Shown: positions 1 through 64,000 of the stretch, piece by piece
Layout of the letters: every line of letters begins with the position of its first letter
Position numbering within the stretch: the first letter of the stretch is position 1
Origin: a bacterium
GTDB lineage: Bacteria > Bdellovibrionota > UBA1018
DNA: 64,000 nucleotides
Assembly (NCBI GenBank): GCA_019751945.1
Contig: JAIEMT010000007.1
Coordinates: forward strand, 2,608-66,607
Direction of reading: 5' to 3'
Made by a program: the position numbers and the translations under genes
The notes under the pieces: model-generated
Database searches by the model: none
What the model saw: the letters and a program-made list of their open reading frames with translations, nothing else
Told to the model about the DNA's origin: nothing

Positions 1-235
1 GATCTGATCACGGGTCGCTTGAGGCACATCCTTGTCAAAGGTGTAAGCTGAAGCGGTTGCCGGTATTGCCAAAGATAAAATGAGAATAGGAAGAGAAATG
101 GATTTCATGATTGCGGCCCCCCTGCCGCTTGGAATGTTCATCGTGAACTACAATCTGAAAGAATGTTTCATGCGTTTCCCGACCTGACAAGGCCATGACG
201 CGCATTTTTTAACTTTTTTTATTTAACGCGACGAA

Positions 236-808
236 TTAGGACGAGAGCTTGCCGACGTATTGAACCAGACTCGCTGCGAGCTTATCGACTGCAGCGGCCT
301 GCTTGGGGTTTTTTAGCGCACCGTTCTCATCGAAGGCCTCTGCTGCCTTGGGAACCAGAACGGGGCCTGGAACGACGAGCATGTTGAGATTTTGAATCAC
401 ATTCCGAATTTGCTGAAGCCCGCGGATCGCACCAAAGGCTCCCGGAGAAGCTCCGTAAAGCGCTACCACTTTTCCTTCAAGAGGTTCCAAACCATCGTCA
501 GTAGCAGGCTCGCGCGACAACCAGTCCAAAGTATTCTTCAGCACCGCGCTAAAAGAAGAATTATATTCGGGAGAAGAGATTAAAAACCCTTGGTGGTCAT
601 GAAACATTTTTCGAAGCTTGGCCAAATTTTCTGGAGGTCCTTGATCTTCAATATCCTGATCAAAGAGAGGAAGCGGGTATTCCTTCAAATCTAAGTAAGT
701 CACCTGAGCCCCTGCCTTCTTCGCCCCCTCAGCGGCAAGACGAGCAAGCTTCTTATTGAAGGAATCTTTTCGGAGACTACCGGCAAAGGCCAAGATTTTG
801 GAAGGCAT
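236..808 (-). CDS. NADPH-dependent FMN reductase family flavoprotein
   Basis: 190 aa. N-terminus MPSKILAFAGSLRKDSFNKKLARLAAEGAKKAGAQVTYLDL matches the flavodoxin-like NAD(P)H:FMN reductase (SsuE/ArsH-type) pattern (AxSGSxRxxSxN). Confidence 0.7.
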   Translation of the reverse strand: MPSKILAFAGSLRKDSFNKKLARLAAEGAKKAGAQVTYLDLKEYPLPLFDQDIEDQGPPENLAKLRKMFHDHQGFLISSPEYNSSFSAVLKNTLDWLSREPATDDGLEPLEGKVVALYGASPGAFGAIRGLQQIRNVIQNLNMLVVPGPVLVPKAAEAFDENGALKNPKQAAAVDKLAASLVQYVGKLSS

Positions 809-843
809 GGGGGGACCTTATCAAATCCCCATGGAATCGGAAA

Positions 844-2814
844 TCACTTCTTACTGGCAAGCCCACGCTTGGGAGCAGCTTGATGCTCTTCTAAAAGCTT
901 TGCGATATCGGAGTGCCCCTTACTCGCTGCAAGCGATTGCGCGGAATCGCCCTCTTCATCTCGAGCAGTCGCGTCTGCGCCTTGCTTTAAAAGATATTGA
1001 ACAGCGCTGAGGTGGCCAAATTCAGCTGCAATGGTCAGTGGTGTGGACTGATGGTCATCGCGCTCATTGACGCCGGCACCTTTCGCAACGAGGATCTCTA
1101 AAATCTTGGCATTCCCTCGAAAGGCAGCGACGTGAATAGGTCTCTCTCCCTGGCGAGCTTTGGCTTTTACGTTTGCACCTTTTTCAATGAGGTGTGCAAC
1201 CATCTTCTCGTTTCCTGCTAGGGCCGCAACCATCAAGGGAGTCATTCCCCCATTCCGTGGATTGGGAAGTTCAATGTCTGCTCCAGCGGCTAAGAAATAA
1301 TCCACCAGCTCCATATGCCCTTGTCGGGCAGCCATATAGAGCGGGAAGTACCCGAACTCAAGCTTGCCGTTGATCTTTGTCACGGCGCCGTTTTCAATCA
1401 AGAAACGAACTCGTTCAATATTTCCAACTCGGACGGCTTCACGAAGTTCGACCTCTGGTTTGAGATAGGCGATGTAAAAGAATCCTATCAGTCCCAAGAA
1501 TGTGGCAGCCGTTGGAACTAACCAACCGCGATTTTGTTGAAAGCGATGAGTGAGTTTCCCTGCCAGCTTCGGTTCTTCAGGAAACCCTGCTTCCATTCTT
1601 TTTCTTAGAATTTCAATTCTGTCGAGCGTTGTAGGATGCGCTGCTGCCGCATTAAAAACCGTATTCGGATCTTTTTTATCGACCGAATGGTCGTTCATGA
1701 GAGTGACCTTGGTCAAAGCACTTGCGAAGGCCTCGAAGCTCGCTCCCAATTTCACTGCGTTCTCGTCCGCTTCGATTTCTTGACGACGAACGATAGTTCT
1801 CAGAAAAGAGTTCTGAGCCAAGATCGCAAATACAACTCCCATCAATACCACTGAAGCGATAGCCTCTTTCGGAAGCAGCATTGCCAAGACGACCGTAAAC
1901 AAAATATAGGGTAGAAGAACCACGAACATTCCCAGTAAACTCCACACCAAGCGCTTACGAATGTGATTCAAGGAAATGTGACTCACTTCGTGAAGAATAA
2001 TCGCTTCAAACTCTTCCTTGGTCAGCTTGGTCAGCAATGATGCGGTGAAAAAGAGAGAGGGTTTGAACCAACCCACGCCCCACTTCATTCCAGCCACCAT
2101 GGCATTGTGAACTTTGAAGCGATCCGAATTGATGATCCAGAAATTCGGCGCTTTCAAACCCGCTCGCGCAAAACAACTCGTGAGAAGCTCAATCACTTGA
2201 GGGTCCGTCACTCGTTTTGCAGGAAACATGGCCCGAATCACCACCGGAGACAGCGCGTAGATGGCAACCAAACCGCAAATAACGCCAACGGGGGTGCTGA
2301 TCCAAGCGATCGACGAGCCCAACCACTGCGGAAGGACTCCCCAGTTTTCCGCACTTCCTAGAGCGCGAGATACCGACCACATGATGGCGTAGTACGTAGC
2401 GTAGAGCCCGATGACCGAGAAAAGGCCACGCAGACCCTGAGAAAGAACTTCCCAAGCGCCAACATCAATTTTTCTCATCACCTTTTCGATGCCGAAATTG
2501 ATTTGTCCGTGAATGAACATGGCGGCGATGTAGCCGGCAAATAGATATCCCAAAACACTCTTGCCAATAATGTTGGCTGCGATGAAGGCTCCGACAAAGA
2601 AACAAATCTGTCCGAGTGTTGCTGCAAACATCACTTGGCGAGACTGATCGAGAACTTCAGCAGTAGCACCTTCTTTAGCGCCATCCGAATTTTGCTTCAG
2701 GAACCAGCTCCCCCACCAAGCGTGAAGCAGAATCAATGCGCCGGCACTCCAGATGCAAATCCAAAAGAGTTTTTCAGTAAGCGGATGTGAGCTCAATGCG
2801 AGGGACCCTCGCAT
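844..2814 (-). CDS. Multi-pass membrane M48 (HtpX/Ste24-like) zinc metallopeptidase with C-terminal ankyrin-repeat domain
   Basis: 656 aa with several hydrophobic TM segments. HEXXH zinc site ILHEVSHISLNH is followed by EIEADENA (third-ligand Glu), typical of M48. The C-terminal ~230 aa hold about 5 ankyrin repeats (GMTPLMVAALAGNEKMVAHLIEKGANV; RPIHVAAFRGNAKILEILVAKGAGV; STPLTIAAEFGHLSAVQYLLKQGAD). Confidence 0.65.
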   Translation of the reverse strand: MRGSLALSSHPLTEKLFWICIWSAGALILLHAWWGSWFLKQNSDGAKEGATAEVLDQSRQVMFAATLGQICFFVGAFIAANIIGKSVLGYLFAGYIAAMFIHGQINFGIEKVMRKIDVGAWEVLSQGLRGLFSVIGLYATYYAIMWSVSRALGSAENWGVLPQWLGSSIAWISTPVGVICGLVAIYALSPVVIRAMFPAKRVTDPQVIELLTSCFARAGLKAPNFWIINSDRFKVHNAMVAGMKWGVGWFKPSLFFTASLLTKLTKEEFEAIILHEVSHISLNHIRKRLVWSLLGMFVVLLPYILFTVVLAMLLPKEAIASVVLMGVVFAILAQNSFLRTIVRRQEIEADENAVKLGASFEAFASALTKVTLMNDHSVDKKDPNTVFNAAAAHPTTLDRIEILRKRMEAGFPEEPKLAGKLTHRFQQNRGWLVPTAATFLGLIGFFYIAYLKPEVELREAVRVGNIERVRFLIENGAVTKINGKLEFGYFPLYMAARQGHMELVDYFLAAGADIELPNPRNGGMTPLMVAALAGNEKMVAHLIEKGANVKAKARQGERPIHVAAFRGNAKILEILVAKGAGVNERDDHQSTPLTIAAEFGHLSAVQYLLKQGADATARDEEGDSAQSLAASKGHSDIAKLLEEHQAAPKRGLASKK

Positions 2815-2842
2815 TACGTATCGGGTTTAGAGCGCCTCAGGA

Positions 2843-3976
2843 TTAGAGGTAGTAGTGAGCAAGTAGGTAAAACATATTGGAAAACTGCTTGGAATCGAGA
2901 ACCATTTGCCGCTTGAACGCGCCCACGAATTCGAAATGCGGTCGTGGGAAGAACTGAACCCCAAGACCCCATGCGTCAGACGCAGAATTCGCTACCCTGG
3001 GAGTCAGGTCCGAGCGTTCGGCCGTCAAAAAAGCCACGACTCCGGGGTGAGCTTCATAGCCCAATCGGTGTGATGTCACGAAACCCGTAGCCTTCGCATC
3101 GGTAGCCTTGGTTGTTTGATTCTGGAAAAAAAACTCCGACAACAAGAAGAGTTTCTTATTCAAAGAAAGCACCGCCCAAGGTCCGTATGCCCAGCGAGTT
3201 CGAGAGGTATCTTCTCCCTGATAAACCCCAAGTCCCACTTTTTGAGATTCCAAGAAATAGTAACTCGCATTCAATGCAAAACCTTGATCGCGGGCAGTCG
3301 ACCACTCCGGAACAAATTGTCCGTACACATAAGTGAGATTCACTGCCCACTGTTCATCCAACCACGCGAGCTCGGCATTGACGGTCTCCGTGTCCTGAGC
3401 GAAACCTAAGCCGCTACGAACAAGTGTGGTGTGATCCGGCTCGTTCACACCGAAGGATTTATCAAAGCGTCCTGCACGCAGACTGAGCTGGTCGCTAAAG
3501 CGTCCCATTACATAGTAACGACGACTAAAAAAACGTCCCTGACCACGGCCCATCTCTTGACGACCGAGCGAAACATCCACAGCCCAGGATTTTGAATTGT
3601 AAGCAAACTCGGCATCGGCCTGCATGAGAATCGACCGCGCCGTTTCTGCTGTAGACGTATTCACCAGCGCCTGTAGCCAGCGAATGTCTCCACCCAGGAG
3701 CCAAGGCTCTTCCACTTTGGCCAATCCGTAAATGTAGGCTTGTTCGCCGTCTTTGGACCAGGTGCTCAGAATTTCCTTAGAAAGCTCTCGACCGTAGGGA
3801 GTGAGAACCCCGCCGCCAGATGGACTTAAGTGACAAGCAGTGCAGTTAGCGTAACCTTCTCGAATCATTTCTGGGAACGCAAAGGCGTTCGTTGCGCTCG
3901 TTGAAAGACACAAGGAAAAAAGAAAGAGGTACGCCGCCAAGTATTTCATGAATACCTCACTGCTTTTTCGCAACAA
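2843..3976 (-). CDS. Putative fused monoheme cytochrome c / outer-membrane beta-barrel (Cyc2-like) protein
   Basis: 377 aa with a signal peptide (MKYLAAYLFLFSLCLSTSATNAFA). A single CXXCH heme motif (NCTACHLS) lies within about 20 residues of the predicted mature N-terminus. The rest has alternating amphipathic strands rich in G/Y/W and an aromatic C-terminal end (LLAHYYL), like an outer-membrane beta-barrel. This architecture matches Cyc2-type cytochrome-porins. Confidence 0.4.
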   Translation of the reverse strand: MLRKSSEVFMKYLAAYLFLFSLCLSTSATNAFAFPEMIREGYANCTACHLSPSGGGVLTPYGRELSKEILSTWSKDGEQAYIYGLAKVEEPWLLGGDIRWLQALVNTSTAETARSILMQADAEFAYNSKSWAVDVSLGRQEMGRGQGRFFSRRYYVMGRFSDQLSLRAGRFDKSFGVNEPDHTTLVRSGLGFAQDTETVNAELAWLDEQWAVNLTYVYGQFVPEWSTARDQGFALNASYYFLESQKVGLGVYQGEDTSRTRWAYGPWAVLSLNKKLFLLSEFFFQNQTTKATDAKATGFVTSHRLGYEAHPGVVAFLTAERSDLTPRVANSASDAWGLGVQFFPRPHFEFVGAFKRQMVLDSKQFSNMFYLLAHYYL

Positions 3977-4574
3977 AACTCACTGCTACGTCGACATCGT
4001 TCGCCACAGTGATTCCAGAAAACGACGGAATATCGATTCCGAAATCAGCGATCTTCAACTTCATTTTGGCGTCGCCCTTGAATTGATGTTCGCCGGTGCT
4101 TTTCAAATCAATACTGCCTGAGACTGGTTGTTCTTTTCCGTGGAGGCTGAGTTTTCCTGAAAATTTTCCCTCACCGGAAAAACCGGGTTTGGAAAGCTGC
4201 TGGGGAGTCATACTGATTTCAGTAATAGAAAGTTTTGCTTTGTCGTTCCCTGGTTTTTCTACTTCGAGATACTTTTCCTTCATGTGACGGTCGCGAAGAG
4301 AGATGCCACTTTCAAATTCCTTGAGGTTAATCAGGAATTCGCCAGAGACTTTGGAATTTTCAAAAGAAATTTTGCCTTCGGGCTTGGCACCTTTTCCGCG
4401 AATGCGAAGCGCACTGGGCCGACCCACGGCGATAAACTCCACACTCGATTGCTGAGCATCCAAAGCATAGACCGTTTTTGCCGCTGCTGGAGTACTCGCC
4501 GAAAAACCCGAGTTGGAAACCAATAAGATAGAAGCTAGTGCCCAAAGATTTTGAACCTTCATACGCCCCTCCAC
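3957..4574 (-). CDS. YceI-like periplasmic (polyisoprenoid-binding) protein
   Basis: 205 aa, signal peptide, YceI-like beta-barrel signature (YALDAQQSSVEFIAVGRPSALRIRGKG). Overlaps the downstream Cyc2-like gene start by 20 nt. Confidence 0.5.
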   Translation of the reverse strand: MEGRMKVQNLWALASILLVSNSGFSASTPAAAKTVYALDAQQSSVEFIAVGRPSALRIRGKGAKPEGKISFENSKVSGEFLINLKEFESGISLRDRHMKEKYLEVEKPGNDKAKLSITEISMTPQQLSKPGFSGEGKFSGKLSLHGKEQPVSGSIDLKSTGEHQFKGDAKMKLKIADFGIDIPSFSGITVANDVDVAVSFVAKKQ

Positions 4575-4610
4575 CGCCGGTTCTTACATGAGAGGGCTAT
4601 GTCAGGCTAC

Positions 4611-6011
4611 TTAAATGAGAAGTTGCTTGAGAATCGGAGCTGGAGCGCCATTGCGGGTGGCAGATCGATGCATCGCAGTCGGAACATCGAATGACGTGAA
4701 CAGTGTATTCATCACTGACGCGATGTTGAGATAGTGCGTGGCATCGTAAGTAGCCGGCAAATCGTCCTTCGGAATTCCGTTGGTAAAATCAAAAGGCTTG
4801 CCCATGATTTTGACCATCTCAGAATCCACAGCCTTGTGAGCGGCAGAGAGCTCCATCTTTGCATCTGTCCCATCCGATGCTCCAAAAACACAACCGCCAC
4901 GAATACCTTTGCCACCCAACCAAATCGAATTATTTAAGGCATTGTGATTTGTTCCGGTCTCATCGATCTTCGATCCCGTAATTCGCATGGTGCGAGAAAA
5001 CTCGGAAGCAAACATCACGGTGGTCACATCCAAAAGCGAACGATTGGCATCGTAGGGCGTATCTTGCAAACCCTTGAAGATGTTTGAAACTCGAGTGACG
5101 ACTTCCTTCGCCATCGCAGGCATTTTCTTCGCACTGGCTGCATCGTGACAATCTACGTTGCTCAAATCATTTCCTGCTAAAGACAAAATTCCGCAACGAG
5201 TAATTCCGTTCAGAAAGAAGGAGCCCAACATCTCCACAAATTTACCCTCTTCAGTCGTGGCTTTAAAATCACCCGAAGCCTTGAGAAGACGCTCACTGAT
5301 GATCGGAGAGGTCTCAAATCCCTCAGCCATTGCCAAAGATCCGTTCGAAAATCTTCCCTTGCCGCCGCCGTTCTTTTCCATTCGAGCATGAAGAAAGTTT
5401 AAAAGCGGCGATTTCAAATCGAAGGGCTTACTCTTCTTGAGTTTTTCAGCAATGATGGCAGCAGAAGCACTGCTCAGAGGAATGATTCTCGACACATTGT
5501 TGAGATTGGCGAAAAGCGTGCCTGATTGGATCGCATCCAAAGGCATCTCTTCTTTTCGTTGCGACCCCACTCGATTGAAAGAAGGCACAAAGCTTTCGCC
5601 GCCGAAGGCGTCGCCGGTCAACATCAAGTTTTCGCACTGATCGTGGCCATCCAGGCTCGAGCTCATCACCACGCCATTGAGAATGGAAAACTTATCCTTA
5701 AAAGGCAGGAGCGGATCCATAATCTTGGTCGCTAAACACTGGCCGCCATTGGCGCCCTTCCAAACCTGAGGATCTTCACCGGTATAGTTTTGAATTTTCC
5801 CTGCCGCAGTCATCTCCAAAGGACGCGCATCGAAGAAGTAGGACGGATCCAGACCCCCTTGCACAAAAATCTGGAGAAAGAAATGAGGATCAGCTTCGGG
5901 CTTATGAACATTTGAAAAAGCCCAAGACCAACGAGGAATATAAAGAGCACCAATGCCCGCTACGAGCATTCGTACAAAATCCCGTCGCGAAGTATTTGAA
6001 TCGAGCTCCAT
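4611..6011 (-). CDS. Tat-secreted DUF1501 family protein (sulfatase/phosphatase-like fold)
   Basis: 466 aa. Twin-arginine signal SRRDFVRMLVAGIGALYIP. DUF1501 proteins are usually encoded next to PSCyt/DUF1549/DUF1553 proteins, as here. Confidence 0.6.
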   Translation of the reverse strand: MELDSNTSRRDFVRMLVAGIGALYIPRWSWAFSNVHKPEADPHFFLQIFVQGGLDPSYFFDARPLEMTAAGKIQNYTGEDPQVWKGANGGQCLATKIMDPLLPFKDKFSILNGVVMSSSLDGHDQCENLMLTGDAFGGESFVPSFNRVGSQRKEEMPLDAIQSGTLFANLNNVSRIIPLSSASAAIIAEKLKKSKPFDLKSPLLNFLHARMEKNGGGKGRFSNGSLAMAEGFETSPIISERLLKASGDFKATTEEGKFVEMLGSFFLNGITRCGILSLAGNDLSNVDCHDAASAKKMPAMAKEVVTRVSNIFKGLQDTPYDANRSLLDVTTVMFASEFSRTMRITGSKIDETGTNHNALNNSIWLGGKGIRGGCVFGASDGTDAKMELSAAHKAVDSEMVKIMGKPFDFTNGIPKDDLPATYDATHYLNIASVMNTLFTSFDVPTAMHRSATRNGAPAPILKQLLI

Positions 6012-6012
6012 A

Positions 6013-6600
6013 TTACTTCCTTAGTAAGAAATACGGGTTCATAAAAATGGCAAACGATGCTGACTGCAAAAGTTCTTGATGCGAAACTTTCTCAAACTCC
6101 GGTCCCAAGAAAAAATCTCTCCAGGCCTGGTACTCTTCGATTGGCGCATCGTAACGCATCACCTGTAGCCACAACGCTTCGAGGTTTTCTTCCGTACGTG
6201 CCGAAGCCGCAGGCCAAGCACAGAGCGGCTTGGCAAGAGTCAGCGTTTCATCGTTTAGAAGAGACGAGTCCTCGCAAAGCTTTCCAAAGTCCTCGGAAAA
6301 TCCGCTGAACACCAAATACCAAAGCAGGAGATTCACTCCGTTTGGCTGTGCATTCTGATATCCAGTTGTAAGTCCCGTACTCTTGTAGACGCCCATCAAT
6401 TCCAGAAGAGCCGTATCAAAATCCTTGGTTCCCTCTCCGACGTAGGTCCCCAGAGATGTCTTAGGGGATCGGAGCAGGCGCTGATTGACAGTTTGATCTG
6501 TTTCGACGAAGCCCCGAAATCCTGCCATGGGCGCAGCCACCTCGGCTGCAGCCACCGAGGAAACCAAAAGACCCAGTGCCATCAGTTTCAGAGGTTTCAT
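6013..6600 (-). CDS. Secreted hypothetical protein
   Basis: 195 aa with a signal peptide (MKPLKLMALGLLVSSVAAAEVAA). Tightly packed between the DUF1549/1553 and DUF1501 genes (4-nt overlap upstream, 1-nt gap downstream). Confidence 0.35.
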   Translation of the reverse strand: MKPLKLMALGLLVSSVAAAEVAAPMAGFRGFVETDQTVNQRLLRSPKTSLGTYVGEGTKDFDTALLELMGVYKSTGLTTGYQNAQPNGVNLLLWYLVFSGFSEDFGKLCEDSSLLNDETLTLAKPLCAWPAASARTEENLEALWLQVMRYDAPIEEYQAWRDFFLGPEFEKVSHQELLQSASFAIFMNPYFLLRK

Positions 6601-8609
6601 TTTCTAGCTTCCTTTGCCGCTTGCTTCAGAACGCTATTGGACCACGTGTAAAGTTCGTTCAAATCGCCCGGAGTCATATAGCGATGCTTCGGCATACGGA
6701 GCTCCGGATCCGGACTGGAAAGGCGATCCGAAATCATTTCGAAAGTTTGATTTCGGGAATACTGTTTTCCCGTGGCATCCACGTGATGAAAACTAGAACT
6801 CCCATCGGGCATCGAAATCCACTTGGTCAAGTCTAATGGATTCTCGTCAGAGACGACGTTGTGGCAAGTCACACAATTCTTCTGAAGCAGGAAATTTACC
6901 TTACAAGGAGGCGATCCCTTAGAATCCACTCCCGGCGCGGAATCATAGCAGCGATCTGCTACAGGATCGGTCTGCGCAAAAGTACATCCCAGAACCACAC
7001 TGCCCACCACACTCTTGAACGCCACTGAAGAATTTTTCTTCTTCGCGATCGTATTGAATTGCTGGGTGAGATAGTCGAGGTAGCCCGCATCTAAAATTTG
7101 GTCTTCCGTGTTGAAATACTGGAAGACTCTTCGAACCAAGCACTGGCGCACTTCTGGAGCCTCTCCGATAATTCTAAAAAGATCGTCGAGATTTTCGCCG
7201 TATTCATTATGTTTTGATTCACCTGCTGCGCGAATGTAGCCAATGCGCCACTTACGATCTTTACTTCCCGTTTCTAACCATTCCTTTTCGTAGTTGCTGT
7301 ATTTTACTTTCGCTCCGTCATCGAAAAAGAGTTCGTCTTTTTCAAGATCTGCGGGCGTGAAAAAAGATCCTTGATCCTTAAAGAACCCTGCCATTGGATC
7401 GAGCTTATAATGACAAGCAAAACAGCTCGGGTCGTCTCCATGTTTCTTTTGACCATGATCGCCCGGGCTTTCGACGTTGATCGGCGTGAGATCATCGCAA
7501 AAGAAGCGCTTCAAAATATAGGAGGCCCGCTTGCGATTATAGTTGGTCGAAGAATTCGTCAGCGTGACCTTAGCAGGAAAGGTAAACATGGTTTGACGGT
7601 ACTTCGATGAAGCACCCAAATCCTTCATGTCTATTTTTCTGATTTGATCCACCGTCGCCGGAAAATAAGCGGGGGGCTCGAATTCCATTATATTCTTGAT
7701 GTGAAGCTCACTCTTAGCCTGGGCCGCTTTTAAAGCATCCAAGATAGCAAAGTTTCGATTTTCCGGCTTTCCGTCGAAACAGCCGTTGTAGAGTTTGCCA
7801 AAAAAGTCGGGATCAAAAAATAAATCAAAAGAGAGGTAGAAGTGAAGACCAAGCCCCTGCAAGGGACCGTTAGGATCTTGCTTCCCGTCGGTAAACTTTT
7901 TACAAAAACCATCCCAATCATTCGGATTGGCTTGAACCCAATCCAGCAGCTTTTGCATTCGGGCTCGATATTCTTTGATCCGAACACGACGGATCTCCTG
8001 CTGAGACTTCCCGACTTCATTGGGATCCTCTTTATCAGCCGTAACTTCACCTAACGGCAGAATAAAAGAGGGCTGATGGAGCTTTAAGAGTTGAAGGTAG
8101 TCGCCGTTTTTGACGGTGTTTTGGGCAGAGGCCACAGCGCTTGGAAAACCGATGACCTCATTACTAAAGCTTCCATCCTTGTTTCGAACGGCGCCCAGCT
8201 TACTTCCTAAAAAGTACATGTTGAAATCTAAGACCGTGTCAGCAAAAAATGGGTCATTCAGAAGTTTTTGAACAACCTGGCGTCGATTGAGACGCATGAA
8301 TTCGCTCAGTTCAGCCTTTCCGCGAACCCCTTGACCACCGCGCATGGCCTTGACGGTTTTTTCAATCCAGATTTTCTTCTGCCAATCGTCTGGGAAAAAA
8401 GGTTTTCCTTCGGGTGATTCGCAGGCGTTCATCGGCACGTACTTCGCCTTTACGACATCGGGATTTGGAAGGTCATCAACAAACTGTGTTGAACAAGAAG
8501 CGGCGACAATGGTCAGTGCCACTAGAGAAATTCGAGAATAGTATTGAGAAAAACCCCCCGGTTTCTTCACGTGACGTTCAATACTATAATTTGGGAAAGT
8601 TGCAGTCAA
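6597..8609 (-). CDS. PSCyt/DUF1549/DUF1553-type cytochrome c domain protein
   Basis: 670 aa with two CXXCH heme-binding motifs (CFACHYKLDP and CVTCHNVVSD). Co-located with DUF1501, the typical pairing of this planctomycete-type cytochrome c family. Confidence 0.5.
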   Translation of the reverse strand: MTATFPNYSIERHVKKPGGFSQYYSRISLVALTIVAASCSTQFVDDLPNPDVVKAKYVPMNACESPEGKPFFPDDWQKKIWIEKTVKAMRGGQGVRGKAELSEFMRLNRRQVVQKLLNDPFFADTVLDFNMYFLGSKLGAVRNKDGSFSNEVIGFPSAVASAQNTVKNGDYLQLLKLHQPSFILPLGEVTADKEDPNEVGKSQQEIRRVRIKEYRARMQKLLDWVQANPNDWDGFCKKFTDGKQDPNGPLQGLGLHFYLSFDLFFDPDFFGKLYNGCFDGKPENRNFAILDALKAAQAKSELHIKNIMEFEPPAYFPATVDQIRKIDMKDLGASSKYRQTMFTFPAKVTLTNSSTNYNRKRASYILKRFFCDDLTPINVESPGDHGQKKHGDDPSCFACHYKLDPMAGFFKDQGSFFTPADLEKDELFFDDGAKVKYSNYEKEWLETGSKDRKWRIGYIRAAGESKHNEYGENLDDLFRIIGEAPEVRQCLVRRVFQYFNTEDQILDAGYLDYLTQQFNTIAKKKNSSVAFKSVVGSVVLGCTFAQTDPVADRCYDSAPGVDSKGSPPCKVNFLLQKNCVTCHNVVSDENPLDLTKWISMPDGSSSFHHVDATGKQYSRNQTFEMISDRLSSPDPELRMPKHRYMTPGDLNELYTWSNSVLKQAAKEARK

Positions 8610-8612
8610 TTT

Positions 8613-9632
8613 TTAAGACGAAGCAATTGCAGCAACAAACTGGTCTACATCGGTCGGTGTCGTATTCCACGAAGTCATCCAACGAGCGATCGGCCCCTTC
8701 GGATCAACAACGTAGAAATAAAAGTCTTTTTGAAGACGTTCCACTAAAGGAGGGGAGAGTCGAACAAAAATCGCGTTTGCCTGTACTGGGTACAAAACGG
8801 GAATCGCCTCTAAATTTGAAACCCCTTTGTAGAGGCGCTGAGCCATTTCATTCGCGTGAAGAGCGTTAGTCTTCCAAATTTCTTTTTCTAAATAAGCTTC
8901 AAACTGGCAAGAAAGGTAACGCATCTTCGAGGCTAACTGCATGGCCTGCTTTCGAACAAAATGAAAGCGCTCTGCAAACTGGGGCTGATTGAAGAATACG
9001 ACGGCCTCTCCTAGAAGCATTCCATTCTTCGTCCCTCCAAAAGACAGCACATCCACACCCAAGTCGGCACTGAGAGACTTCAAAGATCCGTTCAGACTCA
9101 CGACTGCATTTGAAAAGCGAGCCCCGTCCACGTGCAAAAACATTTTATGAGCGTGCGCAAAATCTGCGAGCGCTTTTACCTCCTGAGAGGAATAAACTGT
9201 TCCTAATTCGGTGGTTTGAGAAATGCTAATCACCCTGGGCTGAACCCGATGGGGATCTCCTTTATAAGTCAGGAACGGCTCAATCTGCTCGGGACAAAGC
9301 TTTCCATCTTTTGTTGGAAGAGCGAGTATCTTTACACCGGCGAATTTTTCGAGAGCCCCGCATTCGTCGACTTGAAGATGGGCGGTGTCAGGACAGATCA
9401 CCGCTTCATGCGGAAGCATGCAACTCGAAATGGCCGTGACGTTCGCACCGGTTCCATTAAAAACAGGAAAAGCCTGTGCTGCAGATCCAAAGTGCTTCTG
9501 AAACAGTTTTTCAATCGATACGGTTTTAGAATCTGCACCGTACGCAGAAGCCCAGGCTTGATTCTCCATTTCGAGAGACTTCAAAAGAAGAGGATGCGCC
9601 GGGACGGTGTTGTCGCTTGCAAAGGTTTTCAC
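8613..9632 (-). CDS. ltaE: Low-specificity L-threonine aldolase (beta-eliminating lyase family, PLP)
   Basis: 339 aa. The N-terminus MKTFASDNTVPAHPLLLKSLEMENQAW... and overall layout match the threonine aldolase family. Confidence 0.7.
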   Translation of the reverse strand: MKTFASDNTVPAHPLLLKSLEMENQAWASAYGADSKTVSIEKLFQKHFGSAAQAFPVFNGTGANVTAISSCMLPHEAVICPDTAHLQVDECGALEKFAGVKILALPTKDGKLCPEQIEPFLTYKGDPHRVQPRVISISQTTELGTVYSSQEVKALADFAHAHKMFLHVDGARFSNAVVSLNGSLKSLSADLGVDVLSFGGTKNGMLLGEAVVFFNQPQFAERFHFVRKQAMQLASKMRYLSCQFEAYLEKEIWKTNALHANEMAQRLYKGVSNLEAIPVLYPVQANAIFVRLSPPLVERLQKDFYFYVVDPKGPIARWMTSWNTTPTDVDQFVAAIASS

Positions 9633-9670
9633 AGCGCTGTCTTACCCGAGCCGGGAATAAGAAAAAAGAC

Positions 9671-10561
9671 CTAATCAATGAGGATTTGATTGGTAACAGC
9701 CGGAGGTGGCTCACCCCAAAGAGTCTTCAGATCTGAAAGAGGCACGATCTCTAACGGTTCTTTTGCATTGTCGAGACTGGCCAGAAGCGTGGCTTCTTGG
9801 GTGGCCTTCTTGAGTTCTGCCACTTGAGTGGCGTGCGATTCGTGAGCCGCCTTGAGTTCACGAGAATACGCCTCAACGACATTTGCAGATTCGGCCTGTG
9901 CACTTTCAAGCTGAGCGAGCTTCTTTTCATACTCCGCCTTGGTTTTTTCTTTTTCGCGAGAAAACTCCCACTCCAAGCGTTCGCGCATGGAGACTTCTGC
10001 TTTCTTCAACTCCTGGTCAAAAACTCGCTTACTTGCGGATAAGGCCTGCTGTTCCTTCATCAGCTCTGCAAACTTTGCTTCCGCACTATGCAGGCGCACC
10101 AAGGTGTTTTGCAACTCGAGTTGATAAGACTTGGCATGACGCTCAACCTGCTCACGCGCCGTTTTCTCCACAGAAAGATCGGAGACTGCTTTCTTGAGTT
10201 TCAACTCCAAGGCAGAAATTTTTTCGCGATCGATTTCGTATTCTTTTATGGCAAGCTTGGCTTCTTTTTCTTTTTGAAGCACGTCTGTCCAAGCGCCTCG
10301 ATATTGGGTGAGCTCTTTTCTCAGGGTATTGATTTCGGTTTTAGCCTGGCCTTCAAAAGTTCGATACTCATTCAACGCCATCTTCATTCTGGTTAGAATG
10401 GTTTCGTATTCTTTCAGCTTCTGATCTTTTTCTTGAACGAGACGATCGTAGACTTTCTGACTTTGCTCGTAGTCCTGCTTGAGCTGTTGCACTTCTTTAT
10501 CTTTGTTCGAAAGTGTTTCTTCTAACTGGCGAATGGCCAGAAGAAAGGCGTCAGAGTTCAT
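9671..10561 (-). CDS. Coiled-coil protein (hypothetical)
   Basis: Heptad-rich and K/E/Q-rich over about 290 aa. The track ORF extends to 10729, but the first 56 residues are R/P/S-rich and overlap the MarR gene. Start taken at the internal Met (MNSDAFLLAIRQLEE). Confidence 0.4.
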   Translation of the reverse strand: MNSDAFLLAIRQLEETLSNKDKEVQQLKQDYEQSQKVYDRLVQEKDQKLKEYETILTRMKMALNEYRTFEGQAKTEINTLRKELTQYRGAWTDVLQKEKEAKLAIKEYEIDREKISALELKLKKAVSDLSVEKTAREQVERHAKSYQLELQNTLVRLHSAEAKFAELMKEQQALSASKRVFDQELKKAEVSMRERLEWEFSREKEKTKAEYEKKLAQLESAQAESANVVEAYSRELKAAHESHATQVAELKKATQEATLLASLDNAKEPLEIVPLSDLKTLWGEPPPAVTNQILID

Positions 10562-10592
10562 CTTTCTATTTTCAACTCGACGAGCGGGGGAG

Positions 10593-11069
10593 TCAAACAG
10601 GGGTACTGGGCAAGATCTTCCCGGCTTCAGAGCTCGCAAAGGCGGCTCGGAAGCGCGCGATGCGCTGAACGGTGCCACGGACCTCCTGGGCTCCAAACTT
10701 CTGCTCGAAGTAATTTTCAACGGAGTCAATTGTTTGAATGAGCTTCACAGCCAGGCGGCGCCCCTCCGGCCTCAGGATGAGCTGATAGCTCCGGGCGTCT
10801 TTTTCATTGAGCTTTCGTCGGAGCAGGCGCCTCTTCTCAAGGTGGGAAACGCCATGGCTAATATTGCCGCGAGTTGTCCCTAGAATATCAGCGAGCTGGG
10901 ACGGACTTACGGCGTCGTTCTTCTCGAAAAACAAGGAGATCAAAATCAAGGCTTGCATGAGGTTGCAGTTCTCTTGCTTGAGCTTGGAATTCAGCCCTCT
11001 TAGGATCGTGTCATAGCTAGATCCGATGGCCAGAAGCAGGCTGTTTTGAACGAATTTTTCGATTTTCAT
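10593..11069 (-). CDS. MarR family transcriptional regulator
   Basis: 158 aa with a winged-helix MarR signature (LSPSQLADILGTTRGNISHGVSHLEKRRLLRRKLNEKDARSYQLILRPEG). Divergent from bioB. Confidence 0.7.
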   Translation of the reverse strand: MKIEKFVQNSLLLAIGSSYDTILRGLNSKLKQENCNLMQALILISLFFEKNDAVSPSQLADILGTTRGNISHGVSHLEKRRLLRRKLNEKDARSYQLILRPEGRRLAVKLIQTIDSVENYFEQKFGAQEVRGTVQRIARFRAAFASSEAGKILPSTPV

Positions 11070-11179
11070 GATGGACTAATCCGATTTCTAAATAGTTTAA
11101 GTCGTCAACTATCTAGCACTAAATCTATATCGCTTCCAATCTTATTTAATTCCAATAGAAAGCGTTTCCTGGCAAATGA

Positions 11180-12121
11180 TTGTCCATGGAAAACAATCTA
11201 TTAGCCCAAGCCGAAGCTCTTTATAACCAACCCTTTATGGACCTGCTCTATCAGGCTCATCAAGTGCATCGACAACACCACGACCCCGCAGAAATTCAAC
11301 GCTGCACTTTGCTCTCCATCAAAACCGGGGGCTGCCCTGAAGATTGTTCGTACTGCCCGCAATCGGCGCACTACGATACTGGCTTGGAACGCGAAAATTT
11401 AATGCCACTCGAGAAGGTTCGAGAAGCCGCCAAGAACGCCTCAGCCAATGGCGCTCAACGATTTTGCATGGGCGCCGCGTGGAGAAATGTGAAGGACGGA
11501 CCCGAATTCGACCGCGTTTTAGAAATGGTCAAAATCGTGAAAGCGGAAAACATGGAAGCCTGCGTGACGCTCGGAATGCTGACGGAAAGCCAAGCTCAGC
11601 GTCTCAAAGAAGCGGGTCTCGATGCTTACAATCACAACTTAGATTCCAGCCGCGAATTTTATGAAAAAATTATTCACACGAGGAACTATGACGACCGACT
11701 CAATACACTGAAAGCTTGCCGAAGTGCTGGCCTCACCGTTTGTAGCGGCGGAATCATTGGCATGGGGGAATCCGTGAAAGACCGTTGCGGACTCCTGGCT
11801 GAACTTGCTGCTTTGGATCCCCAACCTGAGTCAGTTCCGATCAACTTACTGATTCCCGTTGCTGGCACACCTCTCGAAAAGTCGAAGGAAGTCGATCCGA
11901 TTGATTTGGTGAAAACCATCGCTGTTGCCAGAATTCTCATGCCGAAATCGCGCGTTCGCCTTTCGGCCGGCCGAATCTCGCTCACCAAAGAAGCCCAGGT
12001 TTTGGCGTTCTTTGCTGGAGCTAACTCTGTTTTCTTAGGAGAGACCCTACTCACACGCCCGAATCCCACCCCGGATCAAGATCATCAGCTGTTGTCGAGC
12101 TTGAGTGGGTCTGTGCACTGA
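11180..12121 (+). CDS. bioB: Biotin synthase (radical SAM)
   Basis: 313 aa. CxxxCxxC radical-SAM motif ([13 protein letters not shown]). First gene of the bio operon. Confidence 0.9.
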
Positions 12122-13222
12122 GTGGATTTTAACCCTCACTTCGAAAAAATTATTCGCGAGTTAGAAGCTGCTTCTCAGCACAGGAGCTTGAAGCCCCGAA
12201 GTGGTGTTGATTTCTCTTCCAATGATTATTTAGGATTTAGCGAAGATAAGATTCTTCGTCAGCGCATTCTTGCTCGTTTAGAAAATCTTCCCACCGGGTC
12301 AACCGGATCGCGCCTCCTCCGAGGAGAAAACGAAGTTTACTCACAAGCTGAAGCCACGCTGGCTCGTTTCTCAGCACGAGAAGCTGCGATTATTTTTCCC
12401 TCGGGATATCAGGCTAACTTGGGATTATTGAGCGGGCTTGTGGGCCCTAACGATGTCGTGTTTTCAGATCAATTCAATCACGCCTCGATCATCGACGGCA
12501 TTCGACTCAGTCGTGCGCAAAAGAAAGTTTACCCTCATTGTGATCTGGGACAGTTAGAAGAACTCCTTCGCACGACTTCCAGCAACGGCCTAAAACTGAT
12601 CGTGACCGAATCGATTTTCAGCATGGACGGCGATCGCGCTCCACTCAGTGACTTGGCAGATCTAGCCGAGAAATATGAAGCAGGTTTGGTGGTGGATGAA
12701 GCGCATGCCACTGGGCTGTACGGATCGGGCTTGGTTCAAGAACTTCTCCTAACCGATCGCGTGTTGGCCACACAACATACGGGCGGAAAGGCCCTCGGCG
12801 TCGGTGGAGCCTGGATTGCCTGCAGCGCGGCCCTAAAAGATTACCTCGTAAACTTTTCAAGGCCCCTCATTTTTTCAACGGCACCCATTCCTGCTCTAGC
12901 GGTATCACTCGAAGAATCCGTCCTACACTTGTCCAGCGCAGGACCCGAGCAAATTGAAGCGCTTTGGCGTCACTGTAGTTTATTGAGCGCAAGCTTGAAC
13001 CTTCGTCAAATACGCGGTCCTATTTTTCCGTACATCTTGGGTGATAATGCATCTGCACTTCGCATGAGCCAAAAACTCATTGCCGCAGGTCTCGATGTGC
13101 GCGCCATTCGACCCCCCACAGTTCCGGAAGGAACTGCCCGCCTTCGAATGACGATTCACGCGGATCAAGATCCGAAGGACATTCAGAAACTCACGCGGAT
13201 TCTGCAGGAGTCGATGTCATGA
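12122..13222 (+). CDS. bioF: 8-amino-7-oxononanoate synthase
   Basis: 366 aa alpha-oxoamine synthase. PLP-lysine region GTLGKALGVGGAW and VVDEAHATGLYG. GTG start directly after the bioB stop. Operon context supports bioF rather than kbl or spt. Confidence 0.8.
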   Translation: MDFNPHFEKIIRELEAASQHRSLKPRSGVDFSSNDYLGFSEDKILRQRILARLENLPTGSTGSRLLRGENEVYSQAEATLARFSAREAAIIFPSGYQANLGLLSGLVGPNDVVFSDQFNHASIIDGIRLSRAQKKVYPHCDLGQLEELLRTTSSNGLKLIVTESIFSMDGDRAPLSDLADLAEKYEAGLVVDEAHATGLYGSGLVQELLLTDRVLATQHTGGKALGVGGAWIACSAALKDYLVNFSRPLIFSTAPIPALAVSLEESVLHLSSAGPEQIEALWRHCSLLSASLNLRQIRGPIFPYILGDNASALRMSQKLIAAGLDVRAIRPPTVPEGTARLRMTIHADQDPKDIQKLTRILQESMS

Positions 13223-13824
13223 GTACTCCCGGAATCTTCGTCACTGGAACCGATACGGGCGTGGGAAAAACAGTCGTATCGGGGTTACTCATCTCTGCCA
13301 TCCGGGATTGGAAGGGTCAGGTAGGATACTTTAAACCCGTCCAAACTGGATCTGATTCTGACACCCAAACCATTGCTCAACTCACGGGGCTCAACCCTCC
13401 ATCTCTGGCAGTTCCTGTTTACGAATTTCCGGAACCCATTGCTCCTCACCGCGCGGCGTCGCTTCATGGCGCTCACATTGAGATTGAAAAAATTCAGAGC
13501 GCCTGGGAAAGCCTTCCCAAAAATTTTTGGATCGTCGAAGGGGCAGGGGGGATTTGCACACCTCTTTCCAATACAACTCAGATTCTCGACATTCCCAAAG
13601 CGCTCGAGTTACCAATCGTAATTGTGGCCGCTTCGCGCCTAGGAACCATTAATCACACTCTACTGACCTATCAGCAGGCTCGTGCAAAAGGTTTGCGGGT
13701 TTTAGGAATTATTGTCACTGGAGAAGAAGATCCCGAATTAGTGAGCTACCTAAAAAAGGGGTTGGATCTCCCCGCTATTTCTAAGTCAGAAATCCCGACT
13801 TGGCTGAAAGGGGTGTTGCAGTGA
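13219..13824 (+). CDS. bioD: Dethiobiotin synthetase
   Basis: 201 aa. P-loop GTDTGVGKT. ATGA overlap with bioF. Confidence 0.85.
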   Translation: MSTPGIFVTGTDTGVGKTVVSGLLISAIRDWKGQVGYFKPVQTGSDSDTQTIAQLTGLNPPSLAVPVYEFPEPIAPHRAASLHGAHIEIEKIQSAWESLPKNFWIVEGAGGICTPLSNTTQILDIPKALELPIVIVAASRLGTINHTLLTYQQARAKGLRVLGIIVTGEEDPELVSYLKKGLDLPAISKSEIPTWLKGVLQ

Positions 13825-15089
13825 ACACCCTTTCAAATCGAGACGCTCAGGTGGTTTGGCATCCCTATTCTCAACCAGGCAGAGACAAAATGGTGCTGCC
13901 AGTGTTGTCAGCTCAGGGCGCTTACCTACATCTAGAAGATGGCAGCAAAGTCTTGGATGCCATCTCGTCATGGTGGGTAAATATTCACGGACACTCGCAC
14001 CCGAAAATTGCAGCGGCAATTGCAGAACAGGCGGCGAAACTCGAACACGTGATTTTTTCGGGTTTTACTCATGAACCCGCTGTACGCCTAGCAGAAATAT
14101 TGCTCGAGGCTACCCAGTCACGGGGCGCTCCGTATCGAAAGGTTTTCTACTCTGACAACGGTTCCACAGCGGTCGAAGTCGCTCTGAAAATGGCCTACCA
14201 ATATTTTCAGAATCGAAAAGTTCAGGGCCGAGAACGCTTCATTGCTCTGCGCGGCTCCTATCACGGCGACACTTTGGGCGCGATGGCGGTGGGAGATCCG
14301 GAAGGATTTCACTCACGATTCAAACGCCTCCTACCGGCAGTAGATTTTATCGAACCAGGGGACATCGTCGCCTTAGAATCCCTGCTTCAAAAAAACCCAG
14401 GCCAGTATGCCGCATTTATTTTTGAGCCGTTGATTCAAGGCGCCGAAGGAATGAAAACTTATAGCCCTGTATTTCTAAAGTCTGCGATGGCACTTTGCCG
14501 GGATAACGAAGTTCTCACCATCGGAGATGAAGTCTTTACAGGCTTCTATCGCACCGGCACCCGCTTTGCCTTTGAACAACTCGGCATGGCTCCAGATCTT
14601 CTCTGCATTTCCAAAGGAATTACGGGAGGGTTTCTTCCCCTTTCAGCAACTTTAGCGACGGGGCAAGTTTTTGAGGCCTTCGTTTCATCCGAGATGAGAG
14701 ACGCTTTTTTACACGGACATTCCTATACCGCAAATCCAATTGCCTGCGCGGCAGCGCTAGCATCCTGGGAAATATTGAACTCTGAGGAATGCCAGAAAAC
14801 TATTCGAACGATTTGCGAAACAACGAAGGAATGTGTGTCCCAATTTGAGGGACATCCGAAAGTGAAATCCGTGCGCACGGTGGGAACTATTGGTGCCGTC
14901 GAAGTCCATCAAAAAGATACTTACTACTCCGTTGCGAAGGAAAAGATCATTGCGGCCGCGGTACGCGAGGGGGTTCTACTGAGACCTCTCGGAAATGTTC
15001 TCTATTCCGTACCCCCTTACTGCGTGACTCGCCAGGAAGTTCAGAAAATTTACAAAACACTAGGAGATCTCATCCATGAATACTTTTGA
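13800..15089 (+). CDS. bioA: Adenosylmethionine-8-amino-7-oxononanoate aminotransferase
   Basis: 429 aa class-III aminotransferase (WHPYSQ..., SYHGDTLGAMAVG, CISKGITGGF with PLP-Lys). An alternative GTG start at 13821 would give a 4-nt GTGA overlap with bioD. Confidence 0.85.
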   Translation: MAERGVAVNTLSNRDAQVVWHPYSQPGRDKMVLPVLSAQGAYLHLEDGSKVLDAISSWWVNIHGHSHPKIAAAIAEQAAKLEHVIFSGFTHEPAVRLAEILLEATQSRGAPYRKVFYSDNGSTAVEVALKMAYQYFQNRKVQGRERFIALRGSYHGDTLGAMAVGDPEGFHSRFKRLLPAVDFIEPGDIVALESLLQKNPGQYAAFIFEPLIQGAEGMKTYSPVFLKSAMALCRDNEVLTIGDEVFTGFYRTGTRFAFEQLGMAPDLLCISKGITGGFLPLSATLATGQVFEAFVSSEMRDAFLHGHSYTANPIACAAALASWEILNSEECQKTIRTICETTKECVSQFEGHPKVKSVRTVGTIGAVEVHQKDTYYSVAKEKIIAAAVREGVLLRPLGNVLYSVPPYCVTRQEVQKIYKTLGDLIHEYF

Positions 15090-15714
15090 AAATCTACTTG
15101 GCTACTTCAAAAAGGATTCTATGCTCCACGCCCGGTTCATCAATACGATTAGCCTCCTGGAATACATCGGCGCTCGAAAAATTCTAAAAAGCCAACATGA
15201 AGGTGCCATTTCCGCAACCGTACTGGGGCACGTTTCAGAGGAAATTCGCCATGCTCAAATCTTTAAAAGGGTGGCCTTGAAAATGAGCGGCGGCAAGCTC
15301 CCTACCTACGACGATCAATACCTGCTCGCTGGTCCCGCAGCTCGCGACTACTTTCAAGGTCTGGATCACGGAATTGCTGCCGAATTGGAAATTCCAAACG
15401 GCTGGTTGAACTACCTGTACTCCACTCTGCTCATCGAAGAACGCGCTGGAAAGATCTACCCCAGTTACAATCTCTTTCTGGGCGAACAAGGCTTCCCAGG
15501 GGTTCTGGAAGCCATCGTCCTAGAAGAAAATGAACATTTGAAAGACGTGTACGATTTTTTAGGAGAAGCGGACGCCGAAAAGATGGAAATGCGCCTGGTT
15601 CGAATGCGCGCGCTAGAAGAACGCCTTTACGACGCTTTTATGAAGCAAGCATTGACCGAGTGCCAGGTTCACGTACAAAATGAACCGTCATGGACAATCT
15701 CACCCACAGCTTGA
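15076..15714 (+). CDS. Ferritin-like di-iron carboxylate protein, function unknown, translationally coupled to bioA
   Basis: 212 aa. Two EXXH motifs (SEEIRHAQ and EENEHLKD), each preceded by a candidate ligand Glu (LLEYIGARK; LIEERAGK). This is the classic four-helix-bundle di-iron pattern. Start overlaps the bioA stop by 14 nt. Confidence 0.5.
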   Translation: MNTFENLLGYFKKDSMLHARFINTISLLEYIGARKILKSQHEGAISATVLGHVSEEIRHAQIFKRVALKMSGGKLPTYDDQYLLAGPAARDYFQGLDHGIAAELEIPNGWLNYLYSTLLIEERAGKIYPSYNLFLGEQGFPGVLEAIVLEENEHLKDVYDFLGEADAEKMEMRLVRMRALEERLYDAFMKQALTECQVHVQNEPSWTISPTA

Positions 15715-16895
15715 TAGGCGTCACGCTCGGGCGTGCGCTGCTAAGAAAATCTAAATCAAAAACGGAAGCAGCTTGGCGATCTTGCGCCGTCGTCACTGCA
15801 GTCGTGGCCAGCAATATTCCAGACGGCGATTTTCTTTTTTTTCTGAACCGCAGCAATGAAAAGCTGGGGTACCTGATTCACCATCGTGGATTTACTCACA
15901 CCATTTTTGTTTCCATTTTAGTTTCGGTAGTATTGGCGCTGGCGTTGTCGGCCATGTACAAACTCAATAAAAAGCAACGGCTCCAAAATATTGGACTCGC
16001 CATCATCGCCGGATTGTTGCACATCACCGCCGACAGCTGGAATGATTACGGGGTACACCCGTTCTGGCCCTTGTCCAACAACTGGTACTACGGCGACTCT
16101 ATATTCATTGTCGAACCACTCCTCATCTTTTCGATGCTGCCGCTCGCGTATTTCTCAGCTGAATCCGTCTGGGGAAAACGAATTTGGGTTGCAGCTGGAG
16201 CTGGGATTCTACTTCTGGCCTGGATATCCGCCTTCTCTCAGTGGTGGGTCGCGCTCTGGATCAGCTGCGTCGCAGGAGCATTTTACCTTTGGCAGAAGAG
16301 AAAGCCGCAGGGACTGCTTCCTGCAGTGACTGGAGTTTTGGCCACTCTTCTCCTTTTTTTCACGGCAGGATCTCTTGCGCGTAAAGAAATTCGATCGGTC
16401 CTCTCTCCAGGTGGAAAAAAAGATTCGGAGATTCGACAGCTCATGACGTCTCCTGCTCCCTCAAACCCACTCTGCTGGAGAACATTAGTGGCGACCGTAG
16501 ATCGTTATCAGAACTATGCGGGCCATATTGGATTTGTCAGCCTGGCTCCAAAGCTCATTCAGCCTCTGGAGTGCTTTGAGCAGCTCATTGGGAAGCAAAG
16601 CGCTCCACTCCGTCCGCCCCTGGTGGCTTCAACAGACAAGGTATTTTGGTACGCAGACTTTCAAGCGCCCGCGAAAGAGTTCATCCGCCTCGAAAATGAA
16701 AATTGTACAGTCGATGCGGTTTCTCGCTTTTTAAGAATCCCCTTCTGGAAGGATGCGGGAGAGAATGTTGTCATCGGAGATCTGCGATACGACCGAGAGA
16801 AACGACGAGGCTTCGCCGAAATTGAAGTTTCTAAGAAAGATAAAAATTGCTTAATTGGCGTTCCACCTTGGAACCGGCCGATTCAACTTGATTAA
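15690..16895 (+). CDS. Membrane-bound metal-dependent hydrolase (YdjM/DUF457-like) with a ~180-aa C-terminal extension
   Basis: 401 aa. The N-terminus MDNLTHSLIGVTLGRALL and HHRGFTHTIFVSI fit the LexA-regulon YdjM-type inner-membrane metal-hydrolase family. Several TM helices. Start overlaps the preceding ORF by 25 nt. Confidence 0.5.
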   Translation: MDNLTHSLIGVTLGRALLRKSKSKTEAAWRSCAVVTAVVASNIPDGDFLFFLNRSNEKLGYLIHHRGFTHTIFVSILVSVVLALALSAMYKLNKKQRLQNIGLAIIAGLLHITADSWNDYGVHPFWPLSNNWYYGDSIFIVEPLLIFSMLPLAYFSAESVWGKRIWVAAGAGILLLAWISAFSQWWVALWISCVAGAFYLWQKRKPQGLLPAVTGVLATLLLFFTAGSLARKEIRSVLSPGGKKDSEIRQLMTSPAPSNPLCWRTLVATVDRYQNYAGHIGFVSLAPKLIQPLECFEQLIGKQSAPLRPPLVASTDKVFWYADFQAPAKEFIRLENENCTVDAVSRFLRIPFWKDAGENVVIGDLRYDREKRRGFAEIEVSKKDKNCLIGVPPWNRPIQLD

Positions 16896-17326
16896 AGAGC
16901 GATACGCTTCGTTTTTACTTTGCCACCCCGTTCACACTCACGTGCCACGGTGATGATTTTTAAACGCGCACCATCGATTTCGCGCGGACCAATCTTAGCA
17001 GTCATGAATTCTTTGGCTTCGGCAGCAACGGGCGGGGAAGCACATTTCAAAAAACGGACAGCGACTTGCTCCGGTAAACCCTGCAATGCATAACCCACGA
17101 TCTTTGCGGGTGTCTTAGCGACAACTTCCGCTAATTCCATGTCCGGGAGCTTCACGATGTCTTCCCAGGAAAAGGTAAATTGTAAAATTCTTGCGGTGTA
17201 TTCGGGGTCTTCGACCTTACCGATATCGATCATCTTCTGGCGCTTCGATGCTGAAGTAGCCTCCCAAAGCTCTACAATCTGTCGAAATCCTTCAGGGGCT
17301 CTCTTATAGCGGCTGAAAACGCTCAT
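16892..17326 (-). CDS. Hypothetical cytoplasmic protein
   Basis: 144 aa ORF with good coding appearance, convergent with the hydrolase gene. No motif recognised confidently. Confidence 0.3.
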   Translation of the reverse strand: MSVFSRYKRAPEGFRQIVELWEATSASKRQKMIDIGKVEDPEYTARILQFTFSWEDIVKLPDMELAEVVAKTPAKIVGYALQGLPEQVAVRFLKCASPPVAAEAKEFMTAKIGPREIDGARLKIITVARECERGGKVKTKRIAL

Positions 17327-17461
17327 GATCGTATTGTCCTTTGAAAAGTACCGTGTCTCTCAATATTAAACTAAGAAATCCTTCCATTCCAACAGGTTCT
17401 TTCTTTTCGGATCTTTGACCCCTAATCTTGAATTCACAACCGGATCCTGATAGACAGCGTC

Positions 17462-18022
17462 ATGAAATTTTTTATCCCGTATCTATTTATTGCTTCACTG
17501 TTGATCAGCCCCTGGGCCCGCGCTGAGAGCGCCACCCGCACCATTCGTCTGACCTGCCAAGGAAAAGGTGAACGCTACGAAGTCACCTTTGAAAAGGTCA
17601 CCACCCATGGTTGGGATGAAGTAGAAAACCGTGTGGTTCTTGTGTCAGATGTGACGAATGTGAAGTTTCCGCGAGGCTATTTAGATTCGGAAGCAATCCA
17701 AGCCTCGGGCACTATGGATCTCCATCCCATTCCTGCTTCGGCTACTGATGCTCCAGAAATCATCACTCCCGGCGCATTTTTAGAAGTGCTGGCGGATGTG
17801 AAGACTGCGGGGTCAAATGACTTGGAAGCTATTAAGAAAGTTCTGATCAAAGGGATTCTTCCAGATCCGTCGCTTGCGGAAGCGAATCACCCTGTCCGAG
17901 TTGACGCTTTTGTTTATCTACTCGACGCTGCCGGAAAACTCACCGGTCAGAACCGCATGGACATGGTGGATTTCAATCCCAGCGCAGCAGACATTATTTC
18001 GTTTTCTTGCACCAATAGCTAG
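17462..18022 (+). CDS. Secreted hypothetical protein
   Basis: 186 aa with a signal peptide (MKFFIPYLFIASLLISPWARA). Confidence 0.4.
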   Translation: MKFFIPYLFIASLLISPWARAESATRTIRLTCQGKGERYEVTFEKVTTHGWDEVENRVVLVSDVTNVKFPRGYLDSEAIQASGTMDLHPIPASATDAPEIITPGAFLEVLADVKTAGSNDLEAIKKVLIKGILPDPSLAEANHPVRVDAFVYLLDAAGKLTGQNRMDMVDFNPSAADIISFSCTNS

Positions 18023-18906
18023 AAGAGTTCGGCCGGAATTTCGGCTTCCTTATAATAGCTGCCGCCCCAACATCTCGTCCCCAGGCGTGTAACAGCGCAA
18101 CCATGTTCTGCCCCGATCGACATAGAGAGAACGTCTCGCAAATCACTCGGAGGACGGCATGCATACCTTCGACTACCCCAGCATTCGACTCCCTTTGCAC
18201 TCGACGCGCAGACACAGCTTCCCCCAGATGCAAGGAAGTTCACATCTTTCAGATTGGGAGGAACGTCGGTAGCTGCCGATCCCCAACACTTTACTTCACG
18301 ATTGAGCGTTAATGCACAAACATGGTCGTTGCCAGCCACCAGCTGAAGAGCGGGAGCAATTTTCGAGGGAATTCCTCTGTAAGTCTTTCCAAAAGCATCA
18401 GTACAAGTCACACCCGATTTCTTCATGAAACAGAAGAATGCGTCTCCAAACACGAAGCTATAAAAAGGATCTTTAGGATTGGCCGGAAAACTCACAGTGT
18501 TCCATCCGCTACCCCAGCATTGAATCCCTTTTGCCGAAAGAGCGCAGGTGTGATTCCCCATTGCTCGAAGTTCGTAAACATCTGTCAGATTGGAAGGAGG
18601 AGCGGTCATCCGCTGACCGCCGCACTTCACTCCAGATTTTCCAGAAATACAGTAGTGCGCATTTCCAACGGCGAGAAGGTCACCCGGCTCTGACGAAAGT
18701 TGATCCGGGTTTCGACCCCAGCATCTCGTATTGTTCGTGGTATTCGCGCAGGTGATTTGCTCACCCACTCCGATGCGAATAATGGCGTCTTCAAAAGCCT
18801 GAGCCGAATGAAGTCCGGTTGAAAAAAGAATTCCCAACGCTAAAAGGATCTTGTTCCGCATGATTTCCCCCGCAGGAATCATGCTGCGAGGAACAGCATT
18901 TTTCAA
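18019..18906 (-). CDS. Secreted RCC1-like repeat protein
   Basis: 295 aa with a signal peptide. Repeated HxCAL/CAx...GxxCWG units (CALSAKGIQCWGS, CALTLNREVKCWGS, CASSAKGVECWGS, CAVTRLGTRCWGG) resemble RCC1 beta-propeller blades. Confidence 0.45.
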   Translation of the reverse strand: MKNAVPRSMIPAGEIMRNKILLALGILFSTGLHSAQAFEDAIIRIGVGEQITCANTTNNTRCWGRNPDQLSSEPGDLLAVGNAHYCISGKSGVKCGGQRMTAPPSNLTDVYELRAMGNHTCALSAKGIQCWGSGWNTVSFPANPKDPFYSFVFGDAFFCFMKKSGVTCTDAFGKTYRGIPSKIAPALQLVAGNDHVCALTLNREVKCWGSAATDVPPNLKDVNFLASGGSCVCASSAKGVECWGSRRYACRPPSDLRDVLSMSIGAEHGCAVTRLGTRCWGGSYYKEAEIPAELF

Positions 18907-19514
18907 GGACCTAAGTAGCCGGGCAAACCTTGCGCCGCAGTATCGCGGGAAATAGCGAGAGCGTCTTTGACAGCCCGCCTAAAGTTGGGACGGGTAGGCA
19001 ACGTATCGGGCAAGAGAGTCACTCTGGAACGGAAAAACTGCGCCCATTGAAATTCTGCGTAAAGGACATCTGTCTTATTATAGCCCCCTGCGTCCCGAAC
19101 CGCCGAAGAGAGAGATCGATAGGGGTCGTCTTTCATTTCACGAAGGGACTGCGGTAGGTCCTTCACTTCCCTGGTGTGTCCAGTTTCATCGATCAAATAG
19201 ACAAATCCGTTTTTGATCATCTGATCCCAAAAGTCTTTCCAGCTAAGAGAACTCCAATCCTCTTCCAATTTAGCCGGAGCTACGGAGAATCCGCAGATCT
19301 CCAGCATCGCGACAGCATGGTGATGTCGATCGATTAGGAAAATACTTTTTCCGGGTCCATAAATAATGGGGATCTTCTTTTGGTCCACGGTGGCGCTTGC
19401 CCCGCAGATTTCTTGCGCCTTATTTTCCACTTCAAACATTCCAACCGCAAACTGTGTGGGCCGAAGCTGATCGAGCTGTACAGAAAGGAGGAGTGGAAGA
19501 AGCATCGAAACCAT
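18903..19514 (-). CDS. ParB/Srx-like nuclease-domain protein (hypothetical)
   Basis: 203 aa. LRPTQFAVG motif is characteristic of the ParB N-terminal/sulfiredoxin fold. 4-nt overlap with the upstream RCC1-like gene. Confidence 0.35.
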   Translation of the reverse strand: MVSMLLPLLLSVQLDQLRPTQFAVGMFEVENKAQEICGASATVDQKKIPIIYGPGKSIFLIDRHHHAVAMLEICGFSVAPAKLEEDWSSLSWKDFWDQMIKNGFVYLIDETGHTREVKDLPQSLREMKDDPYRSLSSAVRDAGGYNKTDVLYAEFQWAQFFRSRVTLLPDTLPTRPNFRRAVKDALAISRDTAAQGLPGYLGP

Positions 19515-19542
19515 CCCTAAGTTTTAGAACCTGGGCACTCTT

Positions 19543-20526
19543 TTGTCTACAAACGTTGAAAACTCGGCTATCTTTAAGAAAGAATCCATGCGCTCCAAAG
19601 CCCTCGCAGTGCTCATTCCGCTTTTGACGATCTCGCTGACTGCGTTAGCGGAAGACGAAATCCCACTCATGGAAGAAGCAGGCTCTGAAGCACCCGTGAC
19701 TTCCGAAGCTCCTGTGACAGCAACTCATTCGGATGAAACCACCGGCGACTTTGTAAAAATTCCTGCGCGAGTAGATAGTCTGGGAGCGGGGCAAAAAATC
19801 GTTCGGTTGAAATTCAGCGGCACCGGTATTCCCATGCAGGACGCCGTCATCATGATCTCTTCCGACAAAACGCGTGTCGCTGCGGCCAAAGTGGTCCGCA
19901 TCTTGGGAGGAATTCAATCCGTCGATGCCAAGATTCTTCGCAGCTATTCCAAAATCGAAAATTACCTGCGCATTGGAAGCACTGTGAATGTGAGCGTCCA
20001 TAAAGTAGGACTGGGAAAACTTCCCGAGAAAAACTTTGACGTCGAAATGGTTGCTCAACCCGCAATTAAAGCTGCTGAATGCAGCCGATCTCGCAGACGC
20101 TTTGGAATTTCAGCCGGAACGCTCGAAGGAGTTGTCGCTCTTTTCTCCGGGAAACTCAATTACCACCTCAATTGTTGGGCCCGAGTGAGCGCAGGCTATG
20201 GAATGACTCCCTCGACGACCTCCTCTCTGAGCATTATTCACGGTGGGCTCGACTTCACTGTTCCGGGCTGGAGTTTTTCTCCCGCCCTGGGGCTCAAAGT
20301 AGCTCTTATCTCCGCAAGTGCTACAGGCTTTGGTACCGCGCTGAGCGCTCTCGGACCCAACAGCAGCTCGATAACCAACGGAAATTCCGCCACACTTCCT
20401 TACGGAACTTTAGGATTTGATTGGGTTACAAACGGTGGATTTTATTTGGCAGCTGGAACAAATATCTTGCCGGTCCCGCAATTTGGTTTGGTGGGTTTTT
20501 ACTTCACCACGGGTTATTTCTTTTGA
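19543..20526 (+). CDS. Putative outer-membrane protein (Gly/Ser/Thr-rich beta-barrel-like C-terminal half)
   Basis: 327 aa with a signal peptide (LIPLLTISLTALA). C-terminal 130 aa are G/S/T/A-rich and end in an aromatic GYFF terminus. Confidence 0.4.
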   Translation: MSTNVENSAIFKKESMRSKALAVLIPLLTISLTALAEDEIPLMEEAGSEAPVTSEAPVTATHSDETTGDFVKIPARVDSLGAGQKIVRLKFSGTGIPMQDAVIMISSDKTRVAAAKVVRILGGIQSVDAKILRSYSKIENYLRIGSTVNVSVHKVGLGKLPEKNFDVEMVAQPAIKAAECSRSRRRFGISAGTLEGVVALFSGKLNYHLNCWARVSAGYGMTPSTTSSLSIIHGGLDFTVPGWSFSPALGLKVALISASATGFGTALSALGPNSSSITNGNSATLPYGTLGFDWVTNGGFYLAAGTNILPVPQFGLVGFYFTTGYFF

Positions 20527-20564
20527 CGCTACGCATAGGGCATAGTAGCTAGCTCTTCGGAGCG

Positions 20565-21020
20565 ATGAAAACCCCTTCCTTTTTCCTCACCTATTTACTT
20601 GCCGGATTCGTCCTCTGCGGATCTCCGTCGAAAACATGGGCCGGGCTCGATAGCCAAGGCGTCTATTCCCTAATCGAAGTGGCAACGTGCGCGGCCACTC
20701 AGCCCTCTAGAATTAAAAAAATTCTGATCTTTGCTGACAGCCCTCGCCTGGCAAGGCTTACAGCGGCCGACATCTTGATACCCGGTGCCCAGTCAGGAAA
20801 GGGAGCCCTGCTTCTCATTCCGGAGGATCCCGAGGATGCCTTCTCTTCGAAAGAAGAAACTCACCTGGTTGTAGGAAACATAATCACCTCTTCGAGTGGC
20901 TTACTCTTCAGCGGTGGGAACAATGGTTTTAGAATTGAAATGACTCTCCCGTTTCAATTCAACGGAAAAATCTCTTTCAACCAAGTCGGTCCTGAATTTG
21001 AATGCAGGAGTGAAAACTAA
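20565..21020 (+). CDS. Secreted/lipoprotein hypothetical
   Basis: 151 aa with a signal peptide and a Cys after the hydrophobic core (FVLCGSPS). Confidence 0.35.
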   Translation: MKTPSFFLTYLLAGFVLCGSPSKTWAGLDSQGVYSLIEVATCAATQPSRIKKILIFADSPRLARLTAADILIPGAQSGKGALLLIPEDPEDAFSSKEETHLVVGNIITSSSGLLFSGGNNGFRIEMTLPFQFNGKISFNQVGPEFECRSEN

Positions 21021-21991
21021 AACGGCTCGACAGCCCAGACTTTTTTGGGAACATCAAAGTACCAATTTGCGCGACTAATGGCATTGTAGCCCAAGAGCAG
21101 AACCACGGGCTGACTGGCGCCTTCATTGACGTATTCCAATGACGTGGCTACGACGATGTGATCTTCCAAGCGAAGCGAACCCACCTGAATATTTTTCATT
21201 TTATACCGAGCGACCTTGCCGATCTTCCCGCTGGCATCGAAGTTGTTCACTTCTGAAATCGGAGAAAAAAGACTCGGATTAGCATCGACGAATTTCCGAT
21301 CCACAACGGTAAAGGCGCAGCCTGTATCCCACATCGCGAGCAAGGACTGATTTTCAACAGTGGCTGTTAAAAGAGTCTGCCCGAAATTGGAAACGGTTAA
21401 AGATTGCAGATCTCTTTCCGGAAAGTTCGTTGGATTGAGACGAAACAGCCGAGCCTTGAAATTCATCTCAAACGGCGCTTCCAATAAAACGTCATTTCCT
21501 AAATGCATTTCCACGGTGCTAAAAAATCCGTGCGGCTTTCCAGGCTCTACAGTGATTCTCTGAATTTTCTTGGGACCCACAGTGTTGCCAGCGAATTCAA
21601 AGTTCTTCACCAGAATGATGTCAGAAGTTTTCACCCCGCCATTCAATCCCAGCAAATGTTGCTGACCCAAAGAAGGATAAGAACTGAACTCCTTGCTGTA
21701 AGTGACCGCGCTCAACTTTCCAGAGTCGAGATAACACCAAGTCGAATTCCCGTCGGCACCACAGGGCAAGAAAACCATCCCGCCCCCATCGGAACGCTCG
21801 TATACGGCAATCGAGTTGGGCTCTTTAAACTGATTTTGAATAACTTTGAGATCAAAAAACTGGGCAGGTTTCACGGTAGCGGCATTGCTTGTACGAAGAG
21901 TGGACTCTTCACCAATCGCACAAGCGGAGAGAAGAGAAAATCCAACTGCAAAACCAAGTGCGAACTGAAAGAAAGTCCCAGAGCCGTTCAT
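21017..21991 (-). CDS. Secreted two-lobed aspartic peptidase (pepsin/retropepsin-like, two D-T/S-G motifs)
   Basis: The track ORF runs to 22432, but the first 147 codons are R/S-rich and overlap a plausible + strand gene. Start taken at MNGSGTFFQFALGFAVGFSLLSAC (signal/lipobox-like). Two catalytic motifs: WCYLDSGKLSAV and AMWDTGCAFTVV. Confidence 0.5.
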   Translation of the reverse strand: MNGSGTFFQFALGFAVGFSLLSACAIGEESTLRTSNAATVKPAQFFDLKVIQNQFKEPNSIAVYERSDGGGMVFLPCGADGNSTWCYLDSGKLSAVTYSKEFSSYPSLGQQHLLGLNGGVKTSDIILVKNFEFAGNTVGPKKIQRITVEPGKPHGFFSTVEMHLGNDVLLEAPFEMNFKARLFRLNPTNFPERDLQSLTVSNFGQTLLTATVENQSLLAMWDTGCAFTVVDRKFVDANPSLFSPISEVNNFDASGKIGKVARYKMKNIQVGSLRLEDHIVVATSLEYVNEGASQPVVLLLGYNAISRANWYFDVPKKVWAVEPF

Positions 21992-22094
21992 GGAGAAATC
22001 TACCCCTGCTTTTAAGCTTGAATTCCGTAAGTGCATCGTTATATAGCACTGTGTCATTAAAAGCGGGACCGCTTTTTTTCGGAGAGGAAACTTT

Positions 22095-22484
22095 ATGTCT
22101 AAGTCTTTATTTATACTGGGATTGTTTATTCTGGGTTCAACCCCGTCCTTTGCCGAGGAAGCAAATGGGACCGTCGACACCAGCCTTTGCGACACCAACA
22201 TGGCCGGCTTTGCGAAGCTAGAAAATCGCGAAGTTCTGCTGGATTTGTTCCGACAGGGAGCACTCGAAAGCGGACGCCTCAATACAGACATTGCTAAAGA
22301 AGTCGTACTGCCCTCAGCAGCCGCCATCTGTCCCCAAAGCCTCACCAAGCAGTGCCGCACGATCTTGAAATCCTCAGTGGGCTTAGCAGACTGGGTGATC
22401 TGCCCTCCAGCCCTGAGTGCACAAGAACGCATCGATCTTATGAGACGAGCTGCTCAGTACTGGTCCGAGCACGCGATCTACTAA
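22095..22484 (+). CDS. Small secreted Cys-containing hypothetical protein
   Basis: 129 aa with a signal peptide (MSKSLFILGLFILGSTPSFA) and 5 Cys. Becomes non-overlapping once the protease gene is shortened to its likely start. Confidence 0.4.
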   Translation: MSKSLFILGLFILGSTPSFAEEANGTVDTSLCDTNMAGFAKLENREVLLDLFRQGALESGRLNTDIAKEVVLPSAAAICPQSLTKQCRTILKSSVGLADWVICPPALSAQERIDLMRRAAQYWSEHAIY

Positions 22485-22485
22485 T

Positions 22486-22923
22486 TTAGCCTACGCGCTT
22501 ACCGAAAACCTTCTGGTCGAGCGAGTACTTACCAGGTCCAGTGACCATGAAGAGTACCGACATACAAAGGTAGATTGCTGCCAACTCGTAAGAAGACTGT
22601 CCCACAAAGGGGTCGCCTTTCACGAAGATGTGGAAGCTCATGGCGACGCCCATCGTACAGATCAACCCCAGAGATGCTAGCGGGAACAAGAGCCCCAGAA
22701 TCCAAGCCAACCCCCCTCCAAACTCAGCGAATGCAGCTAGGAATTGAAAGAGTGCGGGCACCGGCGAATCCGGCCCCATCCAATGAGTCGCATTCTGGAA
22801 CTTCGGCCATCCGTGCAGAACAAAGGCATAGCCCGCCACTAACCGGAGCAACAAGAAAGCTCCCGAATTCCAGGCCGACTGATTCTTCACCAAAAAGAAC
22901 TTTTTAAGCTGAGCCGTTTTCAT
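22486..22923 (-). CDS. DoxX family membrane protein
   Basis: 145 aa, four TM segments, DoxX-like N-terminus (AFLLLRLVAGYAFVLHGWPKF). Confidence 0.6.
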   Translation of the reverse strand: MKTAQLKKFFLVKNQSAWNSGAFLLLRLVAGYAFVLHGWPKFQNATHWMGPDSPVPALFQFLAAFAEFGGGLAWILGLLFPLASLGLICTMGVAMSFHIFVKGDPFVGQSSYELAAIYLCMSVLFMVTGPGKYSLDQKVFGKRVG

Positions 22924-23067
22924 AAGAATCCCCCCGAAGATGTTGAAATAGCTTTACTAAAAGCTACCATCCCCTGGGGCTGAGTCAATTGGTGTCCGGG
23001 TATTTTGGGCTTTCTTCCCTTGATTCTGCCCCTGCGGTCGGGTACTCCTTCGGGTCTACATCAGCGT

Positions 23068-23145
23068 CGGGATGTGGCGCAGCCTGGCTAGCGCACTTGC
23101 ATGGGGTGCAAGGGGTCGTGGGTTCAAATCCCGCCATCCCGACCA
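23068..23145 (+). tRNA. tRNA-Pro (anticodon GGG)
   Basis: 78-nt cloverleaf folded by hand. Acceptor CGGGATG/CATCCCG, D-arm GCGC-AGCCTGGCTA-GCGC, anticodon stem CTTGC/GCAAG with loop ATGGGGT (anticodon GGG), T-arm GTGGG-TTCAAAT-CCCGC, discriminator A plus encoded CCA. Coordinates are anchored to the overlapping track ORF frame. Confidence 0.8.
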
Positions 23146-23179
23146 TTTTTCCTCGGAAATTTACTCCTCTAAAACTGAG
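23131..23179. repeat. Left arm of a perfect 49-bp inverted repeat (includes the last ~15 nt of tRNA-Pro)
   Basis: CCGCCATCCCGACCATTTTTCCTCGGAAATTTACTCCTCTAAAACTGAG. Its exact reverse complement recurs about 55 nt downstream. Confidence 0.7.
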
Positions 23180-23205
23180 CCAGGGTGAGCTTCCTTGCTC
23201 CTTGG

Positions 23206-23229
23206 TCCCCGCGTCCTGCGGGGCCCTTT
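23206..23229 (+). terminator. Putative intrinsic terminator for tRNA-Pro
   Basis: GC-rich hairpin CCCGC-GTCCT-GCGGG followed by CCCTTTTAT. Lies in the spacer of the inverted repeat. Confidence 0.4.
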
Positions 23230-23233
23230 TATG

Positions 23234-23282
23234 TCTCAGTTTTAGAGGAGTAAATTTCCGAGGAAAAATGGTCGGGATGGCG
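23234..23282. repeat. Right arm of the 49-bp inverted repeat
   Basis: CTCAGTTTTAGAGGAGTAAATTTCCGAGGAAAAATGGTCGGGATGGCGG is the exact reverse complement of 23131..23179. It ends about 5 nt before the CPBP-protease ORF. Confidence 0.7.
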
Positions 23283-23287
23283 GTGCT

Positions 23288-24193
23288 TTGTCATGTCGAC
23301 AGGCGACATCCATTGGTTTATTGGGCGATACAATGCCCATATCGACAGGATCAAAAAACAGCAGAATAGGATTCAGCTTTAGACTGCTCGCTTATTCGTT
23401 TGGGTTTTGGGCAACATTTTTCATTTCACTATTTCTCGTTATGTTCCCTGGGCAAAAACTAAATTGGGATAAAGCTGTCACCCAAGCCATCTTCGGCACT
23501 ACTTTTATCGCTTTATTCTTTTTGTTTACAAGGGGGTTCGCCCGTCGGTTTGATAACTATGGATGGGAAGAGCTCGGCTTAATCTCGGGTAAGCCTTGGT
23601 GGTTGGCATTTGGATTTGCTCTAGGTGCCTTGACTATGCTTGGGCAGCTTCTAGTTGAGGCACTACTAGGTTGGACCCAATTTACTAGCAGACCAATCTC
23701 CAGTGAAACATTTGTCTGGTACATCTACCCGGGAATTTCGTTAGTTGGAATTGCAGCCTCGGGATTTTGCGAAGAACTCGCCTTCCGAGGTTATCTATGG
23801 CGAAAATTTCAAGACCAGCAAGGGCGGCTGCCAATAGTTTTGTTCATGACAGCTTTATTCTTTGCCATCATTCCTCACTTCAACCAGCTCAACCTCTTTT
23901 TCTTCATTTTTGCTTTTTTGATGGGGCTTTTACTTGGTTGGTTTCGCTATCGTACGGGGAATTTATGGTTTGGGATTGGTTTCCACTGGGCTTGGAATTG
24001 GTCACAGGGGAGTCTTTGGGGCTCTAAAGGATACTCCCTGATTTATGTGCAACACTCTCCGCCGACCCATGAGTGGGCAGGTCACAACTTGGCAGCGGAC
24101 GATATTCTTCAAATCATTATTTTAAGCCTATTGCTCTTGGCCTCTCTAATTTTCTCTAAGGCACGATGTCTTGCTTCAACTCATAAACGGTGA
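23288..24193 (+). CDS. CPBP family intramembrane metalloprotease (CAAX protease-like)
   Basis: 301 aa, about 7 TM segments. CPBP motif 1 EELAFRGYLW, later FHWAWN. The real start may be an internal Met (MPISTGS). Confidence 0.6.
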   Translation: MSCRQATSIGLLGDTMPISTGSKNSRIGFSFRLLAYSFGFWATFFISLFLVMFPGQKLNWDKAVTQAIFGTTFIALFFLFTRGFARRFDNYGWEELGLISGKPWWLAFGFALGALTMLGQLLVEALLGWTQFTSRPISSETFVWYIYPGISLVGIAASGFCEELAFRGYLWRKFQDQQGRLPIVLFMTALFFAIIPHFNQLNLFFFIFAFLMGLLLGWFRYRTGNLWFGIGFHWAWNWSQGSLWGSKGYSLIYVQHSPPTHEWAGHNLAADDILQIIILSLLLLASLIFSKARCLASTHKR

Positions 24194-24698
24194 GTTTAAG
24201 GTCTGTTCCCTTGGCGGTTTTTTTGATTTCTTCGCCGTTGGGTTGAAATCCAAACTTCTTCACGGCGCCCAAGGAGCTGGGGTTGTGGGCGGCTATTTTT
24301 GCGACGATTGTGCTGAAACCCAGCTTTCCAAAACCGAGATCGATCATGGCCTGAATCATTTCTGAAGCGATCCCTTTGCCCTGCCAGGGATTGGCGACCC
24401 AATAGCCGATCTCGCCCCTTTTTGGGTCCTGTTCTTCCACTAAGCAGATGCAACCGACGGGACGGCCCTTTTCTTTTTCGTGGGCAATATAAAGGTACTT
24501 GCCCTTCGGAATGCCCTCGATTGCAATTTTGCACCAGCCCTCTGCTTGTTCGAGGGTCATGGGCCAGGTCAGAAAGGAAATCATCTCGGCGGTTTCGCGG
24601 TAGTTGAGGGTGTCGAAGACGTCTTTCACACTGTGCTCGCCGATGATGGTCAGGTTGAGTCGGCTGGTCTCGACAGCAAGGGTCATAACGGGGTTCAT
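24156..24698 (-). CDS. GNAT family N-acetyltransferase (RimJ/RimL-like)
   Basis: 180 aa. Acetyl-CoA-binding motif QGKGIASEMIQAMIDLGF. The overlapping Arg-rich 187-aa ORF in another frame is rejected. Confidence 0.6.
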   Translation of the reverse strand: MNPVMTLAVETSRLNLTIIGEHSVKDVFDTLNYRETAEMISFLTWPMTLEQAEGWCKIAIEGIPKGKYLYIAHEKEKGRPVGCICLVEEQDPKRGEIGYWVANPWQGKGIASEMIQAMIDLGFGKLGFSTIVAKIAAHNPSSLGAVKKFGFQPNGEEIKKTAKGTDLKLTVYELKQDIVP

Positions 24699-24811
24699 GG
24701 AAGGATAACTTAAGCAAATTCTCCCTGAGAGTACAGACCTTCGGGGCTTGAAACTCCAAAGTTTTCAGGCTCGGTTGACAATACTATTCAATTTCAGAAG
24801 AATAATAGACC

Positions 24812-25966
24812 ATGCGCCTGAGAAACCTCGTTATCTGGGCACTCCTTGACACCGCTCTGGGTTTTCCAATTGCCGCCCTTGCTTGCGAAAATGTTCGTCT
24901 GGATTTGGATCCCAAAGTCCTTGGAAAAGTGCCTGCCATGAAACAGGGAAAAATCTCTGCCTGTTTCAGCACTACCGCAGTTCAATTAATTGATGCTTAT
25001 CGATTTTCAAATGGAGACGTGGATTACAACTTCCTTTCCTCACCTATTGTTCTCGGGTCAGAGTCAGGAGACATCCTTTCTGAAGGGGGCACGGTAAAAG
25101 ATTCTCTGATACGAGCACAGTCCGTGGGCACTTGTAGCACGAGAGAAACGGCCCGCTTTTTAGGCAACGATCAAGGTTCCGAGTTTTTGGAGTTTTTAGC
25201 CAAAAACTATTCTCTCGCTCGTGGACGTTCCTACAATCCCTTGCTGAAACAGAACATCCAGTCCCTTTCTAAAACCCAATATTTCGAACAAGACAATGGC
25301 GGTAATTTCGAAAATCTGGATTCACTTCGATCGGTGACGTTTGCCAGAGACATGCCCAAAGTACAAAAAAAGCGTCCGAAGTATACTGCTGATCAAAAAA
25401 TGGCAGCTCAGGACATCTGTCAACGCTTGAAGACACTTGGATTAGAAGATGCTTCGGTAACTCGAATTCTGGAATTTCTCACAGAGTCCCGCCAGATTTT
25501 TATATCTCGCATTCTAGGCAGTCTCTGCAAAGAGAGAAAAAGTCTAAAATTCCTTCCAAATCCTACTATGGAAGACGCCTGGACTACGGGACCTTCCGGA
25601 GTAGCCCCACCCAATAGCGCTGTTCGTGAATCAAAAATTAATTTGGCCATCGACCAAGCCCTCAAAAACAAAAGACCAGTTGCTATCGAATTTTGCAATG
25701 AGGCAGTCACCTCTCTTGAGCATGAAGGAAAGTACAATGAGAAGGGCGAATGGATTTGTGAAAAGAACGGACAGCACGCGGCGGTAGTTGTGGGAAGCAA
25801 GACAAATGCTATCGGTGGTTGCTTCTACCTAGTTCGCGACTCTTACTGCGACCAATATCCGAAGCAATGGAGCGGTCTCAGTAAGAAAGACGTGTGTGCC
25901 GGGGGGCAGTACTGGATTCCTTCCGGTAGACTCTTAAAAAATACCCGCGCGGCAATACACTTTTAG
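24812..25966 (+). CDS. Secreted papain-like (C1-type) cysteine peptidase candidate
   Basis: 384 aa with a signal peptide. Candidate catalytic Cys (KISACFSTTAVQLIDA, compare CGSCWAFSTTGA), His (NGQHAAVVVGSK) and Asn/Trp region (YLVRDSYCDQYPKQWSG) in papain order. Confidence 0.5.
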   Translation: MRLRNLVIWALLDTALGFPIAALACENVRLDLDPKVLGKVPAMKQGKISACFSTTAVQLIDAYRFSNGDVDYNFLSSPIVLGSESGDILSEGGTVKDSLIRAQSVGTCSTRETARFLGNDQGSEFLEFLAKNYSLARGRSYNPLLKQNIQSLSKTQYFEQDNGGNFENLDSLRSVTFARDMPKVQKKRPKYTADQKMAAQDICQRLKTLGLEDASVTRILEFLTESRQIFISRILGSLCKERKSLKFLPNPTMEDAWTTGPSGVAPPNSAVRESKINLAIDQALKNKRPVAIEFCNEAVTSLEHEGKYNEKGEWICEKNGQHAAVVVGSKTNAIGGCFYLVRDSYCDQYPKQWSGLSKKDVCAGGQYWIPSGRLLKNTRAAIHF

Positions 25967-25971
25967 TCTCA

Positions 25972-27564
25972 CTACCTCAGCTCGGAAATATATGTCTCGA
26001 GCTCCGGCAGACTGGAGGGATGCAAATGTTCGACCGGAGGCATGGGGCGAGCGCTTCTTGAGTGGATTCGCTCGATAAAGGATTCAATGAAGTCGGCCTT
26101 GTTTCTGCCTGCCTTTTCTAGCTGCTGAGCTAGTTTGGGGAGGTCATCTAGAGCTAAATCGGGGGCGCCGGTTTCTCCGCCCTCGTGGCAGGTCATACAT
26201 TTCTGTTGAATCAGACGAACTGGTGGGACACCAGCCGGCTCTTCCTGTTTTGCAAAAACATTTAAGGGATTGAAACCCAGTCTACTCGCTTCCTTTTTGA
26301 GATCGTTTTCGATGCCATAGCAAAACCACCTCGGATATTTAAAGAGGTTCGAGCCCCCAAAAGCTTTCGATAAAAGGGCAAAATCAGATTCGGGACCGAG
26401 CGTTGAAGTAAAAGCTGCAGAATTCTTTTTTAGACCTAGGCTCAACTGATCCAACTCAATGCCCATGGCTTTCAACGCCACAGCCCAAACCCTTGATCCA
26501 TCGTAAATTCCAAATGAGTCTTTGCGATCTGCGTACTTTGAAGTGTACTCCGGAGAAAAAGCATTTTTTCGGTTTCGACGCTCGCGACGGTAATCTCCTA
26601 AACTTCTACCGAGATCAGAGGTGTACTGATCTCCAAGCGACCCCGGTAAGCAATCAATGTCTTTCACCGGACCAAGACTTGTAGAGTAGGGAAATTCAAG
26701 AATTCGCTTTTTGATTTCATCCGAACGTTTGATTTTGGTCGCGATCCGCCTGACGTTGAGTTCGTGAAGATGAGTTGCTAAACGTAAATTCGGTCTGACA
26801 AAAAAACCATTTTCTACCGAATAGTCTTTAGACGGAAAATCATTGGAACGAGGTCGCCAGTAGGGAAAATATTTCAAATACTCGTTTAGCTTACTATTTG
26901 GATCCGTAGCCTTCAACTCACCCAGCTGTCGATACCGATCCATTCCCGGTTTGGCTTTCTTAAATTTCTCGAAACTTTCTTGCTCAGCCTTGATGAAATC
27001 AATCTGATCATCATCACTGCCATACACTCCAGGCCAGGGGGCGTAGGTGTCCCAGATTGGACGAAGCTCTTGCCGATGGCAGAGGGTGCAGGATTTTGGA
27101 TTTTCCCGGAACTCGGGCCGAGAGCCAGGTGAGAATTTAATCTCATTAAAAAGAAAAGTATCTGACCCATCATCAAACTGAATGATCTCGACCTTGTCGT
27201 AATTTCTCTGAGACGGATGTCCATTGAAAGCCAGAATCAGTTTTCCGTCGCCGCCAAAGAGAATCGCTCGAGGGTACTGATAGCTCGCCCCTTGGAGGCT
27301 TCGGCTTCCGTACACCAGCGTATAGTTTGTTCGATACTCTAAAGGAAGAATGGACAACATCGTGTCCACATCTTGAATATTCTGAGCGATGACCTGATCT
27401 TTCAACCAATCATAAGTAGGAGATTGGGAGTAAGAAAAAGCAAAGTCTTCCTTGGTATAGGATGCTTTCTCAGCAAGCCAGATATCTGTATTGAGTGCCG
27501 AGGCACCCGATGGAAAAAAGAAAACAGTCGCGGAGGAAAGACTGAAACTCGCGACTGTTTTCAA
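25972..27564 (-). CDS. Secreted protein with two c-type heme-binding motifs
   Basis: 530 aa with a signal peptide. CXXCH motifs CTLCHRQE and CMTCHEGG are about 290 residues apart. No wider family recognised. Confidence 0.4.
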   Translation of the reverse strand: MKTVASFSLSSATVFFFPSGASALNTDIWLAEKASYTKEDFAFSYSQSPTYDWLKDQVIAQNIQDVDTMLSILPLEYRTNYTLVYGSRSLQGASYQYPRAILFGGDGKLILAFNGHPSQRNYDKVEIIQFDDGSDTFLFNEIKFSPGSRPEFRENPKSCTLCHRQELRPIWDTYAPWPGVYGSDDDQIDFIKAEQESFEKFKKAKPGMDRYRQLGELKATDPNSKLNEYLKYFPYWRPRSNDFPSKDYSVENGFFVRPNLRLATHLHELNVRRIATKIKRSDEIKKRILEFPYSTSLGPVKDIDCLPGSLGDQYTSDLGRSLGDYRRERRNRKNAFSPEYTSKYADRKDSFGIYDGSRVWAVALKAMGIELDQLSLGLKKNSAAFTSTLGPESDFALLSKAFGGSNLFKYPRWFCYGIENDLKKEASRLGFNPLNVFAKQEEPAGVPPVRLIQQKCMTCHEGGETGAPDLALDDLPKLAQQLEKAGRNKADFIESFIERIHSRSARPMPPVEHLHPSSLPELETYISELR

Positions 27565-27590
27565 AAACCGAAATGAAATAACGCTTAACC

Positions 27591-28757
27591 TCAGTTACAC
27601 TGCCAGGTTTCTTCCCACATCTTATCTTTGAAAACGTATCCTTTTTCCGTCAGACGGCTTACTGAACGACGATTGAAATCAATTGTAATGGTGTCGGCAA
27701 CACTCTTGCCAAAACCAATTTCCGTTTTTAGAAAAATTACTCCAGCAGCTTGCTTAGAGTCGTCGACCTTCCAGGCAAACTTATTGCGACCGGTGTTCTG
27801 AATTTCAGCTGTCGCATTAATTCCTAAGGCATTTGAGAGCACCTGCATGGAACCGTCTTCCTTCTTTTTCACTACGAGATGAGCGTGAGAAGGATTCGGA
27901 TCCTTAGGAGCAAAGTCCCGGCTTGTAGCGTCGCACTCCATCAACTTGGTTGAATCTTCCATCGGCGCGGTTTTGGCAACTTCAGGCAACCTTTCATCCA
28001 CCGGATCAGCCGTGCACTGAAAGGTCTGACTCACGACCGTGTGTTGGCCTTTTCCAAGAACGGCTAAAGAATCCTGACCTAATCGAGAAAAGGCCCCATA
28101 AGTGTCTTCAAAGGTCTGTTTAGTCACCTTCTTGTTGGTCAGATCGACCGTCACAATATCCAAGAAAGCGGGGGTTCTCCACTCTACCGGACCCGGAATA
28201 ACCTTGTAGGATCTCCAAAGATGGACAATGCCCTTTTTGGAGTCCATCCAATCCAAACAATAAGTATCGTTCGCTTCCAAGCGACCTTCCGCCGGAAGGA
28301 GCGTCTGAATGCCAACCGGATCGCCCTTGTATTCACCGTCCGAATAGTTCAAACGACGGCAGGACGGAAAACTCTTGGCGAAAAATGGACTCTTCTTCAG
28401 CCTGTTCCCAGTGTTCATGTTGTAATCCAGGGTTTCTACCGAGACGACAGGACCAGCGGGAACCTGGGATTCTAGCCAAATCTGGGATCCGACTTCGCCG
28501 ACAGGCGCGCTCATGGCTGAACCTCGAATCGTCAAGAGCGTGCGAACACCTGTATTGATCACTCCTTTTTCAGGCTTGATCCCCGTCGCTTTGGCCGAGT
28601 TTTCAGCAATGCATCGCAAAGCGGTGAAACCCTCCGGAGAATAAATGGCCGAATTATCAAAGACCGTTCCAGCATCGATGTTTTGAACCTCGGCAGTCCA
28701 AGCCGAGTGAGCGAGGCAGATACTGAATACGAATAAAATGTGTCGGATGGTTTTCAC
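27591..28757 (-). CDS. Secreted hypothetical protein
   Basis: 388 aa with a signal peptide (MKTIRHILFVFSICLAHSAWTA). Confidence 0.35.
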   Translation of the reverse strand: MKTIRHILFVFSICLAHSAWTAEVQNIDAGTVFDNSAIYSPEGFTALRCIAENSAKATGIKPEKGVINTGVRTLLTIRGSAMSAPVGEVGSQIWLESQVPAGPVVSVETLDYNMNTGNRLKKSPFFAKSFPSCRRLNYSDGEYKGDPVGIQTLLPAEGRLEANDTYCLDWMDSKKGIVHLWRSYKVIPGPVEWRTPAFLDIVTVDLTNKKVTKQTFEDTYGAFSRLGQDSLAVLGKGQHTVVSQTFQCTADPVDERLPEVAKTAPMEDSTKLMECDATSRDFAPKDPNPSHAHLVVKKKEDGSMQVLSNALGINATAEIQNTGRNKFAWKVDDSKQAAGVIFLKTEIGFGKSVADTITIDFNRRSVSRLTEKGYVFKDKMWEETWQCN

Positions 28758-28919
28758 GTTTTTCTCCTAATCTAAAATGTTGCTCAAGGAGCTCCAGCAA
28801 GGCGTTTCTGGGCGTTTATAATTAATAGCGCATAGTGTCAACGCACGTGGAACGAACGGCAACACTCTTCGGTTACAATATTTTGGATTCTTGTACCCAA
28901 ATGAAACTCTGTACTAGTC

Positions 28920-30206
28920 CTACAAGAGTTCCATCGGCTGGACTTTCCTTAAAAAAATAAAACCCGAAAAATGATTCGCTAACACCGCTTTCATTTCCGG
29001 ATCATCATCGGAAGGATCGCCCCAAATTGTTTGTAAGGATGTCATTAACGGGTGGTCCTTATCTAAAAAAACATCGTCCTGAAAAGTTTCAAAGAGGTAG
29101 CTTTCCAAAAAACTGGCCGGTGCCGTCTTTACGATCGGTGGCTGAAGACTACTCAGTCTGAATCCAAGTTCGTAGCTCGAAATCGCGATGGGATGGTACT
29201 TCTTCCCGAAAAACTCCCGCAAGCGAGTGCCCATGGTACGTGTTCCACGGTAATCTTTTGAGACGAATTCGAGTTGATTGCTATTAAAGAGAATATGGGC
29301 GTTGTGCGCCCAGATCACAGCGGGTTTGCCCTTGAGGAAGTGAAGAGAAAAATTAATAATTTTCTTTGCCATTCCTAAATCCCGCGCCGAATTACTGCGA
29401 GGTTGGTCGCTATTTCGATAATACATCTGACCAAGCCAGGCCTGATAACCATCTATCGCAGCCTGAATCTGAAACCGATTTTCACCCCTCGCGTTCAATT
29501 TTAAATCCAGCTTAGCTTTCAGATGGTCGATCGCCAAATTGCAGGAAGCAAAATCCTGGGAATTGATTAGTTTCTCATGATTGAAGACACGACGCTCAGT
29601 CTTACTGGCATCTTCTTCAGTGGCGTCTATTACCAAACAATGCTTCACAAACTGCTGCCATCTCAAGCCATTGGACAAAGCAAATTTTTTCAGGATCTTT
29701 CCATCTGCTGCAGGCTGACGCGTATCGTAGCCATAAAATAGAATGGGGTCTTCGCGATGGCTTTGGTTGAAATCCCTAATCCAAGTGAACATTTTCGCAA
29801 TCTCTCTTGCCTGCCAAACTTTATAGAACCTTTTAAGTGGCTCTATGACATCCGACGATTCCCCAGACAAAAACCGTTTCATGGGTTCGGTAAAAGCATC
29901 CGGTTGTTCAAAGAGCAGAGCTCTGACTCCCTTTTTCTCAACGAGGTATTTTATGATTTCGAATTTGACCTCATAGAATCCTCCCGAACCGTGGGAGCTC
30001 TCCCCTAGTCCAATAAGGAAACTTTCCTCTGCGTCAGAATTTAAGAACTCCCAGGATTCGAGCCCACGCACGTGAGCATAGTCCCCTTTAATATCTCTGG
30101 AAACAACACGTGATGAATCATTGCGAATGCCGCCATGCTGGCATCCGAAAACACCCAGAAACAAAGGCAATGACATCAACCATCTCTTCAAGGTCGACCT
30201 TTTCAA
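28920..30206 (-). CDS. Erythromycin esterase / ChaN-Tiki superfamily protein
   Basis: 428 aa with a signal peptide. GLGESSHGSGGFYEVKFEIIKYLVEKKGVRALLFEQPD resembles the conserved GEATHG..E N-terminal region of erythromycin-esterase-type hydrolases. Confidence 0.45.
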   Translation of the reverse strand: MKRSTLKRWLMSLPLFLGVFGCQHGGIRNDSSRVVSRDIKGDYAHVRGLESWEFLNSDAEESFLIGLGESSHGSGGFYEVKFEIIKYLVEKKGVRALLFEQPDAFTEPMKRFLSGESSDVIEPLKRFYKVWQAREIAKMFTWIRDFNQSHREDPILFYGYDTRQPAADGKILKKFALSNGLRWQQFVKHCLVIDATEEDASKTERRVFNHEKLINSQDFASCNLAIDHLKAKLDLKLNARGENRFQIQAAIDGYQAWLGQMYYRNSDQPRSNSARDLGMAKKIINFSLHFLKGKPAVIWAHNAHILFNSNQLEFVSKDYRGTRTMGTRLREFFGKKYHPIAISSYELGFRLSSLQPPIVKTAPASFLESYLFETFQDDVFLDKDHPLMTSLQTIWGDPSDDDPEMKAVLANHFSGFIFLRKVQPMELL

Positions 30207-30227
30207 CTATATTCACCCATACGGCCA

Positions 30228-33200
30228 CTAAGGCACTGTAACAAGGTACAGATGCTCAGGGATTGCTGTACTTGAAGGAAGCACTTCCAGCAAGTCCAAC
30301 ATCTGCCAGTTGGAATTCACGCGAATGCGGATCGTATGAGGACCGGAGGTGAGTGAAATATTGGGGCTATAAAGCTTACCCCAGTAGACCCCACCGCCTT
30401 TGGAATCTGGACCCTCGATGCTATCGAGGTCTGCGCTTAATTCCACCGCCTTGTTGTCGACGAAAACTTGGTAGTTGTTGCGCGCGATTAAATAGGAATA
30501 CGGATCTCCTGAAGTCGCTGAGCTGGAATAACCCGTTCGAACACGCACGGCAAAGTGATAACTCCCGGCCGATGAAACGTTCACGGGGATGGAAATCTCA
30601 TCTCCGTTATCTACCATCATCAGGCCTGCTCCACCGCTAGCCAAATCAAATGCCGCGCTTCTAATCGTACCGTTGGTACCAACGTCGCTCACCTTCGTAT
30701 AAGAAGAAGTCTCTAATTCTATCACCTGTGCGCTCCCATTCGCACCGGGAGGATTCATATCCGGTGTCGGCACGGTAGCAAGCACGGTATTGCTTGGAAA
30801 CGGAACGTCGGCTGTGAGTACTTCAAGAACATCGAGCATCTGCCAACTAGAATTCATACGAATGCGAACTGTGTGATTGCCCGCGCTCAAGGATAGATTC
30901 GGCGTATACAAATTACCCCAGAAAACACCGCCGCCTTTCGAATCTGGTCCGGCTATTCCATCTAAATCTGCAATCAATTGAACGGCAACGCCATCGATGA
31001 AGACCTGATAATTATTCAATGTAGTGAGATAGGAATTGGGAACGGACTTGCTCGTGTTGGAATACCCCGTTCGTACTCGAAGAGCAAAGTGATAAGCCCC
31101 GGCACGCGCAAGATTCACCTGAATTGAAAATTCATCGCCTGGGTCGAGCGCTTGCAAACCCGCTCCACCACTCGCCAAATCAAATGCTGCCATCCGAATG
31201 TTGCCGTTACTACCCACGTCGCGAACATTCATTAAGGTCGCTGACTCGAGCTCCACTCGCTGAACCAAACCCAACTCGGGTTCTAAGTCGGTTACAGATG
31301 CGGCTGGATCTCTCCAGAGCACAACCGCACTTTGAGGTTCGACAAAAAATGGGAAGTAGGTCGGAAAACCTTCGAGGTCTCTCCAGCCCGAACAGAGGGT
31401 GCCCGACAACGAACAGGGAATCGATACTGCTTGGGCAGTACTGGGGTTCACCGCGACCTGAAGGAGCTGATCAAAATTTGTAGCTGTCACGCTCACCGCT
31501 TTTAAATCAAAACCACCAAAAATCACCTGAGAGGAAACCGGAATGGTGAAATCGATTCTCGCGTTGGCAGAGGTTGCACTCGCACGAAAATAGATGTCAT
31601 GAGTAGTCCAAAGTCCGGCCTCGGTTCTAGCTTGAACGGAGAGCTGCTGATTGAGCGCATCGATGTTTCCATAGGGAGTGACATTTTCACGAACGCTCAC
31701 TCCGATCAAAGCAGGTTTCGAAGTAGCCGATCGTAGTTGCACTCGGGCTCGATAATAAGTGTCTCTTACCGTGGAAAATGGTTTTGATATCGCAAGGCCA
31801 ATTTCGCTGGCTGCAGTGGAGTAGAGTAAACAAATGCCGGAACTACTGACGATCGGACAAGGAACCTGAGCCTTTGTTGCCGTCACGTTAGCGGACCAAA
31901 CCGAAAAGCTCGAAAGCTCAGACGCCGTACCCGCGTTCAAGGTAGAACTTTCCGAAACAGTCTGAAAACCCGGAGTGACGGAACTGAACGGTTTCATGGG
32001 AGCACGATCCACTCCTAATCCTGCTAACTCCTCAAAAGTAAAATCGCGAGAACCCGCATTCGACGTAAACCGTAGGTAAGTGAAAGTGGTGGGATTCAAA
32101 AAAGTGTTTCCAGAGCCACGTATCGCTGCAGGAATACGATCTAGACCAGTGCCCTGATTGGAATACACCCATATTGGAATTGCAGAATACTTCGAGCCCA
32201 AGACGTTCCCGACAAAAAGATTGTTTACCGAAGCTGGAACAGTTTGGCCACTCGGGTTGAGAATAGGAACAAACTGCGCGGTTGGTCGGTCAAATCTTTT
32301 TCGAACACTATCCTCCGCAGATCTCACACCGTAGACCTTGTAATTAAGAAAAGAATTGTTCTGAATGACGTTGTCATATGCATCGTGAAGCATCAGTGCA
32401 ATGTCGACGTTCTCAACAACATTGCCGGTAACGGTCATTCCGTGAGAATAGTCATCAAGATAAAGACCTGCTACCGCATACGCAACCCGCCCCTTTCCTG
32501 AAAGGTTCGCTGTCGCATTTCTGAGAATATTATTTCGAACAGTCACTCGGGGTTGACGATCGGAGATGTGGATGCCCCCGCAGTCGTCCGCAAGTAAACA
32601 AAAGTTCTCAATAACGTTACCTTCAATGACAGCACCTGCTAATCCAAAAATTCCTACGTAAGCAATGTTCTTAAAACGATTGTTTCGAATCACCGCTGGG
32701 CTGGGATAATAAGAATTTAAAAGTACCGCTGCGGCCGAAAACCGAGGCCCCAATGGCGTGCCGATATTTTGAAAATCATTATTTTCGAGAAGAATTCCTG
32801 CGTCTGCTCGAGCAATATAATGTTGCCGAATAACGTCCGACCCGATGTTATTCACCATGGAGTTTTGAATTTTCCAGGGCTGTGTATTTCCGTCGAATGA
32901 AAATGCAAGACGATAACTATTCTTCACCTGAATCTGAAAGATACTCAGATTCGCGGCACCGTTTGCCTGAATGGCATTCAACCCAGAATTGATGATCTGT
33001 AAATTTTGTAGAGTGACATCGGGGCTGTTGGCCAAAGTGAGAATGTTCTTGTCTTCCGCTACCTCAACGACAACGTCATTCGGATTCAATCCGTTTGGCA
33101 ACGATACATAGAGAGTACTGGTCGCAGCGTCATAAACCCAACCCGGTTGGTTCTGAGCCATCATCCAGACTTTGTTTTCGAGATAGTAGCCCCAGTTTTT

Positions 33201-33893
33201 CATCGGAGGATACGCAAAGTAGCAGTTGGGGTAGCACTCCGTAGGTTGCCTAGGTGCAGAGTTCATCGCGAATATTCCGGAAGTGCGATTGAAACTGGAA
33301 ACGACAACAGAGTTGTACCAATAGTCGACAATTCTTGCGGTGAGAGTCGCTCCTACCAAGTCCTTACCACCCAAAAAAGTCAGGTCGCCAGCGGCTGCTT
33401 GAAGAGTGAGATTGCTAGCAGCAGCCGTCGTGGCTGGAGCATTTTCTCCGATGGTTAAAAATCCCGACGCGGGATAGCGCGCTTTCTTTAAGAAGTTGTT
33501 CTGATAAAAAACCTGTCCTACCGGATTAGAAACGACTTTCTTGTAAATTGTACCGGAATGAACACTCCAGCCCGTAACCCGAGCACTCCCACTCAAAGAA
33601 GTGGAGGAAGCTCCTGCACCGTTAATAACAAGTGGAGCCTTGAGACCAGAAATTTGAAAAGTGCCCGCACAAGTTCCAGAGGCGACTTCCAATCTCCCGC
33701 CGACAGTGATGACAGCGTTAATGCCCGCCTGAAGACTTGAAAAGGGGCGGGCTTGAGAGCCGTCGCCTGTCGAGGCGCTTTTGCAATCGACGTAGACCGT
33801 TGCTGCCCAAGAGGCGCTCGCCGAAAGAAGGCCATAAGATAAGGCTAAACACCCAGTACGTAGTAAATTCCCCATCGATCGATCCCCACCCAT
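30228..33893 (-). CDS. Large secreted right-handed beta-helix (pectate-lyase-fold) protein with two tandem C-terminal carbohydrate-binding-like domains
   Basis: 1221 aa with a signal peptide. Central region has parallel beta-helix repeat signatures (NNIGSDVIRQHYIARADAGILLENNDFQNIG; GNVIENFCLLADDCGGIHIS; GNVVENVDIALMLHDAYDNVIQNNSF). The C-terminal ~330 aa are two ~160-aa repeats, about 55-60% identical. Confidence 0.6.
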   Translation of the reverse strand: MGGDRSMGNLLRTGCLALSYGLLSASASWAATVYVDCKSASTGDGSQARPFSSLQAGINAVITVGGRLEVASGTCAGTFQISGLKAPLVINGAGASSTSLSGSARVTGWSVHSGTIYKKVVSNPVGQVFYQNNFLKKARYPASGFLTIGENAPATTAAASNLTLQAAAGDLTFLGGKDLVGATLTARIVDYWYNSVVVSSFNRTSGIFAMNSAPRQPTECYPNCYFAYPPMKNWGYYLENKVWMMAQNQPGWVYDAATSTLYVSLPNGLNPNDVVVEVAEDKNILTLANSPDVTLQNLQIINSGLNAIQANGAANLSIFQIQVKNSYRLAFSFDGNTQPWKIQNSMVNNIGSDVIRQHYIARADAGILLENNDFQNIGTPLGPRFSAAAVLLNSYYPSPAVIRNNRFKNIAYVGIFGLAGAVIEGNVIENFCLLADDCGGIHISDRQPRVTVRNNILRNATANLSGKGRVAYAVAGLYLDDYSHGMTVTGNVVENVDIALMLHDAYDNVIQNNSFLNYKVYGVRSAEDSVRKRFDRPTAQFVPILNPSGQTVPASVNNLFVGNVLGSKYSAIPIWVYSNQGTGLDRIPAAIRGSGNTFLNPTTFTYLRFTSNAGSRDFTFEELAGLGVDRAPMKPFSSVTPGFQTVSESSTLNAGTASELSSFSVWSANVTATKAQVPCPIVSSSGICLLYSTAASEIGLAISKPFSTVRDTYYRARVQLRSATSKPALIGVSVRENVTPYGNIDALNQQLSVQARTEAGLWTTHDIYFRASATSANARIDFTIPVSSQVIFGGFDLKAVSVTATNFDQLLQVAVNPSTAQAVSIPCSLSGTLCSGWRDLEGFPTYFPFFVEPQSAVVLWRDPAASVTDLEPELGLVQRVELESATLMNVRDVGSNGNIRMAAFDLASGGAGLQALDPGDEFSIQVNLARAGAYHFALRVRTGYSNTSKSVPNSYLTTLNNYQVFIDGVAVQLIADLDGIAGPDSKGGGVFWGNLYTPNLSLSAGNHTVRIRMNSSWQMLDVLEVLTADVPFPSNTVLATVPTPDMNPPGANGSAQVIELETSSYTKVSDVGTNGTIRSAAFDLASGGAGLMMVDNGDEISIPVNVSSAGSYHFAVRVRTGYSSSATSGDPYSYLIARNNYQVFVDNKAVELSADLDSIEGPDSKGGGVYWGKLYSPNISLTSGPHTIRIRVNSNWQMLDLLEVLPSSTAIPEHLYLVTVP
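30250..31330. repeat. Tandem duplication (~540-bp unit x2) inside the 1221-aa gene, encoding the two C-terminal binding domains
   Basis: DNA similarity is visible between about 30300-30660 and 30838-31200 (for example GCTCCACCGCTAGCCAAATCAAATGCCGCG versus GCTCCACCACTCGCCAAATCAAATGCTGCC). The protein repeats are VGSNGNIRMAAFDLASGGAGLQALDPGDEFSIQVN and VGTNGTIRSAAFDLASGGAGLMMVDNGDEISIPVN. Confidence 0.55.
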
Positions 33894-34517
33894 CGGCTAA
33901 TAAAGCAATATCGGTACCGAAGACGGTTAATGTAAACCCGCCTAAGTGGGTGAATTCTTTAGGTGTGTCAGGGGTGATTTCGAGTCCATTTGTACAGAGA
34001 ATGAGCACACTTTAAACACTGCGAGTGTAAAATGATCAATCTCACAAAAGGCTCGAAACTACGGATTAGTTTTTTAATTTGCAGACGATCTTGCCGTACA
34101 CCGGCTCTTCGCTATCGGCGTGCTCTTTTGCTTTGCCGAAAACAAGGGTGTATTCGCCCGAGACTGCTCTCTTGATGGTCTCGACCTTGAAGCGGCTGGC
34201 GATTAACGAGAAAGTAAAAGCATGTCTACGAGAAAGCCGCGGAACGCCGCTCCTGAAGCCTCGACGCGGCTCCTTATTTTTCCAGCAGATTGAGTGTTGA
34301 CATCCCGCCGCCCCACGTATACACGAAGCGCAAATACGAGTTCACCGCGGGACGTTATCTCTAGGTGGAAGCGTGTTTTGATCGAATTTCCTCTGGATTC
34401 CCAGGGATGGGAATCCCCCCAATTATTTCAGTTGGACAGTTTGCGGTTGGCAGTATGCGGAAGCGGGCAGCGGTTTGCTGTGACTGTTTCTGTAACGGTT
34501 TTCGGGGGGCCTGAAGA

Positions 34518-35462
34518 CTAGAGGGCTGCGGCCCAGCCACCGTTCCCACCCGCAGCAACGGGGCGAAGAGCGGCGGCAGGACGGACTTTTTCTTCGGCGG
34601 TTACGGAATCCATGATCTCAAAATTGTTGGGATCCTTGAAAATCTCGTTCAAAAGCTGGCAGTGCAAATCATGGCCAGCGCGATGTAACCGGAAGTGAGC
34701 CTGGAGAGCGTAACCAGCAAGTTTAAAGTCTCCAAGCGCGTCGAGCACTTTGTGGCGGACAAACTCATCAGCAAAGCGAAGTCCCTCGGGGTTCAATATC
34801 TTGGCCTCATTGAGAACCACGGCATTTTCTAAAGAACCCCCGCGAGCCAATCCCATCTGCTTGAGCATCTCGACTTCTTTTAAGAAGCCAAAGGTGCGAG
34901 CACGAGAAAGCTCGGTGAACGATGTCTTGCCTTCAATATAATGAAAATCTTGATGTCCAATCGCGGGATGATCCCACTCGATCGAACCTTGAATCTCGAG
35001 GCGCTCAGACGGGCCAGCAGCCGCCCACTTCTCGCCGATCTTCACTTCTACTTTACGAGTCAGAATGAGCTTCGCACGAGTGGCGCGCTGAGTTTCTAAA
35101 CCTGCATCTAAAATCGCTTCACAAAAAGGATGAGAGCTCCCGTCCATGATCGGAATTTCCGGACCATCGACTTCAATCAACGCATTGTCGACACCCAAAC
35201 CTTGGAGTGCCGCTAAGACATGCTCCACGGTGCTCACGGTCGCGCGACCCTGGCCAAGCGTGGTTGCCATCTGCGTGTTCACGATCTTGCTGTAGTGACC
35301 TAGAATTTCGGGGCGACCTTCCAAATCTGTTCGAACAAAAATGATTCCTGAATTGATGGGGCCCGGCTTGATATTCAGAATACTGTCTTTGCCAGAGTGA
35401 ACGCCAACACCCTTGAGTTGAATTGGAAATTTGAGTGTCTGTTGCAGATTAATTAAGTTCAT
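34518..35462 (-). CDS. lpxC: UDP-3-O-acyl-N-acetylglucosamine deacetylase
   Basis: 314 aa. Canonical LpxC N-terminus (IKFPIQLKGVGVHSGK...) and HVLAALQGLGVDNALIEVDGPEIPIMDGSS. Confidence 0.9.
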   Translation of the reverse strand: MNLINLQQTLKFPIQLKGVGVHSGKDSILNIKPGPINSGIIFVRTDLEGRPEILGHYSKIVNTQMATTLGQGRATVSTVEHVLAALQGLGVDNALIEVDGPEIPIMDGSSHPFCEAILDAGLETQRATRAKLILTRKVEVKIGEKWAAAGPSERLEIQGSIEWDHPAIGHQDFHYIEGKTSFTELSRARTFGFLKEVEMLKQMGLARGGSLENAVVLNEAKILNPEGLRFADEFVRHKVLDALGDFKLAGYALQAHFRLHRAGHDLHCQLLNEIFKDPNNFEIMDSVTAEEKVRPAAALRPVAAGGNGGWAAAL

Positions 35463-35682
35463 CTGTACTCTGTAAGAGCAAGGTGCGTGCCTAGCTGTGA
35501 TGTGTCATTTCACTTTTTGTGAGATTTTCTTTTACGCGATTTCTCGCATGATTTCTAGTATTTAACTGCACCGTCAAAAAATTTTCGGCACTGCGAAACG
35601 AGCGGAAACACGACACTCTGAATCAATGTGTGATTTAAGACACAAACTTTCGAGACCCATCTGTTGTTATTTGTACACACTC

Positions 35683-36741
35683 TCAATCAAAGAGAGTGGG
35701 CGGCTCAGAGCCGGGAACGGAAGTTTTTTTTGTCTCTTCCCAGGGCAATCCCAGATGTTCATAGGCCAAACGGGTCGCCATTCGCCCCCGACTCGTGCGC
35801 TGAAGGAAGCCCTCTTGAATCAGGTAGGGCTCGTAGACATCCTCCAGGGTATCTCTCTCTTCACCGATGGCAGAAGCAAGGGTTTCAATCCCCACCGGAC
35901 CGCCATCGAATTTCTCAGAGATCGTTCGAAGATACTTTCGATCCATCGAATCTAACCCCCGGTGATCGACCTCAAAGAGCTGGAGGGCTTTTTGAGCCAA
36001 AGCACGATCCAGCTTCTTAGCGCCTTCTTCTGCACGAACCTGCACGAAATCCCGCACCCGCTTCAGCAAACGGTTGGCAATTCGGGGCGTTCCGCGCGAG
36101 CGGCGGGCAATTTCATTGGCGCCCGACGCATCGATTTCAATATCGAGAATCTGGGCGGAACGAAGCACGATCTTTTCTAACTCTTCGTGAGGGTAAAATT
36201 CTAATCGCAGCTGCACTCCAAAGCGGTCTCGCAAGGGATTGGTGAGCAAGCCCGTCCGAGTGGTAGCCCCCACCAAAGTAAAGCGAGGTAAATCGATGCG
36301 CAAAGTCCGCGCTGCTGGGCCTTGTCCAATAATGATGTCGAGTTTGAAATCTTCCATCGCTCCGTAAAGCACTTCTTCGATGGTTTTCTGCAGACGGTGA
36401 ATCTCGTCGATGAAAAGCACGTCGCCCGGCTGAAGCTGACTCAAGACTGCGGCCAGGTCGCCCTTCTTTTCAACGTTCGGGCCCGTCACCATGTGAATCT
36501 GAGAACCCATCTCGTGAGCAACAATCTGTGCCAGCGTGGTTTTCCCCAAGCCCGGAGGTCCCGCCAGCAAGACGTGATCGAGCGAATCGCCCCGTTTCTT
36601 CGCCGCCTGAATAAAAAGCGAAAGATTTTCTTTCACATGCTTTTGGCCGACGTATTCCGCCAAAGTGCCGGGACGTAGATTGGGCGCTTGATCCCCGGCC
36701 GCCGATTCTGGCGCAACGATTCTGGATTCGGTGTCGCTCAT
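35683..36741 (-). CDS. ruvB: Holliday junction branch-migration helicase RuvB
   Basis: 352 aa. Walker [12 protein letters not shown], Walker B DEIHRL, RuvB C-terminal winged helix. Confidence 0.9.
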
Positions 36742-37391
36742 GAAGCAGAACCCCCGATACTTCGAAGAGCGCTGCGAATCAGCTCTTCCACCTGCGTCGG
36801 CGGAGTGGATTGAGCCATCAACGAATTCAAAGTCGATGTGACTTCCATTTCTCGATAACCTAAACCCATCAGCGCCTCTCGCGCTTCACGCAAAATTCCA
36901 CCCGCACCCGAAACAGCTCCGGATACTTTGGCGTGGGTTTCAGAGGGCTTCTTCGAAAGAAGCCCAGAATATTTTCCAGCCTGAACTTGCTTCCGGATGG
37001 GATCAATCATTTCTAAAATAATTCGATCCGCCGTTTTCTTGCCGATGCCCTGAACGTCGTGCAACGATTCTTTGTCGCCATCCACAATGATTTGAAGCAA
37101 ACGACCGGGCTCAGTATGTGAAAGAATTCCCAGCGCGCTCTTAGGACCAATTCCATTCACGTTCAAAAGAGCCAGGAATAAATCTTTTTCATCCTTGGTG
37201 CGAAAGCCGAAAAGATCCAGCGCATCTTCGCGCACGTGAGTATGAATGTAGAGTTCGAGAGAATCGCCCGCCTGAAGGCTGATGCCCTCGCGAATGGACA
37301 TCGTAACGAGGTAACCCACTCCATTCGCGGTGGAGAGAAGGAGTTTGTTGTCTTCGATTTCTAGAATTTTCCCCTGAAGGTAACCGATCAT
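36738..37391 (-). CDS. ruvA: Holliday junction DNA helicase RuvA
   Basis: Start taken at the internal [15 protein letters not shown] (218 aa, canonical RuvA N-terminus). The track ORF extends to 37532 through an R/S-rich stretch overlapping ruvC. ATGA overlaps with ruvC upstream and ruvB downstream. Confidence 0.8.
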
Positions 37392-37999
37392 CTCTTCTTT
37401 ATTACTGCCGCAACTCCGAGGGATTCGGCAAGCGACATTCGCTTTTTCTTTCCTGAGCTCAATTGAGTTGCGAGCGACGGTTTTTGGGACGCTGCTGCAA
37501 CTGGTTGCGACACCAACCGATAGGCGTGGCATATTGCGAGCGCTAACGCATCAGACGCGTCAGAAGTGACAAAGTTTTTCTGCCCAAGCAAAATTCCCAC
37601 CATTCGAGCGATCTGATCTTTATCGGCCTGACCGTACCCGCTCACTGCAGCCTTTGCTTCTGTGGGGCTGTACTCGGCGATTTCTAATCCGTGAATTTTT
37701 CCAGTGAGGATTGCAGCGCCGCGCGCCTGGCCCAGTTTCAGCGCAGAAAGTGCATTCTTCGCGAAGAAAACTTTCTCAACCACCATGACATGCGGACGCA
37801 CCTGAGTGATCACTTCGCTCAAGCCCTGATGGATAAGAAGTAACCGATCATCTAGCGAAACGGTGGCCTTCCCGCTCGTGCTCGCGATCTTCAAAGTACC
37901 ATGGCAGACGTGTTGGAGTTGATTCCCCACCAGGTCGACGCAGCCGTAACCTGTGAGACGAGACCCCGGATCTATTCCTAAGATTCGGAACACTTTCAT
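37388..37999 (-). CDS. ruvC: Crossover junction endodeoxyribonuclease RuvC
   Basis: 203 aa. MKVFRILGIDPGSRLTGYG is the typical RuvC N-terminus with the catalytic Asp. Confidence 0.85.
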   Translation of the reverse strand: MKVFRILGIDPGSRLTGYGCVDLVGNQLQHVCHGTLKIASTSGKATVSLDDRLLLIHQGLSEVITQVRPHVMVVEKVFFAKNALSALKLGQARGAAILTGKIHGLEIAEYSPTEAKAAVSGYGQADKDQIARMVGILLGQKNFVTSDASDALALAICHAYRLVSQPVAAASQKPSLATQLSSGKKKRMSLAESLGVAAVIKKR

Positions 38000-38029
38000 T
38001 CCGAATCATTCTAGTAGTTCGAACTCGAT

Positions 38030-39178
38030 TTAGGAAAGGGCTTTATCGTAGATTCGATAAACCTTCGCCAACTCGCCCTTCATGTATTCGACGCCGCGAA
38101 CCATGGGCTTGTTGTCTTCCAAGATCCAAGACGCTTCGCCGGTCGGATAACCGTTGCCAGGACCGCGCGTTAAATATTCTGTATAAAGGAGCGGGCCAAT
38201 ACCCACTTCGCGATACGCCTTCTTAATTCCCAAAGTGAGAATACGACAACGATTCAGCGTCTTCTTCTTTCCCGGACCCTTGGTGTTCCAAAGTAACTTC
38301 AACAACCCAAAGGGCAGAAGCTTTCCATCTGGAACCTTCTTCAACGCTTGATTGATGTCGGGCAGAGCCAGAGCAAAGCCCGCGGGCTCGCCTCGTACTT
38401 CACACATCAAAAGAAGATTCGGATCCACCACAGCCTTCATGTCTTTGGCCATGTGACGAAACTCTTCAGGGTTCATCGGGACGAAGCCCCAATTCTTTTC
38501 CCAGGCGTCGTTGTAAATTTCTAAAATGGTTTCGACTTCCTGGTCGAATTTTTTCATGTCGACCGTACGGAAAGTCACCTTACCGCCGGCCTTCAAACGC
38601 TCGGAATGACGAATCAGTTTTTCTGAAAACTTAGAATCGCCGTGAATGTAGTAAGCGTTCAAATCTTTCGCCTTCGCAAAACCCCAGCCCTCTAAAAGGG
38701 TAGCGTAGTAAGGCGGATTGTAAGTCATCATCACCGACGGAGTGTCATCGAAGCCTTGGATCAGCAAACCGCACTCGTGGTTCGTGCTCGGATTCATCGG
38801 TCCACGCAGCATATTCATGCCCTTGGACTTGGCCCAATTCGCCACTTCACCCAACATCAAGTCGGTGAGCTCTTGGTTCTCAATCGCTTCGTAGAACCCA
38901 AAGAAGGCCGTTTTCTCTTCGTGATACTTGTTGTGGTTGTCATCGATCACGCCGACAACGCGGCCCACGCACTTACCATTTTGATAAGCCACGAGCGGGT
39001 ACATCCAGGCGTGCTTGAAAAAGGGGTTCTTATTCACGTCAAGCGTGTCTTTGACCGCGATCTTCAGCGGCGGAACCCAGTACGGACTGTCTTTGTAGAT
39101 CATCCAAGGAAGGTCAATGAAGTCCTTCCAGTCTGACTTGCTCTCAACGCGCTTCAGCTGAAACTGCTGCGTACTCAT
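38030..39178 (-). CDS. GNAT-superfamily acyltransferase-like protein (candidate bacterial ceramide synthase-type N-acyltransferase)
   Basis: 382 aa. Two GNAT-like halves (...GRVVGVIDDNHNKYHEEKTAFFGFYEAIEN...; ...FRTVDMKKFDQEVETILEIYNDAWEKNWGFVPM...GEASWILEDN). Overlaps the downstream spt-like gene by 35 nt, implying co-translation. Confidence 0.4.
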   Translation of the reverse strand: MSTQQFQLKRVESKSDWKDFIDLPWMIYKDSPYWVPPLKIAVKDTLDVNKNPFFKHAWMYPLVAYQNGKCVGRVVGVIDDNHNKYHEEKTAFFGFYEAIENQELTDLMLGEVANWAKSKGMNMLRGPMNPSTNHECGLLIQGFDDTPSVMMTYNPPYYATLLEGWGFAKAKDLNAYYIHGDSKFSEKLIRHSERLKAGGKVTFRTVDMKKFDQEVETILEIYNDAWEKNWGFVPMNPEEFRHMAKDMKAVVDPNLLLMCEVRGEPAGFALALPDINQALKKVPDGKLLPFGLLKLLWNTKGPGKKKTLNRCRILTLGIKKAYREVGIGPLLYTEYLTRGPGNGYPTGEASWILEDNKPMVRGVEYMKGELAKVYRIYDKALS

Positions 39179-40466
39179 TCTGTACTACCTTTTCCTTCTT
39201 GCTATCTCTGGGGAGACTCACGGTCTTCACCCCAAAATGAACGCGCGCCAACTCTGCCAATTCATGCTGACGCTCGGTTCCGATAATTCCGAACTCTTTG
39301 CCCAATTTCTCGAGAACTTCAAGGGCATAATTGAGGTCAGCCTCTTCGTGGGTGGCCATATAGCTAGTGCGAATGAGAGCACAGCCTTCCGGAACGGCAG
39401 GTCTTGCTACCGGGGTAGCAAATACACCGTGTTCGTAGAGTTTCGAAACAAAGCCATACGCTTGGTAATCATCACCGATCAGAAGCGGAATGATGGGAGT
39501 GCGACTGTTGAGCGTGTTGTAACCCATCGACTCCAAACCTTCGCGCATCTTCTGAGCGTTGGAGCGCAGGTTCTGTAGATGTTCCGGCTCTTCCTGAACG
39601 ATCTTCAAACACTCGAGCACAGCGCCCACCGCAGCTGGCGGCATGGCGGCACTGAACATGAACGGACGCGCCTTGTGGCGAATGAAATCGACGACTTCCT
39701 TCTCACCAGCGATGTAACCACCAATGGAAGCAAAGGACTTCGAAAAAGTACCCATGACGAGATCTGCAGCGCCCATCCTATTGAAATGGGCTTCAGTTCC
39801 CTCACCGCGAGGTCCGAGAACACCCAAAGCATGGGCATCGTCCACGTAGACGCGGCAATTATATTGTTTAGCGAGCTGGGCCAGCTCTGGAAGATTCAAA
39901 ATATCGCCGGACATGGAGAATACGCCGTCTGCAATAATCAAGGCGCCGTCGTAGTCCTGGCGGGTTTGCTTGAGCACGCGCTCGAGGTCTGCCATATCGT
40001 TGTGGCGATATTTCACAGTATCGCCGATGGCAACGCGAGTGCCTTCAATAATGGATGCGTGGTTTTCACGATCGCAGTAAATCACGTCGCCACGACCGAC
40101 GAGGCACGAGATCGAACCCTGGTTCGCCAAGAAACCCGTCGAAAAAACGAGGGCAGATTCCTTACCCACAAATTTTGCCAATTCAGCCTCGAGCTCTTCA
40201 TGAAGAGCGAGGTTTCCGTTCAAAAAGCGAGAGCCCGTGCAACCGGTGCCAAAAATATCAATGGCGCGCTTGGAAGCTTCCTGGACCCGAGGATGGTGGG
40301 TCAAACCTAAATAGTTATTGGAACCAATCATGACCCGTCTTTTTCCATGGCTCACCACTGAGGAGCCTACGGTCGATTGAATGGGGCGAAAGAAGGGATA
40401 GAGCCCCGCCGCCTTGATTTTCTTCGCTTCATCATACGCACTACATTTCGCAAACAAATCCATCAT
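39144..40466 (-). CDS. spt: Serine palmitoyltransferase-like alpha-oxoamine synthase (PLP)
   Basis: 440 aa. Close family resemblance to bacterial SPT: GTGCTGSRFLNGNLALHEELEAELAKFVG, ALVFSTGFLANQGSISCLVGRGDVIYCDRENHASIIEG, active-site Lys in GTFSKSFASIGGY, and PVARPAVPEGCALIRTSY. Distinct from the operon-embedded bioF paralog at 12122. Kbl cannot be fully excluded from sequence alone. Confidence 0.55.
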   Translation of the reverse strand: MMDLFAKCSAYDEAKKIKAAGLYPFFRPIQSTVGSSVVSHGKRRVMIGSNNYLGLTHHPRVQEASKRAIDIFGTGCTGSRFLNGNLALHEELEAELAKFVGKESALVFSTGFLANQGSISCLVGRGDVIYCDRENHASIIEGTRVAIGDTVKYRHNDMADLERVLKQTRQDYDGALIIADGVFSMSGDILNLPELAQLAKQYNCRVYVDDAHALGVLGPRGEGTEAHFNRMGAADLVMGTFSKSFASIGGYIAGEKEVVDFIRHKARPFMFSAAMPPAAVGAVLECLKIVQEEPEHLQNLRSNAQKMREGLESMGYNTLNSRTPIIPLLIGDDYQAYGFVSKLYEHGVFATPVARPAVPEGCALIRTSYMATHEEADLNYALEVLEKLGKEFGIIGTERQHELAELARVHFGVKTVSLPRDSKKEKVVQNEYAAVSAEAR

Positions 40467-40673
40467 ATGGTTCTTACCTACCTTGATTCGGGATTATCAT
40501 TAGCCGTAACCCCTTGTCAATTATTGGTATTTTATTACGCAGCAGAAAGTACTCAAGTTCCTATAAAAATTTCCGATAAGAGAAGGGATAGGGAAGTAGT
40601 GTTCGCACATCCTCGGGAAGCCTTGACGCTGGGCGCAGCGTCTCGTTTCTCTCGGCGGAAAGAAGTTCGTATG

Positions 40674-41165
40674 CTCAGCCGTGTTGGATCCGCACTTAAA
40701 AAGTTCGTTTCCCCCATATCGTCGGTCACACCTGCGTCCGCCAAAACAGGATCCCATACCGAAACAGATCAGCAGCCCACCCGCGAAAAGGCCTTGGAAC
40801 TCAGCGGCTTCATTAAATTCGAAAGCCAGTCCGACGAACAAAAGCAGCAACAAAAGAAGAAGCAGAAACAACCGAAAGAGACCGAACTCGCAAAGGACCT
40901 GGAGAGCGCCGGATCAAACGTTATCCCCATTTCCCCCTCGGTCTCGCTCGAACAAACGAGCTCGACTCCAAAGCCTCCAGTGCCCCAGGCCTCGAACCAA
41001 CCTGGAATGACTTCCACCTTCTTAGCCTTCTTCAATATGTTTCAGAGACGGAAGGAATACTTCATTCGTTGGCTGGGGGTGCGCAATTACCAAGACTCCA
41101 CGCGCCGAACCAAGAAGCTTTCAAAGCACTCCAAGGGCACCATGCTCGATCGAAAAGCCGAATAG
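40674..41165 (+). CDS. Low-complexity (K/Q/S/P-rich) hypothetical protein
   Basis: Start placed at MLSRVGSALKK. The track ORF begins at 40377, which would overlap the spt start and leave no divergent promoter space. Contains a QKQQQKKKQKQPKE tract. Confidence 0.3.
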   Translation, partial: LSRVGSALKKFVSPISSVTPASAKTGSHTETDQQPTREKALELSGFIKFESQSDEQKQQQKKKQKQPKETELAKDLESAGSNVIPISPSVSLEQTSSTPKPPVPQASNQPGMTSTFLAFFNMFQRRKEYFIRWLGVRNYQDSTRRTKKLSKHSKGTMLDRKAE

Positions 41166-41209
41166 GGGATGCCCCAAAAACAGGCACCCCCTTCAGCAAA
41201 TTTCAGCAA

Positions 41210-41812
41210 TTACTGACGGCCAAACTCACGGGCTTGTTCCGTGGGCTCGCCATTGTAATAACCGCTTCTCACCACCGAGCCCCGAACTGGGCTTTCAGAA
41301 GGAGTTGGGCGCTCGTAATAATACCGAGCCACCGGTGCCGGCTGCGGAATATAGACCGGTACTGGCTGTGGAATGTAGACCTGAACCGGCGCTGGAGCCG
41401 GGGCGGGAGCTGTCTCCACACGCAAAGGCTGAGGTGCCTGATGGTGGTGCGGATGTTGATAGGCAGGGCCTTCGCAGCTCTGATATCCGCCCTGCACAGT
41501 GCGCTCTGAAGCACTCAAGATGAGATGAATGGGGCAACCACCTGCTGCGTTTTCAACGAGCTCCTTAAAACCCCAACAAGCTCGGTCGCTGACGAAGGTG
41601 TAGTTGCCTTCCCAATTCTGATGATAGTTTCTGTAAGTGAGCGAATTAGAGCGCCCACACGAAACATCGTTGGCGCTGATCCAGCCATCGGCCCAGCTTT
41701 GACCAGCGATGTTCACTCGAATTTTATGAGTTTCCCACGCAAAGGCACCAGTCCCCGGCAATGCCATGAGAACAAGACTTGAAATTCCTACTAAACGCAC
41801 CAGTTTATTCAT
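41210..41812 (-). CDS. Secreted protein with proline-rich tandem repeats
   Basis: 200 aa with a signal peptide (LVLMALPGTGAFA). Repeats APAPAPAPVQVYIPQPVPVYIPQPAPV. The Cys-containing N-terminal domain is followed by HHHQAPQPL. Confidence 0.4.
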   Translation of the reverse strand: MNKLVRLVGISSLVLMALPGTGAFAWETHKIRVNIAGQSWADGWISANDVSCGRSNSLTYRNYHQNWEGNYTFVSDRACWGFKELVENAAGGCPIHLILSASERTVQGGYQSCEGPAYQHPHHHQAPQPLRVETAPAPAPAPVQVYIPQPVPVYIPQPAPVARYYYERPTPSESPVRGSVVRSGYYNGEPTEQAREFGRQ

Positions 41813-41974
41813 ATCTTCTCCCCTTTCAGGATTAGGGGATCGCCCTTAACGAATCCTGGCCCAATTCGTCAATCTTCGCATACTGCGAAATGTCATGGAT
41901 AATCAAGTGTTCAATTTCATTAGACTTTACCCCCTTGATTTTTTGACGCGGTGAATATATAATAATTTTTAACA

Positions 41975-41996
41975 GTTTAAGTTTTCATTAACTTAA
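41975..41996. promoter_or_regulatory. Imperfect palindrome TTTAAGTT-N6-AACTTAAG upstream of the 42014 lipoprotein gene
   Basis: 8-6-8 inverted repeat (7 of 8 matching) about 20 nt upstream of the ATG. Candidate operator, sequence only. Confidence 0.2.
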
Positions 41997-42013
41997 GCTG
42001 CGAGGAGCGATAC

Positions 42014-42943
42014 ATGAAACTCACACAAAAGCGCACTTACAACTTTGCACTGGGTTCTTTAATTGGCTTGAGCATTTTAGCCGCAGGATGCGGCGCCGAA
42101 GACCCTTCCGCCGCCCTGGCAGCTCTCAGCGCCGGCCAAAAGGTCTACGCCAAATCCCTACTTTCTTGCAACCCCCTGAGTGGAGGCTCCGGCCAGGCGA
42201 TCGATTACAACCTCGGCCTCGCCGCTCGTCTGTACTACACACCGGCAGGTCAAACCAATACCAGCAACCGCGTCTCCGATTACATCAACAATGGGGCGGA
42301 CCTGGGCGTCGATATCTTTTTTAACCAAGTGAACGTCCAACCCACCTACTTCACGCAAGGCTTTCCAAGTGAAGCGGGTCCTGCATTTCGCACACCTAAC
42401 GGAAACATCCTGATGGAGTGGTTTGGCATCCGCTATCGCAGTACGCTGCGCCTGGCGAACAAAGCCCCCGGTCGTTATCAAATCGCAACACTTTCAGACG
42501 ACGGCTCTGTTCTCTACATCGCGCCAAATGGTGTGAACGGAAATTCAGTGAAGTTGGTGGATAACGACGGTCAGCATGCCACCAGAATGGCTTGCTCTTC
42601 CGACGTAATCACCATGGATGCCAATACGCGAATTCCGATCCAACTCGACTATTTCCAAGGCCCCCGTTATCGCCTCACCAGTATGATGCTTTGGAGACAT
42701 ATTCCAGACAACGTTGACCTCAACGCGAACCCTTCCGCCTTGAACGACCCAGCCTGCGGAGTTGCGGGAATAGATACTTTCTTCGTCACCAACACCAATG
42801 GCACTCCTTCAACCCCGACCCAGTATTATCAAAATATTTTGTCGCGCGGCTGGGAAGTCATTCCGGAAGAAAACTTCGTTCTGCCCAACACGGATCCTGC
42901 GAATCCTTGTTTCCCGGGGGGTGGCGTTGTCATCGGAATCTAA
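42014..42943 (+). CDS. Lipoprotein, hypothetical
   Basis: 309 aa. Lipobox LSILAAGC after the hydrophobic signal. Confidence 0.45.
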   Translation: MKLTQKRTYNFALGSLIGLSILAAGCGAEDPSAALAALSAGQKVYAKSLLSCNPLSGGSGQAIDYNLGLAARLYYTPAGQTNTSNRVSDYINNGADLGVDIFFNQVNVQPTYFTQGFPSEAGPAFRTPNGNILMEWFGIRYRSTLRLANKAPGRYQIATLSDDGSVLYIAPNGVNGNSVKLVDNDGQHATRMACSSDVITMDANTRIPIQLDYFQGPRYRLTSMMLWRHIPDNVDLNANPSALNDPACGVAGIDTFFVTNTNGTPSTPTQYYQNILSRGWEVIPEENFVLPNTDPANPCFPGGGVVIGI

Positions 42944-42949
42944 GAGAGA

Positions 42950-43636
42950 CTACTGCTCCGCACTTGAGGTCTTGAGAATATAGCCGGCGCCGTAGATCGT
43001 GCTGAGGGAGCAATCAAACTTCTTCAACTTGCGGCGAAGATTAGCAATGTGAGTATCCACGGTGCGATCGGCCACAACTGCATCCGGCCAAAGATCGCCG
43101 AGCAGCTTGTTTCGGGGAATGACCTGATTGGGTCGCTCCATAAAATATCTGAGAAGGTCAAACTCCATCTGAGTCAGACGGGCGGGCTCGTTATTGATCC
43201 AAACCTGATTCGATTTCGGGCAGAGCTTGAGATTCCCCATTTCCTGAACCGACTCTTCTTTTGAATCGAGCTCCTTTCTTCTCACTCGAGCTTGCACGCG
43301 GGAAATGAGTTCACGACCTTGAAAAGGCTTGGTGATGTAGTCATCGGCTCCAAGATCCAACCCCTTGCAGCGATGATCGATTCCCGTAGAAGACGTCAGC
43401 ATGATCACAGGAATACTGCGAGTGGCGGGTTGATCGCGCAGTTTCCTCACTACCTCAAACCCATCCATTCCCGGCATGTTGATATCGAGAAGAATGACGT
43501 CGGGTTGTTTTTGCACGGCCATCAAGATGGCTTCGCGCCCTGAAGAAACCCCCACGGGTTCGAAACTGCCTCGCAAAATATCCGAGACGATTTCAACATT
43601 TTCAGGATCATCATCGACAATCAAAACTTTCTTCAT
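42950..43636 (-). CDS. OmpR/PhoB-family response regulator (no adjacent histidine kinase)
   Basis: 228 aa. Receiver domain (MKKVLIVDDDPEN...DVILLDINMPGMDG) plus winged-helix trans_reg_C (RLTQMEFDLLRYF...GAGYIL). Confidence 0.8.
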   Translation of the reverse strand: MKKVLIVDDDPENVEIVSDILRGSFEPVGVSSGREAILMAVQKQPDVILLDINMPGMDGFEVVRKLRDQPATRSIPVIMLTSSTGIDHRCKGLDLGADDYITKPFQGRELISRVQARVRRKELDSKEESVQEMGNLKLCPKSNQVWINNEPARLTQMEFDLLRYFMERPNQVIPRNKLLGDLWPDAVVADRTVDTHIANLRRKLKKFDCSLSTIYGAGYILKTSSAEQ

Positions 43637-43989
43637 GCGAACATCCCCGACAGTGATTTTCCGCCCAGCAGATGGAGATGCAAGTGAAAAACTGTCTGAC
43701 CGCCGTTAGAATGCGTGTTTATTACCGAACGAAACCCACTTGGCAAAAGACCTTGGTCTCGCGCAATCTTCACAGCAAATTCAAAAAGCTCGCCCACCAT
43801 CTTTTGCTGATTCGGCTCGTCACCCGGGAAAGCGGCATCCAGAGAAGCAACATGGAGCTTCGGCATCACAAGCAAGTGAACAGGGGCCTGCGGGTTTATG
43901 TCTTCTATGCAAAGAAAGTTTGAAGACTCCCCAATTTTTTTGGCCCCAATCTGCCCTGCAATAATTTTACAGAATATGCAGTCTTTCAT
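43633..43989 (-). CDS. HIT (histidine triad) family hydrolase
   Basis: 118 aa. HxHxHxx motif VFHLHLHLLGG. 4-nt overlaps on both sides. Confidence 0.75.
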   Translation of the reverse strand: MKDCIFCKIIAGQIGAKKIGESSNFLCIEDINPQAPVHLLVMPKLHVASLDAAFPGDEPNQQKMVGELFEFAVKIARDQGLLPSGFRSVINTHSNGGQTVFHLHLHLLGGKSLSGMFA

Positions 43990-45242
43990 TTCAGCCTCTC
44001 GATATCGGCGCCAAGCTTTCGAAGTTTCTCTTCCATGCGCTCGTAGCCCCGATCGAGATGGTAAATACGGCTGATCACCGTCTCACCTTCGGCGCAGAGC
44101 CCGCCAATAATGAGACTCGCACTAGCACGAAGGTCGGTCGCCATAATCGGAGCCGCTTTCAACTGACTCTTGCCCTTAACCAGAGCCGCCTTTCCACGAA
44201 TAGAAATATCCGCGCCCAAACGAGATAACTCCGGAACGTGCATGAAACGATTTTCAAAAATATTTTCCGTAATCAGCGATGCTCCATCGGCAACAGCCAT
44301 CACCGCCATGAATTGCGCCTGCATGTCCGTCGGAAACCCCGGAAAGGGCATAGTAATGACGTCCTTAGAAATGGGACGCCCGTGACTTTTTAACGTCACA
44401 CTTTCATCGCCTCTTTCGATCCGAGCGCCAGTCTCTTCAAACTTGGCCAACACCGACTCTAGGAACAGCGGCGAAATTCCATTCACCGTCACTTCGCCTC
44501 GGGTCGCCAAAGCCGCCGCCAAATAAGTTCCGGCCTCAATTCGATCCCCCATGATGGAGTAATTGATTCCACCCAAGGTTTTCTTACCCTGCACGTAAAT
44601 GGTCTCAGTTCCTTCACCTTCAATGATGGCACCCATAGACTTTAAGGATTGAGCAAGATCGACGATCTCTGGCTCGCGCGCGCAATTTTCTAGAACAGAT
44701 TCCCCTTCCGCCAACGCTGCTGCCATCAAAGTATTTTCAGTCGCTCCCACACTGGGGAATTCAAATGCGACTCGCGCACCTTTCAATTTTTTTGCCTTTG
44801 CTAAGACATAGCCTTCTTCGAGTTCGATTTTAGCGCCCAATTTTTCAAGCGCACTCAGATGAAAGCCGATCGGTCGTGCGCCGATTGCGCAACCACCGGG
44901 CAAACTGACTCGCGCTTGTCCGAATCGAGCTACGAGTGGCCCCAGCACCAATACAGAAGCACGCATCTTTCGAACTAGGTCGTAGGGCGCTTCAAATGTT
45001 TTTACACCAGCAGCGTTGAGTTTTACTTTGTGCTGCTCCGGGGAGTTTTCAACTTTCACTCCCATCTGCTCTAGAAGCAAAAGCGTAGTATTGATGTCCT
45101 GAAGCTGAGGGACACGAGCCAATTGGCTCGGTTGATCAGTGAGAAGCGAAGAGAGAAGGATGGGGAGCGCGGCATTTTTTGAGCCCGCTACATCGATCCG
45201 ACCTCGGATCGCCTTACCACCCTTGATTCGTATCTTATCCAT
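43986..45242 (-). CDS. murA: UDP-N-acetylglucosamine 1-carboxyvinyltransferase
   Basis: Start at the internal MDKIRIKGGKAIRGRIDVAGSKNAALP (canonical MurA N-terminus). The 27-codon upstream extension in the track would overlap prmC. Confidence 0.85.
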   Translation of the reverse strand: MDKIRIKGGKAIRGRIDVAGSKNAALPILLSSLLTDQPSQLARVPQLQDINTTLLLLEQMGVKVENSPEQHKVKLNAAGVKTFEAPYDLVRKMRASVLVLGPLVARFGQARVSLPGGCAIGARPIGFHLSALEKLGAKIELEEGYVLAKAKKLKGARVAFEFPSVGATENTLMAAALAEGESVLENCAREPEIVDLAQSLKSMGAIIEGEGTETIYVQGKKTLGGINYSIMGDRIEAGTYLAAALATRGEVTVNGISPLFLESVLAKFEETGARIERGDESVTLKSHGRPISKDVITMPFPGFPTDMQAQFMAVMAVADGASLITENIFENRFMHVPELSRLGADISIRGKAALVKGKSQLKAAPIMATDLRASASLIIGGLCAEGETVISRIYHLDRGYERMEEKLRKLGADIERLK

Positions 45243-45259
45243 CTGCCAACTCGTCCGTT

Positions 45260-46177
45260 TTATCGATGAGCTACGAGCGCACGACTTCTTCCCGTAAGGT
45301 CCGGCACTAAAACCACCTGCCACCCTTCCGTTTCAAAAAGCCCTACAATCTGCTCAGCTCGATTTGATGGTATCTCTACAAAAATTTCAGCATCCTCGGC
45401 AAGGAATTCCTTCGAATTTCGAGAAATTTCTGCATAAAAATGCAGCGAGTCCATAGACACCGGAAACAACGCCAGTGGGGGTTCATGCTCCAACACCTGC
45501 GTTTCAATCTCGTCACTCAAATCTAAATAAGGCGGATTACTGACTAGAAAGTCAGCCCGAATCCCTTCTGAATTCTCACGAAATGTATCAAATACTTCCA
45601 GTGCATTGCGCGCACGAAGAAGTTGCAAGCGCGACGCCCCTTCTTTCAAAATGGATGATGCGTTCTGCTCAGCAATTGCGGCGGCGGAATCACTTACCTC
45701 TGAGGCAATCATTCGCAAATTCGTAAACGCACTCAAGAGCTCAATTGAAATCACACCACTCCCCAAACCAATTTCAATACCCATTTTAGGCGGGCGGGTG
45801 CGCGACTGAAGACGCTTGATCACTTCAGTCACAACTAATTCAGTTTCTGGGCGCGGGATCAACACCCCCGAGGCCACCCTGTAGTCGTGATTTAAAAACA
45901 CTTGAGACCCCAAAAGATACTGGAGGGGTTCGCCGGAAGCACGCCGATTCACAATCCGCTCAGTGGTCAGCCAGCTCTGGGGAGATACCTCTTCCAAAAG
46001 ATTTTGATAGAGCTCCGCTCGTTTCGGAAATCGCCCCATCCGAACTTCTAAAATTTTTGAAACAAGTAATTCTGATTCCTGCAAAACCGCATCCTCTGAA
46101 GCCGCTCTGCCCGAAGACAGAAGCGTCTGCCGAGTGAGCTGGAGAGCTTCGCCAATCGTGATTGGTAATGCTTGCAT
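45260..46177 (-). CDS. prmC: Release-factor glutamine N5-methyltransferase
   Basis: 305 aa. SAM-MTase with the N-methyl-transfer motif VSNPPY. Immediately downstream of prfA. Confidence 0.8.
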   Translation of the reverse strand: MQALPITIGEALQLTRQTLLSSGRAASEDAVLQESELLVSKILEVRMGRFPKRAELYQNLLEEVSPQSWLTTERIVNRRASGEPLQYLLGSQVFLNHDYRVASGVLIPRPETELVVTEVIKRLQSRTRPPKMGIEIGLGSGVISIELLSAFTNLRMIASEVSDSAAAIAEQNASSILKEGASRLQLLRARNALEVFDTFRENSEGIRADFLVSNPPYLDLSDEIETQVLEHEPPLALFPVSMDSLHFYAEISRNSKEFLAEDAEIFVEIPSNRAEQIVGLFETEGWQVVLVPDLTGRSRALVAHR

Positions 46178-46179
46178 GA

Positions 46180-47253
46180 CTAACCCTTGAAACCTTGCTC
46201 TTTAAGGGCTTCCATCTGGTAGTGATTTTGAAGAGCATCCAGAAGCTCCTCGATCTTTCCTTCCATCACATCGGGCAGCTGATACAGCGTGAGTCCGATT
46301 CGATGATCCGTCAAACGACCTTGCGGAAAATTGTAAGTCCGAATGCGTTCGCTCCGATCGCCTGTCCCCACCATCGTCTTGCGCTTATCAGAATGCTCTT
46401 TTGCTGCGCGTTCTTGTTCCGCATCCAACAACCGGGAACGCAAAATCTTCATCGCTTTGTCTTTATTTTTCAACTGCGAGCGTTCATCTTGGCAAACCAC
46501 GACTAAGCCGGAGGGAATGTGGGTAATACGCACAGCAGAGTCTGTCGTGTTAACACCTTGTCCGCCTGCACCACCGGAACGAAACACATCAATGCGCAAG
46601 TCCGCCGGATTAATGTTGACGTCCACCTCTTCTGCTTCCGGCAATACTGCCACAGTCACCGTAGATGTATGAATACGACCTTGTGCTTCGGTTGCGGGGA
46701 CACGTTGTACGCGGTGAACTCCGCCTTCCCACTTCATTCGGCTAAACACGCGCTGGCCGTCGACCTGAGCAATAATTTCTTTGAAGCCACCAATTCCCGT
46801 GGGGTTGGTGGAGAGCAAATCCATTCGCCATCCCTGTTTTTCAGAATAGCGTTGGTACATTCGAAATAACTCGCCCACAAAAAGAGCTGCTTCATCCCCA
46901 CCTGCTCCGGCGCGAATTTCGAGCATGACGTTTTTTTCGTCATTGGGATCTTTCGGGAGCAAAAGGATTTGCAGGCGCTTGGTCGAAGCCTCGAGCTCAG
47001 GCTCAAGATTTTTCAACTCTTCTTTGGCCATGCTGACAATGTCAGCATCCTTTTCAAAGAGGAGTTCCTTGTTGGATTTTATTTCCTTCTGAAGATTTCG
47101 ATACTGGCGGTATTCCGCTACGAGATCCTGCAGGCTGGAATGTTCCTGCGAAAGCTTACGAAAATCCCCAGGACGCGAAGCAAGACTCGGGTCCGCCAAG
47201 CGACTTTCGATTTCTAAAAAACGAGCTTCGATGGATTCTAATTTATCAAACAA
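46180..47253 (-). CDS. prfA: Peptide chain release factor 1
   Basis: 357 aa. GGQ motif (SGGAGGQGVNTTDSAVRITH) and RF1-type PxT region. Confidence 0.9.
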   Translation of the reverse strand: MFDKLESIEARFLEIESRLADPSLASRPGDFRKLSQEHSSLQDLVAEYRQYRNLQKEIKSNKELLFEKDADIVSMAKEELKNLEPELEASTKRLQILLLPKDPNDEKNVMLEIRAGAGGDEAALFVGELFRMYQRYSEKQGWRMDLLSTNPTGIGGFKEIIAQVDGQRVFSRMKWEGGVHRVQRVPATEAQGRIHTSTVTVAVLPEAEEVDVNINPADLRIDVFRSGGAGGQGVNTTDSAVRITHIPSGLVVVCQDERSQLKNKDKAMKILRSRLLDAEQERAAKEHSDKRKTMVGTGDRSERIRTYNFPQGRLTDHRIGLTLYQLPDVMEGKIEELLDALQNHYQMEALKEQGFKG

Positions 47254-47280
47254 TAGAACCCCGATTGATGAGTCGAGCTA

Positions 47281-47481
47281 CTACTTTTTCTTATACTTAT
47301 TCAGGAAGCGCTCGACGCGGCCTTCGGTGTCGATGAGTTTGTGCTTGCCCGTAAAGAACGGGTGGCAATTCGAACAGATTTCGACCTTAATATCCGGCTT
47401 CGTAGCGCGCGTCTGGATGACGTTGCCGCAAGCACACGAGACCGTCGTTTCAACATAAACTGGATGTAAACCTTGTTTCAT
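47281..47481 (-). CDS. rpmE: 50S ribosomal protein L31 (zinc-ribbon type)
   Basis: 66 aa. MKQGLHPVY... with CxC...CxxC ribbon (VSCACGNV...[11 protein letters not shown]). Confidence 0.85.
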
Positions 47482-47529
47482 AGCCCGAGAGTCCTATCAA
47501 AATGGAGAGTTAGGGTCAACTGCTGGCTT

Positions 47530-48777
47530 TTAGCCGCTCATGGATTTTACGAATTCCTCGTTGGTCTTACTATGGGAGACCTTATCCAACAGGAATTCCA
47601 TCGCATCGACGGTATTCATGGGATGCAGAACCTTACGTAAGATCCAGAGACGATTGAGCATTTCCTTCGGCAGGAGGAGTTCTTCCTTACGGGTGGCAGA
47701 CTTATTGATGTCCAAGCACGGGAAGATACGCTTCTCCATGAGCTTCCGGTCGAGGTGGATTTCGGAGTTACCGGTACCTTTAAATTCCTCGAAAATGACT
47801 TCGTCCATTCGAGAGCCGGTTTCCACCAGGGAGGTCGCGATGATCGTCAGCGAACCGCCTTCTTCAATATTTCGAGCCGCTCCAAAGAAGCGCTTCGGCT
47901 TATGGAGAGCGTTGGAGTCCACACCGCCGGAGAGAATCTTTCCAGACGGCGGAACCACTGAGTTGTAAGCACGGGCGAGACGAGTAATCGAGTCGAGCAA
48001 GATGACCACGTCGTATTTGTTCTCGACCAAACGCTTCGCTTTTTCGATGACCATTTCAGCCACCTGAACGTGACGGGATGCTTGTTCATCGAAGGTGGAG
48101 CTCACGACTTCACCCTTCACCGAGCGTTGCATGTCGGTGACTTCTTCAGGACGTTCGTCGATCAAAAGAACGATGAGCTTAATCTCAGGATGGTTCGTGG
48201 TGATCGCATTCGCGATGTCTTGCATGAGGACCGTTTTCCCCGCGCGCGGAGGAGCAACGATCAAACAGCGCTGTCCCTTTCCGAGTGGCACCATCATATC
48301 GATAATTCGGGTGCTGTAATTATTGGGCTGATATTCGAGGTTGATGCGCTTGTTGGGATATAAAGGAGTGAGGTTATCGAAGAGAACTTTTTCAGCGTTC
48401 ATCTCCGGGGTTTGGAAATTGACTTGCTCCACCTTCAAAAGAGCAAAGTAACGCTCGCCCTCTTTTGGCGCTCTCACGGAACCGCTGACGGTATCCCCAG
48501 TACGCAAACCGAATCGGCGAATCTGCGAGGGCGAAACGTAAACATCGTCCGGACCTGGCAGGTAGTTATAATCGGGAGCTCTTAAAAATCCGAAGCCGTC
48601 GGGCAAACATTCCAAAACGCCATCGGCATAAATGTGTTCATCTTTTTCCGCTTTTTTCTGAAGAACGGCGAAGATCAAATCCTGCTTTCGCATTCCACCG
48701 GCATTCTCGATGCCCAGCTCTTTGCCCATTTCGACGAGGTCGTTGATCTTCTTTTCTTTTAATTCTCGTAAATGCAT
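47530..48777 (-). CDS. rho: Transcription termination factor Rho
   Basis: 415 aa. N-terminal [24 protein letters not shown], Walker [13 protein letters not shown]. Confidence 0.9.
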
Positions 48778-48930
48778 TCAAGCCCCTTAATACATCACAG
48801 TCATGTCAGATATTTGGCGGTGACGAACGGCCACCTTTTGATTTGAAATTGGATAAAGGAAACTACCCTTTAACGCCGAGTTAACAAAGTCTGTTCAACG
48901 AGTAAAGAAAAAAGAGTAAGATAGTCTTAT

Positions 48931-50046
48931 ATGCATTCTAACTCGGGGAAGTCTTTCTTTGGGTTAATGATCACAGGAGGCCTCCTGGCCTGCCTGGCAG
49001 GCGGACTTTACTTTGCGTACTACGCCTTGATGCCCGCAAAAGTAGGCCTCGATCGCCCTGAAGATAACATCATCATTCTCGTTAAAAAGGGGCAAAGTGG
49101 CCGCGAAATCGCCACCTTCTTAGCCAGCAAAAACATCGTTTCGAGCGGCCGAAAATTTCTGATGATTGGGAAGTTTTTGGGCAAGGAAAACAGCATTCGC
49201 GTGGGCGAATATCAAGTCTCTCCCACCATGACCCCCATGAAAATTTGGTCGGTCATCACGAGCGGTGTCAGCCTGAGCCACCCCATCACAGTCCGTGAAG
49301 GCGAGAACATGTACGAGATCGCCGATGACATCGAAAGTAAGGGCCTGGGAACCAAGAAGGAGTTCCTTCAACTCTGTAAAAGTCGCGTCCTAATGCAGAA
49401 ACTCGACTTCAAGGAACCCTACCCGGTTTCCCTGGAAGGGTATCTTTTCCCGGAAACCTACTTCTTCAACCGCAGCATGAGCGCCGAAGAAATGATTAAG
49501 CAGATGGTTAAAAAGTTTCAGAGCGTCTGGACTCCGGAACTCGCGAAGCGCGCAGAGGACATGCGACTCACCAAACACCAAGTGGTCACGCTAGCGTCGA
49601 TTGTTGAAAAAGAAACGGGCGCTCCGAGCGAGCGGCCTCTGATTAGCTCTGTTTTCCACAATCGCCTGAACAAGAAGATGCGCCTTCAAAGCGATCCCAC
49701 GACGATCTACGGAATCTGGGAACAGTATAAAGGAAACTTGCATCGCAAGGACCTCCACACCCCCACGCCTTTTAATACCTACACCGTCGCGGCGCTTCCT
49801 TTGGGACCCATTTCGAATCCGGGACGAGAGGCGATCCGAGCAGCCCTATTTCCAGCTCAAAGCGACTTTCTCTATTTTGTCTCTCATAATGACGGGACCC
49901 ATCAGTTCTCTAAGACTTTCGCAGAACACAACAATGCTGTAATCAAGTTTCAGAAGGACCCGAACGCCCGAAAGGGAAAGAGCTGGCGTGACTTGAAAAA
50001 GAACAAGAGCCAGGCCCCCGCTTCGAAGCGAAGACAATCGAGTTAA
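48931..50046 (+). CDS. mltG: Endolytic murein transglycosylase (YceG-like)
   Basis: 371 aa. N-terminal TM helix, then a YceG-like domain (HPITVREGENMYEIAD...SVFHNRLNKKMRLQSDPTTIYG). Confidence 0.75.
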   Translation: MHSNSGKSFFGLMITGGLLACLAGGLYFAYYALMPAKVGLDRPEDNIIILVKKGQSGREIATFLASKNIVSSGRKFLMIGKFLGKENSIRVGEYQVSPTMTPMKIWSVITSGVSLSHPITVREGENMYEIADDIESKGLGTKKEFLQLCKSRVLMQKLDFKEPYPVSLEGYLFPETYFFNRSMSAEEMIKQMVKKFQSVWTPELAKRAEDMRLTKHQVVTLASIVEKETGAPSERPLISSVFHNRLNKKMRLQSDPTTIYGIWEQYKGNLHRKDLHTPTPFNTYTVAALPLGPISNPGREAIRAALFPAQSDFLYFVSHNDGTHQFSKTFAEHNNAVIKFQKDPNARKGKSWRDLKKNKSQAPASKRRQSS

Positions 50047-51542
50047 TGCGAATTGCCCTCATTGATCTAGGAACCAACTCCGTACGTTTTGACGTCCACC
50101 AATTCGGACCCGGTACACGCGTTCGTCTTCTACATCGTGAAAAAGTCATGGTTCGACTCGGGCAAGGGGTTTTTACGGCTGGGCAGCTCGATCCCAACGC
50201 CGTTCATCGCACGATTCATTCTTTCCGTGTTTTCAAAAGAATCTGCGAAGATCTGAATGTTCGAAAGATTGTAGCGATTGCCACGAGCGCTCTTCGCGAA
50301 GCATCGGACGGTGCCCAGTTTGTAAACGCAGTTCGAGAGGCTACCGGCATCGGTATTCGCATTATTTCAGGCCCTGAAGAAGCGCGGCTCATTGCAGTTG
50401 GAATTTTAGCGAATGAGAAAGTTCCCAAAGGGACATTCGGACTGATTGATATTGGTGGCGGCAGCACTGAGATTAGCATCTGTAAAAAGAAGAAAGTAAC
50501 GTTAAGCCAGAGTTTTCCACTGGGAACAGCACGCCTTCAGCAGCTCTTTTTAAAAGGAACTCCCCCGCACCCAGATGATATCGATCAGCTCCGCCAATAC
50601 ATTCGGCAGACTTTTCATTCTCAGATGAAGAAAAAGCGTTGGCCTAAAACCAAAGATTGGCTGGGATCCAGCGGAACGGTTCGTGCGGTTGCCCGAATTC
50701 TTCGAAAGAAAAAACAAAAGCACTTCGACTTGGAAGAGCTGCATGAACTGGTGAGGGCCATGAGTAAAATGACCACCACCCAACTTCTGGGTATTCCGGG
50801 AATGGAACCCAAGCGCGTGGACATGATTCTTCCTGGCTCAATTTTATTGGAAGAAGCGGCAAAGATTTTTGGATGCAAAAAAATTACCGCCACTGAATTC
50901 TCACTTCGTCACGGACTCCTAAGAGAGCAGCTAGAGATTGCCAAGAAAACCTTCCGATCCGGCGTCGCTCTTCACTTTGCCGACATTGAAGAAAAAGCCA
51001 AAAAGATGGGTTTGGACCCAGACGGCCTGAAACAGGAAAGACAGTTTGCGGAGAAGATTTTTGACCGGTTGCGGGCCATTCATGGGCTCGGTAAGGAATG
51101 GAAACCCTACCTCGGCGCAGCCATGATGTTACGAAATGCCGGACAAGCCGTGTCGATGATTGGCCACCAAGAACACTCTCACTATATCGTTAAGAATGCG
51201 CACTTCCCCTTTGCGGAAGACTGGGAAGCAGAGCTCATCGCAAAACTCTGCCTAAATCACGAACGCGCGAAGATCGAAGCGAAGGGAATACCTTTTAAAG
51301 GAAACTTGAAACTTCGGCGCACTTTTGTGAAACTCTTAGGGATTCTTTCTCTCGCCGACGCGCTTTCACCTGAGTCGGGGCCCCCAGTAAAACTCAAAAA
51401 AGTGAGTATTCAAAAGAAGTCGATCGAGATTGCCTTTTATTCCAACAAAGATTCTGGAGATATGGAATCCCTTCGCGTCCAGCAACGCCATGCCATCTAC
51501 TACCAAGCTTTTCGACGATCCGTAGCGGCATTCCCCACTTAG
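50046..51542 (+). CDS. ppx: Exopolyphosphatase / guanosine pentaphosphate phosphohydrolase (Ppx/GppA) with C-terminal HD domain
   Basis: 498 aa. MRIALIDLGTNSVRFDV and DIGGGSTE (ASKHA fold). C-terminal HD-type region (HSHYIVKNAHF). Confidence 0.75.
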   Translation: MRIALIDLGTNSVRFDVHQFGPGTRVRLLHREKVMVRLGQGVFTAGQLDPNAVHRTIHSFRVFKRICEDLNVRKIVAIATSALREASDGAQFVNAVREATGIGIRIISGPEEARLIAVGILANEKVPKGTFGLIDIGGGSTEISICKKKKVTLSQSFPLGTARLQQLFLKGTPPHPDDIDQLRQYIRQTFHSQMKKKRWPKTKDWLGSSGTVRAVARILRKKKQKHFDLEELHELVRAMSKMTTTQLLGIPGMEPKRVDMILPGSILLEEAAKIFGCKKITATEFSLRHGLLREQLEIAKKTFRSGVALHFADIEEKAKKMGLDPDGLKQERQFAEKIFDRLRAIHGLGKEWKPYLGAAMMLRNAGQAVSMIGHQEHSHYIVKNAHFPFAEDWEAELIAKLCLNHERAKIEAKGIPFKGNLKLRRTFVKLLGILSLADALSPESGPPVKLKKVSIQKKSIEIAFYSNKDSGDMESLRVQQRHAIYYQAFRRSVAAFPT

Positions 51543-51629
51543 GAATAAAACGGCTTTTTTTGTTTACTACTGGGCTTTCTTAGGTTGTTTCTCTATGATT
51601 AAAAAGTTCGTCAATTTGGAGAACCTAGC

Positions 51630-53168
51630 TTGTCCCGGTCGGACCTTTTGGAAGTTTCATTTCTAATTCCAGCACACCGTGCTGAGTCTCAACTGCAAAA
51701 CACGGTTGAGAAAGTACACCACTATCTTCAATCGAACTATCCGGGATCTTTTGAAATCATTCTTGTGCCCAACGGAAATAAGCAGGCCCAAGATCTTACC
51801 CTCGAAGCTGCAGAAAAATTGTCGCAAAAGTTTCCGGAAGTAAAAACCTGCAAGACTGCATTGAAGCTCGGCGGAAAAGGCGTTGCATTAAAAAATGGAT
51901 TTTTCGCGTCTCGTGGAAAAAGAATTTTTTTCTCCGACGCCGACCTTCCCTATGACTTGAATTTCTTCGACGAAGCAAAAATCTTGATGGATCAAGGATA
52001 CGAGTTCATCACCGGGAATCGCAGACTTCCCAATAGTCGCTTTACGCTTCCGGTTTCGGTGTTACCACTTGCTTACAAGAGACATCGCCTTGGCCTAGAA
52101 TTTAATAGCCTCGCTAGAATGCTTTTTCCAATTCAGTCGCGCGATACACAAGCTGGCATCAAGGCCATGAGTCGCGCGTTTGCTGAAAAAGCTTTTCAAC
52201 GAATGATCTGCGACGGATTTCTTTTTGATGTGGAGTTTTTCTTAGTCGCCAAAGAATTTGAGACTAAACGAGCAGAACTCCCGATTCATCTTTATTTGAA
52301 CCACGAAAAAACCACCGTTCGTATCTTTCACGAAACGCTTTCTATTGGACCCATGCTGGGTCGAATTTTGAAAAATTACTATCAAGGTCATTACGGTAGG
52401 CTTTCAAGTTCAGACCCCAGTAACAATCTTCTTCCACGCAACCTCACCGTCACAGGTGATGACTGGGGAATGTCCCCCGCGATTAACCGCGGGATTCTGG
52501 ATCTCGCTCGAAGAAAAATTCTCAACCGCGTCTCGGTCATTGTGGATGCGCCGTTTGCAAGTTTTCTCATGAAAGAGCTACTTGAAATTCCTCAGGTGCA
52601 AATCGGTCTCCATTTTAATCTTACTTATCGAACCCGGTTTTCATCACCCGGCAAACTTATCGCTCATGGATTGAACCCTTTTCGGAAAAAAGGCGAATGG
52701 GAAGCCTGGGTGCGCTCAGAGTTCTCAAGGCAGCTCGAAAAACTCTTCGGACTCATTCCCACCGTTTCTCATATTGACGGCCATCACCACGTTCATATTT
52801 ATCCTGGCATCGTAGAACAGATCGTACCCCTCGCTAAAGCGAGGGGCGTTCTAGATATGCGTTTACCGGCCGATCCCGCACTGTGGAAAACTCCGAAGGT
52901 CTTGCTGCTCATCTTTTCTCTTTGGGCCAAGTTTCAATTTGATCGAAACGGAATCAAATATAAGCCCTGTTTTTATCCGCAATCAAAAGACTTCGAGTCG
53001 GGCAATCGTCTTTATCGAGCGCTTGCAAATAAACAGGGCTACGAAATCATTCTCCACCCAGCTGACGAGGATGACTTAAAAGCAAACGCTTGCGAAGACT
53101 CCTACACCTATCAACGTGTCACTGAGTTCAAAGCCTTTGGAAATATTTTAGGGAACTCAGGGGCCTAA
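51630..53168 (+). CDS. Fusion: GT2 polyprenyl-phosphate sugar transferase (DPM1/ArnC-like) + YdjC/ChbG-type carbohydrate deacetylase
   Basis: 512 aa. N-terminal half has GT2 motifs (FFSDADLPY as DXD; DTQAGIK, compare D-T/S-Q-x-G-F-K of ArnC/DPM1). C-terminal half has YdjC signatures (TGDDWGMSPAINRGIL, compare NADDFG; SHIDGHHHVH, compare HxDxHxHxH). Confidence 0.6.
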   Translation: MSRSDLLEVSFLIPAHRAESQLQNTVEKVHHYLQSNYPGSFEIILVPNGNKQAQDLTLEAAEKLSQKFPEVKTCKTALKLGGKGVALKNGFFASRGKRIFFSDADLPYDLNFFDEAKILMDQGYEFITGNRRLPNSRFTLPVSVLPLAYKRHRLGLEFNSLARMLFPIQSRDTQAGIKAMSRAFAEKAFQRMICDGFLFDVEFFLVAKEFETKRAELPIHLYLNHEKTTVRIFHETLSIGPMLGRILKNYYQGHYGRLSSSDPSNNLLPRNLTVTGDDWGMSPAINRGILDLARRKILNRVSVIVDAPFASFLMKELLEIPQVQIGLHFNLTYRTRFSSPGKLIAHGLNPFRKKGEWEAWVRSEFSRQLEKLFGLIPTVSHIDGHHHVHIYPGIVEQIVPLAKARGVLDMRLPADPALWKTPKVLLLIFSLWAKFQFDRNGIKYKPCFYPQSKDFESGNRLYRALANKQGYEIILHPADEDDLKANACEDSYTYQRVTEFKAFGNILGNSGA

Positions 53169-53171
53169 ATC

Positions 53172-54362
53172 TTGAAACTAGGAAAGCTTTCTAAAGTTCT
53201 GATCATTTTTGCTGGACTTGTCTTCTTCTATTCCACCGCTCTTTATATTGATCGCCTTCACGAAGACATTCCGAGCGATTTTAAAGTTTATTATAAAGCA
53301 TCCAATAGAATGGCCTCTCACAAATGGGACGATATCTATTCCGTCCAAGATGGAAGGATGCCTTTTAGATACTCTCCCTCCACGCTCATTCTTTTTACAC
53401 CTCTGTCCACCCTACCCAGAGTTCCCGCCAATCAAATCTGGTGCTTTTTGCAAGCTGGGCTTTTTGCTTTAGGGCTGTATTTTATTTATAGGACCCTCAA
53501 GGACCTTCGAACAGAAAATCCACTCCTGATCGTTGCAATTACTTTTCTGCTTGTTGTTCGCTATTATATGGACGCTCTGTTCTCGGGCCAAATCTTTGGA
53601 ATGATGTTTGCGGGCTTCGCTGCCGGACTTTACTTCTGGCAGCGCTCTCAACAAGCTGGTGCGAGCGCTGTGTTGTTTTTACCTGTGGCCGCAAAACTGG
53701 TTCCCGGGACAACCTACATCCTGGCTCTTTGCCAAGGTGGTTTGAAGAAAAACTGGAAAACTATTTTTGGAATTCCCGCTCTTTTAGTGGTCGTCACGAA
53801 TCTGCTACTTCTTTTCTGGACCAAGAGCTTCAGCGTCATTGGTTCGCTTTGGTATCAATGGTGCTCCGTAGTTCTCAATGACAAGGACACTTACGACGCC
53901 CGCATTTCGCGCAGCCAATCCTTTCGATCGGCTCTGTTGCGCTGGTTCGGCGAAGGTCCCCGTGTCGAGTGCTTATGGAGCTCAATCTTTGTTTTGGGGA
54001 TCGCCTTCTTAGTTTATTTGTGGGTCAGCAGAACGCCGAAAGATCCGCGTGGAAAAGCCTTGGGATATTCGTTAGCAGTTCTGGGATTTGTCATTCTCAT
54101 GCCCCAATCCCTTCCCTATGCGTTTGCGCATCTCGCTCTCCCAGTTGCGATTTTACTTTCAGAGCTTCATTCTAAAAAACTGAATCTCAAGATCATCGCC
54201 TTGATGGTGCTGTTTTTTGTGTTCTGTTCTTTGCCAGGAACTACTGTGGTTGGATTTCAAATCGCAGATGCCATTCAGATTTGGTCGATTCCCTGCCTGG
54301 TCGTAGTCGGCCTAGCTGCAATGACTGTGCGCCTCTACTGGAAGCACTCTCGGCCTCAGTGA
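53172..54362 (+). CDS. GT-C membrane glycosyltransferase (DUF2029 / GT87-like, polyprenyl-P-sugar dependent)
   Basis: 396 aa, about 10 TM segments. First periplasmic loop DFKVYYKASNRMASHKWDDIYSVQDGRMPFRYSP fits the DUF2029/PimE-type consensus (DF..Y..A...IY.....PF.YPP). Starts 4 nt after the fusion gene. Confidence 0.45.
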   Translation: MKLGKLSKVLIIFAGLVFFYSTALYIDRLHEDIPSDFKVYYKASNRMASHKWDDIYSVQDGRMPFRYSPSTLILFTPLSTLPRVPANQIWCFLQAGLFALGLYFIYRTLKDLRTENPLLIVAITFLLVVRYYMDALFSGQIFGMMFAGFAAGLYFWQRSQQAGASAVLFLPVAAKLVPGTTYILALCQGGLKKNWKTIFGIPALLVVVTNLLLLFWTKSFSVIGSLWYQWCSVVLNDKDTYDARISRSQSFRSALLRWFGEGPRVECLWSSIFVLGIAFLVYLWVSRTPKDPRGKALGYSLAVLGFVILMPQSLPYAFAHLALPVAILLSELHSKKLNLKIIALMVLFFVFCSLPGTTVVGFQIADAIQIWSIPCLVVVGLAAMTVRLYWKHSRPQ

Positions 54363-54859
54363 ATCGTAGCTCTCTTGATGGCCCCACCTAGTAAAATGAG
54401 AAGCGGAATGTGAATGAGCGACGCTAAAAAATCGACTGAAGAAAACTGGCGCAGCTTCAAAGGCGAAAGCCCGCAGGCAATGTAAATGGGCGCTCGAACA
54501 TACGGCGTGAAGCGGGTGACAAAGACAATCCAGAAGCGTCTTTTTTTTACTTTTTCTAGAGATGCCTCCACCTTGTCGGCATTTACAAACCAGACGAAAG
54601 GTTTGCGCTTCAGCGCACCCTTTCCAATATATTTCGAGAGAGAGAAAATAAATGCGTTCGCAGGCAACAACCCGATAGTAACTGCGAGCCAAGCCTCAAA
54701 GAATCCGACCCGGCCTTGACTCCAAGCCATTCCCAACGCCAGCATAATCACTTCTTCAGGAAAAATGGTGAGGATCGCTCCTTGCAAAAGAAGCCAAATC
54801 ACTAGTAAATCAATTTGCCAATGGGTCAGCTGTTGAAGCTGATGAAGAAGAGATTCCAA
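54356..54859 (-). CDS. DedA/SNARE-associated family membrane protein
   Basis: 167 aa. DedA core VTRFTPYVRAPIYIACGLS. Convergent with, and overlapping by 7 nt, the GT-C gene. Confidence 0.55.
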   Translation of the reverse strand: MESLLHQLQQLTHWQIDLLVIWLLLQGAILTIFPEEVIMLALGMAWSQGRVGFFEAWLAVTIGLLPANAFIFSLSKYIGKGALKRKPFVWFVNADKVEASLEKVKKRRFWIVFVTRFTPYVRAPIYIACGLSPLKLRQFSSVDFLASLIHIPLLILLGGAIKRATIH

Positions 54860-55327
54860 TTAGTCCCGCTTCTTTCTGACAACATCTTGAATGAGCCAAG
54901 TGAGACGAACCTGCGTTCCCACAGATTCGATTTCAACCCATCCGGCCTTCTTAATATCGATCACTGCACCCGTGAGAATTTGAACGCACTCGGGAATCCA
55001 ATCCCCATGAGAACAAGCGACGGTTAACTCGGAAGCCGACGGACCCCGCCACCAATCCGCAAATTTCTGGGCGCGGGAACGAAGACCTAGGCCTTCACCG
55101 AGTTCATCGCGGACTTCTACTTTGTCAGAAATAGCCTGAATCGTTTCCATGCACCGTTTTTTCGGACTACTCAGAAAAGTGGCCTCAGACGAGTCAAAAT
55201 AGTCGTGAAAGTACTTCGCCACTTCTTTGGCTTGTTTCTTCCCCTTGTCACTCAAGCCATTATCGACCTGGGGACCCAGAAGCTTTTCTCTATGCGCGTG
55301 GCGAATGAGCACCAGTGTTTTGCTCAA
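54860..55327 (-). CDS. Histidine phosphatase superfamily protein (SixA-like phosphohistidine phosphatase)
   Basis: 155 aa. RHG-type motif LVLIRHAHREK, overall SixA length. Overlaps the 3' end of ppk by 38 nt. Confidence 0.55.
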   Translation of the reverse strand: MSKTLVLIRHAHREKLLGPQVDNGLSDKGKKQAKEVAKYFHDYFDSSEATFLSSPKKRCMETIQAISDKVEVRDELGEGLGLRSRAQKFADWWRGPSASELTVACSHGDWIPECVQILTGAVIDIKKAGWVEIESVGTQVRLTWLIQDVVRKKRD

Positions 55328-57425
55328 GAGGTGTTCCTTTATAAACGGTGTCGGCTAGTTCTTGGAGTCGCTGCTGCGAACGAAGCGGCTCCTGTCCTGC
55401 GGCTATGCTTCGCTTCTTCCAAACGCCGTCAGAAGTGAGTTCGCGTCCTTTGACTCTATCCCCTAAATAGGCGGGGATCACTACTTTTTCTAGATGCTGG
55501 TAAAGACGCTCATCTAAAACCGGAAACGCAAGCTCTAAGCGCGAATAAAAATTTCTGGGCATCCAATCCGCGCTCGAGAGATAAAGGGTCTTCGTTGTTT
55601 CAAAAAAGTAGATTCGACTGTGCTCTAAGAATCGATCAACAATGCTGACAACCCGAATATTTTCGCTGAGGTTCTTCACTCCCGGAATCAGGGAACAGGC
55701 CCCTCTCACAATGAGGTCAATTTTCACCCCTGCCTGAGAAGCGTCATAGAGGCGCTGAATAACGGCTTCATCAACCAGAGCATTCAATTTCACGACAATT
55801 CGCCCGGGCTTTCCACTTTTCACGGCAGTGACTTCGTTATCAATCAATTGAATAATACGACGGTGAAGTTTGGTTGGCGCATGAATCAACCTCTTAAAGG
55901 CTTGAGGAATCTTTCCCCCATAAAGAGAATCAAAAAAGACGCGAGCGTCTTCACCGACAATGGGGTCGGCCGTGAGTATCGCTAAATCCGTGTACTGACG
56001 GGCCGTGACGGAATTGTAATTCCCTGTAGAGAGATGGGTGTAGCGTCTTTCAATCCCGCCCTCCATTCGCGTCACCAGAGTCACCTTGGCGTGAACTTTC
56101 AAGTCTCCAAAACCAAATGTGACCAAAACTCCCGCCTTACGAAGTTCATCAGCAAGTCGCAGATTGTTTAGTTCATCAAAGCGTGCACGAAGTTCAATGA
56201 CAACGCGCACCTTCTTACGCAAGCAAGCGGACTTCAATAGTTCGATCACCGGAGAAAGCGCATCCATTCGGTAAACGGTCATTTCAATACTGGTGACATC
56301 GGGATCTTTACAAGACGCTTCAATCCACTTCACATAGGCATCAAACGAATCGTAGGGATGATGCAGAAGAAAGTCCCGCGTGGAAAGTTGCTGAAAAATT
56401 TTTTCAGTTTTTCTGAATTCCACGGGAATCGGAGGATGCACCGGCGGATAAACCATTTCCGACCTCTCTAAAAGTTGCGCCGGCAGTATTCCCAAGGAAG
56501 ACCAAAGTCCGTTGAAGCAGTAGGTCTTCTGCGCACGGTAAACTTGTTGAGACTTTAGCTTAAAGACTCCCTGGATAGATGAAACTCTCTCCTGAGTTTT
56601 TTTGTCCCACTGCTTGCACTGAAATTGAAGACGAATGGGTCGACCTTTTTCGCGCTTCCCAAGGCCCGATCGAATGACATCGGGAATGGACTCCGAATCT
56701 TCTTCATCGAAGTCGACGGTTAAATCAGCGTCACGCGTGAGACGGATCACCACTGGGTGACCGGTGACACCAAAGGCCTCCCCCAGAAACCGCGAGAGCA
56801 ACACATCTAGGAAAAACAGGTAAGTCTTTCCAGTTCCGCTATCTGTAAAAACCAAGACAGGTTTTATTTTTTTGGGAATTCGAAACCAGCGACCGGAATC
56901 ATAAATCACGGCCGACTGAAGGTTCTCGAGCAAATTTAAATCTTTCGCCTTGTAGGTTTCAGGTGCCTGTAGCTCTGGAAGAATGTCGCGTTCAAAGGTG
57001 GCTTTAGCAGCCGCCACAAGCGATTCACTAGTTCCCAGATCGAAGACGAGTTGTACGCCCTGGGGCTCCAACTCTTTAGAAAGAGTTTCGGCGGTCTTGG
57101 ATTGATCAACAGCAAACTTTTGAACGGCATTGAGAATCTGAGTTTGGATCTGCGTGAGACGTGTGGCTGAGCTGCGTTCGCCTTTTCGCGTGGCCAACGA
57201 AATACTTCGGCGAAGTGAGGCCATTCGAATCATAAAAAATTCGTCGAGATTCGATACCGAAATGGCTAAAAATTTCACCCGCTCTAGGAGCGGGTTGCTG
57301 GCATCTTTCGCCTCGGAAAGGACGCGCTCATTAAACTGTAACCAACTGAGATCTCGATGAATGAATGGCTTTGCAGGGTCCGAGAGAAGTGGTCTGAGGC
57401 GAGGAGAAAGTCTAAAAGCGTCCAT
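55290..57425 (-). CDS. ppk: Polyphosphate kinase 1
   Basis: 711 aa. PPK1 N-terminus (FIHRDLSWLQFNERVLSEA), two PLD-like HKD-type domains (HAKVTLV). Confidence 0.85.
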   Translation of the reverse strand: MDAFRLSPRLRPLLSDPAKPFIHRDLSWLQFNERVLSEAKDASNPLLERVKFLAISVSNLDEFFMIRMASLRRSISLATRKGERSSATRLTQIQTQILNAVQKFAVDQSKTAETLSKELEPQGVQLVFDLGTSESLVAAAKATFERDILPELQAPETYKAKDLNLLENLQSAVIYDSGRWFRIPKKIKPVLVFTDSGTGKTYLFFLDVLLSRFLGEAFGVTGHPVVIRLTRDADLTVDFDEEDSESIPDVIRSGLGKREKGRPIRLQFQCKQWDKKTQERVSSIQGVFKLKSQQVYRAQKTYCFNGLWSSLGILPAQLLERSEMVYPPVHPPIPVEFRKTEKIFQQLSTRDFLLHHPYDSFDAYVKWIEASCKDPDVTSIEMTVYRMDALSPVIELLKSACLRKKVRVVIELRARFDELNNLRLADELRKAGVLVTFGFGDLKVHAKVTLVTRMEGGIERRYTHLSTGNYNSVTARQYTDLAILTADPIVGEDARVFFDSLYGGKIPQAFKRLIHAPTKLHRRIIQLIDNEVTAVKSGKPGRIVVKLNALVDEAVIQRLYDASQAGVKIDLIVRGACSLIPGVKNLSENIRVVSIVDRFLEHSRIYFFETTKTLYLSSADWMPRNFYSRLELAFPVLDERLYQHLEKVVIPAYLGDRVKGRELTSDGVWKKRSIAAGQEPLRSQQRLQELADTVYKGTPLEQNTGAHSPRA

Positions 57426-57518
57426 ATACGTCTACAGCGAGTAAACCACATCTATGTAGGCTCAAAGCGAAAGGGAGTCAATCTTGTCTGAATCCTAATA
57501 GAGTGAACAGAGGTGAAA

Positions 57519-58115
57519 TTAGGCGTACTGCAGGAGGAATTCTGGCTCTTTGACCAGGAATGGAAAAATGGGATTCACATAGGACGCTTCCAGGTCCAGG
57601 AGCCATTGTTTCATCTTCAGCTCCGGGTCTGCCTGGCCCGATTTCCCCATAAAACCGCCGATATTGCTGGCTGCAACGACCCGATGGCAGGGAATCAAGA
57701 TCGGAAGGGGATTCTTTTTTAGAGCTTGCCCCACCGCTCGTGCCGCGGGAGTTATTCCATTCTTGTGAGTTCTCATGGCTACCCAAGAATAGGTTCGGGT
57801 TTCACCATAAGGAATATGCGTAATGGCATCATACACGCGCTTCTGAAAATCGCTGAATTCCGATGAATCAATGGAGTCCCAAGACAGCGGAGCGATAGGT
57901 CCGCCTTTTTCTAAGTAAGCCTTCAGCGAATCAATTGCATGAGCCACGTTTGAAGGAAGTGGCGTGCGCGAAAGTAAATTCCAAAGGGGCACGCCATCGG
58001 TGGTCGTATTCAATTCGACCTGGCTGAGTGTGCCGTTTTCTCCCCACTTCACTGTGACGTTTCCAAATGGAACGCGAAACTGGGCGTGATTCATTCTTCT
58101 TCGAATGTAAAGCAA
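57519..58115 (-). CDS. ogt: Methylated-DNA-protein-cysteine methyltransferase
   Basis: Active-site PCHRVV motif (ILIPCHRVVAASNIGGF) and preceding YGETRTYSWVA helix-turn-helix region. The N-terminal few codons may be over-extended. Confidence 0.65.
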   Translation of the reverse strand: MLYIRRRMNHAQFRVPFGNVTVKWGENGTLSQVELNTTTDGVPLWNLLSRTPLPSNVAHAIDSLKAYLEKGGPIAPLSWDSIDSSEFSDFQKRVYDAITHIPYGETRTYSWVAMRTHKNGITPAARAVGQALKKNPLPILIPCHRVVAASNIGGFMGKSGQADPELKMKQWLLDLEASYVNPIFPFLVKEPEFLLQYA

Positions 58116-58555
58116 GAACCCGCGATACGAAAGGCTATTTTAGCAAAATCCCGATACTCCAATTCCTCGTTCACCGTCGAGTAGACCCGGTACTTGTCCC
58201 AAAATGAAAGCTCACAGTAATTGGTTCGTTCGTAACATGTGACGTGTGACGAAAGAGCAACGCTACGAGCTTCACGACAAGAACCCGCGCGAGAATTTTC
58301 TATCTCTTGTTGCAGACAAGCTTTGACTTCAGAGAGCCACGTTTGTCCACCCGCAGAGTATTCGGATTTTCGCGTTTCAAATTTCTGACAGTACCGATAA
58401 CCAAACTCGAGATAGTACCCTTCGGCACCACAAGCAGAGTTCGACTCCTTACAAAGGTAGTAGTCGCAGGTTCCGATAAACTTAGAACAATCATCAAAGA
58501 TTTTTGAATGCGCCTCAGCGAACCACGCTGAGAGCAGGAATAGAACGATCCCCAT
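58091..58555 (-). CDS. Secreted Cys-rich hypothetical protein
   Basis: 154 aa with a signal peptide (MGIVLFLLSAWFAEA) and 10 Cys. Confidence 0.3.
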   Translation of the reverse strand: MGIVLFLLSAWFAEAHSKIFDDCSKFIGTCDYYLCKESNSACGAEGYYLEFGYRYCQKFETRKSEYSAGGQTWLSEVKACLQQEIENSRAGSCREARSVALSSHVTCYERTNYCELSFWDKYRVYSTVNEELEYRDFAKIAFRIAGSCFTFEEE

Positions 58556-58738
58556 TTCCTCTTTCCCCCGAAAGACGGTTCTCTATTCGCTCAGTTCTGT
58601 GATAAGAAAAAGCGAAATCGACTACTGCAGCGTGCTGACAGCTTGCGCAAGTTTTTCGCTTTATTTTCGCTTGTTTATGCGTTTTTGAAATTGTAATGTG
58701 CCCCTGGCTTTTTTTAAGCCTGGGGGGAGAGAAATTCT

Positions 58739-60430
58739 GTGTCGTCTTACGTAGTACTAGCCAGAAAATGGCGTCCAGGACAGTTCTCGGACATCGTCGG
58801 ACAGCAATCCGTTGTCCGCACTTTGATCAACGCCATTCGCACTCAAAGAATCCACCAAGCTTATTTACTCACCGGTTCTCGCGGAATCGGAAAGACCACT
58901 ATTGCCCGAATTTTCGCCAAAGCTGTTCGTTGTGAAAATCCTCAAATTTCTGAAAACGATTTTAAGTCTTGTGATCAGTGTGTGAGCTGTAAAGAAATCA
59001 CCGCTGGCAACGGCGTCGATGTGATTGAAATCGACGGAGCTTCCAATAACGGTGTGGATGCGATTCGTGAAATTCGCGAGAACGCAAAATATCTTCCCTC
59101 AACTGGCTCTCGAAAAATTTACATCATCGATGAAGTGCACATGCTCACCACCGCAGCATTCAATGCACTTCTGAAAACTTTGGAAGAACCACCGGCTCAC
59201 GTCATCTTTATTTTTGCGACAACCGAACCACATAAAATTCCAGCCACGATTCTTTCTCGCTGTCAGCGTTTTGATTTAAAACGAGTGACCACTGCCCAAG
59301 CACAAACTCGGCTCACGGAAGTTTTGGCAGCAGAAGGAATTGAAGCAGAGCCAGCAGCTCTTGCATTAATTAGCCGGGCTTCCGAAGGTGGAATGCGCGA
59401 TGCGCTTTCTCTTCTAGATCAAGCCATTGCTTACTCGGCGGGCAAAATTACGACTGCAGCAGTGCGTGAGTTTCTGGGAATGATTGAAGGTCAGGCCCTT
59501 GCTGAAATTCTTCGGGGAATTTTAGATCGCAAGCCTCAGAAGTCTTTGGAAATGATTCATAGAGCCTATCAAGACGGACATGATCTCAAAATCTTGACGC
59601 GGGGCTTGGTAAACTTCCTTTATGAAACCATTTTAATGAAAGCGGGATTGGAACAGGGCGGTGGAGAAGATCTGTCCTCTGAAGAACGTGAAGAGATTCG
59701 CTCACTCGTTCCGCTCCGCAGTTTAGAAGAGCTCGAGCTTATTTTCCAAGCCCTTCATTATAGTCTGGATCAGATTGCTCGCTCGTCTCAGCCCAAAGTC
59801 ATCTTAGATATCTTGGTGATTAAGTGCGCCATGGCGGAAGCATTGGTGAGTGTGGATGGTGCAAGTGCTGCACCGTCAGCACCAGCACCACAGCCTAGCA
59901 GGCCCGTACAAATGACTGCAGCTCCCGCACCTCGGCCTGTAGTTTCACAACCCCAGCCGGTGCAATCCACAACACCAGCTCCAACGATTGCTAAACCCGC
60001 AACACCTCCAGCTTCGGCTCCGCAGGGTCCCAAATCTTGGGAAGGTTTTATTCGGCACGTGAAAGCAGCGCGCCCCATGTTAGCGACTATTTTAGAACAT
60101 GCGAATCAATCGGATTTTAGCACTGATGTGTTGGTACTCTTATTCAACTCTGAAGACGCTTATTTCCGCGACCAACTTCAAGCCAAGGCATCGAGCGAGC
60201 CGCTCACTGCTTTAGCAAAAGAATACTTTGGCACGATTCGCCGAATCAAAGTCGACATGAACGACTCCAAAACAGAGAGCGTGGCCGGTCGACGGGAACG
60301 CGAACAAAAAACTCGTGAAGATGCTGCTCGCGACGCGGTAAAAAATAGCGCGGTGATCCGTGAAGCTCAGAATTTATTTGGCGGCGATTTAGGACCCATC
60401 GAACTGTCGGAGAACAACCCGCATGTTTGA
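58739..60430 (+). CDS. dnaX: DNA polymerase III subunit tau/gamma
   Basis: 563 aa. Walker A GSRGIGKTT, zinc module CDQCVSCKE, Walker B IIDEVHML. P/A/Q-rich linker, then tau C-terminal region. Confidence 0.85.
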   Translation: MSSYVVLARKWRPGQFSDIVGQQSVVRTLINAIRTQRIHQAYLLTGSRGIGKTTIARIFAKAVRCENPQISENDFKSCDQCVSCKEITAGNGVDVIEIDGASNNGVDAIREIRENAKYLPSTGSRKIYIIDEVHMLTTAAFNALLKTLEEPPAHVIFIFATTEPHKIPATILSRCQRFDLKRVTTAQAQTRLTEVLAAEGIEAEPAALALISRASEGGMRDALSLLDQAIAYSAGKITTAAVREFLGMIEGQALAEILRGILDRKPQKSLEMIHRAYQDGHDLKILTRGLVNFLYETILMKAGLEQGGGEDLSSEEREEIRSLVPLRSLEELELIFQALHYSLDQIARSSQPKVILDILVIKCAMAEALVSVDGASAAPSAPAPQPSRPVQMTAAPAPRPVVSQPQPVQSTTPAPTIAKPATPPASAPQGPKSWEGFIRHVKAARPMLATILEHANQSDFSTDVLVLLFNSEDAYFRDQLQAKASSEPLTALAKEYFGTIRRIKVDMNDSKTESVAGRREREQKTREDAARDAVKNSAVIREAQNLFGGDLGPIELSENNPHV

Positions 60431-61037
60431 AACACAGAACACCTCCACACGGGATCCAGTCTCACGATTGATTTATGAGCTGACGAAGCTTCCTGGAATT
60501 GGTGAAAAAACTGCCACACGTTTGGCTTATTACATTTTGAAACAAGACGCGGGTTACGCAAAGTCTCTTTCGGATGCCTTAACGACAGCGAAGCAAGCCA
60601 TCAAGCTTTGTAGCACTTGCTTTAATTTCACGAGCGCTGAACCCTGTGCGATTTGTTCGGATCCGCGCCGGGATAGCCACCTCATCTGCGTAGTGGAAAG
60701 ACCTTCTGACGTTCTTTCGATGGAACAATCCGGTGTGCATCGTGGCGTGTACCATGTTTTACACGGCGCCCTCTCTCCGCTCGATGGAATTGGTCCTGAA
60801 GAATTAAAAGTTCGCGAGCTCTTGCAACGTCTCCAAAGTGAAGTGCGGGAAGTCATTTTAGCGACAAATCCCAGCGTGGAAGGCGAAGCAACAGCGATTT
60901 ATCTATCGCGTTTAATCAAACCTCTCGGAGTTCGTTTGACCCAGCTTGCTTACGGATTACCAGTGGGCGGGATGCTCGAATACGCCGACAAACAAACCAT
61001 CAGTCGTGCGATGGAGAACCGCGTGGAGATCTCCTGA
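60423..61037 (+). CDS. recR: Recombination protein RecR
   Basis: 204 aa. HhH N-terminus (LTKLPGIGEKTATRLAYYIL), C4 zinc finger CSTCFNFTSAEPCAICSD, Toprim domain. Overlaps the dnaX stop by 8 nt. Confidence 0.85.
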   Translation: MFETQNTSTRDPVSRLIYELTKLPGIGEKTATRLAYYILKQDAGYAKSLSDALTTAKQAIKLCSTCFNFTSAEPCAICSDPRRDSHLICVVERPSDVLSMEQSGVHRGVYHVLHGALSPLDGIGPEELKVRELLQRLQSEVREVILATNPSVEGEATAIYLSRLIKPLGVRLTQLAYGLPVGGMLEYADKQTISRAMENRVEIS

Positions 61038-61631
61038 TTGAGCTTCATCAATCGTGTTTCAAAAGAAGTTAATTTAAAGATTATTTATTGCGGCACAGGT
61101 CTTTCAGGAAAAACGACGAACGTTCAATACGTTTACGAACAGACTCAGCCAGAGCAACGCGGCAAGCTCCTGAAGCTCAGCGCCGAGAATGAACGAACTT
61201 TGTTTTTTGATTTTTTGCCACTCTCCGTCGGTGCGATGAAAGGGTATAAGACCCGGTTCCATCTGTATACGATTCCGGGGCAAACGTTTTACGATCTGTC
61301 CCGACAATTTATTTTACGGGGTGTGGATGGAGTTGTTTTTGTAGTCGATAGTCAGTCTGAAAGAATGGAAGCAAACATCGAGAGCTATGAGGCGCTCGAG
61401 AAAAGCTTAGAGTTCCAGGGATACGACATCAACAAGCTGCCGCTGGTTTTTCAGTACAACAAGCGGGATGCAATGGGGGCGATGCCGATCAAGGAGCTCG
61501 AAGCAACATTCAACCCGATGAAGCGACCGCATTTCGAAGCAGTTGCCAATCGGGGTGATGGGGTAATGGAGACACTTCAGTCCATCAGTCAGTGGATTGA
61601 AAGTGAGCTCAAAGGGGGGGAATTACCATGA
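61038..61631 (+). CDS. mglA: MglA-like Ras-family small GTPase
   Basis: 197 aa. LKIIYCGTGLSGKTTN (P-loop, compare KIVYYGPGLSGKTTN of MglA), TRFHLYTIPGQ (switch II), QYNKRD (NKxD). Confidence 0.7.
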   Translation: MSFINRVSKEVNLKIIYCGTGLSGKTTNVQYVYEQTQPEQRGKLLKLSAENERTLFFDFLPLSVGAMKGYKTRFHLYTIPGQTFYDLSRQFILRGVDGVVFVVDSQSERMEANIESYEALEKSLEFQGYDINKLPLVFQYNKRDAMGAMPIKELEATFNPMKRPHFEAVANRGDGVMETLQSISQWIESELKGGELP

Positions 61632-62038
61632 GAAAGGATGTCTTAAGGAAGTTTCAAAAAATCTTCGAAGCACAGAGGAAGACAATTCTCTTCAACGATC
61701 GAGTGATCCGCGAAGATTTCAGCGTCAACCACGACGACCGCTTCGATGAAATCGATCAGGCCACCACGGATGTTGAACAGGCTATGAGAATGCGCCTCTG
61801 CAACCGTGAAATTCTTTATCTGAAGAAAGTGGATGAAGCACTCAAACGCATCGAAGATGGAACTTTTGGGGAATGCACGGAATGTGGAGAAGATATCGAG
61901 GTTCGACGGCTGGAAGCTCGTCCGACCGCTAATCTTTGCGTGGGATGCAAAGAAGACCAAGAACGCCGAGAAATTTTGACGGCCGCTGGTCGCAAACACA
62001 AAAGCCTCGGAGAGGCTTTTTCTAAAAAGTTCGCCTAA
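61628..62038 (+). CDS. DksA/TraR-family C4 zinc-finger protein
   Basis: 136 aa. Coiled-coil N-terminal part with acidic DEIDQA tip, then CTECGEDIEVRRLEARPTANLCVGC zinc finger. ATGA overlap with mglA. Confidence 0.6.
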   Translation: MRKDVLRKFQKIFEAQRKTILFNDRVIREDFSVNHDDRFDEIDQATTDVEQAMRMRLCNREILYLKKVDEALKRIEDGTFGECTECGEDIEVRRLEARPTANLCVGCKEDQERREILTAAGRKHKSLGEAFSKKFA

Positions 62039-62044
62039 GCGAAC

Positions 62045-62599
62045 TTGGGGGGAGAGGGAATGAGAAAGTTTATATTCATCGTGGGCGCGGTTGCGCTCGC
62101 AAGTTCATCAGCCTTTGCTGTTCAAGAAACGAAATCAGATAAATTAAAAGCTTTATATGAAGCAGCTCCGAAGCCAGCCGTGATTGGAGATTTTGATCTT
62201 CTAGGAGACCAACAGAGTAAACAGAACTGTGGCTTCTTTGAGCTCGATGACAGCTTTAGCGAAACCTCTATAAAAGGGTACATCTATAATCCGCCGATGC
62301 CCCAGGAAAAAGCAGGTCCGCTCTTTCCGACGCCACCCGCACCAGGATCTGTTTTGGTATTGCTCTTCGGATCCGTCGCTTCTACTCCTCAGTTGCAGGA
62401 TCATTTTGCCAGTTACGTCACCTTTAAATATGGAGCAAGCGCTCTAGAAATGAACGTAGCACCCGAATCCCGCATCTCTGACTCTCCGTGGAGAATTAGT
62501 TTCAAGAAAGATGCGACCTACATCTACTTCAAGCTCGATTCCTATGTTGGCATCGCCGGCAGCGAAACCACTAGGTATGGGTACTGCTGGAGGGAATAA
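62045..62599 (+). CDS. Secreted hypothetical protein
   Basis: 184 aa with a signal peptide (FIFIVGAVALASSSAFA). Confidence 0.35.
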   Translation: MGGEGMRKFIFIVGAVALASSSAFAVQETKSDKLKALYEAAPKPAVIGDFDLLGDQQSKQNCGFFELDDSFSETSIKGYIYNPPMPQEKAGPLFPTPPAPGSVLVLLFGSVASTPQLQDHFASYVTFKYGASALEMNVAPESRISDSPWRISFKKDATYIYFKLDSYVGIAGSETTRYGYCWRE

Positions 62600-62782
62600 G
62601 CCCCATTACCTATACATCATAAGTGATGGAATTTAAGCGGTTTTAGTCGTGACATTCAATGACACATGAGACTTTTATCCTAGATTTGACATACTTATAA
62701 GAGCGGCGGATGGTCCAAAAAAGACCTTGGTAGTATGGTTCATCTGCCGCTTTTATATAGTATCTCTATAGAAAGTCGCTGA

Positions 62783-63610
62783 ATGAAAAACAAAGGGTTT
62801 GGGTTACTCGAAGCCGTCATCGCACTAGGAATTACAGGGGTGGTGGTTCTTGCCGTAATGAATGTCACCGGATTAGGATTAAAAACCCAATTTGAATCCA
62901 ATCTTAAGTTTTCGGCCGATAATTTTCGAAAAAACATTATTCAACATCTCAATAATCCGGTGGCCTGGACCAACACAGTCAATGACGCCGCCAATGCGAG
63001 CTTGCTCTGCCTAAGAACAAACGCAAACTGTGCAGGTGGTGGCGGACCATTCCGCGTAAGAGACGCTTCCAACAATATCGTTTGGGATGCGATTACAAAT
63101 CCTCCAGGTGGAGCGGCAGCGCAGCGGGGTATTACTCCTAATGGTGAGCTCTGCAGTACCTTCAACCAAGCGGCGGGTAACGATGCTTGCCCGCTCCGCC
63201 TAAATCTCACTTGGACACCGGTTTGCCCGGCCGCCGGTGCGTGCATCAGCCCCCCCGTTCGGGTCACGGGTGCTATGACCTATCGAAACTCCACTCCCGC
63301 TCGAACGATGGGCTGGAGAGACACGCAATATGGAATTGATGTGATCATAGGTACGGCGGGTGTGGGAGCGTACCACATCGTCAACACTCAGATCGACGCC
63401 TTTCGGTGGCCGAATGGAGCGGTCTACTGCCCCGTGGGTGAAGTGGCCACAGGGGGAGGAGCTTATTGTCAGGGCCAACCCGGAATTGGCTGGGCTTTTA
63501 TATTCAACAGTAGCCCAACCCTCGATGGACGGGGATGGTCGGCCAACTGTGACACTCCAGAAAACCAGAATGTGCGCTTGTACCTCTACGTTGTTTGCAC
63601 CCGACCGTAG
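62783..63610 (+). CDS. Type IV pilin-like (class III signal peptide) protein with Cys-rich C-terminal domain
   Basis: 275 aa. Prepilin leader MKNKG^FGLLEAVIALGITGVVVLAV (Gly -1, Glu +5, hydrophobic helix). The C-terminal 200 aa hold 10 Cys. Confidence 0.5.
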   Translation: MKNKGFGLLEAVIALGITGVVVLAVMNVTGLGLKTQFESNLKFSADNFRKNIIQHLNNPVAWTNTVNDAANASLLCLRTNANCAGGGGPFRVRDASNNIVWDAITNPPGGAAAQRGITPNGELCSTFNQAAGNDACPLRLNLTWTPVCPAAGACISPPVRVTGAMTYRNSTPARTMGWRDTQYGIDVIIGTAGVGAYHIVNTQIDAFRWPNGAVYCPVGEVATGGGAYCQGQPGIGWAFIFNSSPTLDGRGWSANCDTPENQNVRLYLYVVCTRP

Positions 63611-64000
63611 TTCTTAAACAAGATTTGAAGAAAAAAAATGGATCCATTTGACACCATATTCATGGTTCCCTGTTCTTTTTTACATTTTCCGTGAAAACTA
63701 GTCGGAAAATTATTCAAACCCCGAAAACCGCTCCCCTCTTGATTCTTCAGGCTTTTTTGCCGCAGCTCGTTTCATCCAGGTATTTCTGACGCCTTGCCAA
63801 GACATTGGCACACCCCTCGCATTAGTAAGAACGCAGGAGGCGGTGACACAAATGAAAGGGCTTCAGATGACGTTAGCAGCAGAAAGCACCAACACAAGAA
63901 CAGCAGTCGCCGTTGCCGCCTCCTCTTCTTCCTCTCCAAAGAAACAAGGTTGGCAGTGGCCAACTCCCCTTTGGACCGCTTGGCTTTCACCAAAAAAATG

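Follow-up and report, generated by a model that had tools for sequence, protein, structure and literature searches.

Within the window (the whole 64,000-nucleotide stretch that we analysed), the interval 844-8609 probably, with a probability that we put at roughly 0.6, brings together, in this species only, two envelope modules that are conserved independently of each other and an unrelated membrane protease; the second module, a YceI-porin pair, would be an ancestrally copper-linked outer-membrane redox module that has been relocated. An earlier note on this DNA had joined all of these genes in one unit; its observation is partly confirmed and its interpretation partly supported, and a six-gene unit beyond this species is not supported.

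Arrangement of the interval

ORF calling gave six minus-strand genes, not the seven that the earlier note had announced, and its own list names six. They are given here with the two flanking genes.

8613..9632, minus strand: low-specificity threonine aldolase-like PLP enzyme (PF01212, E=2e-44); flanking, outside 844-8609
6597..8570, minus strand: module A gene 1, 657-aa diheme c-type cytochrome (GTG start at 8570)
6013..6600, minus strand: module A gene 2, 195-aa secreted protein (signal peptide; ATGA coupling to gene 1)
4611..6011, minus strand: module A gene 3, 466-aa Tat-exported DUF1501 protein (PF07394, 51 bits against a 27-bit cut-off)
3957..4562, minus strand: module B gene 1, 201-aa periplasmic YceI-family lipocalin (PF04264, 67 bits)
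2843..3949, minus strand: module B gene 2, predicted 368-aa fused monoheme cytochrome-porin (ORF plus CTACH at 3830-3844)
844..2814, minus strand: polytopic M48 (HtpX-like) zinc protease with C-terminal ankyrin repeats (PF01435, 73 bits; ankyrin families)
236..808, minus strand: NAD(P)H-dependent FMN reductase (PF03358, E=9e-44); flanking, outside 844-8609

Most product descriptions in the earlier note agree with this list: a first protein with two CXXCH motifs (CFACH at 7410-7424 and CVTCH at 6861-6875), a small secreted protein with a signal peptide, a Tat-exported DUF1501 protein (SRRDFV at 5973-5990), a YceI-like periplasmic protein, a predicted barrel with one N-terminal CXXCH, and an M48-ankyrin membrane protease (HEVSH at 1978-1992). 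The DUF1549/1553 assignment of the first protein fell away, since neither these models nor PSCyt2 matched it in Pfam; PSCyt3/DUF1588 alone did so, below threshold (17.4 bits against a 27-bit cut-off).

With gene starts chosen from ribosome-binding sites and sister-assembly calls, we found a 4-nt ATGA overlap between the cytochrome and 195-aa genes, followed by gaps of 1 nt to the DUF1501 gene, 48 nt to YceI, 7 nt to the porin and 28-46 nt to the protease. The spacing of 1-30 nt proposed earlier was therefore roughly right. Spacing is tight within the modules (-4, +1 and +7 nt), and the sole loose junction, that of 48 nt, coincides with the boundary between modules A and B. The cytochrome start at 8570 matches the sister assemblies (the longest ORF, from 8609, would encode 670 aa), the YceI ATG at 4562 is preceded by GGAGGGG (longest ORF from 4574), and a sister-assembly call starts the protease at 2796, giving 650 aa. 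Three independent assemblies, from strains that are nearly identical, share this gene order, which is thus not an assembly chimera. No terminator-like site lies within any intergenic gap of the array, and its promoter and terminator counts were not above shuffled controls.

The common strand, the short unterminated gaps and the order kept throughout the species are consistent with one co-transcribed unit for electron transfer in the envelope, where the PSCyt cytochrome and the DUF1501 enzyme feed or drain electrons via YceI and the porin and the M48-ankyrin protease is a dedicated accessory. We consider this unlikely. The co-directional array runs past both ends of the interval, and the tight spacing also takes in the aldolase gene, 42 nt upstream of module A, and the FMN reductase gene, 35 nt downstream of the protease, which have no envelope role. 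Neither was found among 81 porin loci from elsewhere, and no evidence supports membership of the FMN reductase in the cluster. The distribution of the modules, described below, bears on the same question.

The cytochrome-porin and its neighbours

The porin gene encodes a signal peptide, then AFPEMIREGYANCTACH…LTPYGR, then a predicted 16-strand beta-barrel; CTACH is its single heme motif and lies ahead of the barrel. In 40 unbiased homologues the CXXCH residues C36, C39 and H40 were invariant, as were M109, H173 and H338, and the N-terminal segment is the best-conserved stretch of the protein. An AF2 model had 16 strands (pLDDT 87.2, pTM 0.83), and Foldseek matched it to OprP, PorB, OmpU and chitoporin at E of about 1e-10. 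The family comprises 1479 cluster representatives (E<=1e-10). At residue 31, five positions ahead of the heme motif, the window porin has Glu where the family has His, a substitution confirmed in independent samples. The resemblance of the barrel to general and substrate-specific porins, together with a weak Porin_O_P Pfam match in one homologue, would also suit a plain diffusion porin, or an outer-membrane protein of structural function, with an incidental or vestigial CXXCH, next to YceI through a common lipid or envelope role without redox. The conservation of all six residues in 40/40 homologues and of the N-terminal segment, as well as c-type cytochrome genes being the commonest third neighbour (57/81 loci), make this highly improbable.

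The heme segment aligned in register with canonical Cyc2 over 30 columns (HHalign 96%, P=4e-9), where generic heme modules gave about 1e-5 and column shuffles mostly P>0.03, the best of 20 reaching 5e-5. The common register, A-x-P-x-hydrophobic-x-R-(5 residues)-CxxCH…LTP[FY]GR, directly follows the signal peptide. In the Cyc2 proteins compared (Acidithiobacillus ferrooxidans Cyc2, Mariprofundus Cyc2PV-1 and Leptospirillum Cyt572), as in the porin, the mature protein that follows the Sec signal has its only CXXCH at about residue 11, then LTP[FY]GR, and no further domains; OprP (2O4V), reported as the best structural analogue of the 16-strand Cyc2 barrel, is also that of the porin barrel. The two also differ. 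Barrel-to-barrel sequence similarity was not significant (HHalign P=0.038), and FAR[Q/K][T/Y], the defining Cyc2 motif, is missing from the porin, its position being taken by RHGY in the family and REGY in the window protein. The Cyc2 PXL is replaced by SPSGGG, a 3-residue insertion, and the porins are 360-390 aa long against 424-532 aa for Cyc2 in a metagenome sample. Since the likeness is limited to about 30 residues, the barrels are dissimilar and one shuffle reached 5e-5, convergence is possible. From sequence and model, the designation of the 2843-3949 product as a Cyc2-like monoheme cytochrome-porin, already made in the earlier note, is nonetheless well supported by the invariant CXXCH, the confident 16-strand model and the in-register profile match; if related to Cyc2 by descent, it would be a distant, remote relative. 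Unlike Cyc2, the family appears restricted to Bdellovibrionota.

We then compared gene neighbourhoods, using 81 porin loci retrieved by a peptide pattern requiring His31, among which window-like variants could be under-sampled. In 74 of the 79 Bdellovibrionota loci with room for one, a co-directional YceI gene immediately preceded the porin, which bears out the earlier link between the two, whereas linkage to YceI or to copper genes was found at none of 80 Cyc2-like loci. A PSCyt1-type lipoprotein cytochrome c with 1-5 heme modules was present in 57/81 loci, usually just upstream of YceI. Copper-type genes (CsoR, ankyrin-cupredoxin, CopA, multicopper oxidase, Cus) lay within 10 kb in 28/81, and about two thirds of the loci had none within that distance; copper may be one context of the porin among several. 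The closest homologues (47-50% identity) were all in operons ordered CsoR, cytochrome, ankyrin-cupredoxin, YceI, porin, CopA, and Pfam confirmed the cupredoxin and diheme cytochrome assignments in such operons.

The rus operon of A. ferrooxidans encodes Cyc2, diheme Cyc1 and rusticyanin. In the canonical Bdellovibrionota operon, genes for an outer-membrane cytochrome-porin and a diheme cytochrome c are likewise joined by one for a type-1 copper (cupredoxin) protein, but this operon has no cytochrome oxidase genes, is headed by the CsoR copper repressor and ends in CopA or a multicopper oxidase, and its cupredoxin carries fused ankyrin repeats. None of the latter features (CsoR, ankyrin-cupredoxin, CopA or multicopper oxidase), and no copper gene at all, occurs in the window. 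This resemblance, the shared architecture and the in-register heme segment are what would be expected of a divergent Cyc2 that oxidises Fe(II) in solution at the outer membrane, whether to gain energy or to detoxify, and Cyc2 of both acidophiles and neutrophiles oxidises Fe(II) (PMC8406198). We regard such a role as decidedly unlikely: FAR[Q/K][T/Y] is missing, the neighbours are copper and not iron genes, and Bdellovibrionota hosts are not known as lithotrophic iron oxidisers. Moreover, Cyc2 systems do without YceI, and the near-obligatory lipocalin therefore has no explanation in a metal-oxidase model.

The lipocalin is accounted for more readily if the pair is an envelope antioxidant of the BcnA-LcoA type. 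YceI-family lipocalin genes are widely linked to membrane cytochrome b561; lipid peroxidation is raised in mutants of either gene, and a quinone-recycling model was put forward (PMC9113575). Both systems couple a secreted YceI-family lipocalin genetically to a membrane-embedded cytochrome (PMC9113575), and a stress-response context is plausible for the pair too. Here YceI would carry ubiquinone or lipid radicals and the cytochrome would recycle it, quenching outer-membrane lipid peroxidation (provoked by copper, for example) with no metal substrate. Copper stress being pro-oxidant, CsoR operons are consistent with this. However, the LcoA-type partner is a diheme b561 helical bundle of the inner membrane, whereas that of the pair would be a c-type monoheme on an outer-membrane barrel; relatives of the pair, unlike BcnA-LcoA, are accompanied by periplasmic cytochromes c and a cupredoxin; the antioxidant model gives no reason for an open-porin scaffold of 16 strands, or for a blue-copper protein and multi-module cytochromes c; and the YceI clade of the pair has no known ligand. 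We hold this explanation to be possible, though doubtful.

Module A and the protease as probably separate parts

Module A (8570-4611) is, by its gene junctions and its occurrence elsewhere, a putatively translationally coupled trio that forms its own unit in several phyla. It stood self-contained in all four other contexts found (L084, L085, L206 and L207), Hyphomicrobiaceae among them, and YceI and the porin were absent from each; the trio occurs in Bdellovibrionota and Alphaproteobacteria. Its DUF1501 protein is 39-50% identical to its counterparts there. The 195-aa protein had no Pfam or NCBIfam match, and its homologues (pairwise E about 1e-33) hold the middle position in L084, L206 and L207, with a partial homologue in L085; across the trio loci this conserved middle gene encodes 180-213 aa. 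The 657-aa cytochrome, with a probable lipoprotein signal (…VAASC), belongs to an uncharacterised family: both heme motifs and the RMP Met were invariant in 29 homologues, and its mostly helical AF2 model (pLDDT 84) had no match in a PDB fold search. Module A falls in the uncharacterised class of planctomycete-type cytochrome/DUF1501 partner genes. As in PSCyt and DUF1501/DUF1552 pairs, the gene for a large secreted or lipoprotein c-type cytochrome adjoins that for a Tat-exported DUF1501 protein. Module A departs from those pairs in the Pfam profile of its cytochrome, in the third gene between the two partners and in its phylogenetic range.

Conversely, the DUF1501 gene, the 195-aa gene and the M48 domain were found in 0/81 porin loci, one of which had a weak PSCyt-like match 7 kb away on the opposite strand. 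Synteny outside the strain was accordingly lost for the six-gene set and kept for the YceI-porin pair, and neither the porin loci (0/81) nor the trio loci (4/4) support the grouping of DUF1501/PSCyt, porin/YceI and M48-ankyrin genes in one unit. Two observations still speak for such a unit. The window locus lacks the small PSCyt1-type cytochrome usually encoded ahead of YceI, and the C-terminal ~90 aa of the trio cytochrome form a PSCyt1-type monoheme module, homologous to the porin-associated cytochromes (HHalign 93.8%) and the only such module near the pair; a secondary functional connection in this species is therefore possible. This module is, however, family-wide in trio cytochromes, also where the porin is absent. 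Secondly, canonical operons encode a secreted ankyrin-cupredoxin beside YceI, and the ankyrin domain of the protease is predicted, from crude hydropathy and the positive-inside rule, to face the periplasm; but ankyrin matches at the 81 loci were generic (26-32% identity). Like HtpX-type M48 metalloproteases, the protease has HEXXH in a polytopic membrane protein and a full-length Peptidase_M48 match, to which it adds N-terminal helices and, after an extra transmembrane helix, a C-terminal ankyrin domain of ~200 aa. Judged by these neighbourhoods, it lies beside the modules without being a conserved partner of either.

A proposed role for the YceI-porin pair

Together with c-type cytochromes, the pair looks like an envelope redox module. 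The following account of the porin, from heme attachment and placement in the outer membrane to the substrate and the direction in which electrons flow, is inferred. In module B (4562-2843) a periplasmic YceI lipocalin would be translationally coupled to an outer-membrane protein in which a one-heme c-type segment of ~50 residues is fused to a 16-strand porin barrel, the Cyc2 architecture. The heme may sit at or inside the periplasmic mouth of the barrel and pass electrons between a small redox-active solute entering the pore and periplasmic c-type cytochromes or cupredoxin, which would link onward to the respiratory chain. Because of the copper-operon ancestry, Cu(I) is favoured as the most likely solute, Fe(II) being less likely. 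YceI would be the obligatory partner and would probably keep its ligand, an isoprenoid quinone or a lipid, at the barrel. For most relatives, the PSCyt1-type lipoprotein cytochrome whose gene lies just ahead of YceI would serve as electron partner, and in about a third of loci module B appears to belong to CsoR-regulated copper-resistance operons. The window pair would have become separated from the CsoR, cupredoxin and CopA genes and would have lost its dedicated cytochrome gene. With this relocation, the loss of the cytochrome gene and Glu in place of His, the window YceI-porin pair may therefore be a re-purposed copy, whose nearest available heme partner would then be the C-terminal module of the module A cytochrome.

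Six genes on one strand

The segment 844-8609 holds six minus-strand ORFs, where the earlier note had counted seven genes. The first three are referred to here as the trio and the next two as the pair.

Genes of the cluster, in gene order (window coordinates)
6597-8609, minus: diheme trio cytochrome; the longest ORF encodes 670 aa, the GTG at 8570 taken by gene calls in sister assemblies 657 aa
6013-6600, minus: small secreted protein, 195 aa (ORF)
4611-6011, minus: Tat-exported DUF1501 protein, 466 aa (ORF)
3957-4574, minus: YceI lipocalin (ORF); 201 aa from the ATG at 4562, the probable real start, with a GGAGGGG ribosome-binding site
2843-3949, minus: monoheme cytochrome-porin, 368 aa (ORF)
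844-2814, minus: M48-ankyrin protease, 656 aa, or 650 aa from an alternative start (ORF)

From the trio cytochrome to the protease, neighbouring genes first overlap by 4 nt (ATGA) and are then separated by 1, 48, 7 and 28-46 nt. Genes within the trio, and within the pair, are translationally coupled, and the widest spacing among these five genes, 48 nt, falls between trio and pair. The co-directional array runs on in both directions, with a threonine aldolase-like gene 42 nt upstream and an FMN reductase gene 35 nt downstream. Consensus scans found no terminator-like site in any gap of the 844-8609 array, and the promoter and terminator counts were not above shuffled expectation. A sigma-70-like TTGACT-17-TAGTAT at 8581-8609 (-), directly upstream of the GTG at 8570, was likewise not significant against shuffled sequence; as a promoter, it would leave a very short leader on the trio cytochrome gene. 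No RNA family was found in 1-12500 (Rfam), a repeat scan detected neither mobile-element boundaries nor meaningful repeats, and base composition is even. The window genes match the MAG proteins MBY0470142-149. The identical ten-gene order is present in three independent assemblies of near-identical strains, and the arrangement is therefore not a chimera. A 633-bit BioA-like match, considered as extra synteny, arose from the window's own sequence in the cluster and therefore adds no further synteny.

The domains named in the earlier note were recovered with Pfam for DUF1501, YceI and Peptidase_M48 with ankyrin repeats. Its assignment of the first protein to DUF1549/DUF1553 (PSCyt2/PSD1) was not, as neither model matched at E<=0.01. 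The sole Pfam match of the trio cytochrome was to PSCyt3/DUF1588, at 17.4 bits and under the 27-bit cut-off, and its homologues carry only sporadic PSCyt3, PSD2 and PSCyt1 flags. The YceI protein has an N-terminal signal sequence and matches PF04264 at 67.1 bits (cut-off 23.7) over profile positions 1-150 of 150; the DUF1501 protein matches PF07394 at 51.2 bits (cut-off 27), aligned over profile positions 284-343 only, and carries a twin-arginine motif, SRRDFV, verified by translation. The protease matches PF01435 at 73.1 bits (profile positions 4-185 of 186) and Ank_2 at 116 bits. Its HEVSH and the three CXXCH motifs of the cluster were also verified by translation. The 195-aa and 368-aa proteins matched no Pfam or NCBIfam model, a homologue search with the former gave 4 matches, and PDB sequence searches with the porin, the trio cytochrome and the DUF1501 protein returned nothing significant.

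About seven transmembrane helices are predicted in the protease, by a crude window scan that splits one in two, and its HEVSH is predicted to lie on the positively charged, probably cytoplasmic side. According to a crude positive-inside analysis, the extra helix would put the 200-aa ankyrin domain in the periplasm, an odd place for ankyrin repeats. This predicted location recalls the secreted ankyrin-cupredoxin of the copper operons described below. A specific kinship between the two ankyrin domains was rejected because their 26-32% identity is generic for ankyrin repeats.

Elsewhere in the window, a 530-aa ORF at 25972-27564 (-) has a C-terminal Cytochrom_C match at 21.6 bits, marginally over the cut-off, and a Cytochrome_CBB3 match under the cut-off; a weak match to the profile of porin-associated cytochromes was seen as well (E=1e-4). 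The adjoining 388-aa ORF has no Pfam match. A 1221-aa beta-helix/CBM35 protein at 30228-33893 (-) and a ParB-like nuclease (PF08857) at 18903-19514 (-) are seemingly unrelated to the cluster.

Separate conservation of the trio and the YceI-porin pair

We asked where each part of the cluster recurs. A GTDB scan of one genome per species yielded 130 porin relatives, from which 80 loci were kept; with that of Bacteriovorax stolpii they make 81, and those from the scan are essentially all from Bdellovibrionota (Pseudobdellovibrionaceae, Bacteriovoracia and Oligoflexia). In tblastn searches, YceI lay immediately upstream of the porin and on the same strand in 74 of the 79 loci with room for it. The 81 loci contained no DUF1501, M48 domain, 195-aa protein, FMN reductase or aldolase, and the trio cytochrome gave one weak match, 7 kb off and on the opposite strand.

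The trio recurs by itself. Relatives of its cytochrome number more than 500, at 34-42% identity, and come from Bdellovibrionota as well as from Rhodomicrobium and Hyphomicrobiaceae (Alphaproteobacteria). Both CXXCH motifs, the RMP methionine and six other cysteines do not vary among 29 homologues. In each of the four other contexts compared, the cytochrome is followed by a gene of 179-213 aa and then by a DUF1501 gene of 456-470 aa, overlapping or near-touching; each middle gene encodes a homologue of the 195-aa protein from the window (E about 1e-33, with a partial one in one locus), and the DUF1501 proteins are 39-50% identical to that of the window. Neither YceI nor a porin follows the trio in any of the four. 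An AlphaFold2 model of the cytochrome (pLDDT 84, pTM 0.84) is mostly helical, with no fold relative in the PDB (Foldseek best E 0.39). Gene pairs of PSCyt proteins and their partners are abundant and of unexplained function (PMC5615132). The trio is a self-contained three-gene unit, and the link of DUF1501/PSCyt to an outer-membrane conduit, drawn in the earlier note, is a local accident of gene order, a negative but useful outcome for the DUF1501/PSCyt question.

The two modules were thus combined in 0/81 porin loci and 0/4 trio loci, and the single envelope redox unit that had been proposed is not supported for the six genes. Synteny beyond the strain extends to the YceI-porin pair, and the six-gene order itself is confined to near-identical strains. 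The cluster is a juxtaposition of the trio, the pair and the M48-ankyrin protease, conserved only at species level. One connection between the modules concerns the C-terminal ~90 residues of the trio cytochrome, which form a PSCyt1-type heme module homologous to the porin-associated cytochromes (HHalign 93.8%, P=1.7e-7). This module is invariant in the trio family whether or not a porin is present and is therefore not an adaptation to the porin; it would be the means by which the idea of a single unit survives, to which we assign a low probability. Overall, the observation in the earlier note is partly confirmed and its interpretation partly supported.

A cytochrome-porin family and its relation to Cyc2

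The window porin contains MKYLAAYLFLFSLCLSTSATNAFA, then FPEMIREGYANCTACH, with a single CXXCH in the protein. A word-indexed search found 403 relatives, the named ones being from Bacteriovorax, Bdellovibrionales and Oligoflexia, and the nearest non-self relative is only 50% identical. An exhaustive profile search covered 1.84 billion cluster representatives, of which 2182 matched with E<=0.001, 1479 with E<=1e-10 and 713 with E<=1e-30; no plasmid homologue was matched (tblastn against PLSDB). In an unbiased alignment of 40 homologues, the CXXCH is invariant (40/40), the fully conserved positions being C36, C39, H40, M109, H173 and H338. The N-terminal segment is the best-conserved part of the protein (consensus AFPExxRHGYxNCTACHxSPSGGGxLTPYGRELSKE). 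The AlphaFold2 model (pLDDT 87.2, pTM 0.83) has 16 beta-strands behind an N-terminal segment of ~55 residues, and Foldseek matched it to 16-strand porins of the PDB at probability 1.00 (chitoporin, OprP 2O4V, PorB, OmpU/OmpT). The 368-aa product was predicted neither as soluble nor as non-barrel, so the outer-membrane barrel with one N-terminal CXXCH that had been read from the sequence stands.

Cyc2, the fused cytochrome-porin of iron oxidisers, is defined by a signal peptide, one CXXCH, an upstream AXPXFAR[Q/K][T/Y] that served as the inclusion filter, a PXL 4 residues downstream of the CXXCH, a length of 365 aa or more, and a 16-strand porin with OprP as the modelling template (Keffer et al. 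2021, PMC8406198). The window porin shares the signal peptide, the single CXXCH and the barrel, and its 368 aa are borderline against the minimal length. It differs in both flanking motifs. Upstream, it reads AFPEMIREG and the family AFPExxRHG, so that the A, P and R of canonical Cyc2 are retained in register whereas F-A and [Q/K][T/Y] are lost; downstream, PXL is absent and the window porin reads CTACH-LSPSGGGVLTP, with a 3-residue insertion (HHalign). An LTP[FY]GR after the heme motif is common to Cyc2 and the porin family (HHalign).

For comparison, a canonical Cyc2-like set was assembled by a metagenome DNA-pattern scan for FARQT…CxxCH, which matched at least 120 stretches; 55 full-length proteins of 424-532 aa were among the matches listed. 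FARQT lies 3 residues before the first heme cysteine in these 55 sequences, and the 3-residue spacer is found in nearly all of the matches listed. HHalign puts the two families in register straight after the signal-peptide cleavage site, the porin row reading AfPEmvRHGYxNCTaCHvSPSGGGvLTpYGReL and the Cyc2 row AvPSFARQTGxxCxaCHtxf---PeLTpfGRxF. The global comparison of whole proteins gave 95.4%, and the heme segment alone 96% (P=4e-9, 30 columns). The barrels alone were not significant (P=0.038). As controls, unrelated heme modules gave P about 1e-5, a reversed Cyc2 segment P=0.011, and 20 column shuffles mostly P>0.03, with a best value of 5e-5; after removal of the CXXCH columns, P was 9e-5, from the LTPxGR side. 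By tblastn, no homology to Cyc2 was found. HMM-versus-sequence scores of 10-23 bits between the families were not used as evidence, as signal peptides and the very small database had inflated them. The family shares the Cyc2 architecture and is probably a remote sister of Cyc2; since it lacks the defining motif, we do not file it as a member. YceI, the PSCyt1-type cytochrome and the ankyrin-cupredoxin were absent from 80 canonical Cyc2-like loci among the matches listed (493 kb).

Proteins with the Cyc2 motif (FARQT, 3 residues, CxxCH; 424-532 aa; loci L086-L165) seem common in JGI metagenomes, with at least 120 stretches, and this apparent abundance suggests a spread beyond the known iron oxidisers.

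One residue sets the window copy apart. Codon 31 (3857-3859, -), five residues ahead of the CXXCH, encodes Glu (REGY), whereas 37 of the 40 unbiased homologues have His (RHGY). Of all columns with 85% conservation or more in the pattern-retrieved set, Glu31 is the sole departure of the window porin, and it is also found in independent assemblies. A figure of 99% His31 over the 81 loci was discarded because the retrieval pattern itself demanded that His. Glu31 may mark a functional divergence of the relocated copy.

Copper operons and a proposed redox role

The neighbours of the porin in the 81 loci were then compared. Clustering of neighbouring ORFs revealed a lipoprotein c-type cytochrome built of PSCyt1-like monoheme modules at 57 loci; these proteins have 1-5 modules, the single-module form coming from one further context. 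In seven loci (L034, L037, L045, L047, L051, L055 and L078), the genes upstream of YceI encode tandem PSCyt1-like modules joined by Pro-rich linkers, an arrangement that we liken to a heme wire across the periplasm whose length can be adjusted; several of the seven have a divergent, regulator-like gene of ~630 aa and no copper genes.

Copper-type genes lie within 10 kb of the porin at 28 of the 81 loci: CsoR at 20, ankyrin-cupredoxin at 17, P1B-ATPase at 14, RND at 13 and multicopper oxidases at at least 6. The closest homologues of the window porin (47-50% identity) are all in operons of CsoR, u200, u304, u190, diheme cytochrome, ankyrin-cupredoxin, YceI, porin and CopA, as is that of the complete B. 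stolpii genome.

Bdellovibrionota copper operon (locus coordinates)
L001, 4993-15224: Bacteriovorax stolpii CP030035 (about 2.610-2.632 Mb)
L082 and L083, 5000-13500: further loci with the operon

Two or three secreted proteins (~200, 304 and 190 aa) are encoded between CsoR and the diheme PSCyt1-type lipoprotein cytochrome, and in these three loci the operon is flanked by multicopper oxidase and Cus-type RND genes. A Tyr31 porin variant is also in a copper operon, flanked by CusF, DUF305 and CsoR. Other contexts are a minimal one of PSCyt1 monoheme cytochrome, YceI and porin, which has no copper genes, and an orphan porin. The window itself has no CsoR, cupredoxin, CopA or multicopper-oxidase genes, and its pair has no dedicated PSCyt1-type cytochrome gene. 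The pair was evidently displaced from a copper-operon ancestry.

The analysis shows the porin architecture, the invariant heme motif, the linkage to YceI and the frequent linkage to c-type cytochromes, cupredoxin and copper-homeostasis genes. The heme, placed at the periplasmic opening of the barrel, would pass electrons between a small solute within the pore and cytochromes or cupredoxin in the periplasm; the favoured solute is Cu(I), then Fe(II). The chain of Cyc2, Cyc1 and rusticyanin encoded by the rus operon is an analogue of such a route. The most far-reaching reading is that Bdellovibrionota carry a hitherto unrecognised sister family of Cyc2, in which the porin, its obligatory YceI and PSCyt1-type cytochromes would form an outer-membrane copper redox system. 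Controlled by CsoR, this system could for example oxidise Cu(I) inside the pore. On the same reading, the window would contain a neofunctionalised paralogue that has replaced His31 by Glu, lost its dedicated cytochrome and been rewired to the heme module in the DUF1501-associated cytochrome. We hold this tentatively, at a probability of roughly 0.3.

Electron exchange at the pore heme leaves the YceI partner unexplained. The best precedent for that partner is BcnA-LcoA, a YceI lipocalin paired with a cytochrome b561 that together shield the envelope from lipid peroxyl radicals, possibly via a bound quinone (PMC9113575). By analogy, the YceI-porin pair may play a similar role under copper-induced oxidative stress, which would be a serious rival, or a complement, to such an exchange.

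In our searches of the full-text literature, neither a Cyc2-like protein of Bdellovibrionota nor a YceI/cytochrome-porin pair nor a link between Cyc2 and copper operons was described, and no published description of the CsoR-YceI-porin-CopA operon of Bdellovibrionota was found. One hot-spring study lists, without detail, a Bdellovibrionota MAG among those with iron-oxidation markers, a set that includes Cyc1 and Cyc2. What is noteworthy here, narrower in scope than the earlier note had it but of greater interest, is an unannotated, phylum-wide and probable sister family of Cyc2, coupled to YceI and ancestrally tied to copper homeostasis, with a relocated, altered copy in the window.

Genomes and metagenomes are searched for Cyc2 as the marker of microbial iron oxidation. 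The present family is large, has a Cyc2-like architecture and predatory-bacterial hosts, is welded to YceI and stands repeatedly in operons with CsoR, CopA and multicopper oxidases. If the copper redox system is real, Cyc2-type cytochrome-porins are not iron-specific. B. stolpii, a named species with a complete genome and the full operon, may allow the hypothesis to be tested if it is genetically tractable. Should the family act on copper or on lipid radicals, the chemistry of cytochrome-porins would be broader, marker-based inference of iron oxidation would need more caution, and YceI proteins would gain a concrete partner.

Follow-up and report, generated by a model that had tools for sequence, protein, structure and literature searches.

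The locus raises the question of where the pimeloyl arm of biotin comes from when an operon encodes the late steps of the pathway with none of the known precursor genes. In the window, by which we mean the whole 64-kb stretch of DNA that was analysed, the region comprises the following features.

10593 to 11069, minus strand: MarR-family transcription factor gene, divergent from bioB, candidate regulator (PF12802 MarR_2, 35.8 bits against a cut-off of 27)
11092 to 11112, no strand assigned: palindrome ATAGTTTAAGTCGTCAACTAT = ATAGTTGA-N5-TCAACTAT, an inverted repeat in the MarR-bioB intergenic region, candidate operator
11180 to 12121, plus strand: bioB, biotin synthase (TIGR00433, 393 bits against a cut-off of 225; Radical_SAM and BATS domains)
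12122 to 13222, plus strand: bioF, 8-amino-7-oxononanoate synthase, user of the pimeloyl thioester (TIGR00858, 363 bits, full length; PF00155)
13219 to 13824, plus strand: bioD, dethiobiotin synthase (TIGR00347, 155 bits against a cut-off of 83)
13800 to 15089, plus strand: bioA, SAM:KAPA aminotransferase (TIGR00508, 522 bits against a cut-off of 405; junction sequence)
[quoted passage not shown]
15690 to 16895, plus strand: gene for a YdjM/DUF457-family polytopic membrane protein of 401 aa with a C-terminal beta-rich domain (PF04307)

The initial annotation had described the bio genes, a di-iron protein gene and a membrane protein gene as packed together with overlaps, and the six open reading frames do form a single packed string on the plus strand (11180-16895) with their coordinates confirmed. 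The bioF match is full length, though its score lies below the TIGR00858 equivalog cut-off of 426. bioB and bioF abut and bioF overlaps bioD by 4 nt. The proposed overlaps of 14 nt between bioA and the 212-aa ORF and of 25 nt between that ORF and the ydjM-like gene stand, but two of the starts probably need a small correction. Both the sequence itself and the gene calls made for an identical contig point to ATG 11186 as the likelier start of bioB and to GTG 13821 as that of bioA, so that bioD and bioA would share a 4-nt GTGA overlap instead of 25 nt. A GGAG lies 8 nt upstream of ATG 15076, and a bioE start inside the end of bioA with its own Shine-Dalgarno sequence fits translational coupling. 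From this arrangement we infer co-transcription of a bioB-bioF-bioD-bioA-bioE operon.

The absence of known pimeloyl-thioester genes and of bioU from the operon, also claimed initially, was borne out, as no bioC-, bioH-, bioG-, bioJ-, bioK-, bioV-, bioW-, bioI-, bioZ- or bioU-type gene was found in it. The 30 further ORFs of compatible size in the 64-kb window include neither a BioW nor a P450, an alpha/beta-hydrolase or a KAS III; the sole methyltransferase among them is PrmC-like.

A route that could fill this gap was published in December 2025 (PMC12704756, PNAS; PMC12915131, Adv Sci). BioE is a ferritin-like di-iron oxygenase that cuts C14-C18 acyl-CoA/ACP at C7-C8 to give pimeloyl-CoA/ACP, which feeds BioF directly (PMC12704756; PMC12915131). 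The enzymes of Elizabethkingia meningoseptica (EmBioE) and Chryseobacterium indologenes (CiBioE) bind about two Fe, convert C14-18 acyl-CoA/ACP to pimeloyl-CoA/ACP and a Cn-7 acid, and rescue E. coli bioC/bioH mutants under aerobic conditions only (PMC12704756); the Chlamydia psittaci enzyme (CpBioE) acts in the same way (PMC12915131).

The 401-aa protein matched PF04307, while the 212-aa protein had no match in Pfam or NCBIfam even at E<=10, and the confident assignment to a MiaE- or rubrerythrin-type family that would have spoken against the initial reading was not obtained. Chryseobacterium BioE likewise has no Pfam family. EmBioE and CpBioE peptides, rebuilt in part from published mutagenesis primers (PMC12915131 supplement), were used as family queries and yielded 3071 members, with Chryseobacterium, from which CiBioE comes, at the top. 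Among the best 120 of these 3071 the exact EmBioE 14-34 peptide is present in 27; EmBioE itself is not among the 120, which contain Chryseobacterium, Bergeyella and Pedobacter relatives instead, and the BioE relatives compared here are Weeksellaceae and Sphingobacteriaceae proteins. Against these best 120 matches the window protein shows 31-37% identity along an alignment of about 190 residues (blastp E 1e-23 to 1e-28). The profile made from the 120 gives it 103.6 bits (E 6e-34), spanning positions 3-200 of 205. The primer-derived EmBioE and CpBioE peptides themselves align to window residues 17-37, 48-65, 112-135 and 142-158. Identity to the characterised enzymes, with EmBioE compared as primer-derived fragments and genus-level relatives, is only about 31-33% and falls under the 40% that the BioE authors took as the cut-off for the distribution of the family (PMC12704756; PMC12915131). 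The family is compact, with 731 clusters at 50% identity among 1.84 billion representatives. By sequence comparison, the 212-aa protein is a full-length BioE homologue belonging to a clade that is centred on Bdellovibrionota and absent from the lists in the BioE papers.

The residues agree with this assignment. The di-iron carboxylate ligand set recognised at the outset is real: the motif E29, E56-x2-H59, E121 and E151-x2-H154 is invariant at all six positions in 40 homologues and aligns with EmBioE E26/E53/H56/E125/E155/H158, each of which is essential (PMC12704756; PMC12915131). The ligand spacing is 27-3-62-30-3 in the window protein against 27-3-69-30-3 in BioE, a single 7-residue indel in a loop, shorter in the window protein, between the second and third ligand helices. 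By alignment, window R34, K35 and R90 correspond to EmBioE R31, K32 and R87 (K46, K47 and K102 in CpBioE). EmBioE needs all three for activity; substitutions at these positions abolish or lower activity, and the authors link them to binding of the CoA/ACP carrier and model residues of this type as touching its phosphopantetheine (PMC12704756; PMC12915131). The CpBioE pocket residues T136, I139, Y147 and Y150 are among several that are also conserved, and EmBioE F24, which is required for activity, is replaced by Leu27. [quoted passage not shown] The nearest solved folds are proteins of this type, which are substrate-oxidising di-iron enzymes, with Dps and ferritin far lower. The last 15 or so residues are unconserved and of low confidence.

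Gene neighbourhoods of the homologues connect the family with biotin synthesis. Bio genes were present in 60 of 80 homologous loci, with bioA directly upstream in 52, and 52 of the 62 loci that have at least 5 kb of upstream sequence were bio-linked. These loci come from Bdellovibrionota, Gamma- and Alphaproteobacteria, Acidobacteriota, Kapaibacteriota and Mucilaginibacter. No bio neighbour was seen for the other 20 homologues; bio-linked members occur on each major branch of the family tree and the members outside bio clusters are nested among them. One metagenome-assembled genome carries two paralogues (L039 and L047).

Given the observed homology, conserved residues, fold and gene linkage, the best explanation for the data is that the locus is a bioBFDA-bioE operon in which the 212-aa protein very probably acts as a BioE-type di-iron oxygenase that makes the pimeloyl arm. 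The chemistry we infer from the characterised enzymes. The protein would bind two irons through E29, E56/H59, E121 and E151/H154, consume O2 and an external reductant that is not encoded at the locus, and cut a long-chain (C14-C18) acyl-ACP or acyl-CoA oxidatively at C7-C8 to release pimeloyl-ACP/CoA and a free Cn-7 fatty acid. BioF would join alanine to the pimeloyl thioester, and biotin would be completed by BioA, BioD and BioB. The initial proposal of a C-C-cleaving oxygenase for the pimeloyl arm thus very probably holds on the strength of BioE homology, but the route can no longer be called undescribed; a pathway published in December 2025 was independently reproduced here from sequence alone.

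One alternative is that the 212-aa protein is a BioE-like paralogue that acts on another substrate, in quinone, tRNA or lipid modification, and is simply carried along in the bio operon. It shares only about one residue in three with characterised BioE, and part of the family occurs away from bio clusters, with two members (L012 and L017) behind a ubiE-type methyltransferase gene. However, homologues from at least five phyla keep this place behind bioA, the members without bio neighbours sit among bio-linked ones in the tree, and Pfam models for MiaE, COQ7 and rubrerythrin gave no match even at E<=10. The basic residues for carrier binding and the pocket residues that it has kept in common with BioE, together with an operon that otherwise has no source of pimelate, also make this alternative very unlikely.

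Another possibility, raised by the initial annotation, is a two-gene module in which the di-iron oxygenase works with the YdjM-like protein as a membrane metal-hydrolase that releases or processes the cleavage product, for instance by freeing pimelate or removing the Cn-7 fragment. Both genes are on the same strand, share 25 nt and have no terminator between them, and the YdjM family has invariant His/Asp residues that are compatible with a metal site. In addition, one YdjM homologue (P0246) closes a fatty-acid-synthase-like cluster where it overlaps an ACP-like gene, a faint link to acyl chemistry. Against this, a YdjM homologue was found at none of the 80 BioE-homologue loci, the genes 3' of bioE elsewhere are unrelated housekeeping genes such as msrAB, an ABC transporter, proS and purH, and none of six other YdjM contexts sampled contained a bio gene or BioE homologue. 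The metal-dependent hydrolase label of the YdjM family is automatic annotation only, and no solved relative was found. The final residues of the unconserved BioE tail lie in the ydjM overlap, which would fit a recent juxtaposition. Moreover, EmBioE and CpBioE alone rescue E. coli and yield a thioester usable by BioF (PMC12704756; PMC12915131), and no releasing hydrolase is required because the published BioE gives pimeloyl-CoA/ACP directly. The joint module is therefore very unlikely; the ydjM-like gene adjoins and overlaps the biotin genes but is not conserved with them, and is probably a co-transcribed, lineage-specific neighbour outside the pathway. The match of the 401-aa protein to PF04307 (98.6 bits; cut-off 29) is confined to residues 1-179, so the family model that includes the inner-membrane YdjM of E. 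coli (PF04307/DUF457) covers its N-terminal 180 residues. The protein is twice as long as E. coli YdjM, the additions being further transmembrane helices and, at the C terminus, a beta-rich domain in which four cysteines are conserved. In E. coli, ydjM is under SOS regulation.

The 212-aa protein might also be an iron-handling or oxidative-stress helper of the rubrerythrin/ferritin type that guards or supplies the Fe-S enzyme BioB, an idea for which the auxiliary protein BsaP provides an analogue. The ferritin-like fold and the 'rubrerythrin' or 'bacterioferritin' labels of homologues in some databases would suit such a role, but these names were assigned automatically, the window protein matches neither a rubrerythrin nor a ferritin model, its nearest folds are those of substrate-oxidising enzymes and a catalytic role is proven for its homologues (PMC12704756; PMC12915131), which makes a helper extremely improbable.

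Taking the protein as a BioE-type oxygenase, its closest known counterparts are the enzymes of E. meningoseptica and C. indologenes (PMC12704756) and C. psittaci (PMC12915131), which belong to the same family of about 205-212 aa and share with it the six Fe ligands, the Arg/Lys/Arg residues and a cADO-like fold, as well as linkage to late biotin genes; in the window no other pimeloyl route was found in the operon or among the 30 further ORFs. It differs from Weeksellaceae and Sphingobacteriaceae BioE in sequence and in the shorter loop, as set out above, and in gene order, Elizabethkingia having bioEFD and bioBA whereas in the window bioE closes the bioBFDA-bioE series and overlaps bioA. BioI (CYP107H1) of Bacillus subtilis catalyses the same reaction as is predicted here, an O2-dependent C7-C8 cut of long-chain acyl-ACP to pimeloyl-ACP, but is a haem-thiolate P450 of unrelated fold with no homology to the window protein. 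cADO and MiaE-like di-iron proteins are also among the closest known systems. The published distribution list of Bacteroidota, Chlamydiaceae and Burkholderiaceae does not include Bdellovibrionota or the assorted uncultured Proteobacteria and Acidobacteriota, and BioE-type genes reach past it: a bioBFDA operon ends with such a gene in Bdellovibrionota, in many uncultured Alpha- and Gammaproteobacteria, and in Acidobacteriota and Kapaibacteriota. Neither Pfam nor NCBIfam has a family for BioE-type proteins, whose current labels are 'hypothetical' or 'rubrerythrin', so predicting biotin auxotrophy from genomes probably gives wrong answers in these groups. The divergent clade also offers natural sequence variation for studying the ten-electron cleavage.

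The regulation of the operon may be new as well. Known regulators of biotin operons are BirA, BioR (GntR), BioQ (TetR) and BioL (MocR); to our knowledge, a MarR-family repressor has not been described for them. The candidate regulator gene in the window has the layout that is usual for such repressors, being divergent from the first bio gene with a palindrome in the shared promoter region, but the protein family and the candidate operator sequence differ from theirs. MarR homologues (30-61% identical) occupy the same divergent place upstream of bioB in 10 Bdellovibrionota loci. The palindrome is conserved upstream of bioB in nine related loci, eight of them with the exact ATAGTT-N9-AACTAT. This motif has one match in the 64 kb (expected 0.08). 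Leaving aside L081, an identical copy of the window's own region, it occurs among the loci compared only just upstream of bioB, in eight loci. The link between MarR and bio genes is supported in the BioE-anchored Bdellovibrionota loci only; a MarR-anchored scan of metagenome contigs returned four distant homologues (33-40% identity), none with bioB or the palindrome in the flank available. A sigma-70 promoter scan upstream of bioB gave nothing convincing, promoter-like sites being no commoner than in shuffled sequence. A sigma-54-like reading of a conserved TTGGCA box before bioB was rejected, as its spacing differs from locus to locus and it directly adjoins the start codon.

The divergent MarR-family protein probably controls the operon through this intergenic palindrome. 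We tentatively propose, at somewhat less than even confidence, that it is a repressor acting there in place of BirA, BioR, BioQ or BioL, perhaps sensing a pathway intermediate or acyl thioester. A less likely addition to this reading is that the YdjM-like protein is a lineage-specific accessory that handles the Cn-7 fatty-acid by-product. The MarR gene and palindrome may represent an undescribed type of biotin-operon regulator and provide a testable candidate. The published BioE-BioL systems have a MocR-type BioL where the window has the divergent MarR-family gene, which is the only regulator gene adjacent to the operon, with no MocR/GntR-type BioL beside it. Chlamydial BioE also occurs without BioL (PMC12915131), and an adjacent BioL is therefore not a defining feature of BioE.

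A string of six co-directional ORFs on the + strand, flanked on both sides by opposite-strand genes, runs from bioB to a gene for a YdjM-like protein. Its fifth ORF encodes a 212-aa di-iron protein that almost certainly belongs to the BioE family and is predicted, with high likelihood, to make the pimeloyl thioester for this operon. The genes of the region are as follows.

10593-11069 (-): MarR-family gene, divergent from bioB, bounding the string on one side
11180-12121 (+): bioB (TIGR00433, 393 bits)
12122-13222 (+): bioF (TIGR00858, 363 bits; full-length match, below the equivalog cut-off)
13219-13824 (+): bioD (TIGR00347, 155 bits)
13800-15089 (+): bioA (TIGR00508, 522 bits)
15076-15714 (+): 212-aa di-iron protein, fifth ORF (no Pfam or NCBIfam model)
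15690-16895 (+): YdjM-like protein, sixth ORF (PF04307, YdjM, 98.6 bits, over the first 179 residues)
16892-17326 (-): 144-aa FliG_C-domain protein, convergent, with 4 nt in common with the end of the sixth ORF

The string is packed and overlapping, with junctions of 14 nt between bioA and the fifth ORF and 25 nt between the fifth and sixth ORFs, as in the initial annotation; the bioF-bioD overlap is 4 nt, and a GGAG lies 8 nt 5' of the fifth-ORF start codon (ATG 15076). Going by the sequence and the genes called on an identical contig, bioB and bioA probably start slightly later than their longest ORFs, at ATG 11186 and GTG 13821, respectively, the latter giving a GTGA overlap with bioD. The nearest relatives of all these genes are in metagenome-assembled Bdellovibrionota/Oligoflexia genomes, which makes an uncultured bacterium of this phylum the probable source.

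The 212-aa protein had no Pfam or NCBIfam match, to an unrelated family or otherwise, even at E ≤ 10. A literature search on biotin, pimeloyl and diiron brought up two papers, both from December 2025, that describe BioE. The enzymes of Elizabethkingia meningoseptica (EmBioE) and Chryseobacterium indologenes (CiBioE) are ferritin-like di-iron oxygenases that bind about two Fe, require O2 and rescue E. coli bioC, bioH and bioC/H mutants (PMC12704756). BioE converts C14, C16 and C18 acyl-CoA or acyl-ACP to pimeloyl-CoA/ACP and a free Cn-7 acid, and every one of the EmBioE ligands (E26, E53, H56, E125, E155 and H158) is essential (PMC12704756). BioE of Chlamydia psittaci (CpBioE) has the same function, with ligands E41, E68, H71, E140, E170 and H173 (PMC12915131). 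With the threshold set at 40% identity to EmBioE, the family was distributed over several Bacteroidota families, Burkholderiaceae and Chlamydiaceae (PMC12915131); neither paper mentions Bdellovibrionota (PMC12704756, PMC12915131).

Comparison with EmBioE and CpBioE was made through fragments translated from the published mutagenesis primers, and through the relatives that these retrieved. The queries included EmBioE 14-34 (IHAKWLNTLSFMENAGARKIS), EmBioE 116-139 (SYLFVTYAIEVRADELYPVYQEAL) and four primer-derived CpBioE fragments. The search retrieved 3071 proteins, with those of Chryseobacterium, Bergeyella and Pedobacter (201-207 aa) at the top, and the exact EmBioE 14-34 peptide occurs in 27 of the best 120 of these 3071 matches. 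The window protein is 31-37% identical to those proteins over ~190 aligned residues (E 1e-23 to 1e-28), and a profile built from the best 120 matches scores 103.6 bits against it (positions 3-200 of 205; E 6e-34). The sole indel in the alignment is a loop that is 7 residues shorter in the window protein, and this accounts for the ligand spacing of 27-3-62-30-3, as against 27-3-69-30-3 in both EmBioE and CpBioE. In the alignment the six BioE ligands are matched by E29, E56, H59, E121, E151 and H154, all of which are invariant across 40 homologues of the window protein. Substitution of R31 in EmBioE blocks activity and that of K32 or R87 lowers it; these three residues correspond in the alignment to R34, K35 and R90 of the window protein and to K46, K47 and K102 of CpBioE, and the BioE authors tie residues of this type to binding of the CoA/ACP carrier. 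The CpBioE pocket residues T136, I139, Y147 and Y150 are identical in the window protein, and F24 of EmBioE is replaced by Leu. The family is compact: at 50% identity it accounts for 731 clusters among 1.84 billion representatives.

Gene neighbourhoods were mapped by tblastn with the window's own proteins in 80 homologue-encoding loci, one genome per species. The di-iron homologues do adjoin bio genes, with at least one within 10 kb in 60 of the 80 loci and all four in 43, and bioA lies directly upstream on the same strand in 52 of the 80, often overlapping or less than 100 nt away. When only loci with 5 kb or more of sequence upstream are counted, 52 of 62 are bio-linked. The loci span Bdellovibrionota, Gamma- and Alphaproteobacteria (including Defluviicoccus vanus), Acidobacteriota, Kapaibacteriota and Mucilaginibacter, and the Bacteroidota BioE proteins group on a single branch of a neighbour-joining tree that has bio-linked members on all its major branches. 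On the strength of these linkage counts, the phylum spread and the tree, the BioE family as a whole behaves as a biotin gene. No other pimelate source was found in the operon or among 30 other suitably sized ORFs of the window. The exceptions are 20 of the 80 loci, which have no bio gene nearby.

Gene order around bioE differs between lineages: bioB-bioF-bioD-bioE without an intervening bioA (L002, L003), bioE followed by bioA (L038, L050) and a divergent bioB (L030, L032, L033, L039). In two Bdellovibrionia loci the cluster lacks bioA. In two Bdellovibrionales/Bacteriovoracaceae MAGs (L012, 8299-10594; L017, 8311-10591) the homologue follows kdsA-like (DAHP_synth_1) and ubiE/COQ5-type methyltransferase genes, not bio genes. 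One gammaproteobacterial MAG (CAVZRN01) has two BioE-family paralogues (L039 and L047), one in a bio cluster and the other alone.

The initial annotation had paired the 212-aa protein, as a di-iron oxygenase, with the YdjM-like protein, as a membrane metal-hydrolase, in an undescribed route to the pimelate precursor. That reading is half right. The oxygenase idea agrees with a function proven for homologues, but the route is already published (PMC12704756, PMC12915131) and the partnership is not supported: the pairing occurs in none of the 80 BioE loci, in which tblastn found no YdjM-like homologue, and in none of six other YdjM-like contexts sampled, where neither a bio gene nor a BioE homologue adjoins. 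Elsewhere the genes 3' of the di-iron gene are varied and unrelated (msrAB, ABC ATPase, prolyl-tRNA synthetase, purH and others). Published BioE requires no hydrolase, because its product is a thioester used by BioF. The YdjM-like protein does not belong to the biotin module. It has many full-length homologues (~390-440 aa) in Bdellovibrionota, Myxococcota and Proteobacteria. In this family the membrane domain has invariant His/Asp residues, and four cysteines are conserved in the beta-rich domain at the C-terminus; searches for a solved structural relative and for an experimental function of this family found none. The last ~15 residues of window BioE show no conservation and have low confidence, the final ones falling inside the overlap with ydjM, and a recent juxtaposition of the two genes would fit this.

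One homologue of the YdjM-like protein, P0246 (L085, 948-7194), ends a fatty-acid-synthase-like cluster of short-chain dehydrogenases, a FabA/ApeI-like dehydratase, two ketosynthases and an ACP-like gene, the only hint tying the YdjM-like family to acyl-carrier chemistry. Its gene overlaps the ACP-like gene by 25 nt, the same length as in the window, which we take to reflect conserved N-terminal coding sequence holding a stop codon in another frame.

We rate the window protein as a member of a divergent BioE clade with its own operon layout (bioBFDA-bioE), without BioL (the MocR-type BioE-associated repressor) and with a possible MarR regulator. In 10 Bdellovibrionota loci a MarR homologue (30-61% identical) is encoded upstream of bioB in divergent orientation, and the space between the MarR gene and bioB holds a conserved palindrome of the type ATAGTTGA-N5-TCAACTAT.

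Window, 11092-11112, MarR-bioB intergenic region: ATAGTTTAAGTCGTCAACTAT
L027: TTCAATAGTTGAAACGTTCAACTATTGAA
L009: TCAATAGTTGAATTCATCAACTATTTA

Within the 64 kb of the window ATAGTT-N9-AACTAT has a single occurrence, where 0.08 would be expected. Among the loci compared, ATAGTT-N9-AACTA is found only just upstream of bioB, in eight loci (L005, L009, L011, L013, L014, L016, L018 and L027) and in L081, which is identical to this region of the window and is counted apart. No description of a MarR-type biotin-operon regulator was found in a full-text literature search, and we propose the MarR gene and palindrome, from their sequence and position, as a candidate biotin-operon repressor and operator of a new type. 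The putative link between MarR and bio genes is limited to this lineage, as a metagenome scan anchored on MarR yielded just four homologues, all distant, and the flanks available for them contained neither bioB nor the palindrome.

A YTTGGCA box (11166-11179 in the window) is conserved 10-15 nt before the bioB start, where a Shine-Dalgarno sequence is expected, and at the same position in L005, L007, L009, L013, L015 and L016; in contrast, bioE is preceded by a plain GGAG. A sigma-54-like reading of the box was set aside, the fit being inconsistent. The 144-aa protein at 16892-17326 (-) is a FliG C-terminal domain alone (PF01706, 44 bits), with no other flagellar gene adjoining. Several window ORFs of 186-388 aa are without a Pfam match (e.g. 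17462-18022, 19543-20526, 24812-25966 and 27591-28757), and at 18019-19514 (-) a ParB-like nuclease domain protein (PF08857, 159 bits) lies beside an RCC1-repeat protein.

What the first reader, a model, noticed from the sequence alone, without database searches (positions are those of the whole stretch)
23068..23290. tRNA-Pro(GGG) 3' end duplicated as a perfect 49-bp inverted repeat bracketing its own terminator
The last ~15 nt of tRNA-Pro plus 34 nt of trailer (23131..23179) recur as an exact reverse complement at 23234..23282, just upstream of the CPBP protease ORF. The 54-nt spacer holds a GC hairpin plus T-tract that looks like the tRNA terminator. A 49-bp perfect inverted copy is too long to be chance and has had no time to decay. 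Possible explanations are an inversion or recombination scar at a tRNA integration hotspot, a MITE-like element carrying a tRNA-end mimic, or a functional long hairpin. If read-through occurs, the right arm could antisense-pair with the tRNA 3' end or structure the 5' UTR of the protease gene. The region downstream (23.3-33.9 kb) is an accessory-looking run of secreted hydrolases, consistent with a tRNA-linked island.
Basis: seen in the sequence. Interest (0 to 1): 0.55.

Follow-up and report, generated by a model that had tools for sequence, protein, structure and literature searches.

The report
tRNA-Pro trailer hairpin at ICE site
The long inverted repeat after this tRNA-Pro gene is real, but most of it is the normal tRNA trailer at an empty docking site for a conjugative element; only its outer 11 bases, copied from the tRNA end, are special to this strain.

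Summary
The repeat is confirmed. Its arms are 23131-23182 and 23232-23283: 52 nt with one mismatch, and a perfect 49-mer at 23131-23179 / 23235-23283. It is the only inverted repeat of 20 nt or more found in the window within a 2-kb span. Independent k=31 assemblies of several sequencing runs break exactly 30 nt inside each arm, so it is not an assembly artefact.

Comparison with about 95%-identical relatives changes the reading.
- Relatives carry a 36.7-kb integrative conjugative element (ICE) exactly between tRNA-Pro ...CCGACCA and the trailer. The window is the empty attB.
- Relatives already have the repeat module, but with 38-nt arms that stop at ACCA/TGGT.
- The window differs from them by one 19-nt patch (23273-23291) inside 1.77 kb of otherwise identical DNA. 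Its first 11 nt are the reverse complement of the tRNA end, in register with the arm.
- The 23.3-33.9 kb block is present in all relatives, so it is not a strain-specific island.

Best explanation: a templated, template-switch type lengthening of an existing trailer hairpin, made on an unoccupied attB. Which form is ancestral is not settled, and 8 nt of the patch have no donor. A function for the hairpin is not shown.

This is an uncommon instance of a known mutational process, and interest is modest.

The parts
22943..22970 (+). Promoter-like site (TTGAAA-16-TACCAT) upstream of the tRNA. It is a candidate tRNA promoter.
   Evidence: Consensus scan only, which found 3 sites against 1.7 expected. 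This is weak evidence.
23068..23145 (+). tRNA-Pro(GGG) gene with CCA encoded.
   Evidence: ARAGORN. Rfam tRNA, 57.8 bits. Identical in relatives L006-L009.
23139..23145 (+). CCGACCA, the common core of the ICE attachment sites. It is present at both attL and attR in relatives. Here it lies in an unoccupied attB.
   Evidence: attL is ...CATCCCGACCA|ATTTAAAC (L006). attR is ...TTCGCTCCGACCA|TTTTTCCT (L013/L014). The window sequence equals the left side of attL plus the right side of attR.
23131..23182 (+). Left arm of the inverted repeat: the last 15 nt of the tRNA plus 37 nt of trailer. The part from 23142 (ACCA) to the inner end of the arm is also repeated in relatives.
   Evidence: Logan contigs end at 23160, 30 nt inside the arm.
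23183..23231 (+). Spacer (loop) holding two small hairpins. One is the terminator-like CCCCGC-GTCCT-GCGGGG at 23207-23223, followed by CCCTTTTA.
   Evidence: Identical and in the same orientation in L013-L016.
23232..23283 (-). Right arm, the reverse complement of the left arm.
   Evidence: Logan contig L005 starts at 23254. L138 starts at 23235.
23273..23291 (+). Strain-specific 19-nt patch, CGGGATGGCGG TGCTTTGT. Relatives have the 14-nt TCTTCGGTTCTTCT here. The first 11 nt are the reverse complement of tRNA positions 23131-23141 and lengthen the arm from 38 to 49 nt. The last 8 nt have no identified donor.
   Evidence: Alignment. It is the only difference within 23139-24904 between the window and L013/L014. 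Search for other donors.
23268..23369 (+). Short ORF of 33 codons that starts at an ATG preceded by GAGGA inside the right arm. In relatives the same ATG is in frame with the CPBP gene (306-aa call). In the window the patch is 5 nt longer and puts this ATG out of frame.
   Evidence: Sequence. Gene calls and translation in relatives. Frame listed (22989..23369).
23333..24193 (+). CPBP (Rce1-like) intramembrane protease gene, as annotated at NCBI (286 aa, MBY0470167.1).
   Evidence: Pfam PF02517, E = 1.5e-18. Cluster look-up.
22486..22923 (-). DoxX family gene, divergent from the tRNA. It was used as the anchor for the comparison of the upstream side.
   Evidence: Pfam PF07681. Homologues and their loci.

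Best explanation
The structure is the chromosomal trailer of tRNA-Pro(GGG). In this species group the trailer is a long hairpin module: 38-nt arms that start at the tRNA's ACCA, around a roughly 50-nt loop holding a terminator-like hairpin.

The tRNA 3' end, with core CCGACCA, is the attachment site of a 36.7-kb integrative conjugative element that relatives carry. The window shows the unoccupied site (attB).

In the window's strain one complex mutation replaced 14 nt just outside the right arm with 19 nt. The first 11 of these are a reverse-complement copy of the tRNA bases next to the left arm. I infer that a DNA strand being synthesised through the right arm switched to the left arm as template, ran on into the tRNA end, and switched back. 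This is a template-switch or fold-back type event. It lengthened the perfect repeat to 49 nt, or 52 nt with one mismatch.

The event must have happened on an empty attB, because only there is CCGCCATCCCG contiguous with ACCA plus the trailer.

Its likely consequences are side effects. The strain gains a second, inverted copy of the attB core region. In read-through transcripts a duplex could compete with the tRNA acceptor and T stems. An SD-ATG in the arm, which is in frame with CPBP in relatives, is frameshifted.

What is shown: the repeat, the ICE and its junctions in relatives, the empty site, and the single clustered difference.
What is inferred: the template-switch mechanism, the direction of change, and all consequences.
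For: - Repeat and its boundaries. Independent assemblies break at the predicted k-1 positions.
- ICE in relatives: on the same 107,864-bp contig (ERZ1079237 k127_228753), the tRNA 3' end lies at contig position 27214 and the attR core ends at 63881. Between them are an XRE regulator, ars-type genes, an ABC transporter, TraC/TraG-like, TrbI and FtsK/SpoIIIE proteins, and a PF00589 integrase next to CPBP.
- Junction sequences and the alignment show that the window equals the left side of attL plus the right side of attR.
- The module from ACCA to TGGT is identical in L013-L016, and L017/L018 show the same right-arm end and flank. Arms there end at ACCA/TGGT, and Logan contigs L017/L018 start 30 nt before TGGT|T.
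- The patch is the only difference in 23139-24904 against L013 and L014. The rest of the 10.9 kb differs at about 6%. The patch is therefore one event, not accumulated point changes.
- An 11-nt match in perfect register with the arm has a chance probability of about 4^-11 (my calculation).
- None of 118 other species with the same tRNA 3' half has more than 7 nt of inverted tRNA end nearby.
- Template switching between inverted-repeat arms is documented to homogenise and expand such repeats and to create perfect stems in one step (PMC8794818; PMC13100816).
Against: - The last 8 nt of the patch (TGCTTTGT) are not explained by a single clean switch. They only resemble the continuation of the tRNA complement (GATTTGA) if one extra base and one mismatch are allowed. 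No other donor was found in the window or loci.
- The direction of change is not established. All relatives with the 14-nt form carry the ICE and share nearly the same right-flank haplotype, so they may count as one lineage. No outgroup has the module.
- The window's haplotype is seen only in one run series, SRR15085117-122.
- The origin of the underlying 38-nt repeat is unknown.
- The full genome could not be searched for further copies.
Confidence: 0.55

Rival explanations
1. The window's form is the older one. The whole right arm (trailer plus 15 to about 21 nt of the tRNA 3' end) arose in one inverted duplication by a fold-back or template-switch event. The ICE-linked haplotype later lost the outer 11 nt through a small replacement.
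For: - In relatives the repeat still reaches 4 nt into the tRNA (ACCA/TGGT), as if it once extended further.
- Beyond the 15 nt, the window shows a bulge and then 5 of 6 further pairs with the T-loop.
- The relatives may represent a single ICE-linked haplotype, because L013 and L014 share the same differences from the window. Their number therefore does not set the direction of change.
Against: - There is no template for the relatives' 14-nt patch. The best match is a 12-mer 21.7 kb away, which is compatible with chance.
- In relatives the SD-ATG in the arm is in frame with CPBP and the reading frame is open, which fits that form being the original functional one.
- The 14-nt form is found in at least five independent sample series, the 19-nt form in one.
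Confidence: 0.25
2. The roughly 130-150 bp module is a miniature inverted-repeat transposable element that landed next to the tRNA.
For: The module is small, has long terminal inverted repeats, folds very stably (-136 kcal/mol, z = -12), and is absent from genus- and family-level outgroups.
Against: - It is single-copy in the 64-kb window and in all fetched loci of this species group.
- There were no hits in genome contigs or metagenome contigs (which turned out not to hold this species), in viral contigs, or in plasmids.
- There is no direct target-site duplication. The flanks are inverted (ACCA/TGGT), and the outer arm is tRNA sequence.
- There is no transposase nearby.
Confidence: 0.05
3. 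The repeat is maintained because it works. It could be an RNA processing or termination structure (for example an RNase III stem separating tRNA from the CPBP mRNA). It could be a recombination-invertible terminator cassette. Or the right arm could be a second, inverted attB for the ICE.
For: - The loop carries a one-directional terminator-like hairpin.
- The arms are long enough for homologous or integrase-mediated inversion.
- The window's right arm reproduces the attB core with 8 nt on one side and 37 nt on the other.
- A ribosome-binding site and ATG sit inside the right arm.
Against: - The module's 100% identity among strains is not a sign of selection, because it sits inside a 1.77-kb block that is identical throughout.
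- The arms show no covariation, so none can be used as evidence.
- The spacer has the same orientation in the window and in all four contigs from relatives that span it, L013-L016.
- No recombinase gene lies next to it in the window.
- There is no Rfam family other than tRNA.
Confidence: 0.1
4. Assembly or library artefact: a chimeric palindromic join.
For: Perfect inverted repeats with short spacers are a known artefact class (general knowledge).
Against: - Contigs from at least five runs, made with a different assembler, carry the same junction k-mers and break exactly at the arm boundaries.
- Relatives assembled by MEGAHIT and SPAdes in other studies contain the same module.
Confidence: 0.01

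Closest known systems
Template-switch mutations at quasipalindromes and inverted-repeat expansion (Ripley model; Lovett; Monttinen & Loytynoja 2022, PMC8794818; Rozenfeld et al. 2026, PMC13100816)
   Same: - A clustered multi-base change in otherwise identical DNA.
- The new bases are the reverse complement of the sequence flanking the other arm, in register.
- The result is a longer perfect repeat.
   Different: - Only 11 of the 19 new bases are explained.
- The arm that grows recruits the 3' end of a functional tRNA gene and an ICE attachment core.
- The direction of change is not proven.
tRNA-gene attachment sites of tyrosine-integrase islands and ICEs (Islander principle, PMC4383910)
   Same: - The element in relatives sits exactly at the tRNA 3' end.
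- The tRNA is regenerated, and a short direct repeat (CCGACCA) marks the far end.
- The window is the empty site.
   Different: The 15-nt tRNA fragment in the window is inverted, not direct. It lies 123 nt from the tRNA with no element between them, so it is not the 'displaced fragment' of an island.
Bacterial MITEs (for example Correia, RUP, ERIC)
   Same: Size of about 130-150 bp, long terminal inverted repeats, a stable hairpin, and an intergenic position.
   Different: No second copy was found, there is no target-site duplication, and the outer arm is tRNA sequence.
Invertible DNA switches flanked by inverted repeats (fimS, hin type)
   Same: Inverted repeats bracket a short segment that holds a directional transcription signal.
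   Different: No adjacent invertase gene, arms much longer than typical switch repeats, and only one orientation in the window and the four spanning contigs from relatives.
Intrinsic terminators and RNase III processing stems after tRNA and rRNA genes
   Same: A hairpin plus T-tract after the tRNA, and a long perfect stem that would be an RNase III-type substrate if it were transcribed.
   Different: The long stem forms only if the inner terminator is read through. No experimental or covariation support exists.

Membership tests
Unoccupied attB of a tRNA-targeting ICE | An element with an integrase and conjugation genes is inserted at the tRNA 3' end in related genomes. | tested here: met
   In L006/L013, on one 107,864-bp contig, TraC/TraG-like, TrbI, FtsK/SpoIIIE and PF00589 integrase genes lie between tRNA-Pro and the module.
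Unoccupied attB of a tRNA-targeting ICE | A direct repeat (core) is present at both element ends, and the empty site equals the left side of attL plus the right side of attR. | tested here: met
   CCGACCA is present at both ends. The window matches L006 up to ACCA and L013 from the core CCGACCA (23139) onward.
Unoccupied attB of a tRNA-targeting ICE | The integrase actually recombines this site. | not testable with these tools
   Only indirect evidence exists. Contigs L011 and L012 stop exactly at ...ACCA, as expected if occupied and empty sites coexist in those samples.
Template-switch inverted-repeat expansion | A clustered change in otherwise identical sequence. | tested here: met
   Differences at 23273-23290 are the only ones within 23139-24904 against L013 and L014.
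Template-switch inverted-repeat expansion | The new sequence is the reverse complement of a nearby template, in register with the existing repeat. | tested here: met
   CGGGATGGCGG is the reverse complement of 23131-23141 and is contiguous with the arm.
Template-switch inverted-repeat expansion | The whole mutated patch is explained by one switch and return. | tested here: not met
   TGCTTTGT (23284-23291) has no exact donor in the window or loci.
Template-switch inverted-repeat expansion | The ancestral state is known, so the direction of change is known. | tested here: inconclusive
   There are two haplotypes only, and no outgroup has the module.
MITE | Multiple dispersed copies in the genome. 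| tested here: inconclusive
   One copy in the window and in the fetched loci of relatives. The public collections scanned do not contain this genome.
MITE | A direct target-site duplication flanks the terminal repeats. | tested here: not met
   The flanks are ...CCCG|ACCA and TGGT|TCTT or TGGT|CGGG, with no direct repeat.
Invertible DNA switch | Both orientations of the bracketed segment occur. | tested here: not met
   The spacer has the same orientation in the window and in L013-L016. Reads were not available.
Invertible DNA switch | A dedicated recombinase is encoded next to it. | tested here: not met
   The neighbours are an aspartyl-protease-like protein, DoxX, CPBP, an acetyltransferase (Pfam call for the identical gene in L005) and proteins without Pfam hits.
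Intrinsic terminator of the tRNA | A GC-rich hairpin directly followed by a U-tract. | tested here: inconclusive
   A hairpin with 7 pairs (6 of them GC) is followed by CCC and then only four T. The scan's hit count equals the chance expectation.

The most novel reading that the evidence does not exclude
By copying the tRNA end, this strain has built a complete second attB core in inverted orientation, 123 nt from the real one. The ICE integrase, or RecA acting on the 49-52 bp arms, could then flip the terminator-bearing spacer. Alternatively the ICE could integrate at the decoy without touching the tRNA. Either route would couple ICE biology to read-through from tRNA-Pro into the CPBP protease gene.
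Probability: 0.05. Interest if true: 0.6.

Novelty: new member of a known kind. Interest (0 to 1): 0.3.

Why it matters
This is a clean natural example of an existing hairpin being lengthened in one step by templated copying. Here the copying reached into a functional tRNA gene and duplicated an ICE attachment core. It also shows that a tRNA-end repeat next to a tRNA gene need not mark an island boundary: the real island is absent from this genome and is seen only in relatives.

The practical value is for annotation.
- The locus is an empty ICE attB.
- The downstream block is not a strain-specific island.
- The CPBP start codon may be affected by the 5-nt length change.

Tried and rejected
- Dispersed-repeat test. 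A 29-mer and a 23-mer of the arm found nothing in genome contigs, metagenome contigs or viral contigs. A blastn 'distant' search against plasmids found nothing. The first two collections evidently lack this species: even the JGI sample that holds L014 was not hit. These negatives are therefore weak.
- Island signature. The composition profile shows no GC break at 23.3-33.9 kb.
- Integrase-only scenarios. I worked through attL or attR recombination with the inverted pseudo-site, and double integration, on paper. All give spacer inversion or flanks derived from the ICE. None places tRNA bases to the right of the right arm, so I rejected them.
- The 15-nt fragment as the displaced attR fragment of an old island made of the 10.6-kb block. 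This would need a regenerated tRNA next to LpxC. Local alignment of the tRNA to 33894-34517 scores no better than 56 of 100 control segments, so I rejected it.
- Inverted repeats at the breakpoints of the inferred 10.9-kb inversion: none convincing.
- Conservation as evidence of function. I rejected this because the module lies within a 1.77-kb block that is identical throughout.
- Rfam at a permissive threshold gave only tRNA, plus a sub-threshold hit to Bacillaceae-1 (E = 0.5).
- Exact look-ups of the 286-aa CPBP protein failed twice. Relatives were reached through cluster members instead.
Full report

Yes. ARAGORN places tRNA-Pro(GGG) at 23068-23145 on the + strand, with CCA encoded, and Rfam agrees. 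The repeat finder reports arms 23131-23182 and 23232-23283: 52 nt, one mismatch, 49 nt between them.

The arm consists of the last 15 nt of the tRNA (CCGCCATCCCGACCA) plus the first 34-37 nt of trailer.

The trailer 34-mer occurs exactly twice, once per strand, with zero matches in 100 shuffles. With a 12-nt seed and arms up to 2 kb apart, this is the only inverted repeat of 20 nt or more found in the window.

As RNA, 23068-23290 folds at -136 kcal/mol, z = -12. The spacer holds a terminator-like hairpin at 23207-23223 followed by CCCTTTTATG. That scan finds no more sites than shuffles do, so the hit is weak evidence.

**2. Is it an artefact?**

No. Logan k=31 contigs from runs SRR15085120, -121 and -122 are 100% identical to the window. 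They stop at 23160 on the left side (L001-L003) and start at 23254 on the right side (L005, from SRR15085122). That is exactly 30 nt inside arms bounded at 23131 and 23283, as expected for a de Bruijn graph meeting an inverted repeat. A contig from SRR15085117 begins at 23235 and carries the same right flank.

**3. What surrounds it?**

Upstream lies a divergent DoxX gene, and downstream an Rce1-like CPBP protease gene. Exact-sequence look-ups identify the source as an NCBI MAG labelled 'bacterium' (locus tags K2X30_, contig of 78,382 bp). Its Rho protein clusters with Bdellovibrionota.

**4. Relatives change the picture.**

A DoxX variant that is 99% identical (P0001) leads to loci L006-L012, and the CPBP cluster member P0147 leads to L013-L018. 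Upstream of the tRNA, L006 and L007 are 95% identical to the window, and homology stops at 23149, the tRNA 3' end. Downstream, L013-L017 are 93.6-95% identical from the att core (23139 in L013-L016) to 34030.

In ERZ1079237 both sides lie on one 107,864-bp contig. The tRNA 3' end is at contig position 27214 and the attR core ends at 63881. Between them are 36,667 bp encoding:
- an XRE-type regulator;
- MIP, LMW-phosphatase and ArsR genes (arsenic-type);
- a redoxin and an ABC/FtsX transporter;
- TraC/TraG-like, TrbI and FtsK/SpoIIIE proteins;
- a PF00589 tyrosine integrase next to CPBP.

The junctions are attL ...CATCCCGACCA|ATTTAAAC and attR ...TTCGCTCCGACCA|TTTTTCCT, sharing the core CCGACCA. 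This is the classical arrangement of an integrative conjugative element in a tRNA gene (principle as in PMC4383910). The window equals the left side of attL plus the right side of attR, so it is the unoccupied attB.

Contigs L011 and L012 end exactly at ...ACCA. I read this, by inference, as occupied and empty sites coexisting in those samples.

**5. Most of the repeat is not new.**

To the right of attR every relative carries the same module, base for base from ACCA to TGGT: a 34-nt trailer arm, the spacer with the terminator-like hairpin in the same orientation, and the inverted arm. There the arms are 38 nt and end at ACCA/TGGT. L017 and L018 start 30 nt before TGGT|T, which confirms that boundary.

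The window differs only just outside the right arm.
- Relatives read TGGT TCTTCGGTTCTTCT CATG.
- The window reads TGGT CGGGATGGCGGTGCTTTGT CATG.

The first 11 new bases are the reverse complement of tRNA positions 23131-23141, in register with the arm.

**6. The patch is one recent event.**

Between 23139 and 24904 the window and L013/L014 are identical except at 23273-23290. The remaining 9 kb differs at about 6%, with further identical blocks such as 28770-30333. Two conclusions follow.
- The perfect conservation of the module is not evidence for selection, because it sits in a recently shared block.
- The whole 14-to-19-nt replacement must be a single mutation.

An 11-nt in-register complement has a chance probability of about 4^-11, so it was templated. 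The template, CCGCCATCCCG contiguous with ACCA plus trailer, exists only on an empty attB. In ICE-bearing chromosomes the arm is preceded by GGTTCGCTCCG. The copying therefore happened in an ICE-free chromosome.

**7. Mechanism.**

Template switching between the arms of an imperfect inverted repeat is known to homogenise and expand such repeats and to create perfect stems in one step (PMC8794818; PMC13100816). The pattern here fits: synthesis through one arm continues on the other arm into its flank and then returns.

Two weak points remain.
- The last 8 nt of the patch (TGCTTTGT) have no donor in the window or loci. They only resemble the continuing tRNA complement with one extra base and one mismatch.
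- The direction of change is not proven. The 14-nt form occurs in at least five independent sample series, and the 19-nt form in only one. However, all 14-nt genomes carry the ICE and share almost the same right-flank haplotype, so they may count as one lineage. No outgroup has the module.

In relatives the SD-like GAGGA-ATG inside the right arm is in frame with CPBP (306-aa gene call). In the window the extra 5 nt put it out of frame, giving a 33-codon ORF at 23268-23369. This mildly favours the 14-nt form as the original.

**8. How unusual is it?**

I compared 118 other species whose tRNA-Pro has the identical 25-nt 3' half. None has more than 7 nt of the tRNA end inverted within 400 nt downstream; 11 of the sites were too short to score. 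The 15-nt copy is therefore uncommon, although the process that made it is known.

**9. The 'island' downstream.**

The 23.3-33.9 kb block comprises CPBP, an acetyltransferase, a cytochrome-c-domain protein, an erythromycin-esterase-like protein, a 1221-aa beta-helix/CBM35 protein and three proteins without Pfam matches. It is present in all relatives to the right of the ICE, and its GC content is close to the flanks. It is not strain-specific.

At family level it is lineage-specific. In four Bacteriovorax, Bacteriovoracaceae and Bdellovibrionia MAGs the order is aminotransferase-(GNAT)-RuvA-RuvB-LpxC-tRNA-Pro(GGG), all on one strand; the shorter loci hold only part of it. The tRNA lies about 115-160 nt after LpxC where the LpxC end is visible. 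In the window the tRNA and LpxC are convergent and 11 kb apart. This amounts to one inversion of the segment running from the tRNA to the beta-helix gene. I found no repeats at the inferred breakpoints and no tRNA remnant near LpxC.

**10. Function.**

Nothing here shows a function for the long stem. If the inner terminator is read through, the predicted fold of the window's transcript pairs the 3' strands of the T and acceptor stems with the right arm. These are minimum-energy predictions of a precursor and say nothing about kinetics.

A role as a processing stem, an invertible terminator cassette or a decoy attB is not excluded. No observation supports any of them: there is one spacer orientation in the window and the four spanning contigs from relatives, no adjacent recombinase, and no Rfam family.

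**11. Verdict.**

The repeat is real and well supported. Its core is the ordinary trailer of this tRNA at an empty ICE attachment site. The strain-specific part is a short templated extension of that hairpin into the tRNA end. This is an instructive but not surprising case. Interest is 0.3, and I file it as a new member of a known kind.

Noticed in passing
L006:1-7790 and L013:1-9878 (ENA ERZ1079237 k127_228753, contig positions 27215-63881); also L007-L009 and L014-L016: A 36.7-kb integrative conjugative element sits at tRNA-Pro(GGG) in relatives. It has arsenic-type genes (MIP, LMW phosphatase, ArsR), a redoxin, an ABC/FtsX transporter, TraC/TraG-like, TrbI and FtsK/SpoIIIE proteins, and a tyrosine integrase. 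It is absent from the window.
   Followed up: partly
window 23291-24904 and 28770-30333: These blocks are 100% identical to relatives, within a region that otherwise differs at about 6%. L013 and L014 share nearly the same differences on the right of the ICE, although their left flanks are 95% and 86% identical to the window. This suggests recent recombination, possibly transfer of flanking DNA together with the ICE.
   Followed up: no
window 23268-23369 and 23333: An SD-like GAGGA plus ATG inside the right arm is in frame with CPBP in relatives (306-aa call). In the window it is out of frame, and the annotated start at 23333 has no obvious ribosome-binding site. The CPBP 5' end may in effect be frameshifted in this strain.
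   Followed up: partly
window 23068-34517 compared with L027, L040, L061 and L094: In family-level relatives tRNA-Pro(GGG) directly follows LpxC on the same strand. In the window the segment from the tRNA to the beta-helix gene is inverted relative to LpxC and carries 10.6 kb of lineage-specific genes.
   Followed up: partly
L011:1-78 and L012:1-78: Contigs from two samples end exactly at the last base of the tRNA (ACCA). This fits a graph branch between ICE-occupied and empty sites in the same sample.
   Followed up: no
L027:7423-7680: A second, partial tRNA-Pro copy follows the first after a run of N in this Bacteriovorax MAG. It is probably a scaffolding join or a tandem att fragment.
   Followed up: no
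window 30228-33893: A 1221-aa protein with right-handed beta-helix, NosD-like and CBM35 domains. Its neighbours are an erythromycin-esterase-like protein and a 530-aa protein with a C-terminal cytochrome c domain.
   Followed up: no
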